A DNA stretch of 64,000 nt from Harriotta raleighana (Eukaryota), in NCBI GenBank assembly GCA_050575255.1, contig JBNZDD010013670.1, positions 310,001 through 374,000 of the forward strand. The letters are read 5' to 3'. Positions 1 to 64,000 of this stretch are shown here, piece by piece (position 1 is the first letter of the stretch; the number at the start of each line of letters is the position of its first letter). A program made the position numbers and the translations under genes. A model generated the notes under the pieces. That model was not told where the DNA came from, ran no database searches, and saw only the letters and a list, made by a program, of their open reading frames with translations.

Positions 1-1084
1 AGTGCTCTAACCACTAAGCCACAGGAGCTCCAAATCACTTTATTCCAATTGGTGCACTGTGAATCATACCATGAATGAAAATCACAAAGATGATTTGATA
101 ATCCTTCTCTGAAAGTCCTTCAGAACATTCGCCACAGTGAACACCAGAAGTTTGTGGCACATATCACACAGATCTGTTATATGTTCTCAGGCTAACAACA
201 ACTTACATCTATATTTATGCATAAATAGTAATTACATCACAACCTTTCAAAGTTCCAATGTTTGGGAGTAGTGGCTAAAAGCAAGGTTGCGATAGGGTAG
301 TACTGAACTATACAGCCTCAGTTCAATCCAAGTATTTAAATGCCCTTTATTGTAGTGCATATTGGCTGATACATATCTATAACAGACATCGATAACAAGA
401 GACATCAGAGAAAGTTTCAGTCTTCCACATACCCAAGTCCTGTACTACATTTCAAAACTCTCCCATCCTCCTCCCCCCTTCCCAGGAAGGACTTTGAGCA
501 GATATTGTTCATTGGGAACCGCTGAGAACAAAACAAAGACATATGTGCTCATCACAAACTCCCTGTACATTTATTGATCTAAATTCTTTTTTTGTTTCAG
601 TAAATGATTCTATCCAGTCCAGGAGCACGTATTTCTAACATGTGTGCAATCAAATGCACCAAGGAAACCAGGAGTGTTACAACAGACTTTGTTCTTAAAA
701 GAGAATAGAGATAACCAATTACTCAATTCTCCAATACAGCCAAATTAAATCAATTTAGTTACCCACTGATGCCTACTTTGAAACCAGCAGGGTCTGAAGA
801 AACACAGTAACACAGATATCAAAAACAGTTGTCAATGCAGCTCATGAACTTTTACTAACTTTTGACTTATTGTCCAAATTTGTCATTATTTCTAAACATA
901 ACTGTAGAGCGAACTCCTTTTTTAAAAAAAAGTTTTATTGATGAGAGAGGTCAGGACTGTTCACCGCCATGAACCTGACCACTTTCCACTAGGGAATGAA
1001 GATTATCCTTGCAGACAAGCCCCAATCCCCTCCAAATTTTCTAGATCCGAAACTGCCAAAGGACAATACAGCACCGATGCCTGT

Positions 1085-1790
1085 CGTCACCACCACCACA
1101 ACAACAAAATTTCCTTTGCTTAGCTACTTTCATGGTCGGGAGGACATCAGAAGGGTTTGGGAATTCAGTGTTTCGGACCCAAGCTGGGTCGGGATCAGGG
1201 TAGATGGAGGAAGGGAGGAAGGGAGGGGAAGAGGGGTGACCTATGGCACCATCGAAGAGGAGGGTCTTGAGGCAAGACTTGAAGGAGGCTGGGGAGGTCG
1301 AGACGGAAGGATTGCGGGATGGAATTCCAGAGGTTGGGGGCAGAGTGGCTGAAGGCTCACCCGCTGATGGTGGGGAGGGTGGTTGGGAGACATGGAGCAG
1401 GCTAGAGCCCACTAAGCAGAGGAAACAGGTATGTAGGTAGGGGGTTAAGAAGTCACAGAGGCAATATCATAGAAGCTTTGAAGGTGAGGACCAAGATCAG
1501 TGAATCCACTGAGTAATGGGAAGCCAGTGAAGGAGGTGAGAATGGGGGAGATGTGGGTAACATGATGCAGGAGAGGACATGATGCAGGAGAGGACATGGG
1601 CTGCAGGGTTCTGGATGATCTGTAGCCTATGGAAGGAGGAATTGGGGAGGCCGACAAGCAGGGAGTTGGCATAGTTGAGTCTGGATGTGATGAAATATGA
1701 ATGAAAGTTACAACGACCTGAGGGGTGAGCTAGAGGCAAAGTTGGAAAATGTTGTGAAGGTGAGGGTAGGCATAGAAAGGCAGACCACAT
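1085..1790 (-). mobile_element. L2-clade LINE 3' fragment
   Basis: Degenerate RT C-terminus ([26 protein letters not shown]; LHWLPI) and a (TTG)n tail. Confidence 0.85.
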
Positions 1791-2090
1791 GAGAAAGTAA
1801 GGTGATTGGATTTCCTCTCAGGCAAGGCAAACACAGCCTGAGTCTAGTGACCAAGTGCTCAATAGACTTCTGTATCCCAGTATCACAGCTTCATCTTTGT
1901 AAGGAGAGGTCAAACTTCTCAGATTGGAAGCAATATTGATTCCAGTCCACAATGGATCTAAGGCATAGCTGTCACCAGGAGCTCAATCCTTCCCAAATGA
2001 ACCCTTAAATTCTGGGTAAGATTCGGTTGTGCTAGTATATCACAAGCAAATCTCAACAAAAGAACGTTTCCGGCAGGTTACATGTCGATA

Positions 2091-2650
2091 ACAACAAAAT
2101 TACATTTATATAGAGCTTTTCACATCAGGAGGACGTCCCAAGGCCCTGGACAGTTACTGCTTCAGATCCGAGCAGAGGACAGCGGGCGGAGGGAAGGGTT
2201 GGATAAGGAGTTTCCAATGCGTCCATCGAAGAGGAAAGTCTTGAGATGAGACTTTAAGGAGGCAGGGAGGGGGCAAGGCGGAGGGACTTTGGGATGGAGT
2301 TCCAGAGGTTGGGGGCAGAGTTGCTGAAGGCTTGCCCGCCAATGGTTGGGCGGGTGGGTCAGAGACGTGGAGTGGGGAAGGATGGGGGAGATGGGGTCAC
2401 GGAGTTTGGAACATAAAGGACATTGGCCGCAGAGTTCTGGATTATCTGCAGCCTGTGGAGGAAGGAATTGGGAAGGCCGACAAGCAGGGCGGTTGCATAG
2501 TCGAGCTGGGATGAAGGCATGGATGAGGGTTTCAGCGGCTTTGGGGGTGAGGTAGTGGTGGAGTCGGGCAATGTTGCGGGGGTGGGGAAAGGCAGAGCGA
2601 GTCATTGCTTGGACTTGGGGGAGAAAAGACAGTTGAGGGTCGAACAAGAC
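2091..2650 (-). mobile_element. L2-clade LINE 3' fragment
   Basis: FDPQLSFLPQV...AAETLIHAFI..LDY, SFKSHLKTFLF, tail tataaatgtaattttgttgtt. Confidence 0.87.
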
Positions 2651-3420
2651 ACCTTCTGCACCCTCAAGTTTATTGTGGTCAGCTTTGGGTGCGCTCCTAG
2701 GGTATCCAGTGGTTTTGCCCTGAGCAGTTTGAATCTCCTGCTGGGGTCAGGCCCCATTTGGTCTTTGTCGCGATTGAGCTGAAGGTCAGCTTGTCCCTCT
2801 TTACATAGGCCCTGATCCTATCGTGCATGAGCCTGAGACAGACTCTCACCGTCCCCCTCATTCTGCTTGAAGAACACCTAGTTTCAGGAATGCAAAGGGC
2901 TTCCTTTACAAAGTTTATAATCCTTCAGGCACACTCCAGGTGGGTCTCGCTGTGACATCCTGGGAAGAGGCCTTACAGCAACGAGTGCCGTGACCTTGGG
3001 TACCCAGGGACGAAAAGCGATTGTAGCCATTCCATCTTTTTCCAACCTTTGCAGTTCCAGGAAGAGGTGGTCCACGGTATCCCGGCCTCTGCAACCAGCC
3101 CGAGTGCAGCGAGCCGACTGTTACAGATCTCGCTTCTGCATGATCGCCCTGAGGGGGAAGGCCGCTTTATTGCCAGCCAGGACATGTCCTGATCGTTATT
3201 GGTCAGGGCCGATGATGAGGCATTTTGCCAGACTTTGCTGGACGTCACCACTTTGCTGTCACCCGGACCACTTGGTGATTGCGTGCGGGTCTGGGACGAT
3301 GTTCTTCAGGAATTTCTCTATATAGGACAGGTTTTCTGGCACGTTCCAAATGTGCAGAATGTTTCTAGGTAGTTCTGCCAGAATTCTCATCTGATGTCAG
3401 TCCCATATGATTCCAAACTC
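2651..3420 (-). mobile_element. Tx1/L1-clade LINE ORF2 3' fragment (zf-RVT-like region)
   Basis: Frameshifted peptides YIEKFLK, VWQNASSSALTN..QDMSWL, CCPRAGC..DTVDHLFLE and CLRLMHDRIRAYVKRD..TKWG; minus-strand AATAAA at 2674-2669. Confidence 0.6.
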
Positions 3421-3494
3421 CATGGGATGGCCACTTGTCTGCGTGTATGATTTCAGTAATGAAATCAGAAAGTTTTATTGCTGTAACACTAATA

Positions 3495-4616
3495 CAGTAA
3501 AAACCTGTTTATCCGGATCTCGATTAATCAGAACTTCCGTATAACCGGTACGTCAAGAAAAGGCCCCATCCGATTAACCGGATGTTATCCGACACAATAG
3601 CGGTGGCGCAAAAATGAATCGATTGTCGCATGAGAATACTGTACAAGTATTTTGACTTGCCGCTAATAGAGCCTTAAAGTTGTGCTGCCATTTTTTTCCC
3701 TCACATGGCATCCGCCATTGCGGAATTCGTTACACTGTACACCTGTATCCCAGTATCATGGCTTCAAATCAGACATCTACCAGGAAAGGTGATTTTTAGA
3801 TGAATAACAAAGGTCTGTTATTATCTGTTATTATTTAGTCTATTACAGTAAAAGTCTGTTTATCCAGCACCCACGGGATCTGGCCAGTTGTGATTAAACA
3901 GTTTTCCGGTTGCACGGTTTTTAATTAAAAAAAAAAAAAAATTCATTAAAAATTATTTTAACACATAACATATGAATAATAGATTAAATAATAACAGATA
4001 ATAACAATATTGTATGGGTACTTGTAAATGTTGTACACTGTACCATATAAATAATAGAGTAAATACAGTAATAACAGATACTGTACAGCAGAATATTGTA
4101 TGGCTACTTTATTGTAAATGTTGAATAATACTATATAAATAATAGACTAAATACACTAATAAGATACTATAATAACAAAATATTGTATTAGTACTTCATT
4201 ATTTATACTTAACTTCGCAATAGCGGCCCCCACAGAGGAAAACAAAACGGCAGCACAACTTTTAAAAAAAAAACAGTTGCACAACTTCTAAAGAAAATGG
4301 CAGGAGCGAGTTTAGGTTCGATTAGCGGCCAGCCAATATACCTGCACCAGAACTCGCATACAACAATCAATTCATTAAAAGCATTAACACTATTCTGCCG
4401 GAAAACTTCCAGTTTATCAACTCGGGACTTTTTTTTGAGGTTCCGGTTCAGCGGGTTTTCCGGTTCATCAAGTCACCGATAATGGGCTTTTACTGTATTA
4501 ATATGGTATGTGTTAAAATAAGTGATTTTTTTTGTGTTGGATTTTCGGCATCGGATCCAACCGTTTAACCGGCATTGGCCAGGTCCTGTGGGTGCCGGAT
4601 AAACGGGCTTTTACTG
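3495..4616. mobile_element. Tc1/mariner-pogo-type MITE (outer copy) containing a nested copy
   Basis: TA|CAGTAAAAACCTGTTTATCCGG ... CCGGATAAACGGGCTTTTACTG|TA terminal inverted repeats with TA target duplication. Confidence 0.8.
3846..4495. mobile_element. Same MITE family, inner copy in opposite orientation
   Basis: TA|CAGTAAAAGTCTGTTTATCCAGCACCCACGGGATCTGGCC ... GGGCTTTTACTG|TA. Confidence 0.78.
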
Positions 4617-5520
4617 TACCATAGTATCAATCTAACATGACACTGCAGTGCTGTGCTTAAAGAATGGCGCACTGTCAGAGGTTTTATCCTTCCGATGAAA
4701 TGGTAACCTAGGTCCTGCCTGGCCGTTCGGGTGGATGTTAAATGTCCCACACCATTATTCAAAAAGAGAAGGGAGTTTCTCCTATTGCTCTGGCCGATAA
4801 TCCACCCAATATAAAATTAGTCATCTAAAATTAGTAAAAGCTGTTTGTGTACATGCTGCGAGCAAATTGTCTACTTAGTTCGCCTAAAGATACATAGTCA
4901 CTGTACTTTACAGTAAATCCTGTGAAGCGCTTTGAGACATAGGAACACAGGAACAATAGAAGGCCATTCAACCCCTCGAGCCTACACCACCAATCTACTA
5001 GACCATGGCTAATTCTGTACCTCAACTCCAAATGTTTTTTCAAATTTTCAAAACATTTCAACAGTATGATAAAGCGCTATATTAAATGCAAGACTTGTTG
5101 AACAACTAAAAGATAGTTTGTTCAGTGGGTAGGTTCAGACCCAGTCCTGGATATTCACTATTGTCATCTTTATGTTTAGCTAGATGCCATTGGTACCAAT
5201 AACAGGCTCATATTTCAATTCTGTTCCACCACATTCTGGTTTACAATGACTAGTTGTTTCTTGCATCTCATTCTGATAAATAGGGAATTTCTCCTGATCT
5301 TCAGTGCCCTGGCCAACAATCCCTCAAAAAAAATTGTCACTTGGTTTACAGCTGTTTGTGGACAATTGCAAAGTATCTGATGAGCTCACCCACAAAAAAA
5401 AACATAAAGTAAGACATTATGGTATATTCTGTGAAGTGCTTTGAGACAACTCCATAACACAATAAGGCATTATATCAAATGCAAGGATAATAATAAATTT
5501 CCACCCCATCAGGCTCTTAC

Positions 5521-5674
5521 TTCGCAGCAATGGTCCTTTGCATTTTATTTTCTCCTCCGACAGGCTACGTGAAGCAACATCCTTCAGGATGACTACACCC
5601 TTTTGTGCTGATTGCTGAGCCCAGTCCTCTCTCCGTCGACCCATCCTCAGATTTGTAACAATATCACATCGGCC
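5521..5674 (-). CDS. CNBD2-like exon 10 (GRCDIVTNLRMGRRREDWAQQ...KGPLLR)
   Basis: Acceptor ttgccttatcag|; 'KS|GRCDIV' parallels CNBD2 'SKGSCEVL'. The best donor is A|GTAAGA (phase 1), but this 3' boundary is less certain. Confidence 0.75.
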
Positions 5675-8600
5675 CTGATAAGGCAAGAACAGCAGGCAAT
5701 TAAATAATGGTAATGTTCAATAAGATGAGAGCTTCACTGAAAGGTGCCTCTTCTTACTATCTATCTTGCAAAATAGCCTCAAAAATTATAAAAGTCAGTA
5801 GAATCAAAGAATTGTACAGCATTTAGGAGACCACTTCACCCTTGTGCCTGCTGTCTCCCTTGCCCTTTCCCCACATCCTTTTGAATTGTGTGCAAAGGCA
5901 TGAGTGTGTTACTATCACAAGTATGTGATACTGTTTGATGCTATTGGAGGGTCAAAATTCTGGTAGACAAACATTGTTAATCATGGTTAATCAAGAAACA
6001 AGAATGTAAGAATGTAAGAATTAGGAGCAGGAGTAGGCCATTTGACCCCTCGAGTCTTCCCTACCATTTAATAAGATCATGGCTGACCTTCTATCCCAAT
6101 TCCACTTACCTGCCCTATTCCCCATTTCCCTTAAGCTTTTAAAAATCTAGCGATCTCAGTCTTGAATATGTTGTTTTAAAATTCTAATGGCTTTTTTGTA
6201 CTACTTCAGATATACTCAGCTATTCCAGGAGAGGCACCTATCTTCCCAAACACTATCCAGCAAGTGGGAATTAGCACAGCCGATCAGCATGGCAAGCAAG
6301 GAACCCTCTGAAAGGTAACAAAATGCAAAATACAGCAGATGCTGGAAATCGGAAACAAAAACTGAAATCGCTGGCAACCATCAGCAAATTAGGCAGCATC
6401 TATGGAGAAAGGAAAGTGAGTCAACGTTTCGGATCCACTGTTCTGATGAAGGGTCATGGACCAGAAACATTGGCTCACTTACCTTTCTCCATAGATGCTG
6501 CCTGACCTGCTGAGTATTCCCTCGTAGGCCAGTTGAAGGTTACAAGATCAACAAAGGTGAAATGGGAAAGTTGGCAGCATAGAACCTGAATGTCAATTAG
6601 CCAAAAGATGCCAGAGTGCATTAAATGTAATCCAACAACACATGGCAGGATACAAGTGATTAGGGATCAGGGATTCTGATATAGCCGTTTGCCACCAAAT
6701 TATTCCACCCATTTTGAAGGAAATTCTTTTATTTACTTATGAATCCTAAATATCTTTCTGAAGTATAATGCTATCCTGCCCAGTGCTATATGATTTCTGA
6801 AGTTTGATTTCATGCATGTAGAAGAACTGATTTGGGATTGAAGCACATGAGTGTGTCTTGTCTAGCAAATCAGATTCCCTTAAAATAGCTTCTTGCGGAA
6901 GATGTGAGTTGGAAAAAACAGTAAAATTTCTCTAGATTGTCAAAATCCTCCCATTGTGAAAGGCGCTATATAAGTATAAATTGTATACAGCCTACCAAAT
7001 AAATAAACAAACAAATAAATCTAGCGCTTTGAGACATCTAGAATACATGAAATGTGCTATATCAAATGCAAGAATTATTATTAAATCCGAACAAAATCCT
7101 ACAATTCAATACATACACACATTAATCTTAATGGATCAGAACAAGTGTATGTGCTCTAAGACACTGTCCTGCATAGAGGGGGCGAAATAAGTGTGAGGTG
7201 TTGTAAGGACAAATGCACTGGTGTACATAACCCTGATGAGAATATGTGGTAATATAGTAACAAAGATCCTAACAAAAGCAAAATACACTTGGATTTATTG
7301 GGATTATGGCAATGAAGATTGCAGTAATGTTACATGACTATGGAAGATCAGAGAATACTTACTGATTTGACAACAACTATGAAAGAAGAGTTGCGGCTTT
7401 CAAGAATGACTGCTGTTCCTGATCTGTGAGAGGGAAGAAACGTGACTGCATGTACTGTGCAGAAAATAATGATGTACAACTAATTTCCAGGTTCTCTGTG
7501 GGCAAAATTGTTTTTATTGACTATGCAGTTGAAATGAATTCTCTAGCTACCTCTAACAGAGGGATAATGACCACCCACCTTTCTCCACCTAAAAGGATTG
7601 GGGGATTGCTGTGCTTTTGTGTCATACTGTCAAACCACACACTGTTTCCTGCACCTTCATGTGTGAAAGAAACAGGTATTTGCTTATATACAGTATTTCA
7701 CTTTCTCTGCCTATAATAATCAATAAGGAGCCCTGTAGCTCACTAGTTTACGCACTTGCCCCGCAAGTGAGAAATCTGTGTTTGGTTCCCGGCAGGGCTA
7801 AACCGTAGGCAAATTTCCTTACTCCACACACTTGATAATAATTCCTCAAGAAAAAAACCTAATACCAATTTGGTCGCTCAATCCACGACTGTTACTGTGT
7901 CACTGGTGTACACAGTTGGTGCAATTTGTTTTATGTTCTATCCAGTCAGTATTTCAGACACACATTACAAATTTTGTACTATTTCAGATTTATACATTCT
8001 ATAATCTGGTAATAAAGATGCTGCTTGCCTCCCCTAACAATTTTCATATCAGATCTCATTTTTTCAAATGTTCTCCTTTCCTGAGCTAGTAAATCACACT
8101 GGGAAATGGCTCCACAGAAAGCAATCGTCCTCCAGTACTGCACCTAAATTGGCCATTCTTCATGGATAGACGAAGATGGACATTGAATGTTTGAAGTGTC
8201 ATGAGCCATGTGGAGAGGTTAATCAGGGCCAAGCTTATTCCTGTGCTCACCCAATACCTGCACAAGCACATATTCCAGCAGGAATCACTGAATTACTGCT
8301 CTAGTTTCCTCAGGTCAATTGTAGCTTTCCAACTGTGGCCGTAACTCAGCATGTTACCAATGATTTTTTGGAAAATCACAGATTTTCGTCTGGCCAGAAT
8401 CCATGATTTGTTCTCTTTGTGCAAAAATAATCTTGAAATGTATTATTTACTTCCAAATGTTAGCAAGGTTGAACCGTCGGGCAGAAACAATACAGAAAGG
8501 TGAAAATGATGAAAAGAGAGAGATTGGAAGGAACTGGAAAAGAGGAAATAAACATTTAATGGATTGAAAATGGAAGGAGGAAAACGAACCAGCAGAAAAA

Positions 8601-11600
8601 CAAGAACAGAAATAGGAATTGAACAGGAAGAGGCAGTGGAATTAATCTACTTGAAGAATTTGCAGGTAGAGGGAGATCAACAACCCTAACAACAAGATTA
8701 CACTTGTATAGCGCCTTTCACATCAGGAGGACATCCCAAGGAGCTGGACAGTCATTGTTTCAAACTGGGCTGGGGTCGGGGACTGAGAGGGTAGAGGGAA
8801 AGCGGGGGATTTGAGGTAACCGATGTGACCGTCAAAGAGGAGGGTCTTGAGGTGGGACTTGAAGGAGCCAGGGAGGGGGCGAGGTGGAGGGACTGTGGGA
8901 TGGAGTTCCAGAGTTTGGGAGCAGAGTGGCTGAAGGTTCATCACCCACCAATAGTGGGGCGGGTGGGTCAGGGGACATGGAGCAGGCCGGAGCCTGCTGA
9001 GAAAGGAATAGAAAGAAGACAATAAACAACAACTCGCATTTATATAGCACCCTGATTAATCTCTCCACATGGCTCATGACACTTCAAACACTCAATGTCC
9101 ATCTAGCCTATCCATGAAGAATGGTCAATTTAGGTGCAGTACTGGAGGACGACTGCTTTCTGGGATGCCTTGAATAAACAGGAAGACAGAACAAACAGGT
9201 GCTGCCAATCACAAACAAAACGTAACATCAGCGATGATTTACTGGTTATAGAAAAGTTACTAAGTCTTTTTTATTTTGATCAGTTGGGATACATGTTCTG
9301 ACACATGTAGAAACCCATCACCATGGTTAAGAGTATCCAAATCATATACTGTAATAATAATCCTTGCATTTTGATATCCACCTTCACATGGAAATTCCCA
9401 GGTCGGGAATGGAATGTGCACGTTCTCCCTGGAGCGATGTATTCCTGCTTAACTAATTCCAGAGTGTTACATTATTAACTCATCATTATTAAAATCTTCC
9501 AGTGAATTAAAATGCAGTATGGTTGACACTAAACATTTGCATTGACCCTGGTTATTACAATTAAGAGTTAAAGTTGTTTCTGACCTGTAATGTCGCAGCA
9601 AACAACTGTGGGAAAGAAGCAGGAGATTTTCCAGGGACCAAGGTGTGAATATTGGGAGGGACCTGCAGGAACATTCAAATAAAAACAACTGAATAATTAC
9701 ATGCATTGTAGTAAATCTTTATAAGACTTGATAAGCATTTTATTGTGTCAACAAACTTGTTCAGTTTTATTTCTTACTCCTCCCTATGAGGACACACAAA
9801 GACACATAAAGACACCCAAAGTACAGAAATTTCCCAAAAGATTTTTTACCAGCTAATAATTTCAGTCAGGTTTCTGAATCAACTATGAACAATGAAACAA
9901 GATTATAATTAAAAAGTTTGTTCCAATATTATTTATTTTCTGTGCATTTCCTGGATTTTACTTGATATAATTTTAATCCTTGCATTTGAAATAACCTTAT
10001 GATATTATTGGCACATCTCCAAGCATTTTGTAGATTTTAATGTGAAGTATAGTCAAGTAACTCCATTTAATTATTCTTTTGAACACAAGATGTGTGTCCT
10101 GTACTTTGAAAATTGAGGTTTTTTCGCCGCTGGAGGGAAAAAGAGGCTTGTTGTTTAATCAGATTTTCTCAAGGACACATAAAAATGGTGAGTGTGCATC
10201 ATGCTTCAGGAGTCAGCCAACTCTGCATTTCGGAAATTTGGGGAGCTCCACATTTGGTCTGTCCATTCAAGTTCATCGTCAGCCTTGTTCAGCTGATAGC
10301 ACTCCCATCTCTGGGTGAGAAGGTTGCAGGTTCAAGCCTGATATCAGAACTTGGTACTCACATAGTCTAGGCAGACCAATACAATACTAGGGGACATGCT
10401 GCATTGTCGGGAGTACCATCCTTTGGATGTGTAGGATCGCTAAGTTTTCCGTATGTTGAATAAGTAATCCTCAGACACCGAGTGAATTGAAAAGTTCGTC
10501 TTTATTACAGTATTGCAAAAAGTTACAATACAGGTGGTTCTCTTATGGCTCGAGCAACTACAATACACACGTGCGGGTTTATATACCCCTACTTAGCCAA
10601 TAATATGCTTCAAAAGTAACCTCATGACCTCGTGCCAGTTCACTGCCCCTTAGAGGTATGCCCTTATATGGGCTCACTATTCCCTCAGTATCTTCTTTCT
10701 TTGTTCTCATCCTTACGGCCTTGAGACTACTCTCAAACTGGCTTGATCCAGTTCTAAACTGTTTTCTGGCGATTTTTAGTTTTAGATCCAAAATAAAGTT
10801 ATACACAGACAGATTCCTCCAGATGAGACATTAAACCAACATCTTTGTTTGTCCAGTTGGATGCTAAAGATCCCATGGCACTATTTGAATAGGGAGTTTC
10901 TCCAGGCTTCCTAGCCAACAGTTTCCCAAATAAAATTGCTCACTCACTTCACAGCTGTTGTTGGGTTGTTGCTGTGCACAAATAGGTGCTATATATTCAT
11001 CAAATATCCTGTAAATCCTGCAAAGCGCTTTGAGATGTCCTCCTGATGTGAAAGGCATCTCATACAAATATTAGGATTAAAAATCTTCTGGTACAAATCT
11101 AAAATGTCATGTTTTTGGCTAACAGTTGTTCATTGTATCATTGCGATATTAGAATACTGCACTGGACTGAGATAAACCTGCTTCCGAAGGACTGTCTTAA
11201 ATTCTTTGAAGCACAGTGTCAGTGTCAAACCATTTCCAAGCACCCTCTTGTGGATCAAAAATAAAAAGCATGCTATAGGCACAGTGAGAACCAATGTAGA
11301 AACTGTATCAGGCACCTGATAAAAAGAAAGGGAAGTTTAAAGGGTGTGGGGAGGCAGAGGAGAGTGTGATCACCTAGACGGTTCATGTGTGGAAAACCAT
11401 CAAACGTGATGTGATACTTTTGTTGTTTCATTCTATGAATCTGTTTTATTGATGAATAATGTACTTTCCATCAAATCCAATGAAAAAAAATGGGTTACAT
11501 ACTCCGCTCTAAACTTCATCCCTTCCTTTGGGTTCATTACCTTCAATGCTGGTGACTGGGAGCCAACAATGAGAACAGAAATGGCCATTTTGTTTAGCCC

Positions 11601-14600
11601 AGTGCTCTGTTCACAGGAATAAACCCAGGTTGACAATTGGAATAGTTTGGCAAATTGTAATTAGCCATTTTGCAAATATCAGAAATTGGACAGCGTTAGG
11701 TACAGTATTTGCAAATGGAAGTCACAACTAGCTGCTTGAGTTCTGTTTGAGCATATCACAAATCAGAATCCAGTACTACACAAATGCTGTCCCTTTCGAG
11801 CCATTGGGAGACCAATGATCCCACGAGATGTAGGAAGTTGTCCATCAGAGACGGTGCTATCCATAGTCTGATACATTAGTTCTTCATGACTGATCACCCT
11901 TTTAGGAACCTTTCATTTCTTAGTCTAAAACAATGACTGTTCAGCGCTTTAGGATGTCCTCCTGATGTGAAAGGCGGCATACAAGTGTAATTCTGTTGTT
12001 GTTGTAGTATTAATTACTCATTACATCTGTTAGAAAGTTTCCAGTTCATTTGCTAATAAAAGAGCCAGTATCTCTGACACCAGAATTGGTTCCTTGTGAC
12101 TTGTTTATATTTCTGTGGCTTTTTAGATTTATACCTCCCTTTGAATCCGAAAAATCAAGTGAACACATAAGAACATAAGAATTAGGAGCAGGAGTAGGCC
12201 ATTTGGCCCCTCAAGCCAAGTCTCGCCCTTCAATAAGATCAAGACTGATCTTCTAATCTAACTCCACCCACCCGCCTTATCCGCATAACCCTTAATCCCT
12301 TTATCCATAAGAAATATGTCAATATATGAATATGTTCAAGGATTGAGCATCCACAGCTTTTTGGGGCAGAGAATTCATAAATTCATTCCCCAACTCGGTG
12401 CAAAAAGGCTGACCTCTAATTTTAAAACAATGACCCCTAGTTATAGTTCCTCCAACCAGGGGAAACTGTCTCCCACTGTATACTCTATCATGCCCCTTAA
12501 TAATCTTATAGGTTTCTATAAGATCATCTCTAATTCTTCTATAGTCTAGAGAATATAGGCCTACGTTACTCACCTACCCTCATAGCTCAAAACCCTCATA
12601 GAATCATAGAATGTTATGGCACAGAAGGAGGCCATTCGGCCCAAGAACTAACCTAGCAAATCTACACTGCACCCCCTCTAAGGCAAGTATCTCCTCTCTT
12701 AAATAAGGAGACCAAAACTGCACACAATACTCTAGGTGCGGTCTCACCAGTGCCCTATACAGTTGCAGTAAGACTTTCTTACTCCTATATTCTAACCCTT
12801 TTGTAATGAATGCCAACATACCATTAGCCTTCCTAGTTGCTTGCTGTACCTGCAAACTATCTTTTTGTGACTGGTGTACAAGGACACCCAAGTCCCTCTG
12901 AACGCTAACACTATCTAGTCTTTCCCCTTCTAGAAAATAATCTGTTTTTTACTATCTAGGTGAATAACTTCACACTTCCCCACATTATATTTAATCTGCC
13001 ACCTTCTTACCCACTCACCTAGCCTATCTATATCTCGTTGTATTTTTTTTGTGTCATCCTCAGTGTTTATTCTCCCTCCTAGTTCAGTATCATCCGCGAA
13101 TTTAGATATTTTAAATTCGATGCCTCGTTTAGATCATTAATATAGATTGTAAATAGTTGAGGCACAAGCACTGTTCCTTGTGGCTCTCCACTAATCACAT
13201 TCCACCAATCTGAGAAGGATCCATTTATCCCTACTCTCTGTTTTCTTACCGTTAGCCACTTTTCAATCCACACGAGTATATTGCCTTTAATTCCACGGGC
13301 CCTAATCTTGTCAATCAGTCATTTATGCGGCACCTTATCGAATGCCTTTTGAAAATCTAAATATACTACATCTACTGATTCCCCCCCATCTAACCTGCTA
13401 GTTATGTCCTCAAAAAAAACTATAAAAGATTTGTTAAGCATGACTTCCCTTTTGTAAAGCCAAAACCCCTTTTTTGTTTAAAATATTGACGTTACATTGT
13501 ATTTCATTGCCATCTAGTGGACATACTGTAAATGTATTTCTGTCTAAGTGAGTTTAAAAATATTTTCATTTCTTCACTACCACATTCTCATTATAAATAT
13601 ACTTTCTTTATAAACTCTGCCATTACCTCACCCCTAAAGCCGCTGAAACCCTCATCTACGTCTTCGTTACATCCCGCCTCAACTATACAAATGCCTTGCT
13701 GGTTGGCCTTCCCAATTCCTCCCTCCATAGGCTGCAGATAATCCAGAACTCTACGGCCAATGTCCTTTACCGTTCCAAACTCTGTGACCCCATCTCCTCC
13801 ATCCTTGCCTGACTCCATTGCCTCCCCATCATTCAGAGGATCCAATTCAAGAGCCTGGTCCTCACATTTAAAGCGCTCCAAAACCTCGCCTTACCCTACA
13901 TCCGTAACCTCCTATCTCCTTAGCGACCAGCCCACCTCCTCTGGTCAGCATGCTCTGGCCTGCTCCACATCCCCCGACCCATCCGCCCAACCATTGGCAG
14001 GTGAGCCTTCAGTCACTCTGCCCCCAACCTCTGGAACTCCATCCCCGAAGTCCCTCCATTTTGTCCCCTCCATGGCCTCCTTCAAGTCTCGCCTCAAGAC
14101 TCTTCTCTTCGATAGACCCATCGGCAATTCCTCCCACCCACATGTCCTCAGCTCAGGTGTGAAGCAGTGTCTATCCAGTGCCTTGGGACTTCCTCCTGAC
14201 TTGAAAGACGCAAAACAAATGTAATTTTGTTGTTGTTGTTTCTTACCCCTTTTTTGGGGAAGCGCTTGGCTGTTATTTTCTTGATCCTGATCAGCGTGAG
14301 AAAGAGGCCGAGAAAGATCCTTTTCCCTTATCTCCCACACTGTTCAGATTCCCGTTCTATCTCTGTGAATTGCTTTGACATTTCCCCTACATGAAGAACA
14401 CTTTAAAAGTCCAAGTTGTGCTGTTGATGTGGCCACTAGGCAGACATTTCAGATGACTCGCTTTTCCTCCCTCCCTAATTGCAGGATGTACTTTCTCATG
14501 CCTCAGTCATCTCAGTCATGCCTTTCTCCAACATACAAGCAAATATTGGAAACTAAATGTTGAAACTTACAGGGTGAACCCATGTCCCACCATTCTATGC

Positions 14601-17600
14601 TCTCACAAACAATTTGCAGCATAGCAATGTCCCACAAACAGTCATCGAATGATAATTTTTTGTTCTCTGAGGGATTATTGGTCCAAACCCCAGGAGAAAC
14701 TTTCTTTTCTTTTTGAATAATGGCAGGACATCTTTAACATCCACCTGAGCCGGGAAAGAAAATCCCGGTTTAACTCTGATCCCAAGAAAATCACCTCTCA
14801 CAACTCAGTACTGTCCCTACAGGACAGACAGCCTAGTATGTGAGCTTAATTTACTGCTTTTGAAGGAAAACAAGCAGTCATTTTATGCAAAGCAAGATTC
14901 CATAAAAGCAATTAAGGTAATTCAGAATGACCAATTCATCAAGAGGGTGGCTGAATGTATCGTCAAAGAGGTAGATCATCAGGTGGGCTTTGAGAGAGGA
15001 GAGGGAAGGCATGAAGCAGAGGGATTTGGAGAGGCAGTGCCAGAGGTAAAGCACAAAGTCACTGAACCAGCACCAAAGGTAGAGTAGAATGAGGGGCCTG
15101 AAACAAGCTAAAGTTAATGGAGTGGAGGAAGTGAGCAGTAGAGTAAGGTCACAAACAATCCCAGAAATAGGACACTGCAGAGATTTGAAAGTGAAAACAA
15201 GGACATTAAAGATCTCCATTGAGGGTTAAGCGGCCAGTGAAGAAGCCGGTTGAGGTTTCGCGTGCGGGGCTCACAGAGAGGATATGGGCTGCAGAGTTCT
15301 GTATGACCTGGAGTTTGTAGAGAGTGGAGCTGCTTTACAGGATACATTGGAAAGTGTAATGACTATGTTTTCTGTAGTCACACATGGCAGCCAATTTGCC
15401 CATAGCATCAAATTGTGTCAGGAGCACAAAACATGGTGTTGAGGCCAATTGCCATTCCAGCACAATGTTCAATTTTTCAATTTGGCTTTGTCTTGATAAA
15501 TATATCATGTAATTTAAACTGCACAAATTGTTAGTTATGTTGTCAGTTTAAATAAATGTTGACCTCATTTAGCAAGGTGCACAGGTAGCGAGTGCCACAC
15601 TGGACAAATTCAAGGGGTTATAATAATGCATAATAATAATCCTTGCATTTGATATACTGTAGTGCCTTATCACATCTTCGAGACATTTCAGAATATACTG
15701 TGAATTGCCTGTATATTTTGTGGGTGAAACGCGGCAGCCAATTGCGCACTATAGTGTCCCACAAACCATTGTGGATTGAGTGATTTATTTATTCACTTTA
15801 CTTAACGTAGTTGATTGCACATTGTCATTCATCTTTCTCTTATGCAAATTTACATTCTGGCATCTACAGATTTTTCAATAGTATTTTCAGATAATGAAGA
15901 TGTCATCTTTTGTCAATTGATAGCATTCATGACTCAGGGATGGAAAATCTGCTGTTTGTTTTATGTTGTAGGAATAACGATTTACAGTACTGTACCTCAA
16001 TAAATCAATGATTCCGTTGTATCGTTGCTGAAGAAATTTGTCCAATGTAGATGTAAAATCCTGAGAATTAAAATCAATAGAATGTGGTTAAAAAAGATAG
16101 TTTCACCAATCGTGCAACAAATCTTCAGGCAACATAAGTGTGCCAGCCTCGCTTAGTTAGTAGCACTCTTATCTCTGAGTCAGAAGGTTGTGTGTTCAAG
16201 CCCCAACAACAAGACTTGGAGTCCATCTAGTCTAGGTTGATACTCCAGGGAGTGCTGCATTTTTGGCATTGAAGTCCTTCCAATGAAATATTAAACTGAG
16301 GTATAATTTGCCTGTCCAAGTGGATGTTAAAGATCCCATGGCATCATTTAAAAAGAGAAGGGAGTTTTTCCCAGTGTCTTGGTCAACTATCACCCAAATA
16401 AAATTGGTCACGCGTTGCATTGCTGTTTGTGCAACATTGGTGTCACACTCTCCCACAAAATACACAATTACAGCACATCTCAGTATATCTTGTGAAGTGC
16501 TTTGACAGGATGAGATGCTATATCAAATGCAATGACTATTATATCACGTTATGTAGTAATTGTACCATCTCTCACCCCTCATATTCCCTCAGTGTCAATG
16601 GCTACCTGTGAAGCTCACAAAAAGAATTGTCCTTCTCTTCAAGGCTATTATAATACACAATTATTACAGTAAAACCTTGTTTATCTGGCACCCACAAGAT
16701 TTGGTGAATGGCGGTTAAACGGTTTTCTGGTTAAATGGATTTTTAAAAATGTTTTATTAATTTTTTTTTAATTAAAAATTATTTTAACACAGTAATAACA
16801 GATTACCAGCTCCCACCCTGTGCAAACACAGGAAGCTGCCGTCCGCACACCGCTAACCCTTAGCAAGGGGAAGGCGCGGTCGATTACTATGAAGCCTTCT
16901 TGTGAGGTATTTTGAATTGATTGAATAGCCTGGACTTGCAGAGAGAGTGAGAGTACACACACACACACACACACATACACACATACACATGTAAATGTTG
17001 AACAATACTATATAAATAATAGACTAAATACACTAATAACAGATACTATACTAACAGAATATTGTATTAGTACTTTATAAGTTATACTTAACTTCTGCAA
17101 GTTAAAACTGCATTTTTTTTAAAAACGGTAGTATCGCGAGTTTTGAAATGAGAGAGACTGANNNNNNNNNNNNNNNNNNNNNNNNNNNNNNNNNNNNNNN
17201 NNNNNNNNNNNNNNNNNNNNNNNNNNNNNNNNNNNNNNNNNNNNNNNNNNNNNNNNNNNNNNNNNNNNNNNNNNNNNNNNNNNNNNNNNNNNNNNNNNNN
17301 NNNNNNGAGAGAATGTGAGAGAGAGACTGTGATTGGGGGAGAGAGAGAGAGACACGCCCCCTTTGGAGCCCATGCCGCGACTTTTAAAGGACCCAGAACG
17401 AGTTTAAACCCGACATTAAACGCGTCACCAGATAACTTCCGGTTAATCGAATCGGGACTTTTTTTGAGATGGCGGTTGAATGGGTTTTCCGATTATTCGA
17501 GTTACAGATAAATGAGGTTTTACTGTATTTTGAATGTGTTTTACTCACATTTTTCTACATGAGGATATATTTAACAAGAACAGACCTTAAACATCTATTT

Positions 17601-20600
17601 TGGGTGTTGAACCTCATCTATTGCCAGGGATTTGACATTTAATACGACACTGAAAATGAAATTAAGCCTAAAACTGAGGAGCTAACTTTTAGTATTGAAA
17701 GCTGAGTTTGAAAACGACATCTGCTTCCACAAGAAACCTGTTCTAGAGCAGTTACACAGCTTTCCATGATTTTTTATAGGGAAATGGAAAACAGATTCAA
17801 ATTGGGAAAGAAAGTTTTATAATAGTCAACCCAATCCAAAGGATTGCCGCCTTTCCATCACTTCCGCGGTAACTACATCCAATCACTGCGATAACCTGGC
17901 AGGTGGGTTCCTGTAATTGGCGCCTTTGGTATTGCTCATGACCTTGACACTAAGGGAATAACAATTGTGGTGTTAAATGCTGCACATTCATCTCAAAAAT
18001 GACTTGCCTTTAATTACTGGGAAATTCAATAGCCTGATTATATTAAAAGCATACAATTTGTAGAACATAATGTAGGTTAGCGTGACCTGTGGAACACTTA
18101 ACAAGAGGAACAATACATAATAAATTTATATTTATGTAGCCCTGTTCATTTTGTGGTGGGGAAAGAGGGGAGTCTCAAAGCACTTAACAGAATTGATGGT
18201 TACACAAACTTTGGTTGCTTCAATGGCTTCACTTGCGTGGGTGAGAGAGAGGCAAGGTGAACCAAGATTCCTGCTCCTGAATGCCTGAGTGAACCCAGCT
18301 GGAAAGGTCATGTGTGTATGAGTGTCAGAATTGAAGTGTCATGTTCATGACTCCTCTGGCTACATAGGCTTCTGAGACTTATTTTCCAGCCTCATATTTA
18401 AAGAATAATCATTTGGTCACGGTAAGGAAGCAATTCATACATCAGGATGCATCAACTTCATCAGGAGAGGAGGAAAGGATACTGGAGGAGGGAACTAACT
18501 AAATGTCCTTATACATGTTTAGTCAACAATGTTTTCCATTGTTACTATAGAAGTCCAGGAAACCAAACCATATCTTGTAACTCAATATCTTGAGTACCCT
18601 GTAAAACGTCATACTCCAGTTCAGATACTGAACACCTTTTCAGTTAATTAGACTTTAATGGTTCAGTAATATTACTCTGGAGTGACAGTGACACATAGTA
18701 CAATGCTTATGGATAATTGCCAACTCTGGTAACCATAGCTCCCCAATTCAAACACATACCGCCTTGTTTATCAATAGGAGCTCCACATTAGTCTTGCAGA
18801 CAATAGTAGCAGGACGCTTTTTGTTGGTCAGAAGAGTAGCTTCCTGAAAAATAAACATTTGTGAAATCTGAAACAGCCAACAGCAACATGAAAGAGCATT
18901 AAACTGACTCTGTAAAATTGTGAAGCAGAAATGGATCTCACCCCAAACAAATCACCTTCCTCAATTTCATGCAGAATTTCTGTTAGGGGACTTCCAACTT
19001 TGGCAGAGAATTCATTTGATTTTGCTGCCATTTTACCAGTAAGTACAAAATAACATGATTCAGGTTGGTGACCTTCACGCACAATGACTGTTTGTGTTTC
19101 ATATCTAAAATGAAAGGAAAGTACATTGAATAATTAAATTATTTATTTTGATTTGGTATCTCTGATTTCTCCCCTTTCCCAATAACTGTTGAAGGTGCCT
19201 GAGAGAAATACACGAACACACAATTTTACATTTTATAGCTATAAGATGTAGGAGACATCAATGATATGATGTATCTAATTAATTGGCTGAACATAAGAAC
19301 ATAGTCATCTGCAGAATTGGGAAAGACTATTGCCAATTACTGAGTTAAGCTACTTTCTGCTGTAGCACTCATTGGTAGTATCAAAAATGACCATGATAAA
19401 AACCTCTAACCAGCTTCAAGCTCAAACATTGTGCTAAAGCTGGGGTGAGTTGGGTATCAGCCTTTGGCAGTCATAATGTTTCTTAACACATTTGCTGTGA
19501 TCATATCAAATATGTGTGAGTCAAATTGAGTTTACTGTACTTTGTTCTCACAACCAATGTGCTTCACAGAATATACTGTAAAGTTATTTGAATGAATATT
19601 TTTGAAGGGAAACGCGGTGGCCAGTTGTGCATAGCAATGTCCCACAAACGTTTGTGGATTGAGTGACCACACTTTTTTATTACACCTGGAAAAGCGATCC
19701 TCCAATTAAAAAGCAATCAGCCCCATTTCCCGCTTTTTCAAAATGCAAGGATTATTATTATTATTATTATTAAATGAACAGACGCATCTGGAGTTAGGAA
19801 ACATGTAGTTTCATCCAGTGTTTTGTCCTGCCTGGAATCAAACCCTGGTCCTCTTGCTTGCAAGGCGACTAAAGAATAAGCCACATGACTCCACCATTCA
19901 AGTTTAGCTCTCAAGGAACACATTTAACTGTAATCAAAGAACATGCGACCTTTTGCAATTGGCAGCTGCATTATTGATTAAATTATTTCTGCATGTTGTT
20001 TCACTTACTGTTGGTACACTGCAGCTTGGCAAACCTCTAACTGAACATTATGGGGTAAGACTTGAAAGGTTTGGTTCTTACGTAAGAGTGATTGTATCTT
20101 TAAAACAAAAGATATTAAAATAACAATATTTGGAATATTTAGGGACACGAAAAAAAAGCTTTTCAGTACATAATCACAGCTACTAAAGTGACAAATAAAG
20201 ACACAAGCAGAGCTCCAGCCTCTTTACTACAGTTGTGCTGACAATTTTAATGGAGAAAGATTAGTTAAAGGACATAGGATTAGAGTGCTAAAGTTGAAAA
20301 ACTAGGTTAAAAAGAGAGACAGTGAATTGAAAAGTGTGTAGATGACTATGGATAGGGTACATATATCATAAAACATGAACTGATATTTGCATCAGTAAAA
20401 TATTTAGAAGGTTGACAAAATGGTTAAAAATAATGAATAAATCTCATTCACCATTAACTCAAACAATTTTACCATTAAAAGTTGCATCCTGATAACAATT
20501 AATAATTTATTAACATTTAGTCGGAGGTCTGTCAGTTTGGGCTATTACCAGTGCAAGTTCCTGTTTGCTTCGTAGTAAAGGAGAAACATAGAGCAGGCTT

Positions 20601-23600
20601 CTCAACTTTGCAGAGTCTCTTTCCTGCAATAAAACAAAGTGGATAAATACTATAACTGGTAAGCAAAAGAGCTCAACTGGAGATCTTTTCATAGGTATTT
20701 TAGTATCTCACTGAAAAAAAAATCTGACACAGAGCTAACAGGCAGATTAAATACAATAATAATCCTTGCATTCAGTATAACACTTTAACATGTTGTCCAA
20801 ACATCTCAGAGGTCTAAATAAGGAAACAAGGGCTAAAAATTCCATTGAGTTTTACTTGGCACTGTGTGATTATAGTGGGAAATTCCATTACAGGCCAACA
20901 TTGCTAAAGGTGATGCATATAACACTCTTTACTCAAGTCTGCTTTCAGGAAGACATCCAAAACTATTAATAGAATGTATTCAATGGAATGCCCATCTCAG
21001 CACAATTTTATTTTATTTTATAATCACTGTTGTATGATTTTAAATCTGGTTATGTTTTTTTCCTGTTTTATGTTTTCACTCTGCTGTTTTATTTGACTTT
21101 ATTCTTTTATCTTCTGTTGGCTACTACTCTTTCCCCTTCTTGCTGTTTTACCATATGCCAAATATCACAATTGCAAATGACAATATTCACAAGAGATTAC
21201 AAGAGATGCTTGGATGAAGAAAGCCTTTCTGCATATTTGATCTCATCTTTGCAGAATACCCACCCTACCCATCATTTACAACAGGATGGTATTTGGCCAT
21301 TTGGCTGCTGAGGACTGGATGCCCTATTGAGAAAAGTACGTGAGCCACTTAAGCAATTCCCTTCCAGAAACATAACATTAACTGATAATGGCGGGAGCGG
21401 GTAGGCCAGATGAAATGGAGGGAGAAGTTAGGATGAAATCAGCCCATGGCGATCAGTTGAACCACTCTGATTTACAGCATCAAGCTGTTCCTTAAATGAC
21501 CAGCCATCTGTGTAAATAAATACCGTCTGGTTCCTGTCCTAAAATTATCTTTCACAATACTAAGATTGTCTACTCTTTGTATGAAAATAATTAACGGAGG
21601 ACAGAAGAATAATAATACAATACTAACATTTTTCTTCTTTGTAAAGCTGTGAATGTTAAACAACAGTTCCTTGTCAAGGACTGCTTGCTTTTTTAGAAGA
21701 TTTGCAACCCACTGTGTCACCTTGGTCTTGTTTATATACCTGAAAAACAAAATATGAATTCTGTATCTTAATACATTTTATTTTTGCATTCATGCAAAGC
21801 AAAAGTACCAAGCTTAAGGGAAATCCTGCCTGGTTGGATGGGACCGCAACGGAACACATAAAGAAGGGGAAAAAAGACATTTAAAGCCATGAAGGAAAAT
21901 GGCACAGACAAAAGATGGATTCATTACCAGAAGGCATGTCAGGATTTTAACAAAGTTATCAGAATGGCAAGAAATAATCATAAGAAAATAAGAATATAAG
22001 AATTTGCTGGGCGAAAGACCAAGGTCCATCGAATTTGTCCTCCACCATCCTGGCAGTCATAAAACATGTCGTATCCCAAACTATATAATGTAAGCAGAGA
22101 TATTATTATCTAATTTGTTCTTCTGTTCAATCAAGAAACACACTGCCACTAGAACACAAACTTACTAAGACTCTTGACAATGTTCAAGGGGGTGTTTCTC
22201 AATGGATTTGTGGACCGGAACAGGTTCATGGGTCATAGATGGGTCTGCACTAATGTATGCTTTTAATGTAACTATGAACTCAAATTGCTATGTTGAGCTT
22301 GAATCTACAACTACTCTGACCCAGCTGCAAGACTACCATCAACTGACCCCGCCTGTCACAAATGTACTATTTAAGAATTTTCCAAATATCAGTTCAGTAT
22401 TATACGCAAATATTAAAACCATTTCAGTACTTTCTGGTTTCTAATGTACTAATGTTATAAGTGTTCAAATATAATAATAACAATACTTGCATTTGATATA
22501 GCACTTTTCACATCCTCTAGACATCTCAAAGTGCTTCACAAAATATACTGCAAAATATTTCCGGATCCAGAACTTTACCATTATTATGATTATTTATTAG
22601 CAAGAATAAGTTCTCCACTCAACAGCAGTACTTTAGGGGAAAGAATAACCAAATTGTGGTAGGTTATTGATCACACTGAAAAGGTTTCCTTGGTTCAGCT
22701 CCATTAATCAAAAACAAAGGAAGATCTTACGAGATATGATGAGAATACCAACAGTGCAGTACATCAGATTATATAATCATTTGCAGTGAAGTACTTTACT
22801 CGTGCCCTAAAATGTTCCATTAGTGAGCAAATTACTTTAATCCTTATAAACAAAATTAAATATTGTTAACATTTTCTTGCCCAGGAACAAATAAATCACT
22901 GTAGCGGGTTATTGATGATTTAATTATTCATACTGGTGTTACTCCTAAGAAACTGTGCTCTTTACAAAGAATGTCTCAGAGTTCCCCCAGTACTAACTTC
23001 TTTATATCAACTTGATTTGACAACTCTGGAGACAATAGATGGATTTTTTAAATTCCGTGGTGAATTCCTTATGACACATTTCCCTTTTTACAACTGGTTT
23101 CAACATCTAATAATATTATGAGAACATTAGCTAGAACATTTCTATCAGAAATTAATGAGACTATTTTCCAGAAATAACAACAACTTGCATTTATAAAGCA
23201 CCCTTTACACAGAGCCCTGACAAAATAAGCAGTTTGGATAATAAACAATCACACGCCAGCTCACCAATTTAACAATGTCTGCTCCGAAAATCCTCCCTAT
23301 CTCAGTCCCCAAGTCCTCCCGAACTCAGTCCCTCCCTATCTACAGTATCCCAATACATTTTCTGGAGTCTCCAAACCTTGTTTCTTGCTAATCTGCATCT
23401 AATACTTTCTAGAATTAAGGTGAATTCCTCCTAGGAGAGAATGTACATTACATTCCAATAAACATCACTGAGACTTCCTTTCAGAGGTGGGATGCATGGA
23501 ACTTTCAGTTTGGTTTGGATACTCTTAAGCATGGTGATGGATTTCTACAAGAATCATATCCTCCTGAGGAGGGGTGGGGTAGGTCAGCAGAGACTCCATG

Positions 23601-26600
23601 GAGCTGAATTGGCTACAAAGTGACATGCCTCACAACAGAATGTTGGAATCGAGCCAGCCTTCTGTGGTGGACTCGGTAGTCCAGTTTGTGAGATAGGCAG
23701 ATCCGTAGTATTTCAGGATACTGCTGATACAGTCCTGTAGCTCAGTGGGTAGAGCATTTGCCTTGCAAGTGAGAGATCTGAGTTCAATTCCAGGCAGGGT
23801 GAAACCTTGGGCGAGTTGTCTTATTCGACACACCTGATAATAATCTCTCAAAAAGAACAATAATAAGTTGGTCATTTCAATCCACAACTGTTTGTGAGAC
23901 ACTGCTGTAGGCAATTGGTGCCACGTTTCGCCCACAAATATATAGTCAATTCACTTTATAGCATATTCTGTGAAAAACTTTGAGACACCTAGAAGATGTG
24001 AAAAGCGCTGTATCAAATGCAAGGATTATTATTACTATTATTATACAATACAAAATTACATTTGTATAATGCCATTCATATCGGAAGGATGTCCCAAGAA
24101 GCTGGGTTACAGCATAGCCAGCCCGGCTCATCGGCAGGACTTGGAAGGGCAGACAAGTCACTGGAGGCAGCTGTTCAGTTCCTGTTAATCCTACAAGCCT
24201 AAACCCTAATGCTTAGGGTGTCCAGGCTAAACAAGTAGTGTTTACCGAACAGCAATGGCAAGCTATGCAGTTTTAGCTGGTTAGATTCCAGCAGTAACCC
24301 AACCTGCGCCTAACAATTTCTGGAATTAGATAAGCAGACTGTTCAGAACCAGGGAGAGAGTGTGCAATTCATCTCAACAATTTATCTCTGGGATTTCCAT
24401 GTGTGGGTGAGATGCATGAAAATCTCAGCTTGGTTTGGATACTCTTGGTGATGGGTTTCAGCATGTATCAGACCCCTCAAAATGGAGGAAAGTGCAAGTA
24501 AATGGTACTAAACATATAGCTCCTTCAGAAAGTTGGTACAAGCACAGTGGGCGGTAATGATATTCTATTCCGTTCCCTCCAACCTGCTATCCTGTGTTAA
24601 GGACACAATATAAGTGTCTGTTGTTGTAAAATTCTAAGATTCTTTCTCTATCACACACCAGAGAATAGGAGATCCTACAAATCTCACTGTATCATCACTG
24701 CCTGGACTCGCTAACATAATTTCCTGGGTGAAGAGGTGGAGAAGAGGCTGAATGATCTGCTCTTTGGTAGCAGTCCCCAGCCGGACCTTTCGTGTAAGAA
24801 AGTGACCATCCTCTACTCTCCATATCTCCAGCTATATGATAAACATAGAGAAATTACAATGGGGGCATTAGGGAATCAAAGTTTCATCCTCTCATAGCAT
24901 TGGAGAATCAATGGCTTCCTTTCATTTTCTAACTGTAATAACAACTTACATTTATATAGCTCTCTTCATGCAGCAAAGCCAATGATGGACCAAGTGGATT
25001 TGTACCACATTAACAGTTAAGCGGAAAAAGTTACATATCAGTTTACGAGGGATTTACCATTCAAGCCCTCCATTTCAGCTCCTTGGAACATCCTCCCAAC
25101 TTGAAAGGCACTCTATAAATGTAATTTTGTTGTTGTTGTTATTAGTTGGAGCAAACATTGAAAAAGTGGCATGAGGATTGATCCAGCTTGTCTTTGTTAT
25201 TTTGATGAGCCAAAAAATATCAGATACTCCTTGCATTTGTAGTTTTTCTCTTTCAAGTATGCGACTTGTTATGGAATTAAAATAATCTTATCAATAATTA
25301 CATTGAACATACTGAGAGTAAAGTGTCATTTACTTGATAACTGGAATCATTTCAAATGCCAAAAGTAAATTATCCATAACCTTCAACAACAACAAAAAAG
25401 CCTTCTTAAGATCCTGACGTGATTCAATGGGATGCCATTTAGTAAATCACTTCTGTTTTCCTCACCCATTCTATTCCATCCATTCTCAGTGTCAAGATAT
25501 ATTTGACTAATTTTTCCTTTTGATATGGTTCCAAACATGCTATCACCCTCCGGTTTCTTACACAGGTGGCCATTCTTCATATGGGTAGACAATGAGTGTG
25601 AGCAAACTCTGATCAGTGTGGGATGACTTGCATTTCTTTGTATTAATCTTTGTATTAATTTACTTGTAGTCAGCCCAGGTGTTTACCTCCACTCCCCTCA
25701 CACACACACACAATCACTTACACACTCCCACTAATAACTCTCAAATATACCTACACAAAAAGAATAGCAAAGAAACATACACACACTTACTGAAAGACTC
25801 ACACATTTACAGAGTCACACATTCTCATACACTGAAACTCTCAAAGGGAGACACACAACTCTCTGTACACACACATTCAGAGGATCACAATCCCTCAATG
25901 TTGAATCTTATTCTGGGGTTGGATTATTTCCCCTTTAGAAATATGCACACAATCTATGAGAATAATAATAATAATCCTTGCATTTCATGTAGCCCTTTAT
26001 CACAAATTCGAGACATCTCAAAGCACTTCACAGAATATACAGTACTGGAAAGTGGATTGACTATATTTTTGTGAGCAAAATGCAGCAGCTGATTGCGTAA
26101 AAAATATAATACAGTAATAATTTGGTCACTCAATCATGTGGATTGTGAACAAATTATTATTATGATTATTATTATATATTTTGAAGGGATTATTGTCCCC
26201 TGAAAGCAATCTGCCAATCAATTAACAACCAGGTTCCTAGTTACTGCTAGGTAAACAGAGGTGGGTGAAGTAAGGAAATTCGTCTAACATTTCACCCTGC
26301 CCGGGAATTGTACCCAGGTCCTCTTGCTGGTGAGGCGAGTGCTCTAATCACTAAGATAGAGGACTCCACTTGATATTGCTTGAACTAGTAACTGAAACAT
26401 GTTCTCATAATGCAAGTTAGTAATCCAGTTTGGCTTCGTATAGTTTAAAAGATTAATTTAATTAGCATTGATTCACAGCCTTTTTTGACAGATATTTTAC
26501 CCTTGTTCATACATATCTGGTTGTTGTCTTTCCTGATATTGACCACAGCTACCAATTTAAATCACTTGGCTGGTACAGTATATAGTTGCTATATAGACTT

Positions 26601-26832
26601 GTAAATAATAATATAATCCTTGCATTTGATATAGCACTTTATCACTTTGTCTAGAAATCTCACAGGAAACACTGATGTGACTGTATTTGGGCTACAAACT
26701 TTTTTCTTGCTGTTTTGTGTTGGATAAATCACAAACTGAAAAAAAAACACAGTCTCACCTCTTCAGAGCCAGGTTCATCCCGCAGATAGTTTTTATGATC
26801 CTGGCAATTCTTTTGAAAGTTCCCATTTCCAT
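5521..26832 (-). CDS. CNBD2-like cyclic nucleotide-binding domain protein; gene model with 10 coding exons in the window, 3'-incomplete
   Basis: Ten exons with AG/GT boundaries and matching phases (74+112+75+89+163+84+65+78+61+154 = 955 nt) join into one open frame: MEMGTFKRIARIIKTICGMNLALKRYINKTKVTQW...YETQTVIVREGHQPESCYFVLTGK...EIEEGDLFGEATLLTNKKRPATIVCKTNVELLLINKADF...LRSLPIFTPWSLENL...SFIVVVKSGRCDIV. This is one cNMP-binding domain followed by the start of a second, the CNBD1/CNBD2 architecture. Orthology is not established, so no symbol is given. Confidence 0.88.
6318..6520. repeat. Palindromic element with a hammerhead-like core, probably Penelope-like pseudo-LTR derived
   Basis: 50-nt inverted arms 6381-6430 and 6464-6513 (44/50 complementary); CTGATGA at 6443-6449, GGTC-ATG-GACC hairpin, GAAAC at 6464-6468. 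Confidence 0.6.
7363..7423 (-). CDS. CNBD2-like exon 9 (SGTAVILESRNSSFIVVVKS)
   Basis: Acceptor tttcttccctctcacag|, donor |GTAAGT, 61 nt, phase 2 to 0. Confidence 0.85.
8690..9005 (-). mobile_element. L2 LINE 3' fragment
   Basis: SFKSHLKTLLF and the same L2 tail as the other copies. Confidence 0.82.
9585..9662 (-). CDS. CNBD2-like exon 8 (SLPIFTPWSLENLLLLSHSCLLRHY-R)
   Basis: Acceptor tgttcctgcag|, donor AG|GTCAGA, 78 nt, phase 2 to 2. The 'LPIF..W' motif opens the second CNB domain. Confidence 0.85.
10281..11070 (+). mobile_element. tRNA-derived, Deu-domain-like SINE interrupted by a solo LTR
   Basis: Head tagcactc...gaaggttgcaggttcaagcc, body taaagatcccatggcactattt, L2-like tail aagcgctttgagatgtcctcctgatgtgaaaggc. 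A homologous uninterrupted copy lies at ~16139-16545. Confidence 0.72.
10430..10821 (-). mobile_element. Solo LTR, 392 bp (Gypsy or ERV1-like)
   Basis: TGTAGGA...TCCTCCA termini; 4-bp target duplication GATG (10426-10429 and 10822-10825); minus-strand TATATAAA (10585-10578) followed by AATAAA (10506-10501). Confidence 0.82.
12165..13460 (-). mobile_element. CR1-clade LINE 3' fragment, with a short second CR1 tail nested at ~12597-12645
   Basis: RT peptides [54 protein letters not shown], TRGH; (TTCTTATG)n tail. Confidence 0.9.
13610..14240 (+). mobile_element. L2 LINE 3' fragment
   Basis: Same family as 2091-2650; SFKSRLKTLLFD; (TTG)n tail. Confidence 0.87.
15996..16060 (-). CDS. CNBD2-like exon 7 (DFTSTLDKFLQQRYNGIIDLL-R)
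   Basis: Acceptor ttttaattctcag|, donor AG|GTACAG, 65 nt, phase 0 to 2. Hinge/C-helix starting 'DF'. Confidence 0.82.
16139..16545 (+). mobile_element. tRNA-derived, Deu-domain-like SINE
   Basis: tagcactcttatctctgagtcagaaggttgtgtgttcaagcccc head, taaagatcccatggca core, tail atcaaatgcaa..tattat. Confidence 0.72.
16667..17525. mobile_element. MITE of the CAGTAAAA family, spanning an assembly gap
   Basis: TA|CAGTAAAACCTTGTTTATC ... GATAAATGAGGTTTTACTG|TA; interior closely similar to 55016-55666 and 63394-64000. Confidence 0.82.
18760..18843 (-). CDS. CNBD2-like exon 6 (EATLLTNKKRPATIVCKTNVELLLINKA), phosphate-binding cassette
   Basis: Acceptor tttatttttcag|, donor |GTATGT, 84 nt, after a 98-nt intron. 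Completes the FGE...R.AT cassette. Confidence 0.92.
18942..19104 (-). CDS. CNBD2-like exon 5 (YETQTVIVREGHQPESCYFVLTGK...EIEEGDLFG)
   Basis: Acceptor tttcattttag|, donor |GTGAGA, 163 nt. Carries the cNMP beta-barrel motifs 'VIVREG...YFVLTG' and 'EGDLFG'. Confidence 0.92.
20009..20097 (-). CDS. CNBD2-like exon 4 (IQSLLRKNQTFQVLPHNVQLEVCQAAVYQ-Q)
   Basis: Acceptor ttttgttttaaag|, donor |GTAAGT, 89 nt, phase 0 to 2. Encodes the N-terminal helices of the CNB domain. Confidence 0.85.
20549..20623 (-). CDS. CNBD2-like exon 3 (ERDSAKLRSLLYVSPLLRSKQELAL)
   Basis: Acceptor ttttattgcag|, donor |GTAATA, 75 nt, phase 0 to 0. Resembles the 'KPSWRTEDEI' segment that precedes the CNB domain in CNBD2. Confidence 0.8.
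21628..21739 (-). CDS. CNBD2-like exon 2 (YINKTKVTQWVANLLKKQAVLDKELLFNIHSFTKKKN)
   Basis: Acceptor tttgtttttcag|, donor |GTTAGT, 112 nt, phase 2 to 0. Confidence 0.8.
23728..24042 (+). mobile_element. tRNA-derived SINE, full length
   Basis: A box tagctcagtgg, B box gagttcaattcc, tail atcaaatgcaaggattattatt. Confidence 0.82.
25964..26370 (-). mobile_element. tRNA-derived SINE
   Basis: Reverse complement of the same family, from tail aataataatccttgcattt to head gctctaatcactaag..ggactcc. Confidence 0.78.
26759..26832 (-). CDS. CNBD2-like coding exon 1 (MEMGTFKRIARIIKTICGMNLALK-R)
   Basis: ATG at 26832-26830; donor AG|GTGAGA in phase 2 matches the next exon. The frame stays open upstream to an acceptor (tgcatgcag|, exon start 26872), so the true start codon is uncertain. 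Confidence 0.72.
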
Positions 26833-28497
26833 GCTGTTGTTCCTTTTACCATCAAGATGCACTTGAAGAGTACTGCATGCACAAACAAACCACATACACA
26901 ATAAGGTTTAACTAAGGCTCGCAACAAAGTCTTCACTAACTTTGAACTTGCAGAAGGACCTAATACAGTAACTGCCAGACCTAATGGGCAAAGGGCTATC
27001 CATTCCCTTCTGCATCCAGGTGAAGTTCACAATGTATTGTTAGGTGCACCGAACCCTGGCCAATGACAAGCAATCAGTGCAATTCAATCGGAGAGCAGTA
27101 TTTCACTAGAGTCCCCATGTGATCCATTCCATAACATAGGAATTCCAGTATATCAGCCTGACAACTCCTGATTCACAACTGAAAGAAGGTGTGCCTCTCT
27201 CTCTAGTGAGGCTTATGCCTGAACCATGCAAAGCTCCTCCACATTCCCCACTCAATCTCTCATTCCCCTTATTTGGCAATCGACACCTCCATTACCATAG
27301 ATATTGGCACATGGAAATGTTCTACTGTCTTTCTGCTACATTTTTAAAAATTGCGTTTGATTTTCTTTCTGCGCGTTATACAAAAACTGCCAGTGATTCA
27401 ATTAAAAAACACAAACAACATGCTGTGTTCTTTACCAAATAGTATCCATGCAAAATATTGGATCAATTGTTAACTGGCATACCTCCTTGCAAGGGTGAGA
27501 TCAAAGGATGTAAGGTTTGCAGTGTTGTAGTAACATAACAATAGGTAGATTTGCTTGTAATAAATGTCATTATGCTATATAACTCTGGTTATCTACGTGT
27601 ATCTGCACTCACAGAGTACAGAGTGGGTTGCTAACTATTTCTGCTATTAAAGTTTGGTTTTCGATCAGATGATTTTGCCAAAGCTAACATTATGTTGTCA
27701 ATGAAGACTTGGGAGACAGTCAATGGCAACTGTGCCCTCCCCGAGTGGAGGCTAGTGAGAGACCTGGGTTCAATTCCAGACAGGGCAAAACCGTGGGCAA
27801 CTTTTCTTACTCCACACACCTAATAATAATGCCTCAAAAATAATAACAATAAGAAATTGGTCATTTCAACCCAAGACTGTTTGTGAGACACTGCTGTGTG
27901 CAATTGGCTGTCGAGTCTCACCTACATAAATACAGTGAATTCACTTTACAGTATACTCTATGAAGCGCTTTGAAACGTCTAGAAGACATGAAAAGCGCTA
28001 TATCAAATGCAAGGATTATTATTATTATTACCAGAGTTCCAGTTAAAAATAAATGTTTTGTTTAATTTAACTCTCCCTCTAAAATTTATATTCATATGGA
28101 GAGTATTGAGCGCCCGTGTGCTTGTAGGGAATTCATGCCTAGTAAGGGAATTGGACCTGAGCAGGGGGATCGAGATCTGGAACGGTGGAAGGCAGGGGTA
28201 GGAGGTATGGCCGAAGGTATAATCGAGGAAGAGGATCATGAGACATGCCTTGAAGGAGGCAAGGGAGGGAGCAAGGAAAGGGGACTATTGTAAAGTGGAT
28301 TGATTGTTTATTTTGTAGAATACAATGACTTGGAAGAGAATGCTAACCAGTTGCTTCCTGAGAAGGAATAAAGTTTGTTTTCAACAAGTGACCTTCGACA
28401 CCAAATGTTTAGTCACTTAGTTCTCTCTTAAGTCTCTCATAAGACCAAATACTAAGCCCATCAGTGTTTCTAACAAATAGCTTAGACATTCTTTCCA

Positions 28498-28770
28498 ATA
28501 ACAACAACAACAACAACAACAACAAAAACAAAACAGCAAGATTATATTTATAGAGAGCCTTTCACGGGAGGATGTCCCAAGGCGCTGAACAGTTAGGTCG
28601 GGACCTGAGCTGGGGTGAAGGGTAGGGGAAAGGGGACGGAGAGTAGGAAAGGGGCAAGAAGACAGAAGACACGGTCGAAGAGACCGGCCTTGAAGGAGGA
28701 AAGGGAGGAAGTGAGGCGAAAGGATTGCGGGATGGAGGCAGAGGCAGAGTGTGGAGGCAGAGAGGCTGAA
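28498..28770 (-). mobile_element. L2 3' fragment with an expanded (CAA)n tail
   Basis: (ACA)n at ~28500-28525 followed by the reverse-complemented L2 3' end. Confidence 0.75.
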
Positions 28771-29189
28771 AGTGCATTATGTGCATATTGAGAAGAAGCT
28801 GATGTGACAACATAGGTTTTGAAAGGAGATTGTATCTATCTGCATTGCCTCCACAACCTTAAATAAAATGGAAGGAAACATGCACAATGCTGGTGTCTTA
28901 CAGTTGGACACTCCACCCTATGTTGTTTGTCTTTTCAAACTGACCTTTAGTTGTCTCTTATGCCATCAGTCTGGGCAGTATTAAAACCAAGCTGTGATGA
29001 GATGAAAGCAAATGTTTCATCCTCAAGGGAAGTTGAAGTTATAAATATATTTTGCACTTGGCTATTAAACAGATTTACAATCAGAATCCTTTCAACATGT
29101 TATTACATGATGATTGAATGGTTTGTGTTTAAAGTTCTTCAAAGCTCAAATGTTTTCACCTGTGCATTGTTCACATTCTTTCAAGAAAA

Positions 29190-29700
29190 ATAACAACTTG
29201 CATTTATATAGCGACTTTATGCTGGACAGGCATAGGAGCACTTAACAGCCCAATGCTTAGCCAGAGGAAGGGGGAAGGTGAACGTAGGCACGGTCGAAGA
29301 GGAAATTTCTCAAGCAGGACTTGAAAGTGTAGAGAAAGGGGGTAAGGCAAAGGTATTGAGAGAGATAATTCCACAGCTTTGTGGCACAGAGGCTAAAAGC
29401 ACAGTTGCTGATGGTAGGGTGGAGGATGCAAGGGACAAGAAGGAGGCTGGAGCCAGTCGAGAGGACGTAGAGGGCAATGCTGGTGTCCGAAGAGAGCAAG
29501 TTGGAGAGACAGAGGGGTGAAGGGATTTAAATACAATAGTGAGGATCTTGAAATCGATCTGCTCTGCAGGGAGCCAATTGAATTTCACTGTTCAAAAATG
29601 GGTCCCACACTAGGATAATAGAGGAAACAGTGCGGGTGAGAATGTAGGCAGTGGAATTTTGAATTAGTTGGATTTTGTGAATAGTGGAGCAGGGGACACC
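29190..29700 (-). mobile_element. Older L2 3' fragment
   Basis: IQLIQNSTAYILT, WLPAEQIDFKIL, FKSCLRNFLFDRA. Confidence 0.78.
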
Positions 29701-30551
29701 ATCGATCTTCAATAATTTTATTATATATTCAAACATTTTTAAAAAGCTCAACATTTTACTCTATCATGAATTTGCTTTCTTGAAGATATTGTCTGTACAT
29801 TTCAATCATACATTTCTTAGGAGGTAATAAAACATATGACTAACTCAACATTTAAAATAATCAGTGATGTTTCCCTTCGCTGAGTTATTTATCGTCCAAT
29901 GTATTTAAAAATCATTCTGGTGTAAATCTCTGGTTTGAGATTTGCCACAATTTGTTAATTTAAATGCTTTTACTGTATTTCAATTTTATAAGCCATATGA
30001 CATATTACATTTTCTAATTACATTTATCCTTTCGGTGGACATATTCTTTAAGCTATGCTTTGATAGTAATTAGAAAATAAAACATTTATCCAACTCTTGG
30101 TACCTAATTTCAGCTCTAAGTATGTTAAGTAAACAGTGGCAAGGCAAAACGTAGGGCAAGTTTCCTTAATCCACACACCTCTGTTCACCTAGCAGTGAGT
30201 AGGAACACAGTTATTAAATCGAAATAGTTGTTGTTGTTAGTTAATAAATAAACAATAATAATTTGGTCATTAAATCTGTTTGTGGGACAATGCTGTGCGT
30301 AATTTGTAGATGCGGTTCACCCACAAAATCTACAGTCAGTTCACTTTACAGTATATTATGTGAAGCGTTTTAAAATATCTCGAAGATGTGATAAGATGCT
30401 ACATCAAATGCAAGGATTACTATGTATAAGCACTAAAGATAATAATACATGTACAACCCAATACTTCTCCAACAATGACCAGAATATCCATTCAGTTTGT
30501 GGCTTGCTTTGCTGAGTAAAATTGGTCATTTCAATCCACGACTGTTGTGGG

Positions 30552-31640
30552 ACATAAGAACATAAGAATTAGGAGCAGGAATAGGCCATTCGGCCCTTCG
30601 AGCCTGCCCAGCTATTCAATAAGATCATGATCTTCTGACCTAACTCTAATTATCTGCTCTATCCGCATATGCCCTAATCCCTCTATTTTAAAAAAAATCT
30701 TATCAGTCTCAGCCTTGAAAATGTTCAAGGGCTGAGCATCTATAGCCTTCTGGGGTAGTGAATTCCTCTGAGTGAAGAAATGTTTTCTCAACTCTGTTCT
30801 AAAAGGCTGACCCTTAATTTTAAGGCTGTGACCCCTGGTTACAGATTCTCCTACCAGGGGAAACAATCCCTCAATGTCTACTTTATCCAGCCCTTTAAGA
30901 ATCTTATATGTTTCAATAAGATACCCCCTAATTCTTCTATACTCTAGAGAATACAGCCCTAGTTTATTCAACCTATCCTCATAGGTCAGTCCCCTCATCC
31001 CAGGAACTAACCTGGTAAATCTATGCTGCATCCCCTCTAAGGCAAGTATGTCCTTTTTTAAATAACAAGACCAAAACTGCACACAATGCTCTAGGTGGGG
31101 TCTCACCAAAGCCCTATACAGTTGCAGCAAGACTTCCCTATTCTTGCACACTAAACCTTTTGAAATGAATGCCAGCATGCCGTTCGCCTTCTTAGTTGCT
31201 GCTGCACCTGCAAACTAACTTTTTGAGACTGGTGTACAAGGACACCCAAATCCCTTTGAATACTAACACTATCTAACCTCTCCCCCTCTAGAAAATAATC
31301 CATTCTTTTATTTTTGCTACCTAGGTGAATAATTTCACACTTGCCAACATTAAATTCCATCTGCCACCTACTTGCCCACTCCCCTAGCCTATCTATATCT
31401 TGTTGCAATCTTTTTGCATCAATCTCAGAGCTCACTCTCCTACCTAGTTTAGTGTCATCCGCGAATTTAGATACATTACATTAAATGTCCTCGTCTAGAT
31501 CATTGGTGTAAATAGTAAATAGCTGAGGCAAAGCACTGATCCTTGTGGCACTCCACTAGTTAAATCCTGCCAATTCGAGAATGACCCGTTTATCCCTACT
31601 CTCTGTTTTCTACCCGTTAGCCACTCTTCAGTCCATGTTA
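30552..31640 (-). mobile_element. CR1 LINE 3' fragment (young), inserted into a SINE
   Basis: [50 protein letters not shown]. The SINE sequence gactgttgtggg...acactgct..gctgcc resumes across it. Confidence 0.92.
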
Positions 31641-32400
31641 ACACTGCTGGCTGCCATGTTTCTCCCACAAATATACAGTCAATTCAGTTTACAGTATATT
31701 TTGTGAGATGCTTTGAAACATCTGGAAGATGTGAAAAAACACTATATCAAATGCAAGGATTATTATTATTACAGGTTTACCCTGTACTTCCAAATCTGCC
31801 ATGGAATAAGATGGACTTTCGCAGTATATAGTGGTTTTGTTTAGGCCCAGGTGAATAAAGATATAAATATTGTATAATGGATGGCAGAATAAGGATTAAT
31901 ACTGAATGCAATGTCAACATGGTCTATTGACTAAAGGTATGGCTTGTACAATGGTTATCATTAAACAAACTTGTCAATCATTCTTAAGGTATTCATATTA
32001 TGTTATTAGATAATTTAATGAGCTAGAAAAGTCTCACGTTTCCCACAACATTTATTTAAAATCTAATAACAGATTGAAAACTGCCTTCTTCTTATTCTAC
32101 AGCGAGTTCCCTAATGGACGATGCATAAATCAATATCTCAACCTGGCTTTAGTCACTGTAATGGAATCTGTATGGATTGTAAATGACTTGGCAGACATAA
32201 CTCAAGGGAACTATACAGCAACATGATTGATTGAAACTCCAATCCAATAATGTTTGTGTGCGATAGTGTTTAATTCCATTAAAGCATCACTTGGATCCTA
32301 TTATGCAGAGTGTATACATGATGTCTTCTGATTTGTGTTCATCTACATTGACCAAAGTAAGTTTGACAAATGTTCCCTATCTGGAGGTCTGCTTAAAGAG

Positions 32401-32527
32401 ATGTCAGCGTTACTAAGAGATGAGTTGAAGAAGAAAATGTTTAAACCGAATGGGGATCGGCTGTTTGCTGTGGTAGAAATAATGACATCAACACAGGAAG
32501 ATGCAAGGTATTACCTTTGTACTTCAG
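32401..32527 (+). CDS. EXOC1L: EXOC1L coding exon 1
   Basis: ATG at 32401; MSALLRDELKKKMFKPNGDRLFAVVEIMTSTQEDARYYLCTS; donor G|GTAATA, phase 1. Confidence 0.9.
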
Positions 32528-35500
32528 GTAATATTAACATTTATATACTATAGCATGTTGTTCTCATTATCTATTACAGTATTTGTGAATATATATTAGA
32601 CAATTTGCAGGAAATTTAATTTTAATTTACTTCGATGAGAGTCGGGATTAAGCAAAGAATGAATATGGTTATTTTCTCAATATTATCCTAATGATTATAA
32701 AACAAAACCGAAAAGTTAAATAACTAAACTGAGATTACACACTTACAATAAACCAACTTGTTCCTAAATGATCCTCTGTTTTGTAAGCACAATGATTGCT
32801 GCTCTAAGTCTGCATGGACTTATGATATTTCACATTTTACTTTCACTGTTTATGTATGTGCTCATTGCTTCACTTCTGATCTTCTCGAACTAATGGGTTT
32901 GCAGAATTTACCTTGCAAGAATGATTACTTTCTTTTGTCTGAATAATTCGAGAAGCTGGTCTGGAGTTTTGACTTTGTATTTCACTTAGCTAAATGAAAT
33001 ATGTTTATACTAACTTGAAATAAGGAGCAATTTTTATTGTCTTTTTTGCTTGCATAATACTTGTCATTAATTCAGTGCCAATCAGTAGGCTAATGGCTTC
33101 TCTGAATTCATATTAAGTTACTAGCTCAAAAACAATTGGTCACTCAATCCACAACCGTCTATGAGCCACTGCTGTGCACAATTGGCTGTCATGTTTGGCC
33201 ACAAAATACAATTTATTCACTTAACAATGTATTCTGTGAAGTGCTTTGAGGTGTCTCAAAAATGTGATCATTCTTGGATTTGATCCTTGCATTTAATAAG
33301 GTACTACATCAAATACTGTGTAAGGATTGTTATTAGTGGTAGCTAGCATGAGCCACTGTGGGCTTGCGTTTGCCTTACAGAATTTTGGGGCTTGAATACT
33401 TGGTCCCTATTCAAAAAGAGAAGGGAGTTTCTCCCAGTGTCATGGACAACAATCCCACCCAAATAAAATTGGCTATTCACTTCATGGCTATTTATGGGAC
33501 ATGGCTGCGTGCAAATTGACTGCCATGCATCCTTGTTGAATCATTTTGAAATATCCTCACAATGTTTATACCAAATGCAAGAATTTTTAATTATTATTAT
33601 TTTGATAATGTTGGGATGTGGTATTTACCAAACACTGATGTAGACATCAACGGACAGAATTTGCAATGATAAATATATTGACTATTGCAACAACAACAAC
33701 ACATTACATTTTTAAAGCACCTTTCGTGACAGGAGGATGTCCAAAGGTACTGGACAGTCAGGGATTTGGGCCGAGATAGTGGTTGGGTTCTGCAGAGCTG
33801 AAGGGCAGGAAGTGTAAAGGATAGGAGGCTGACAGAAGGCAAGTCATAGAGAAAGGTTTTGTATCAGGCCTTGAAGGCGGCAAGGGAGGAGGGGAGGCAA
33901 AAGGTCTGCGGGATGGAGTTGCAAAGGGTGAAGGCCTGACCACCAATGGTCTGCCTCAAGACTTTCCTCTTCAATTACGTTTTTGGGTATCTTCCCACCA
34001 CCACATGCCTTACCCTCCATTCATTCTGACTGGAATCTGCAGCTCAGCTACAAACCCTTTATTGTCCAGCACCATGGGATATCCTCCAGACATGAAAGGC
34101 ACAATATAAATACAACTTGGTATTGGTGGAGGAGATTACCTATATGGTGGAGGAGATTACCTGAGAGGCCATCCTTTGCATGATATGTGAAACCAAGCTC
34201 ATATCTATTTGTCCAGGTGGACATATTCTGATCCTATGACACTATTTGACAAGAGAAGGGAGTTTCTCCCAGTATCATTTCAAATAATTCTCCAGATAAA
34301 ATGGTCACTCATCTCATTGCTATTTGTGAGAACCTGTGTTGAGTAAGTTGCCTGCTGCATTTGCCTGCAAATGATGTTGCAATATTGTATTGGTTTTCTG
34401 AATGCCCTTTTGTAAATCTTATAGTCCACATGGCCTCAAATGATCTTCCTTCATTCCATGCCTTATATTAGGAATGAGGGAAAGTCATATATTTAGCCCT
34501 TAAAGTCTGCTCCTTCCCATTTCGCAAAAATCCACTCTAACTTGAACTGCATCTCCTCAAGCACCTAGTTTTCTGATGTCAAAGCCAATCAAGCAAAAAC
34601 TGATCTCTTTCACGCCATCGCTTTGATCTTTAGGCATGCATCAGATCATATTATATCATTGCTAACTAATAACCATGGCTAGAAATGATTGATAAAAATA
34701 CACCACAGAGGCACTAGTTATATTGACTGGCAATTCCCAATCAATCAATTCTGCTGGGAGTGAATTTACCTCAAACTTGAAAATCTTATCTAAATGAATG
34801 TTTTACATTTTGCCTTATATTGTGTTACTTTGTTATAAGATTGAAATTTGCACTTCTCTAACAGCTTTCTTTAGCAATCAATGTGGTGAAGCTTTCTGCC
34901 TGAGGAAAAAAAAATATCCAGTCAAGAACATTAAGTGATCATTGGCAGGCGAGCCATTAGCCACTCTGCTCCCAACCTCTGGAACACCATCCCGCAGTCC
35001 CTCCTCCTCATCCCTTCCCTACCCTCCTTCAAGTCCCGCCTCAAAACTCCTCCGCAACTCCTAATCCCTCCCTTCCCTCCTTCCCATTCCCCCACAGCAC
35101 CCTGGCCTCAGCTTGGGTCTGACACAATGTCTGTCCAGCATCTTGGGATGTCCTCCTGATGTGAAAGCGCTATACAAGTGTAATTTTATTGTTGTTGTTG
35201 TTTTTGGATCCAGTTTAAAGAGGCTTGTAACTGAGTTAATCATCTATTTACATCCCGAAGTGATTTATCCTCAGGGTTGGTGGGCTCTACAAAGAATCTG
35301 CACAGATTTAGTTTAGAAAACAGGTTAAAGGACAAGATGATTGGATTGCTCAGGAGGAGTAACTATGACTCTCTTAATCGTGTCTTCACATTTATTTACT
35401 TGTAGTGTTCTGTTCACTATTGGTGACTGGTATGAATGGCTCTCTCCAGGTCCTTTATGCCTTACTGTACTGAATATTTCTGACTCAAGTCTTCATTCTG

Positions 35501-38500
35501 CCCTTTGTGAATCCTCTACATTTATCTTTTCTTCACGAGATCAACACAACTATATTATGATGGAAACATAAAAACAAAAAGGTTGCAGTTTATATGCAAT
35601 TTTTTGGTCAGTCAAATGTCTGGCAGATGCAGAAACTTGACAATGTGCTTATCAATATCCAAATCAAATGAAGTGTTCCACTTATGTTTGCAATCTACAC
35701 ATGAAAATATTCCTGAGGCTGAAATGGAATGTGCACTATCTTCCTGGAAGACCTTACACTACTTACTAATTCTGGAGAGTATTAGGCACATGTTGGCAAG
35801 AGTCAAGGCTTGAGGACACTAGAGTGTATATGTTGGAGTTGTGATTCAGTTTAACTAGCGAAGAATTGACAGCTTGCCAATGAAAGCACTATCTGACAAG
35901 CTTCCCATCACAGACCTATCTCAGGAACTGAGACTGGCACAGAATACTGTTTTGATTCCAATATTCTGTTGCCAAAACCTGTGCCAAGCTTAGTTCCAAG
36001 GAGACCCTGCTTACCTCCTTCCCCAAGAAGTATAATGATTGTTCATTATTTGTACTGCATAGTTTTATTGATGCCAATAACTGGTTGAACACACTTAACT
36101 GTTGGAACAGAGTTACAGATTTTACAGGGCCTGAGTGCTGAGTCATTTGAGTCATCAAAGAGTATGGGGATGTATATGGACGACACACAAATTACTTTGC
36201 CTCCTCGCGCAGTAATTCTGGGTCCATTGATGTTCTATCAGTGTGTCTGGCAGACATCAGGGCCTGGATGAGTGCAAACTTCTGGCAGCTGAATATGGAC
36301 AAGACTGAAGTCATACTTCTTGGCTCCCGTCCTTCCTGCGGTTCTAAACACTTCAACCTCTCTCGGCTCCCTCACACTCACTGAACCAATTTGCAATCTA
36401 GGTGTCCAGCTCAACCCCAAGATGTCCTTCCTCCCCACATCTGGTCCCTGATCAGAGCCGCCATCCTCCACCTCCGCCAAATAGCCCTCCTCCTCCAAAT
36501 GCAGCTGAATCCCTTGTGCGTGTGTTTGGCATCCTCAGCTTCACTATTCAAACGATCCAGCTCATTCAGAACTCTGCAGCCAGCAAATTTACCTGGACCA
36601 AACTCCATACCCACATCTCACAAGTTCTTGCCAGGTTCCACTGGCTCCCCATCACCAAACAAAATAGACTTCAAGATCCTCATTCTCATGTTCAAATCCC
36701 CACTCTCTGTCACTTCACTACCTCTCAAACCTCCTCACTCCCCAATCTATCAACCAGCACCTCCGCTTGATTGGCACCAGCCTACTCGGCTCTAGCATGN
36801 TCACTTCACTACCTCTCAAACCTCCTCACTCCTCACTCAACCAGCACCTCCGCTTGATTGGCACCAGCCTACTCGGCTCTAGCATGTTCCACCCTACCAT
36901 CAGAGGTCATGCTTTCAGTCACTGTGCCCCATAAATCTGGAACATTCTCCGTCAATCCCTCCGTCTTGCCCCCTCTCTCCCCTTTCTCAGCTGAAAACCT
37001 TCCTCTTCAACCGTGCTCCGCCATACGTTAGCTCTCTGAGATGCTACCCTGCATGGAGAGCACCATATAAGTGCAAGTTGTTGTTATTACAAAGTGCACA
37101 TACATAAATTACATGCATTATTTCTGTGTTTTCTCAATAAATTATTGGTTCTCATTAAGAAAAATAATATTCTCTGATCATTTACTTTCTCATTACAGTA
37201 ACAAATTGCCAAGCCGTGCAAATAACATTTGTGAAAACCATGACTTCCAACCAAACTGAACAATATGAAAAAGTAGATACATGGCAACTTAAGGATCTTA
37301 AGCTCTTGGATGGCAAAGAAGCGGACAAAGTGAGTTACTGGTCAAATTCACTTGTGTAAAAATTACAAGTGTAATTTTTTGTTGTTGTGTAAGGTGGCAT
37401 TTATTTTCTCACATTCATTGATTGCCTATTTTATAGATATATTTAGTTTCCTCTTAATAATTTATCAAGTTTTAAAGTTTACAAATTCGCATCAGCACCA
37501 CAGAATTTTGAAAAGACTGTGTGATGTACAAGACATTCTCTGGAGAAAATGCTCATTATCCTGTGCTTTGGCTTGCCAGTGTAGATAGAGAGCCAAAGAG
37601 CCTTTCAGACAATAATATATCTTCAAAATTCAATATCAGCAATTAATATCAGCTTGTATCACCTTCATGTATAAGAGTGAAATCATTACAAGTGGAATAC
37701 ACAGTAAAGCTCATATAAGTCTTATTTTTTATCAATCGTATAATTGCCTAAATTACAAATTCACTCAGGTTCCATTCAATTTCCTATCAAAACCACTTAG
37801 ATTTATTTGCACTACTTGTATTATTTACTTCCTGACTCACACCAGCATTCCCTTTATCCTCCATTGCTCCCACACTTACCGTCTGCCTTGAATCGAGGGA
37901 AGTAAAGTCTTCATTCGCCAACACATGACAGCTGTGCTTCATTTCCCCAATTCAATCCATACCGATTTCAATCCATACAGATAAATAGGTGGTAACATGT
38001 CAAGACATATTGAAACTCGGGAAATGTAATCTTGATCCATGCAAAATTATTGGCCGCAGTGACAAATTACCCCGTGCGCACTTCCTAGATGCATTAAATT
38101 ATGTGTGTGAGGTATAGATTATCAGATTGATTATCATGACTGATAGGACTTATGTGAGGTTTACTGTATTGTAAGGTAAATAAAAAATCTTTGTTCAGGA
38201 GCTAAGGAGATTGGAATCAACTCTGTAACAAATATGTTCTTGTTATAAAAGTCTTTCAGGATATAAATCCTCAGGTAAGTCTTTCACTTCTTCACTCAGA
38301 GTGAATTTATGGAATTCTCTACTCCAAAAGGCTGCAGATGCTCAGTCCTTAAACATGTTCAAGACTGAAATTGATAGATTTCTTATGGATAAAGGGATTA
38401 AGGGATATCGGGTAAAGGCGGGCAGGTGGAGTTAGATTAGAAGATCAGCCTTGATCTTATTGAATGGTGGGGCAGGCTCGAGGGGCCGAATGGCCTACTC

Positions 38501-40321
38501 CTGCTCCTTATTCTTATGAAAACCAGTGAGAAAGAGTAATCTTATATTATTTCAGATTGAACCTGTTCAGTAATGACGGTTGTTATATTGGCATGAGTCT
38601 AATTCATTCCATACAAATTCATTGCCCAATTAAAGTCTGCTCTGTCAGTAAAAACTTTCATTATAACCATTAACTGTAGTGTTGACAGAGCTAACTGAGA
38701 CCTACATTGGAACCTATTAAGTATCATTGAATATACTTATAGATATAAGTAGATAACTAAATTGGGATATCTGGATTTTGTATTAATATTCATGGGACAC
38801 CTTGGTTAACAATTTTGAAGCATGCATTGTTGCTAATGCAGTTACTCTGTTTTTAGTGAGGCTATAAATGGAAGGAAACACAATCTCTCCTTTCCTGATT
38901 ATTTCCCTTGACAGCACTTGTGCCCTGGGCACTGTGCCTTTATTGGGGCTGAGTAGGTCAATGTTACTCTTACCAAGCTATAAGGAGTTCATAGAATCAT
39001 AGAATTGTACAGCACAGAAGGAGCCCATTCGGCCCATCATGTCTGTACAGGATCTTTGAAAAGAGCTGTCCAAATCAATCTCACTCTGGCGCTCTCTCCC
39101 TATAGTCCTGCAAACATGTCCTCCCCAAATAATTATCTACTTCTCGCTTAAAATTTATTATCGAATCGGCTTTTCAGGCCACACATTTCGGATCTAAACA
39201 ACTCGCTTTGTGAAAAAAATTATCCTCACCTCCCCTCTGTTTCGTTTAACAACTATTTTAAATCGATGTCCTCAAGTTACCAACCTACTTTCCAGTGCAA
39301 ATAGTTTCTCCTATCGAATACCCTCATGATTTTGAAAAGCTTCATTAAGTCTGCTCTAAACTGTCTCTGCTCTTGTCTGGAGAATAATCCTAGCTTGTCG
39401 GCCTTCCGAATTCCTCCCTCCACAGGCTGCAAATAAACCGTGTCCGCTAACATTCCCATCTCCGTGACTCCATCTCCCCCATCCTTGCCCGACTCCATTG
39501 GCTCCCCATCATCCAGAGGATCCAATTCAAGATCCTGGTCCGCACATTTAAAGCCCTCCACAACCTCGCCCACCCTATATCCGTGACCTCCTATCCCCTT
39601 ACCAACTTGTCCGTCCATCCGCTCAGCAGACTTTGGCCTGCTCCGTGTCCTCCAACCCACCCGCCCAACCAATAGTGGACAAGCCTTTAGCCACTCTGCC
39701 CCCAATCTCTGGAATTCCATCCTGCAGTCCCTCCGCCCGCCCCCTCCCTGGCCTCCTTCAAGACTCTCCTCTTCGATGGACCCATTGGCAACTCCTAATC
39801 GCCCCCTTCTCTCCGCGCCCCCTGTCCTCAGCTCAGGTCTGAAGCTGTGACTGTCCAGAGCATTGGGACATCCTCCTAACGTGAAAGGTGCTATAAAAGT
39901 GTAATTTTGTTGTTGTTGTTGTAGCTTCTCTCTAGTAATATTTTATTTCTAAAAGGAACCTCCTCTAACTATGTATAAATAATAATAATAAATATTATTA
40001 TTTATTATTTCTATATATTATTTTTATATATATATTTATAACTCCCCTTTACTTAATTTATAGGATGATCCACACTTTGAGATGCATTTTGACAAAATTT
40101 ACAACTGGGAAGCGTCAAGTACAGCCTCCAAATATGCATTTGTCCGATGTTTACTGGAGCTCAATAATATCTACTTTGGGGAGAAGATTGCTTTCGTAAA
40201 TTTTGACACCGATTACTTATATGAGAACAATGCCACCTTCAACAGAGGGGACTGTTTGCTTGCCATGAATATGTGTGTGCTGTATTTTTGTAACTGTGTT
40301 TGCTTGTCTCTATGTAAATGA
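32401..40321 (+). CDS. EXOC1L: Exocyst complex component 1-like; complete 3-exon CDS, 171 aa (stand-alone Sec3 N-terminal PH-like domain plus Cys-rich tail)
   Basis: Exons 32401-32527, 37199-37329 and 40064-40321 total 516 nt. Protein MSALLRDELKKKMFKP...RYYLCTSVT...[35 protein letters not shown]...VNFD...DCL...VCLSLCK* matches recalled vertebrate EXOC1L. It lies directly upstream of EXOC1, as in other vertebrates. Confidence 0.92.
36200..37085 (+). mobile_element. L2 LINE fragment in EXOC1L intron 1
   Basis: NFWQLNMDKTEVIL, IQLIQNSAA, FHWLPI..IDFKIL; L2 tail. A further L2 3' end lies at ~34935-35200. Confidence 0.8.
37199..37329 (+). CDS. EXOC1L: EXOC1L coding exon 2
   Basis: Acceptor ttctcattacag|, 131 nt, VTNCQAVQITFVK...WQLKDLKLLDGKEADK, donor |GTGAGT. 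Confidence 0.9.
38990..39922. mobile_element. CR1 3' fragment (-, ~38990-39390) abutting an L2 3' fragment (+, ~39392-39922)
   Basis: catagaatcataga CR1 tail with KLGLFS..RADLMKLFKIM; L2 ends in (TTG)n. Another CR1 3' end (+) lies at ~38290-38518. Confidence 0.8.
40064..40321 (+). CDS. EXOC1L: EXOC1L coding exon 3 (terminal)
   Basis: Acceptor taatttatag|, [19 protein letters not shown]...CVCLSLCK, stop TGA ending at 40321. Confidence 0.92.
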   Translation, partial: [85 protein letters not shown]

Positions 40322-40933
40322 AAATTGCACAATGTGCTTAAATGGATTTGTACACTCCCTCTGTCAATATCTTGATAATAGGGTTTAATTCTTTTAAATA
40401 CCAAATGGTTTTTTTGCTTCTAAGAATCAACTATGTTTCCATTTATGGCTTAACAATTTACCAAACACAACTGAAAATTACAAACATAAATTAACGAGCA
40501 CCAGAGTTGAGTATTTAGATACAGTATATTCATTTGGATTCTTCCCATTTCTTTCCCAGAAAGATCAATTATCTGAATATAGATCAAAAGCCCAGAAAAA
40601 AAACACTAATATAGAATGCAAAATCAATGGAAAATGCTTCCTAGATATTCAGAGAGTCTTGGAGGCAGATGGGTCTTTCAGATAACTATAGAGAAAGATT
40701 GGACAGCTCAGATAAGCCATCGCTAAATACTGTATGTATTCTTCTGCATAATATTTACTCTCTGGTTTGCAAAGTTCCTAGTTGGTTGTTGTTGTTGGTT
40801 CTAAAATACAATTTCACTTCTGTGGAATGGGCATTAGCTGAAAAATTGTTCAATTAAGGATACCCTGTACTATTTTCATAAAGGGACTAGTGCACCTGAA
40901 TATCGAAAATCCAAGCAGGTCAAAATTATGATA

Positions 40934-41692
40934 CAGTTAACCCTCGTCGATTGCAGGGTTATGTTCCTGGAAAACTGCGCACTCAGCAAAATCGCGTTGG
41001 AGAAGCTTAAGAAGTAATGGGAAAAGGGGGGTTAGGGGAATCCAGTCGCAGGTTACCCACCTCAAGCCTCCAAGCACATCTGATGCAAGGTACCTACTGA
41101 GCCGGGCTACAGCTGGCTGGCCTGCTCCTCGCTCCGCCACCTTTCCCCGCTCTTGTTGCTCCTCGCCCCACTCTTCCTGCTCTCGTCTCTCCTACCAACC
41201 AGGAAGTGGGCAAATCAGGGGGAACCCGGGAGAGAGACAGAGAGAAATTGGGGAGAGCGGCGGGCGGGCGGGGGAGGGAAAAGAGAACCGCTCGGAGATG
41301 GGGGGGGCGGGACTCGCTGAGGTGCGGGTCAGCAAGCTGATTGGGGACGCGGGGGGACTCACTGAGGTGCAGGCGAGCAAGCCAATCAGGCGGAGGGACT
41401 TGCGTAAGTGTGGGCCAGTGAGTTGATCGGTGAGGGGTTGGGGGGAGAAATCATTGAGGTGCGAGCTGCTCGGAGAGTGCTGGGGACGGGAGACACAGAA
41501 AGGTTACAGCGGCTTTGTTATCGCTTTATGGCTATGCCATTGCTTTTATACATTTCACTAATTTGGCATGTTGTATGATATTCAGCATTAATAATACACT
41601 CTTTATTAAACATTAACCAATTTCTATCAGAAAAAATGTGAATAATCAAATCTGTATTGATATCAATGTAACTAAATCAAAGGCATTCTCTG
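40934..41692. mobile_element. Tigger/pogo-like non-autonomous DNA transposon, right end degenerate
   Basis: TA|CAGTTAACCCTCGTCGATTGCAGGGTTATGTTCCTGGAAAAC left end typical of Tigger-type elements; GC-rich interior; right TIR only weakly recognisable. Confidence 0.5.
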
Positions 41693-42605
41693 CCAGTCTG
41701 CATCTCCATATTAATATCCTATTGCGGGGGCGTGGGATTGTTTGGTTAGCTCTTTTCAAAGAGCTGGCATAGACATTATAGGCTGAATGGCCTCCTTCTG
41801 TGCTGTATAATTCTATGATTCCTTGAGCATCACATCCACCATATCCATGTGTACAGCATCACATCCACACAATTGTTTATAGTACATTCAAAGAAATCAT
41901 AAATTGATATTATTCTTTTCTTACTCTCTGAAAGCTTTTCATTTTAGCTGTTTCGCCTCTTGACTATTGCTTCTTGAAATACTTATTTGCCAAGTCTTCA
42001 AATTCATTGTAGCATCTTTCAAACTACATCAGATTTTTGCTATGAAAAATGTGTAATATTGCTGCTATCTATCTCTGCATGATACTCCACCAGATCTATC
42101 ACTAATTATGTACTAACTGTAGTTGTCTCCTTATTTGCATGAAATTTGGAATTTGAATGATTGTATGAAATTAAAGAATACATATACACTATATTCACAA
42201 AATCTAATTAATTCAAAACTCTACCACATAGAACCTTGTCCCAGTCCTTTCCTTCCTTTCCAAACTCCGCAGGTTCCTATTGCAGAACGGATCAATTTCA
42301 AGATTCTCACACTGGCTTCATGTCCTGGCTCCTCCTTACCTACTCCTTCTCCCACCCACTTCGCTCAGCTGGCTCTAGCCTCTGCAAATCCGTTTCACCG
42401 TCGGGGGCTGTGCTTTGAAGCTCTCTGTCTCAGTCCCTCTGCCTTGGCCTTTCTTCCATGTTCAGATCACACCTGAAGAAGATCACATTATTTTCTGCAA
42501 CCATTCTATGGTAACTACCTCTCTCTCTGGCTCAGCCTCAAGCTCCACCACTGTTAAGCTCTCAGACAATATCAATGCAGGTTGTTATCATTTTACAACA
42601 GAAGT

Positions 42606-42890
42606 GGAGCTCCTGTAGCTCAGTGGTTAGAGCACCCACCTTACAAGCGTGAGACCTGTGTTCAAATCTAGGCAGATCAGGGTGAAACCTTGGGCAAGTT
42701 TTCTTACTCCACATGCCTAATAACAATCTGTCCTAATAAATATTGTTCATTTCAATCCACGACTGTTTGTGGCTGCCACGTTTCTCCCAATAAATTTACA
42801 ATCAATTCACTTTACAATATATTCTGCAAAGTGCTTTGAGTCGTTGATAAGATGTGAAAAGCGCATCAAATGCAAATATTATTATTACAT
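42606..42890 (+). mobile_element. tRNA-derived SINE
   Basis: ggagctcctgtagctcagtggttagagc...gttcaaatc head plus the family tail. Confidence 0.82.
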
Positions 42891-43670
42891 ACAACTATGG
42901 AAAGTACAAAGGAACACAGCATCAATTTTTATCAGTCAAGACTTGGATTGTGTCAGGATTGTCGTGTGGATTCCTAAGAATATATAAAAAATATTTAGAG
43001 CAGAAGACTATTAGATCCAATAAGCCTGTCTATTTTGAATTGATTCTCTTCCAGAACCTAAAAAAGGTCTCCCAAACTTTTATATTTTCCCTTTCTTTAT
43101 GTTAAGCATATTTTTGAGCATATTCATAGGGGGAAAGGGGAGAAGCGGAAACATGTTCCATCCCCAGAGAATAGCACTCCACTCAGACCCAATGAAAGGT
43201 TTATATATGACTAATTTACTAAACACTACATCTATGTTGGAAGCCTGAATTATACACTCGGAGGGACAATTCTACCATTCGGATTGTATTGCATTTGGAT
43301 TTGTCATACATTCTTGGCATTTCAGAGTAGTTGGAAAACTCATGTATCATGTCTTACCTTTAATCCGGTTACCTGTAGCGTGCATGAAAAGACTTTTAAA
43401 AAAATATTATTGATAATAATTCTTGCATTTGATATAGAGCTTTATTTAAATGTTGCACAGGGTAAACTGTAGAGCGAATTGACCGTATATTTTGTTGCCG
43501 AAAGATTAACAACCACAAACATAACAAAGTCGCATTTTTTAAAAACAGTGCCGTTCACTTTGGGAGGACATCGCGAGGCGTTGGGATTTAAGGATTTGCT
43601 AAATCCAGTCTGCATTCAAAAGTCAAGGGATTTGCTAAATCCTGTCTGCATTCAAAAGCCAAGGAATAAG

Positions 43671-43991
43671 GACATAAGAATTAGGAGCAGGAATAGGCCA
43701 TTCGGCCCTTCGAGCCTGCCCAGCTATTCAATAAGATCATGATCTTCTGACCTAACTCTAATTATCTGCTCTATCCCCATATGCCCTAATCCCTCTATTT
43801 AAAAAAAATCTTAGCAGTCTCAGCCTTGAAAATGTTCAAGGGCTGAGCATCTATAGCCTTCTGGGGTAGTGAATTCCTCTGAGTGAAGAAATGTTTCCTC
43901 AACTCTGTTCTAAAAGGCTGACCCTTAATTTTAAGACTGTGACCCCTGGTTACAGATTCTCCTACCAGGGGAAACAGTCCCTCAGTGTCTA
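43671..43991 (-). mobile_element. CR1 3' fragment almost identical to 30552-30880
   Basis: [55 protein letters not shown] occurs in both copies. Confidence 0.9.
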
Positions 43992-44099
43992 AGGGACCAA
44001 AACTGAGACAGAATAGATAGTCAGGGTGAGTGCAGCAGGTCAGAGCAGGTGCTGACAGCCAGCCAGAAGCCAGCTGGTGCCCAGTAGGGGGAGCCCTCA

Positions 44100-44330
44100 C
44101 CCCAGCCTGGCACGGGCTTTGCCAGCATCAATGATGGCGGCGCTCTAGTTATCACAGTGTGAGGTGGACGGGGATTGAAGCTGCCCGTACCAGCCGGAAG
44201 CGGAAGTCTTGGTGAGTGGGGATATTGATCGGCGGCCTGAAATGCGCGAAACCAGCCGTTTGACAGTGATTCCCTGAGAGGGGGGCGGGGGGGCAGCCAG
44301 GCCGCAACAGCACAGCCTCCAGGTGAAGGG
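44100..44330 (+). promoter_or_regulatory. EXOC1: Probable EXOC1 CpG-island promoter and non-coding first exon (donor after 44211)
   Basis: CpG/GC-rich patch with a YY1-like GATGGCGGC (~44133-44141), tandem ETS/GABP sites CCGGAAGCGGAAGT (44194-44207) and a consensus donor G|GTGAGT at 44212. The ATG exon has its own acceptor at 45645, so an upstream exon is required. Confidence 0.7.
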
Positions 44331-44333
44331 GGA

Positions 44334-45165
44334 CCTGGTGACAGTGGTTTGGGGGGGGGGGGCGGCTGGGNNNNNNNNNNNNNNNNNNNNNNNNNNNNNN
44401 NNNNNNNNNNNNNNNNNNNNNNNNNNNNNNNNNNNNNNNNNNNNNNNNNNNNNNNNNNNNNNNNNNNNNNNNNNNNNNNNNNNNNNNNNNNNNNNNNNNN
44501 NNNNNNNNNNNNNNNNNNNNNNNNNNNNNNNNNNNNNNNNNNNNNNNNNNNNNNNNNNNNNNNNNNNNNNNNNNNNNNNNNNNNNNNNNNNNNNNNNNNN
44601 NNNNNNNNNNNNNNNNNNNNNNNNNNNNNNNNNNNNNNNNNNNNNNNNNNNNNNNNNNNNNNNNNNNNNNNNNNNNNNNNNNNNNNNNNNNNNNNNNNNN
44701 NNNNNNNNNNNNNNNNNNNNNNNNNNNNNNNNNNNNNNNNNNNNNNNNNNNNNNNNNNNNNNNNNNNNNNNNNNNNNNNNNNNNNNNNNNNNNNNNNNNN
44801 NNNNNNNNNNNNNNNNNNNNNNNNNNNNNNNNNNNNNNNNNNNNNNNNNNNNNNNNNNNNNNNNNNNNNNNNNNNNNNNNNNNNNNNNNNNNNNNNNNNN
44901 NNNNNNNNNNNNNNNNNNNNNNNNNNNNNNNNNNNNNNNNNNNNNNNNNNNNNNNNNNNNNNNNNNNNNNNNNNNNNNNNNNNNNNNNNNNNNNNNNNNN
45001 NCTGGGAGCTGGTGACAGTGGTTTGGGGGGTGGGGGACTGGGAGCTGGTGACAGTGGTTTGGGGGAGGGGGCGGACTGGGAGCTGGTGACAGTGGTTTGG
45101 GGGGTGGGGGACTGGGAGCTGGTGACAGTGGTTTGGGGGGTGGGGTGGCTCAGACCTGGTGACAA
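44334..45165 (+). repeat. G-rich minisatellite (36-38-bp unit) in EXOC1 intron 1, largely unresolved (N gap 44371-45001)
   Basis: Unit CTGGGAGCTGGTGACAGTGGTTTGGGGGGTGGGGGA starts at 45002, 45038, 45076 and 45112, and also appears left of the gap. Confidence 0.88.
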
Positions 45166-45653
45166 TAGATTGGAACATTTAACGCAGTCAAACGTTTTAA
45201 AATAATTGCAAGTTGTCTTGGTTTTTATTCAGCTTGTTACCACAGAGCAGAATGCCATGAAACTTGACTTGCATGTAACCAGATTGCTGATTGCTTTGGA
45301 AATAGAGTTAAGAATTAAACTTTTTATAATTTTCGGAATGAACCTAGATATTGACAAACATTAATTGTTTTAGGAATATATTTGCGGATTTGATTTTTAT
45401 ATTGTTGCAAGCCTATGAAAGACTGAGTGAGAACTTGATGTTATCAAAATTAGTTCGTCAAACAGCAATTACCTGACATTTATTGAGGGTTCTTTGCTGA
45501 CTTCAAATGAATATGAAATTAGTTATGAATCAACAACTTATTGGGGAAAAAGCATGATTTCAATCCAATGTGTCTTCAGTTTTTTTTAACATGATCTACT
45601 GCTGGAAAAAAACACTGATAATTCATGTGAAATTTTATTTATCAGCCTTCAAA

Positions 45654-45777
45654 ATGACTGCGATCAAGCATGCTTTGCAAAGAGATATCTTCACTCCAAA
45701 TGATGAACGATTGCTCAGCATTGTTAATGTCTGTAAAGCGGGCAAGAAAAAGAAAAACTGCTTTCTGTGTGCTACAG
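45654..45777 (+). CDS. EXOC1: EXOC1 first coding exon
   Basis: Exon starts 45646 after atcag|; ATG 45654; [41 protein letters not shown]; donor G|GTACAT. Confidence 0.96.
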
Positions 45778-48700
45778 GTACATTCTATAATCGTAGAAAT
45801 AGCCCTTATACCACAATGTTGCATTTAATCTAATCCATAATAATTATCAGCATATGGGGTGGAACATGGAATTATAAAGATTTTCATAGAATTTTACAGC
45901 ACAAAATGAGGCCATTTGGCCCATCGAGTCTGTGCAGCAACTCAATCCCACTGCTCATCGTTTCTCCCCATAACCTCGCAAACCCGTCCTCCCCAAATAA
46001 ATATCTACCTCTCTTTTTAAAAAGAGATATCAAAACATTTTCGAAAAGGAACTGGAAAATTTCTGAAATTAAAAGGATTCAGGATTATATGATGTCAAAT
46101 AAATCCCGTTGGTCAGGTTGCCTGGAGGGAGTAATGGTCTGCTTTTGTCTGAAACATACAGTAGAGCCCAATAGCATGATGGTTGGTGGGCATAAAATCC
46201 CAACTTGTGTTATAATGGTGGTATCATTCTCTTGTGCATGTGTACAGAAAACCTCAAAATGCCAGCTTGCTTTTCAGATGCTAAAAGTGGCTGACTTCTG
46301 AATCGTCAGTTTGCTGCAGGAAATTGGGTTTTTCATATTTACAGTATTAATAATTTGCTGATTGTTTTATGTCCTTGGAAGAGAACTTCTTGTGTTCGGA
46401 ATAGAACACATACTTCCAGGAAGAGTGCATATCCCATTGCAGACATAGGTATTTCTATCTGTACGTGGCATGCATGGAACTCTGGTTCGGATAGTCTTAA
46501 ACATGGTGATGGGTTTCCGCATCTGTGAGACACCCAGCAGGCAAAAAAAAGATAGTGAACTGTTCTCAAATATCAGACATTATACCTGTCATACTGGCAC
46601 TAGAATTACAATCAAGTTCATAATTGTATCAGAACAATATCACAAATGTACTTCAAATCAAAATTAATTATTGACCTTTATACATTTGGTTCTTTTCAGT
46701 AACAACTGAGCGACCTGTCCAAGTCAATGTCATAAAAGTGAAGAAATCTGATAAGGGAGACTTCTACAAACGCCAGACAGCGTGGGTACTGCGAGACCTG
46801 ACTGTAGTCGATGCCAAAGATGCGAATAAGGTGAGATATGAGATAATTTAAATCCCAAGTAAAGACAACAACAACAAAATTACATTTGTATAGACAAAAT
46901 GCAAAATACTACATTTGTGTAGCTCCTTTCAATTTGGGAGGACGTCCCAAGGTCCTGGAGACTTGTGCTGTATTAAATTACTGTGAATAGTAATTTATCG
47001 GCAAATGATTCCCTGATGGGTATCCAACCTTGCTCGAACCCAGTGCTTTAACCGCTGAGCTACAAGTGATGTTTTGATGTTGCTGATTAATAAAACTCAG
47101 TGTGACCAAGCAACTTCTGGTGAATTTATTAGACTTAACAAGTTCGTAGTCATGTTGATATATGAGCTGTTTTGTTTTGGAGTGCGTACGGAGTCCTGTA
47201 GTTCATTGGTTAGAGGAATCGCCTTGTGAGCGGGATACTTGGGTTCCAGGGCAGGGCATAATGTTGGGCAAGTTTCTTTACTCCACATTCCTCTGTTTTC
47301 TTAGCAATAAATAGGATCCTGGTTGTCAGTCGATTGGCAGATTGTTTTTTCAGGGGTAGTGTAGTTATTCCTTCAAATAATAATAAATAATTGCTCACTC
47401 AAACTATGACTGTTTGTGGGACAGTTTGTGTGCAATTGACTTCTGTGATTCGGCCACAAAAATATACCATTAATTTGCTTTACAGAATATTCTGTTAAGC
47501 ACTTTGAGATGTCTAGAAGACATGAAAAGCGCTAAATAAAATGCAAGGCTTATTATTATTAGCAAATAGCAGTGATATAACATTATAATTTTAAATGGGT
47601 TTGTTTTGCAATCTAGGCTACTCTTGACGATTGTGGTTACCAGCCAGCAAGGAATCAGCAGTGCTTTCTATCATTTTGAATGCACTAGTGAATCAGACAG
47701 AGGCACATTTAAAATACAACTCAAGTGCAGTTATGTTCATCATCAACTTGGATGCTCCAATATTCCATTGTGATGCTTCTGGCTGACCATATTCTTGTCT
47801 CCCATACTACAGGAGAATCCAGAGTTTGACTTGCATTTTGAAAAAGTTTACAAATGGGTTGCCAGCAGCACGGCAGAAAAAAATTCTTTCATCACCTGTA
47901 TTTGGAAACTTAATCAACGATACCTTCGAAAGAAGATTGAATTTGTCAATGTTAGCTCACAATTATTGGAAGGTAAGTCATGATATGGATGTGAAAAATC
48001 TCAGTGGAGAATTTGAACACATTACTTAATGTAACCCATAACAAAAAAAATCCTTGTATTGTTTTGAGTACAGTGATGACTGAATCATTGAGCACTATTC
48101 AACTATTGGTTTCTGTGCAGTTATTTTCTTACACTCATGTTAGGGTAATGCAAATTAGCTGCTGAAATTGGAGGTTATAAAATACTGTAGTAGATTGAGC
48201 TTCTCTCCAGGCTTGGGAGATAAATTGTGTCTGGGATACTGGTGATTTCTACAAAACAATTCTGCTTCTGGTCAAGTTTTCCATTAATATATTCTTGTGG
48301 TTATTTAGAAAAAGGAAAACGTATCCATTGAATGTAAAAGAACACATTGTGCTAAAAGATGGTATTTGGTGTATTGAATCTTCTTATTTCTGAGCCATCA
48401 AATTGATGCCTCTTTATGGTNCTCAGTTCATTGTGCTAAAAGATGGTATTTGGTGTATTGAATCTTCTTATTTCTGAGCCATCAAATTGATGCCTCTTTA
48501 TGGTATTCTTAAATTGCTTTTACCCATTTTTGTCTTCTAAGTCTGTCTTTTTTAGTAAAATTGAGGCAGAATTATTTTAATGTTTCTACTGCTTTGCCTG
48601 AAGCCCCAGTGTTAATCAGTGGATGTGAGATATCAGTGTATTATGGAACCTTTTAAAAATTTAGACCGCTATATTACTGTCTGTTGCTGTGATTCCTTGC

Positions 48701-51700
48701 TTATCTTCCTTTAACCCACTTTCTCCATTCTTTCTTTGCAAAGAACTTCCTAAAGTTACAGAAGGTTGGTAATATTTTCTTACTTTTTTCTTCCTAATGC
48801 ATTTCTGCTGTTTGTGTGCGTTCTTGTTGAGTGCAGCACAGGGGTTCAAATAACATTTAAGAATATTTTCTGGGAAATCTTACATCCCATTGCTTTCCCT
48901 TCTTTCCCCTTTTCTGAGCCTCCTCTATGAGACAGTCTTGAATAAAGTATCAAGCTTATACGGGTTAGGATATTAGCTTTTGAGTTTTCTACTCTTGATG
49001 TGTTTCTTTAAGTAGGGCTTCATACTTTCCAGAATTAGTTAAGCATGAAACATAATAATAATCCTTGCATTTTGATATTGCGCTTTTTATGTCTTCTAGA
49101 CATCTCAAAGCGCTTCACAGAATATACTGTAAAGTGAATTGACTATATTGGTGGGTGAAACGCGGCAGCCAATTGCAAACAGCAGTGTCCCACAAACAGT
49201 TGTGGATTGAAATGACCAATTTATTATGTTTTTTTTTGAACAGATTATTATTAGGCGTGGGGAGTAAGGAAACTTGCCCAAGTTTTCGCCCTGATCTGCC
49301 TGCATTCGAAACATAGGTCTCATGCTTGTAAGGCAATTGCTCTAACCACTGAGCTACAGGACTCCACATCCCTCCTGACAGAGTATGCATTCCATTCCAA
49401 TAATACATCTGGAATGTCCATGTATATGTGGGATGCATGGAAATCTCGTCTTGTTTTGGCTACTGTGATGTATTTAAGCACAGTGATGGGCTTCCAGTCC
49501 CCCAGCTTGACCAAAACAAAAATGATCTTTTCCTTCATCACCCCGCCCCTTCACTGCAACCCATTCATCATTTTAAAAGTCAGCATTTAAGTTGCTTGTT
49601 ATGTGAAGCAGATGCATTTCACAGATTAAAGGTGGTCTCTTAAAGTAGGATCTTCATATTTTCTGAGGTTTTGCTATTCCAATTAAAATTGAATACCAAT
49701 TGCAATCCTGGGTCCCATTGCTTACTAAAGAGATCACTTTTGCTGACTTCACAGGCGTGCATCAACCTCTGCCACACACCATTACTGTTTAGAGTTGCGC
49801 GTTTGATTTATAACTTAACATTATGTTTTGATAGTCAGAAACTGCATGTTGACAATTTAACATGGACCACACAAACGACTTGTGCTAATATTTGCAGCTC
49901 GTTTCACAATTTTGGGAAGCCAAATCTGTGATGATTTTATGCTATCTGTTTGGTTCAAACTTTGTAGCCACCTGAACTGGTCAGGTACACATAAAATACA
50001 TTTTTCTGCAAAGGTAAAATATGCATAGGATTTACCCATGTTATTTTCATTCATTGATAGGAATTGCCCATGTTATTTTCGCACTTAGGAATTACTCATA
50101 TCATTGACTGGCTTTTGCTAATGTGGTAAAGTTTTGAAAGTTCAGAAGTGTATTTAAAACAATCCTTACGCTTCATCATTTTTCGGAGCAGTTTTTCTGA
50201 ACTTATGAAAATTGAAGTGCTGGTAATTAGAAATTCTCTTGTTCGAAATATACATGTAGTTTCAGTAACTGCAATGTAAAATAAAATCACCAACTATTCA
50301 CAAAATTATTTAAATGTCATGCAAAAATGAAACAACTTCCTTAATTTTTTCTAGATATATTTTTGTGATTGAAAATCATCTTAGCCACAGAAATGGCTTT
50401 AAGGTATACAATTCATAACTTTGTGCTGAAGATTTGTTTTAAAATTGCTACTTTAAGTTGTGGTCTTCATCCACCCTTACTGTTTCCCAAAGCCTTCTAT
50501 TCTCCGTTCCCTCTTGAAGTCTAGCTTCCTCTTGAATGCATTCAAACACCATTTCAGTCAGTGGGTTCCACAATCTCACTAGCCTCGGGGTGAAGTGTGG
50601 ACTTGGGACGTCCTCCCGACATGAAAGGTGCTATAAAAATGTAATTTTGTTGTTGTTGTTGAAGTAGTTCCTCTTAAATTCTCATTGGTTGATATCAGAA
50701 CTCTTTAGCCAGCGGAAAATGTTTATTTGGTACCCAAATATCCACAATAGAATCCTGTCAGTTTGATACTTATTTTCCAATTTGTAAGAAGTTGAGACCT
50801 TGCACTTATTTGAACCCCTGAGTACAGTGTGAATAAATGATGTTAATTGCTTTTAGTTTTTGCAATTATATTTAGGGCTTCTTGAAATGTTGCACAAACC
50901 AAGATACTAATAAAACTAGTTTTGTTGTTAACCCATTGAACACTTAATGCTCTTTTAAAATGCACACACATTTCTTCTTGTGTAATGTGCATGAGTATTT
51001 TTTATATAGTAGAATTGTAGCAATATGTGGTACACTGCAACAGTAATTAACAAGATTCCTGAAATAAATAAACTGCATTTTAGTGAGACAAATAATGACT
51101 GGTTTTCTGTGGCTCATTGTTGAATGGTTTTAAAGTGAGCAATAATTAAGTGGACCTGAGTATTTTATCCTGCTGATTGAAGGAGTGCTAAAAATAATAA
51201 TAATCCTAGGATTTTTATATATCATGTCTTTGAGTCTTCTCAAAGTGCTTCATAGAATATACTGTAACGTGAATTGACTATTATGTGGGTGAACAAATAA
51301 ATAAATTACATGGGAGCGGGGAGAATGTTTGTTTGTACATTAACTCATCCTGTAAACAACTTTGGGGATTTAAAAAAGGATCTACTATATGTGCAAAGAG
51401 AGGATTTTTTTTCAACACTATTTTAAACCTTGGTAGTTTACACTTATTTGTGCAAATTATCAAAGAAAAGAGATTTTGGAATACTTTGTTATACTACATT
51501 TTAAGTATAAAATTCAGGCCTAAAGTACAGGTTCTCTCCCACCAGATGCTAAAGAGAAGTAGTTAGACTCCTATTTTCCATTCTCATCTACATCCGGAAA
51601 CCAGTGTGGTTTCTTCTTTTCTTAGTAAGAAAGAGAAGTCAGTAATTCCAATTATGGCACAGTCATCTCTTTTTTGGAACATGGTCAAATTACTGCACAG

Positions 51701-54700
51701 TATGAGCATAGAAGTCAATGTTCAAAAACAGGAAGTTAATTGTTGCTTTCAATTTAATAATATTAGATGATAGCATTTACAATCCTAAACCAACAAAGTC
51801 AAACAAATTGCTATTCAGCAAAATCCAGGTAGGGAATGACTGGGTTTTACTTGTTGCCCTTTTCTCATTACAGTATTTGACGGTTTACGTTCATGTGTTC
51901 GCTGAAATTTACAACTAGCAACTTTTATCTTGAGAATATTGCATTTTAGATCCCGCTGTCAATTCAATTTGGTTTCAAAGTTACCAAATAAAATCAGTAA
52001 TTATATAATTTGCATCTTTTGTATCAGTACACAATCTTTAAATGTGCTGTATTCTAATGTTTGATTAATTGAAATTGTTTTAACTATTTTCCTAAAGAAT
52101 CTGTTCCAAGTGGTGAAAATCAGAGTGTGGCTGGTGGGGATGAGGAATCCTTGGACGAATATCAGGAGCTGAATGCAAAAGAAGAACAAGACATAGAGAT
52201 AATGATGGATGGGTGTGAATATGCCATCTCGAATGCTGAAGCCTTCGCAGAAAAACTTTCTAGCGAACTACAGGTGTTGGATGGAGTGAGTATTAGAATG
52301 TGAAGATAAGTTATTCCAATGTTATGTTAGATGAGACAATTTTGCTTATGGTTTGTTTGAAATCTGAAGATCACAATGTGTTCTGCAGTAATCTTTGTCC
52401 ATGTATTCCCTTCGAAAGCTAAGGCGTTTTGGTATGGAGGAGGCACAGCATTAGTGGAAGTGGGATATAGGTACAGTAATTGTATATTTTGTTGCTCTTG
52501 CTCACCTCCTTAGATTGCTTTACAGAACAGTACTGGTAGTTACCTCAAAGCTAGTTGTCTGCCTGTGATCACAATAATGTACCTGCAGTAAGTGCTGGCC
52601 CTCAAAATTGATTGACCAAGAAACTAAAACTTTTTCAATGGTTAAGTACCATCTTCTATATTAATTCTTGAAGTTGCCTTATTTCTGAAGTATCACACCA
52701 CCCCTTAGATTAACTTTATAAACTCCTGACCTCTGGTTCTTCACCTTTTACCTTTAGGCTAATATCCAGTCAATCATGGCTTCAGAAAAGCAGGTGAATA
52801 TTCTGATGCAGTTGCTGGACGAGGCACTTAAAGAGGTGGATCAGATTGAACATAAACTGAGCAGCTATGAAGAGATGCTGCAGAGCGTAAAAGAGCAAAT
52901 GGACCATATCTCACAGAGCAACGACCTGATCCAGCTCAGTAACACTAACAACTTGAAGCTCCTGGAAGAGATAGAATTTCTGGTGGTAAGTGAACTAACT
53001 CTCCTTTTTGTTTTTCCCAATTTATTTTTCCTTCAATTCTGCACATTTGAAATACTATAGCAGTGGTTTATTATCCTGAAATGCTTTGATGCCCTAGTCT
53101 TCAACAACACAACTCAACACAACTGTATTGATCAATACAAAAGGACATAGTGAGTTTGAACTTTTTAACTTTTAATGAACTAAGAGTTCATTAAAACCAA
53201 TTTTTCAACAGACTAATCTTTATATCTTTTTGATACTGATACTTTTTGTGGAGCTCCTGTGGCTAAGTGGTTAGAGCACTCGCCTTACAAGCCTGAGACC
53301 TGTGTTTGAATCCAGGCAGAGCAAGGCGAAACCTTGGGCAAGTTTCCTTACTCCACATGCCTAATAATAATCCCTCCAAAAAAAAACACAATAATAAAAT
53401 TGGTCATTTCAATCCATGACTGTTTGTGGGACACTGCTGTGCGCAATTAGCTGCTGCGTTCCGCCCACAAATATACAGTCAATTCACTTTACAGTATATT
53501 CTGTGAAGCGCTTTGGGACGTCGATAAAACGTGAAAAACACTATATCAAATGCAAGGATTATTATTACTGTAAATTGGTGATTGAACAGGGTGAATAAAT
53601 TTCAGTATGTATAGTCTACATTGTTTACTAACATGATTAATTTGTGTGGCCTTTTGTACTGTGTACTTTGTTTGCAAAAAGTTTTAAAAAGCTGCATCTA
53701 TTCTTGTCTTCCTACTGATTTTACACTTGGAGAATGTAACACATCAGATTGGAATTGCCTCTTGAATTCAAATCTGCTTCTTTTTAATCCTGTTTTTGGT
53801 CAGAGTAGCCCATCAATACTATGTTGTTGCTGTTCTCGTTCACTTCACGTGCAACTAAACTAATCAAGAGACACCTCCTTGGACAAAGGCCAATCTCTTA
53901 GGAATAGATAGAAGAAACAGATTTTGAGAAGCGTAGTTTGAGCAGAAAGAGTGAAGGAAACTGAGTTTGAAGCAATAAGTTACTACTAAATGTAAGTCTA
54001 AACATTAAAAAAAGTTGTGAACAATTGTTTAGTCCCTTGGAACATCCTCCTGACGTGAAAGCCGCTATATAAATGTAATTTTGTTGTTGTTGTTAACTAT
54101 TTCTCTGCACATATTTTAAATACTTTTTCAAACCTCAAAATATAAATGCTGTCTTATTTAGACTCCACTATTTGCAATAGGATATAATGTGTAGAATTTT
54201 CTCTTTGCAGAATCATTTGGATCTATCCAAGGGCCACATTAAAGCTCTTACAGATGGGGATCTTTCTTCTTCTAAAGGCATTGAAGCATGCACAAATGCT
54301 GCAGAAGCCCTCTTGCAGTGCATGAATATAGCCCTTCGCCCAGGTATTGTAACTATAGTTGTATAAGTGGATGCCTAGTATCATTACAACTGGAGATCAA
54401 ATAATTTACCTTATCTATTCAATGCAATATTATTCTATTTCAAGAAAAAACTCAGAACTCCAGACTGGAAAATTATGCTCCTAATCACTAATTTTCTTGG
54501 AATGATGGTTGTTTCCAAATCTCTGCGTCAATCCTGAGGCCTTGTAAAGTGAGCTACAGATAAATTTTTAGGTCATTTTTGGATTAATGTTAGTCCAAAC
54601 CGTAATAAACCTAGTCTAGTAATTTGGACGAATCGCAAACCCGGCTGACAAAAAAATAGATTGTGCAAAAATCTGCAACGTAGTACTGATAGTGGATAGA

Positions 54701-57700
54701 GCAGGATTTCTGCCCTCTGCTGGAATAGTCAAGCATCCTTTTTTAGTATAATTCTTCTTTTGTGTGGTTGACTAATGTGGGCAATGTGTAGGCATTTTAG
54801 ATACAGTCGTTGGCTTTCATGTGCAAAAAGACAGTGGTTTTCTAAAGGATAACTTGCATCAGATTACAACAGTTTGATTCAGTCTGAGAGCCTTGGCAGG
54901 CCTGGTAGCTGTTTCTTTCCATCTGCCAAATTAGCCGCGCATGTCACTTTGGGCATTGAGATACCATCACTATGGGGACAAACTAAATCAAAAATAAAGG
55001 CCATTATAAAACATACAGTAAAACTCTGTTTATCCGGCATCCACGGGATCTGGCCAGTGGCGGTTAAACGCTTTTCTGGTTAACGGATTAAAAATTATTT
55101 TAAAAAAATTATTTTAACATAGTAATAACAGATTACCAGCTCCCACCCTGTGCAAACACAGAAAGCTGCCGTCCACACACCACTAACCCTCAGTAAAGGG
55201 AAGATTACTGTTAAGCCTTCTTGCAAGGTATTTTGAATTGATTGAATAGGCTGGACTTGCAGAGAGAGTGAGAGTACACACACATACATACACATAAATG
55301 TTGAACAATACTATATAATTGATAGACTAAATACACTAATAACAGAATATTGTATTAGTACTTTATTATTTATACTTAACTTCTACAATAGCTGCCAAAG
55401 GAGGAAACAAAAATCGGGAAAATGGCATATTTTTAAAAAACGGTAGTATCGCGAGATTTAAAAAAAAGTCAGTAGCCCGACTTTAGGCTCAACTAGCAGC
55501 CGCCGATATAACTGCATCAGTACTCACGTGAGACAATCCATTCATTAAATACGTCTTTACTATTCTGCTGGATAACTTCCAGTTCATTGAATCGGGACTT
55601 TTTTTTTGAGATGGCGGTTGAACGGGTTTTCCGATTATTCGAGTCATGGATAAACAAGGTTTATTGTAATTGTTTTCAGTTTCTAGCTCCTATGAATTAA
55701 ACACAATCTCTGTAAGTGTAACCATTTACTAAGAATATCAAGGAGAGAATCCTTTTGCACAGTAAGATGGTGGATATTGTTCATGCGTTCTGAGCAAAAA
55801 GAACAACAAAGTGGAATCACTATTTGTCTTTCAATTTTAGGACATGACCATCTTCATTCAGTGCAGCAGCAGCAACAGCAGTTTAAAGAGCTGCGTGAGC
55901 AGTTTGCTCGTAGACTTGCCAACCATCTTAACAATGTCTTCGTCCAGCAGGTACACTAAATAATTCATTTTTATGAAATTGCAGAGTAAACTCTGGTTGA
56001 TTCCAATGGCAATCACTTATGTTGGGACAATCTTACAAAAAAAACTATTGTATCCCATCTTACATAATATGTGTTTTGACCTTCCTTTCATCTCATCAAT
56101 ATTTTAAATCCTTAGATATACTTTCACATCCTTAGCCAAATAGGGTTTTTTAAAGAATATACTCATCTTTTATAATTGATGAACTGAATACAGGCAGTCC
56201 TCAAGTTACGTCAGGGTTAGGTTCCTAAGATTTGGTGTAAGTCGAATTTGTGTGTAAGTCGAGTCACCCCCCTATAATGCTTACAGTAACATACAGTGAT
56301 TGGTTGTAGTGTATAGTGAGCTGCCCTCTCTCCCCTGCCCCCCTCCTAATATGTACAGTACTGTAAATAAAATAAAATATTACTATACTTACATGGCTTC
56401 ATTGTGAGTCTAGCACTCGATGTAGCGCAACACAGGAGATCACACGCGACGTAGCGCAACACAGGAGATCACTCGCGACGTAGCGCAACACAGGAGATCA
56501 CACGCGATGTAGCGCAACGCAGATCACATGTGACGTAGCGCAACGCAGATCACGCGTGATGTAGCGCAGTCTAAAGGCGGGAGAGTACTGTCCCGCCGAG
56601 CTCACAGCCTCACACAGTACCTGTACAGTACACACTCGCGTCTCGCCTCCATCCTGTTCCTGAACGCGTATCGTGGTCCCGTAAGTGTTGAGAGCGGCGA
56701 CTCCAGTTTTCTATCGCGCGTGGGGCAACTAAAGTATTTACATAGTAGTGTCGTAACTTCGAGAACTTGGATGTAACTCGGACGTAATTTTATTGATTTT
56801 AAGTGTCGTTACTTCGAATTGTCGTACCTCGAAACGTCGTAACTAGAGGACTGCCTGTATTACTGATATGGTGGAAATAAGAACAATTGACAAAATAATC
56901 TTTTGCGGGAATCTGCTCTTGCATTAAAAGTCAACCTTGCAGTAGCCACTTTGAAGTGATGCTTTGAGTCAGACTGACTGGAAATGAAAGCATGATACAG
57001 TCCTGCAATCTCACAATGGAAAACTACAGTATTGTTCACGATTAAAATAAACAATCACTATACTTTACAGTGTGTCCCGTGAAGTGCTTTAAGATGTCCT
57101 TTTGATGCAGAAGGCGCTATGTCAATGCAAGGGTTATTATATTAAATCAAATGATCATCCCTCAGTATGGTTGTAAAGAAAGCTTTATAAAAAAACATTC
57201 TGTTTGCATTTGATATAGTACCTTCATGTTGGAAGAATGTCTTAAAGTGCTTCACAGGATTTACAGTAAAGCGTAATGACTGTATTTTGTAGGTTAGAAG
57301 CCGAATGGCAAAATGCTTTGCACATAGATTCCAGAAGGCATTGAGCTGGTATAACAAATCTGTACGTTCTTCATTACTTTAACCCATTTGAGACTAGTTT
57401 GAAGTTTCATGTTCTCCAAACTAATCTGCAAGGACCTCTAGATCCTTTGATTATGTTCATTTTCTTGTTTGTTTCAAGCCAGTTATTCAAGCTCTGCCCT
57501 TGTCCTTATATCAATACTGATCATTTTATATTGTTCATCTTTCTCTTTGTTCTGTGCTATACTTTTCATGTTTTTGTTCTTAATCAGTTCACTCAGAATC
57601 TCACCCTGTACTATCGTAGAGCCTCCTACTACTCAGTTTCTGTGAGTACACTAAGCATGGATCATACTTCAGACCTTGCTAATTGTCAGGCTTTTAAAAA

Positions 57701-60700
57701 CATTTGGGAATTTAATGCAGCTTTCAAAATTTGAATATTTTCTAACAAATGTATGAAATAGGTTTTGCCACAAACCTGAAAATGTAGAGTATCTTAACTC
57801 AAATTTAATTCTTTAAAACTGAACGTTCATTGAATAAACTAAAATCTGTAAATTTGTACTTACTGTAGAAATGCATTGCAATATTTCAAAGATTAAATCT
57901 CTGGAAATCTTAATAATAGCTGATGTCTGCTTGGCATTTAAAATAATTATTTATTTTTTCCCGTTACCATAAGAATTTATTTGAATAAAATAATCCTAGA
58001 TTTTGGTTTGCCCTTAATGTGTGGGATTTAATCCCACATAGCCTGAATGCCTAATATTCTTTGCTTTGCAGCACAGTTAAAACTAAAATCATGTTTTTAA
58101 AATGCAAAATTAGGCAGGACTTTGGAAGATTCTTAAATTCAGTCTTAATTTGGAAGTCCTTTGTGTTGAACTCCTTAACAGCTGCAGAAATTAAGATTGA
58201 ATTAGGTTTTTCAAAATCCTGCATAATTGTAAATTTTCAGACAGTGGTCTTGAGGCTAAGACATGAAATATTTGGGGTCTCAGATGACTTCTATTTTTTA
58301 AACTTTTGAAACTGCACCAGAATTCTGTAATTTTAACCAGGTAAATTCATCTAACTCAGCGAGATTTAAAAAAATCTCCCAGGGACATTCACTGATGCCA
58401 ATTCATTGTTCAAAAAACCTACTTCTGATTAAAGGCTAAAATGTATTCTACTGAACCCATACAGTTACCGTGTAATTTTGGGGAGTTGTCAGTGCACTTC
58501 AAACAATGTGCCCTCTCTTCATATTACAAAAATTGTTGCTTTAGAATTGATGGCTGGGGGAACGAACATTTTGTGCAGCACTCCCTGATGTGATTGCAGA
58601 AATTGAAACCTCCACATAGTTCTATGGTGATATACCTCGTTTAGAACTTATGATGCCCTGATACAAGGGCAAATAAGCAAAATTGGTCACTGTCCAGAGG
58701 GGGTGCATTTATTATATTTATGATTACTCTGATGATTCAGTGAAATACATTTCCCCCTTTAAGGCAGGCAGGCTGTGATAATTTTCCTTATATTTGATTG
58801 TGACCCTTGCCCTTATTACTTTGGATTTGAGCAAAAATATGCTTCCAAACTCTGTGCCAAAATTTCGGTGAGCAAGTTGAAATTTGGATTTCAGAAATGA
58901 TGCATGACGTGTGCACTAAATCTTAGTCTATTGTATATGTTGTACTGTCAGCTAAATTTGCTGCTTTAATTTATTGTGGATTCGCAAAGAAAATGGCTGT
59001 TGCTTTTGCTGGTGGCGCAGTTGCTTATCTAAAACTTAATGGGCCAATGGCCTATTTTAAACCATTTTAATGAGGGGGTGGGAACAATGCCGGTGGATAA
59101 GGAGAGGTTCATGATATCGGTTAGCAGGGGAGCCAGGAGGTGGAGTTGGGAGATGAGGAGAGAGAGGTGGGAGATGATAGCAGTGAGTGAGGAAGGGAGA
59201 GATAGGGTCAAAGGTGTATGGGGTTGGGTGGGTTATGAGTGGGTCATGAGAGAGAGGTAATGAGGGGTTAGCGGTAGACGGGATAGAGGTGGCTGAACGG
59301 ATCGATAGAGAAACATTGAAAAGCAATCACATCTTGCTGCTCTAGTTTGAGGAAAGCAGTAATTCATATATTTATGTGTATTATAGAAAAACAATTTCAA
59401 CAAGGCAAATATTGTGTCAGAAACAGCCTACCCACTCTGAGAGATTAGGGAAATGTTTCTAAAGAGAGACGTTTAGTTGTTCCTAGCACTGAGCATTTTA
59501 AGAATGTACACAGGTCACTGGATATTATTAAATGCCAGAGTCACTATGTAAATCACCACTAAAATAATGGTGCTTACATTTGGTATATCGTCTTTCACGT
59601 TGGAAGCACAGAAGTGTATCGGAGTGTATACTGTAGGGTGCAGTTACTTTGTGTTTGTGGGTGCAAAATCAGAGAAAAGATCTTTATTTCATGAATGATA
59701 GAGTTAACTATGCTGATAACTTCTGCATTATATTTGGCAATGAACATGATATTTAGCAACTTGTATGGTGTATGATATATATCCCAAGTACATTATTTAA
59801 AAAATGGACTGAACAATCATGTGAGCTGCTTCAGAATGACATTCTTGCATTGCTCAGAATAACGTATATTCCTCTACAAATGTTATGTGCTACACCGAGG
59901 CAACTGTGTTGTACTATATTGATCTAATAGAAAGCTTAGCAGCATTTATTGTGAATGATTCGTCATATAGCAACTTATTGCTGCTAATTGACAACCAACT
60001 GTTCAAAGGGTTTTCAGCTCACTGTGGTTCACAGAGAAGTCATTTTTGGCGGTTTCTCTCACTGCATGGGTGAAATAAATTCATTCATATGATGTGATCA
60101 CTTATCATCCAGTAATGTCCTACCTAAGGATTTGTGTAAAATAGGACAAAAAATATCATCCTGTTATAGCTCCTCTCTTCTAAGCTGACGGCATCACCCT
60201 ACATGGATTCACCTTACACCTCACAGAGCCAATACAGAACCTCAGCATCGTGTTTGACCCTTAACTGTCCCTCATCCCTCACAATCATGTCATGACTTAC
60301 TCTGCCTTTCCCCAACTAAACATCACCCGGCTCCACCACTGACTCTCACCGCAGTCTACTAAGACCCTCATCCACATATTCATCACATCCAGACTTGACT
60401 GCAAACTCCCTACTTGTCGGCCTCCTCAACTCCTACTTCCATAGGCTGCACATCATCTAGAACTTTGCAGTCCTCAAATGAAATGCGTTATACAAATGTA
60501 ATTTGTTTTTGTTAACATGGGTTTGCTTACAGTTCTGGTATCCTGTGGATGTCCACTAACCAGAAGTACACCAGACTTGTGCTGTCTAACGTCCAGGATA
60601 ATAGCTTTATATCCATGGGCTATTTGCCAGAAACACGGTTAACATCCCTTCCAGTGTGCTAGCATTGCTATAAGGTTTCAGTTTTCTTCAGATTTGATGA

Positions 60701-62413
60701 AGAAAATGCTTTTATTCTATCATACCTGTTTCTTTCAAACCAAACTATTATCTCGGTCTTGACCCCATCATCGATTTCTAGGAGCATATTGTAAAGATAT
60801 TGAATGCCCTCATCCTTCTTTATACACAGTATAGCTTGATTGATTTTGCTTGGTTCGCTTTGAATTCTGGAATCAAAGTTTCATAATTATTTATATTATT
60901 CAGGTCCCTTCTGAAAGCTGTTTTCAGAATAGAAGGGAGCAAATATTAAACTAGAGGGAAGAAAGCACAAAACCAATTCATCATGTTTGGACTGATTGCC
61001 TTTGACACTGATACTTTTTGTTAAGGGACATGACCAGAGCTCCACCCTGGCTCAGCACTCAATTGAGCTGACTCTCCCTAAGCATCAACCTTTTCACCGC
61101 GATCTACTCAGATATGCAAAGCTGATGGAATGGCTAAAGAACACTGACCATGAGAAGTATGAAGGTCTGAATAAGGTAAAAAGATCTCACTTGCTTCAAG
61201 CCACAGAAGCAAGTTTGTGTTTTCCTTTTTTGTTATATTTGTTATGTGCCATATATTTAAATGTTAACATGAACAGTCCAGCCATTCATATAGTAAAGCC
61301 ATATTGCCATAAAAGAATCACATACTGTTCTTTCTCTTTTACTCTTATTACTCTTTCGCTCCCTGCCCTTTTCTGCCTCTGCATCTCTCTTTCTCTCTGT
61401 CTGCAATATCTCTTGGGCAAGCAGTACTGTATATGGATTAAAACGTCATCAATTCTTATAGATATATTCTTCAGATAGCTGTCTGTATTTTTCTTTCGAA
61501 GCAGGTTTTCTTGACATTAAGCATTTTAGTGGATTTTTTAAAAAAACTGAAAGTCAGAATAGATCAATAAGGCCTTTTGGCTCATCATTCCTAAGTTCTT
61601 TCAGTTGTTTTTAAAGTGCTTTTATAATCATGCATGTGCAAGCATTTCATTGTAGTTTATAGAGCTACAGGCCTTTCAGTGTTCAATAAAAAATTGAAAG
61701 TTAATTCTGCACTGTTATGATTTTACGAAGTGCATTTTAAAAGGAATGAGTGGAACACTAAAAGATTAAATAAATTGGGAAATAATTAAGCTCCACTTTA
61801 CTACAATTATTGATCTATATTGCAGTGTTGGTATTATGACAAGCAAAACATTAAAAACAATACTAGGAATTGATTTGTGATATAGCACACGGCCTCAACC
61901 CAAGGTGTTAATTGGCATGGCCTTGTTCTTGAGTTCTAATAATATAATAATCTTTACGTTTGATATAGCACTTTTCACGCCTTCTAGATGTCTCAAAATG
62001 CCTGATTAACACCCTTCCCATCCATTGTGCAAATACAAAATAATATTTGTAAATGACAACTGGATGTAAAAGAGTGGCAAAAATGCCAGGCATTCATGGC
62101 ACTACTCTTCCCAATGATCAAGTCAAGGGAATGGCTGTATCTTACTACAGCACTTGGCAAAGCTTACCATTCACTCCTAATAGGACATGTGCCCAACACA
62201 AGTGCTGTTGGCAACTGCAGTAATTTATAATTCTTTAATCCACAGTTGAATTTGGCACAAGGTAATATATTAAAGAACTAAATTTGCAGTTCTTTTTCCC
62301 CTTACAGAATTATGTAGATTATATATGTAGATTATATGAACGGGAAATCAAGGAATTCTTTGAGGTTGCAAAAATCAAAATGACTGGAACATCCAAAGAA
62401 GGAAAAAAGTTTG
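45654..62413 (+). CDS. EXOC1: Exocyst complex component 1 (Sec3), 5' portion; continues beyond the window
   Basis: Nine constitutive coding exons with consistent phases give [41 protein letters not shown]...[12 protein letters not shown], closely matching recalled vertebrate EXOC1. Confidence 0.97.
46700..46830 (+). CDS. EXOC1: EXOC1 coding exon 2
   Basis: Acceptor ttcttttcag|, 131 nt, [44 protein letters not shown], donor |GTGAGA. Confidence 0.96.
47190..47560 (+). mobile_element. tRNA-derived SINE
   Basis: ggagtcctgtagttcattggttagag head and aaatgcaaggcttattattatt tail. Confidence 0.78.
47813..47972 (+). CDS. EXOC1: EXOC1 coding exon 3
   Basis: Acceptor actacag|, 160 nt, [19 protein letters not shown]...VSSQLLE, donor G|GTAAGT. 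Confidence 0.96.
48744..48764 (+). CDS. EXOC1: EXOC1 21-nt alternative microexon (ELPKVTE)
   Basis: Long pyrimidine tract ending ...tttctttgcaaag|AACTTCCTAAAGTTACAGAAG|gttggt. Phase 1 to 1, so it is frame-preserving between coding exons 3 and 4. Confidence 0.8.
49052..49367 (-). mobile_element. tRNA-derived SINE, full length
   Basis: Reverse complement of the 53250-53567 family. Confidence 0.84.
52098..52285 (+). CDS. EXOC1: EXOC1 coding exon 4
   Basis: Acceptor tttcctaaag|, 188 nt, [37 protein letters not shown]...LQVLDG, donor |GTGAGT. Confidence 0.96.
52758..52985 (+). CDS. EXOC1: EXOC1 coding exon 5
   Basis: Acceptor acctttag|, 228 nt, [31 protein letters not shown]...IEFLV, donor |GTAAGT. 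Confidence 0.96.
53250..53567 (+). mobile_element. tRNA-derived SINE, full length (reference copy)
   Basis: A box TGGCTAAGTGG, anticodon-loop-like CTTACAA, B box GTTTGAATCC, Deu-like gtttgtgggacactgctgtgcgcaatt.gctgc, L2-like tail with (ATT)n. Confidence 0.86.
54211..54343 (+). CDS. EXOC1: EXOC1 coding exon 6
   Basis: Acceptor ctctttgcag|, 133 nt, [44 protein letters not shown], donor G|GTATTG. Confidence 0.96.
55016..55666. mobile_element. MITE of the CAGTAAAA family
   Basis: TA|CAGTAAAACTCTGTTTATCC ... GGATAAACAAGGTTTATTG|TA. Confidence 0.84.
55841..55950 (+). CDS. EXOC1: EXOC1 coding exon 7
   Basis: Acceptor caattttag|, 110 nt, [37 protein letters not shown], donor |GTACAC. Confidence 0.95.
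56191..56857. mobile_element. Tigger/pogo-like MITE with an internal minisatellite
   Basis: TA|CAGGCAGTCCTCAAGTTACG ... CGTAACTAGAGGACTGCCTG|TA (19/20 TIR match); tandem units at 56422-56568. Confidence 0.88.
57588..57641 (+). CDS. EXOC1: EXOC1 candidate 54-nt cassette exon ([18 protein letters not shown])
   Basis: Very long T/C tract ending taatcag|, 54 nt with no stop, phase 0 to 0 like the host intron, consensus donor |GTGAGT, and GCATG at 57655-57659. Confidence 0.65.
59050..59330 (-). mobile_element. L2 ORF2 internal fragment
   Basis: TYTFDPI and [20 protein letters not shown], the region preceding the RT domain in L2 ORF2. Confidence 0.7.
60180..60512 (+). mobile_element. L2 fragment
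   Basis: [30 protein letters not shown]; L2 tail. Confidence 0.75.
61026..61175 (+). CDS. EXOC1: EXOC1 coding exon 8
   Basis: Acceptor tttgttaag|, 150 nt, [38 protein letters not shown]...EGLNK, donor |GTAAAA. Confidence 0.96.
62308..62413 (+). CDS. EXOC1: EXOC1 coding exon 9
   Basis: Acceptor cccttacag|, 106 nt, [35 protein letters not shown], donor G|GTAAGT. Confidence 0.96.
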
Positions 62414-63393
62414 GTAAGTTGTTTCTCTTGTGAGTTCATTCTGATAACCAATACAAAGGGATCTGGAGACTGAAGAGTGTTTAAAGCATTTCACAAGAAT
62501 TGTGTTCCTGATGTGTTTGACTGTGAAAGTTATCAAATATAATTTCTGTAAATCATTAATTGTTACTAATAATTTTTCATTGCCATATACCAATATTTTA
62601 GCGTATTCAATGACCGAGATATGACGCATTTACAGTTTACAAAGATTGGTGCAGGTTGAGTTTAGATTCAAAATCCTTTAGCTAAAAAGAGTTTTCTACC
62701 AGTTCCACAGATGTGAAGATAAATAATTAGTGGCGGCAAGCACTTTTGAGTAGATACATGAATGGAAGAAAAATATTTCTATTATCTATTTTCTGAAGGT
62801 TTTTGGTAATTTAGTCAATTTTAACTATGCATATTATTTAACTAGATTAAATTGTCAGGGAGGGCTTTAGATTTGAATATTGTCTGTAGCTTCACCCTTG
62901 CAACAATATGAAAGTCTGTCTAGTTTCTTGTGCTCTTTTGCTGATGTGAGTTAACTGCTATATTGCCTGCACGAATATAATAACTATTTATAGGCATAAT
63001 AAAATAAATAGTTGAAACCATTCAAAACATTCATCCATTAAGCTTTCATGGTAATATTTGAATTGTTTTTTTTAAAAAGATTTCAGATTTTCAAAATTAG
63101 TTTGTCAAACACCCTTATAATAATACTTGCATTTGATATAAAGTCTTATCACATCATTGCCTTTAATCACTATATATTTTTGAATGTTCTATATTTGTAG
63201 AATCAGAAAAAATACAATCTCAAAGTGGTTGGATTGTATCCTATACTATTACTTAAATTATAATTTCTGCTGTGTAACTGATGCTCAGTTTCACTTGCTT
63301 TGAGAATTTAAATTTTGCCTGAGATCCTAGAGTTTTAATGTTCATAGTTGAAGTGAAATCCTTGGAAAGCTTTGATTGTGAAGAATTATTTTA

Positions 63394-64000
63394 CAGTAAA
63401 ACCCTGTTTATCCAGCACTCATGGGACCTGGCCAGTGGCAGTTAAATGGTTTTCTGGTTAAATGGATTAAAAAAAAATTGTAGAAATTATTTTTTTTTTA
63501 ATTAAAAATGATTTTAACACAGTAATAACAGATTACCAGCTCCCACCCTATGCAAACACAGGAAGATGCTATCCGCACACCGCTAACCCTCAGCGAGGGG
63601 AAGGCACGGTCGATTACTGTGAAGCCTTCTTGCGAAGTATTTTGAATTGATTGAATTGGCTGGACTTGCAGAGAGAGAGTGAGAGTACACACACATACAC
63701 ATGTGAATGATGAACAATACTATATAAATAATAGACTAAATACACTAATACCAGCTACTATACTAACAGAATATTGTATTAGTCCTTTATTATTTATACT
63801 TAACTTTCTACAATGACTGCCAAAGGAGAAAAGAAAACAGCACTTTTTAAAAAAAAACATCAGTAACCCAACTTTAGGCCTGACTAGCGGCCGCCGATAT
63901 AACTGCACCTGTACTCACGTGCGACAATCCATTCATAAATGCGTCTTCATTATTCTGCTGGATAACTTCAGGTTAATCGAATTGGGACTTTTTTTTTGAG
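63394..64000. mobile_element. MITE of the CAGTAAAA family, cut by the window edge
   Basis: TA|CAGTAAAACCCTGTTTATCC left end; interior matches the 16667 and 55016 copies. Confidence 0.84.

Follow-up and report, generated by a model that had tools for sequence, protein, structure and literature searches.

An unnamed vertebrate gene beside EXOC1L encodes a probable cAMP sensor related to the sperm protein CRIS

The known vertebrate receptor families for cAMP and cGMP amount to a handful, and the lists of them are drawn from human and mouse. The nearest characterised relative of the gene described here is the germ-cell-specific protein CRIS (CNBD2), which is soluble and has a domain for the binding of cyclic nucleotides (CNBD) as its sole recognised motif. 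CRIS has been reported from every mammalian genome of 2012, and to be missing from birds and zebrafish. Mouse Cris lies on chromosome 2, and its CNBD is encoded by exons 5–7, exon 7 being longer than 134 bp; the paper in question covers the targeted exons, not the full gene map. In a hemichordate and an annelid, ciliated cells are marked by genes bearing the name cnbd2, which may or may not be orthologous to the present gene. CNBD1 is presumably a member of the same general family, to judge from its architecture. Among solved structures, the best matches of the family are the tandem CNB domains of the PKA regulatory subunits, PKG and EPAC2 (sequence profile E 3e-24; fold E 5e-15 at 10–20% identity).

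The window, i.e., the whole 64,000-nt stretch of DNA analysed, contains a real, intact protein-coding gene of a cartilaginous fish that belongs in this company. Splicing gives a minus-strand gene of ten exons, with 955 nt (318 codons) free of stops and canonical dinucleotides at 19 of 19 splice sites (AG at 9 internal acceptors, GT at 10 donors). Its features are:

26833..26862, minus strand: possible N-terminal extension of 10 in-frame codons from a GTG (tblastn; open frame)
26759..26832, minus strand: exon 1, first in-frame ATG, N-terminal helix (splicing; profile i-E 7e-5)
21628..21739, minus strand: exon 2, 112 nt (splicing; profile)
20549..20623, minus strand: exon 3, 75 nt, helices preceding CNBD-A (splicing; profile)
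20009..20097, minus strand: exon 4, 89 nt, first helices of CNBD-A (splicing; profile)
18942..19104, minus strand: exon 5, 163 nt, CNBD-A beta-roll to Phe170-Gly171 (splicing; PF00027 E 2e-5)
18760..18843, minus strand: exon 6, 84 nt, phosphate-binding cassette from Glu172 to Arg181-Pro-Ala-Thr (PF00027 E 0.002)
15996..16060, minus strand: exon 7, 65 nt, hinge and lid helices of CNBD-A (splicing; profile)
9585..9662, minus strand: exon 8, 78 nt, first helices of CNBD-B (splicing; profile)
7363..7423, minus strand: exon 9, 61 nt, first strands of CNBD-B (splicing; profile)
5521..5674, minus strand: exon 10, 154 nt, CNBD-B strand and start of the linker, ending in phase 1 (splicing; profile)

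A family profile made from 43 database proteins, with no input from the window, has precisely these exons as its top 10 among 2,835 six-frame segments. The ten matches are collinear with the profile (i-E 1.6e-18 to 0.02, the next-best segment reaching 1.3), and the spliced 318-residue product scores 421 bits against it, so that the ten spliced minus-strand exons and roughly 318 amino acids put forward in a first-pass annotation are confirmed. The cNMP_binding domain named there was also found: exons 5 and 6 match consecutive parts of the Pfam profile PF00027 (24.9 and 18.5 bits, respectively), each on its own below the curated cut-off of 27.5 bits. The other eight exons matched no Pfam family when searched exon by exon. 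The gene is cut off by the window, with later exons beyond position 1; homology and profile searches of positions 1–5520 gave no exon 11 or later above noise, and full-length orthologues mostly have about 460–570 residues. The last exons of this copy, being out of view, could be broken.

At the 5' end, homology extends past the ATG by 10 further upstream codons and reaches a GTG at 26862, with a possible acceptor preceding it; the true start codon is therefore uncertain. The extension has an open frame and is homologous to the first residues of the shark and skate orthologues, residues 1–31 of the Mustelus protein covering 26862–26761 in tblastn; a splice from an exon further upstream may lead into it. 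A GTG where the shark and skate models begin with Met, together with 3' exons beyond the window, is what a recently dead pseudogene whose lesions hit the exons out of view or the start codon could look like, but the open reading frame, the canonical splice sites and the intact cassette make this extremely unlikely, as does a terminal branch of 0.39, similar to those of sharks and skate (0.28–0.52).

The exon borders recur across the family. Of the 18 large indels among 103 database proteins, 17 have ends that coincide with exon junctions of the window (0.13 per end by chance), corresponding to about 9 of 10 separate events. Exon 3 is skipped exactly in a python isoform, exon 8 in a skink model, and exon 6 in isoforms from mole, crocodile, gharial and bamboo shark, where the cassette is removed; the exon 6 borders of the window are common to a placental, the mole.

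Records of orthologues come from almost every group of jawed vertebrates, including sharks, skate, bichir, sturgeon, amphibians, reptiles, five marsupial species and six placental species, among the last squirrel, bats and star-nosed mole. The window protein is 58–66% identical to the skate and shark proteins, 39% to that of squirrel, and 33–66% across the RefSeq loci. A 42-row tree tracks the species tree and gives a support of 100 to placentals, to marsupials and to cartilaginous fishes; this is a quick tree with support by SH-aLRT only, and it omits five rows that are fragmentary or aberrant (paddlefish, bamboo shark, an 899-aa model, crocodile and gharial). The lamprey outgroup, a sequence that may belong to any of the paralogues, is 22–30% identical.

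Under LOC numbers, RefSeq has predictions of the gene for dozens of species, e.g., skate LOC129697394, Tasmanian devil LOC111721368, opossum LOC103097375 and Myotis LOC132227423. Shared exon borders, the species-tree topology and the devil neighbours identify these loci as orthologues. They are automatic predictions with inconsistent names, mostly "CNBD2-like" or "uncharacterized", and two are even called cGMP-dependent-kinase-like. Literature searches returned no paper on the gene. With such predictions available, the earlier description of the gene as hidden was overstated, and its being kept in this lineage but probably lost in mammals does not hold in view of the breadth of the orthologues and the eleven marsupial and placental species. 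Protein searches gave no orthologue match in birds or zebrafish, at low sensitivity: the profile search regained one of six of its own query clusters, so that absences in these searches are weak, and with exon 5 as the query a word-index search returned 0 proteins and an exhaustive search 16. Neither a true CNBD1 nor a mammalian CNBD2 sequence was among the matches of these protein searches. Marsupials and some placentals retain the gene, and others, with human and mouse among them, probably lost it separately.

Two further genes lie upstream on the opposite strand:

32401..40321, plus strand: gene taken to be EXOC1L, three coding exons (32401-32527, 37199-37329, 40064-40321), 171 aa, ATG at 32401
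45654..61180, plus strand: gene taken to be EXOC1, first coding exons, extending past the window (ATG at 45654, exon translations)

The name EXOC1L for the 171-aa gene agrees with the gene order in the Tasmanian devil, and the product has a weak Pfam match to Sec3-PIP2_bind (E 0.013). In the devil the order is CLOCK, PDCL2, LOC111721372, NMU, LOC111721368, EXOC1L, EXOC1, CEP135, and the orthologue LOC111721368 lies on chromosome 6 between NMU and EXOC1L (minus strand, 39.19 Mb), with EXOC1 on the plus strand at 39.29 Mb. The position next to EXOC1L, already noted in the first reading of the window, is thereby shared with a marsupial. Region lists for cattle, goat, chicken and pig show no named gene adjoining EXOC1L; these lists mostly omit LOC genes, that for chicken stops at EXOC1L, and none of the four is counted as evidence of loss.

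In the window, the CNBD-type gene and EXOC1L are arranged head to head. Since this arrangement is conserved in the devil, and EXOC1L turns up in several sensory-neuron papers, the protein might be a cyclic-nucleotide sensor of somatic tissue, for instance of sensory neurons under control shared with EXOC1L, instead of sperm or cilia. We regard this as quite improbable. A distance of 5.6 kb, devoid of CpG islands, separates the two start codons, CRIS is specific to germ cells, and divergence is fast (48% identity between the devil and squirrel orthologues), as is usual in reproductive genes.

Very probably, the gene represents one unnamed orthologous group of jawed vertebrates, located between NMU and EXOC1L and distinct from both CNBD1 and CNBD2/CRIS. 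Locus and intron pattern, rather than a tree holding true CNBD1 and CNBD2 sequences, set it apart as what is probably a third CNBD paralogue. The first-pass proposal of a third member of the CNBD1/CNBD2 type thus stands as the most likely assignment, not as a settled one. Devil CNBD1 is found at 566 Mb on chromosome 1, i.e., on a different chromosome from LOC111721368, which argues against identity with CNBD1. In contrast to the three-exon CNBD of mouse Cris, the matching residues 95–226 of the window protein cross four introns and occupy five exons, with exons 6–8 measuring 84, 65 and 78 nt, and the locus beside NMU and EXOC1L differs from that of Cris. The CNBD also starts about 90–110 residues earlier than in mouse CRIS, the family differs from CRIS by a proline following the cassette arginine, and it is patchy in placentals, where CRIS is reported to be universal. 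The two proteins share the spacing of 11 residues between Phe-Gly-Glu and Arg as well as a Phe near the lid position, present in most orthologues, and, as for CRIS, searches gave no match in birds and zebrafish.

A true CNBD2/CRIS (or CNBD1) orthologue that was moved or misnamed would account for the RefSeq name "CNBD2-like", for three reptile records called CNBD2 without the "-like", and for the Atlas chordate cluster named CNBD2, which scores 0.97. It would also fit the 0 entries for CNBD2 in the devil tables searched. EPB41L1, the neighbour of CNBD2 in human, is on devil chromosome 2, whereas the present gene has its orthologue on chromosome 6. Set against this reading are the chromosome and exon structure of mouse Cris, its Phe277-Gly-Glu compared with Ile-Gly-Glu at 185–187 of the squirrel protein, the window's exon 6 borders in the mole, and placental records not named CNBD2 in spite of the reported presence of CRIS in every mammalian genome of 2012. 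Such an orthologue is very unlikely.

Unlike PKA regulatory subunits, PKG and EPAC2, the family has no kinase, exchange-factor or docking domain, and its second CNBD is split. In Pfam searches of six orthologues, five have cNMP_binding alone (58–65 bits against the cut-off of 27.5), and no kinase, exchange-factor, docking or membrane-channel domain was found in any; the short, exon-skipping gharial protein has cNMP_binding at 26.8 bits and weak sub-threshold cupin matches. A structure model from 43 rows, used in place of a discarded 6-row model with pLDDT 38, has two ordered CNBD halves and disorder at residues 348–445. Alignment and model bear out one complete cNMP-binding domain (A) and the start of a second (B) in the window. 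Domain B is without the binding Gly and Arg, has no conserved cassette, and is split by a linker of roughly 100 residues.

The cassette region of domain A includes Phe170-Gly-Glu and Arg181 in the window protein, with the same Phe-to-Arg spacing in CRIS and HCN2. From cartilaginous fishes to placentals, the Arg is present in 40 of 40 filled rows and the Gly in 44 of 44, with Glu or Asp in 39 of 40. At the Phe170 position, 35 of 44 rows have Ile or Val, and the FGE motif often reads I/V-G-E/D. A Phe occurs near the lid position in 36 of 44 orthologue rows, and no Arg is conserved in the lid helix. In 30 of 40 rows the cassette Arg is followed by Pro, whose position corresponds to the ligand-contacting Thr592 of HCN2. 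In PKA structures the phosphate is bound by the backbone NH at this position, and proline has no backbone NH. Because of this Pro and the Ile or Val at position 170, ligand binding by domain A could be weak or altered. These features, and the cassette-skipping isoforms, would agree with a domain A that binds weakly or not at all in a protein of the same orthology, serving as a scaffold or as a sensor of a non-canonical signal. Trypanosome PKA-R subunits, which bind nucleosides according to the titles of their entries, indicate that the fold can switch ligand, which would allow for another purine. The invariant Arg and Gly are, however, hard to explain without a phosphate ligand, and we find this account unlikely.

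On balance, we favour as the somewhat more probable reading a gene of an unnamed family whose soluble product senses cAMP, through a single site, in sperm or motile cilia. The predicted protein, of the length given above, has two tandem cyclic-nucleotide-binding folds, of which domain A keeps the ribose-binding Gly-acid pair and the phosphate-binding Arg. Domain A would bind one cyclic nucleotide, most likely cAMP, with an affinity that we infer to be micromolar from the missing lid-helix Arg and the usual Pro after the cassette Arg. Binding would shift the helices of hinge and lid, which continue into domain B; the latter, interrupted by a disordered linker and without a conserved cassette, could form a protein-binding output together with its C-terminal helix. 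By analogy with CRIS, and in line with the testis or cilia role suggested in the first-pass annotation, the protein may act in spermatids or other cells with motile cilia, where cAMP might through it influence how the machinery of the flagellar beat is assembled or tuned. The several database isoforms that lose the cassette with exon 6 count against a sensor.

With a fold of a familiar type, and with predictions of the gene already present in dozens of RefSeq annotations, the finding of a conserved vertebrate gene for a probable cAMP sensor related to CRIS is of moderate value. A conserved extra receptor may have been missed so far because human and mouse seem to be without the gene. Many of the database entries called "CNBD2-like" are very probably something other than CNBD2, with possible consequences for what has been published on the occurrence of CRIS. 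The gene is also a possible gene-loss marker in sperm evolution. A wider proposal, rather doubtful as a whole, is that of an undescribed vertebrate effector family beside PKA, EPAC, CNG/HCN, POPDC and CRIS, in which the cassette Pro would alter ligand choice or affinity and the split second domain would be the output. Sharks, squirrels and bats would mark the span over which the family was retained, with repeated losses in birds, teleosts and many placentals, and human 4q12 would still contain, in the interval from NMU to EXOC1L, a unitary pseudogene that has escaped recognition; if so, the losses would track changed control of sperm or ciliary beating. A strict tie to the CatSper-sNHE-sAC module was also considered, and is weakened by amphibians, which are without the sperm exchanger sNHE yet keep the gene.

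The gene under study is real and old: a CNBD1/CNBD2-type gene of jawed vertebrates that has no name of its own, is very probably the third of its kind, and is also carried by marsupials and some placentals. RefSeq holds predictions of it under LOC numbers for dozens of species, and searches of main-text, chiefly open-access literature showed no paper on it among the matches listed. Its ten minus-strand exons in the window (26832 to 5521) measure 74, 112, 75, 89, 163, 84, 65, 78, 61, and 154 nt, with AG at every internal acceptor and GT at every donor. Only 4.5% of the span is exonic; the spliced exons comprise 955 nt, or 318 codons with zero stops. When a profile of 43 database proteins, with the window left out, was run as a chance control against 2,835 six-frame segments of at least 15 residues, the top ten matches were the ten exons, collinear with the profile (i-E 1.6e-18 to 0.02; next match 1.3), and the spliced product scored 421 bits. 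The in-frame splicing claimed by the first-pass annotation is borne out. Searched exon by exon, Pfam cNMP_binding matches exon 5 and exon 6 over adjoining stretches of its profile; the remaining eight exons returned no family.

Homology with shark and skate extends 10 codons upstream of the ATG, to a GTG at 26862 that may sit right behind a splice acceptor or whose G may close one, and the start codon is therefore uncertain. In this stretch of in-frame homology (26833–26880, minus strand), the GTG takes the place of the initial Met of the shark and skate models; an intron may interrupt the start codon, or a downstream ATG may serve instead. The reading frame leaves exon 10 in phase 1, and 1–5520 of the window yielded no further exon. 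Since the Tasmanian devil orthologue has 15 exons, several exons of the gene lie outside the window.

On the plus strand lie two neighbours, which we take to be EXOC1L and EXOC1, in the same order as in the devil:

32401 to 40321, plus strand: EXOC1L, ATG at 32401, three exons, 171 aa, intact
45654, plus strand: ATG of EXOC1

The finding of such an intact three-exon, 171-aa EXOC1L (32401–40321) in a cartilaginous fish makes the EXOC1L–EXOC1 tandem pair older than the jawed-vertebrate split. A table in the supplement to the devil genome paper gives the order on chromosome 6 as CLOCK, PDCL2, LOC111721372, NMU, LOC111721368, EXOC1L, EXOC1, CEP135, with LOC111721368 protein-coding on the minus strand at 39.19 Mb and EXOC1 on the plus strand at 39.29 Mb (PMC7614631). 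LOC111721368 is the devil orthologue of the window gene, placed between NMU and EXOC1L and arranged relative to EXOC1 as in the window. In humans, CNBD2 neighbours EPB41L1, and no gene of the present kind is known at 4q12. The devil tables searched place CNBD1 at chr1:566 Mb and EPB41L1 on chr2, and CNBD2 is absent from them (PMC7614631). A somatic missense change in the orthologue, Asn174Lys at chr6:39,194,420, is listed for two DFT1 tumours (PMC7614631 Table S7A), and is probably a passenger.

The gene is very probably a paralogue distinct from CNBD1 and CNBD2, as three indirect tests (synteny, introns, and names), used in place of a direct tree, agree; the matches of the searches contained neither a CNBD1 nor a CNBD2 sequence of a mammal under that name. 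Among 103 database proteins, 17 of the 18 large indels end at most 2 residues from an exon junction of the window, where the chance per indel end is 0.13 and the 18 represent about 10 separate events, 9 of them fitting; the mole protein, in which exon 6 is skipped exactly, is among them. In mouse Cris (CNBD2; chromosome 2), the cyclic-nucleotide-binding domain (residues 202–333) is reportedly encoded by exons 5–7, the last of which exceeds 134 bp (PMC3854790). Four introns interrupt the matching stretch in the window, where the exons beyond the phosphate-binding cassette measure 84, 65, and 78 nt. The same paper reports CRIS from all mammalian genomes of 2012 (PMC3854790), and since placental orthologue records are nevertheless named “CNBD2-like” or “uncharacterized”, the names point to a separate gene. 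Against a separate gene, three reptile records carry the plain name CNBD2 and an Atlas cluster so named scores 0.97. A review describes CNBD2 as having no paralogues (PMC7054227).

An exhaustive protein search with exon 5 returned 16 proteins, and the ten looked up include skate, two sharks, reedfish, bichir, crocodilians, skink, and opossum. A profile search gave 8 proteins, and the opossum protein 35 matches (5 marsupial, 4 placental, 3 turtle, 14 squamate, 7 amphibian, 1 shark, and 1 lamprey). Identity to the window product is 66% for sawshark and Mustelus, 58% for skate, 45% for devil, 39% for squirrel, and 30% for lamprey. A quick tree of 42 rows, with 5 fragmentary rows excluded, agrees in topology with the species tree: the window joins the cartilaginous fishes (support 100), bichirs stand with sturgeon, and the other groups are amphibians, marsupials (100) together with placentals (100), and turtles and squamates, the lamprey forming a long branch. 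This placement makes the window the DNA of a cartilaginous fish, possibly a chimaera. The first-pass proposal of a third family member next to EXOC1L can be upheld with high confidence as regards a separate gene, but its supposed loss in mammals is refuted by orthologues in marsupials and, in the placental clusters, in grey squirrel, three Myotis species, Miniopterus, and star-nosed mole. Birds, teleosts, monotremes, primates, and mouse-like rodents do not occur among the search matches; the searches are lossy (the profile search recovered 1 of its own 6 query clusters), and the gene may have been lost patchily.

Pfam matched cNMP_binding alone in 5 of 6 orthologues. The structure predicted for the sawshark orthologue from an alignment of 43 rows has good confidence across most of residues 95–347 and 446–563, with 348–445 modelled as disordered. 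By fold it matches the tandem domains found in PKA regulatory subunits and in PKG, to which profile comparison adds EPAC2. The first domain (domain A) in the window contains Phe170-Gly-Glu and Arg181, spaced as are Phe277/Arg288 in CRIS (PMC3854790) and Phe580/Arg591 in HCN2 (PMC12982507). Over 45 jawed-vertebrate rows, the cassette Arg is found in 40/40 filled rows, Gly in 44/44, and Glu or Asp in 39/40. Pro directly follows the Arg in 30/40 rows, a position that contacts the ligand in HCN2 (PMC12982507). The lid carries Phe in 36/44 rows and lacks Arg at the site closest to CRIS Asn330, which the CRIS paper links to low affinity (PMC3854790). In the second domain (domain B), inspection of 43 rows shows no Gly-Glu and no conserved Arg, and the linker splits this domain in two. 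The lamprey protein shares the split second domain but is only 22–30% identical and carries Asn behind the cassette Arg; it looks like a further paralogue within the wider family. The skate model LOC129697394 ends without the second half of domain B (after residue ~326), which is present in sawshark, bichir, and tetrapods; either the prediction is faulty or skates have truly lost this part. In the mole, crocodile, gharial, and bamboo shark models, exon 6 is skipped exactly and the cassette lost in frame, which may reflect a conserved non-binding isoform or gene decay in those lineages.

In the simplest working model, domain A would be a one-site, low-affinity cAMP switch, with movement of the lid relayed to the non-binding second domain, which would hold partners. 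By analogy with CRIS and cnbd2-named genes, the site of action might be sperm precursor or ciliated cells. CRIS is reported to be confined to sperm precursor cells and to pull down IFT172 and KIF2A (PMC3854790), and in one hemichordate and one annelid cnbd2-named genes are reported as markers of ciliated cells (PMC13554239, PMC10380512). Amphibians retain the gene but are reported to lack sNHE (PMC6660944), so it does not belong to the CatSper module in any simple way.

Other elements in the window are the following:

16665–17527, 55014–55671, 63392–64000, and 3493–4618: copies of a non-coding repeat whose short terminal inverted repeats end in TA
44100–44370: patch rich in GC and CpG that contains an ETS-like motif at 44194
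12300–13450 and 2700–3350, minus strand: decayed retroelement fragments, inside and beyond the introns of the gene

The retroelement fragments are presumably CR1-like together with another LINE-like reading frame. The GC-rich patch adjoins an assembly gap and a 36-bp tandem repeat, and is likely the EXOC1 promoter. The copies of the TA-ended repeat are 79–85% alike and look like a Tc1/mariner-type miniature transposon, and the ends of the copy at 3493–4618 look nested.
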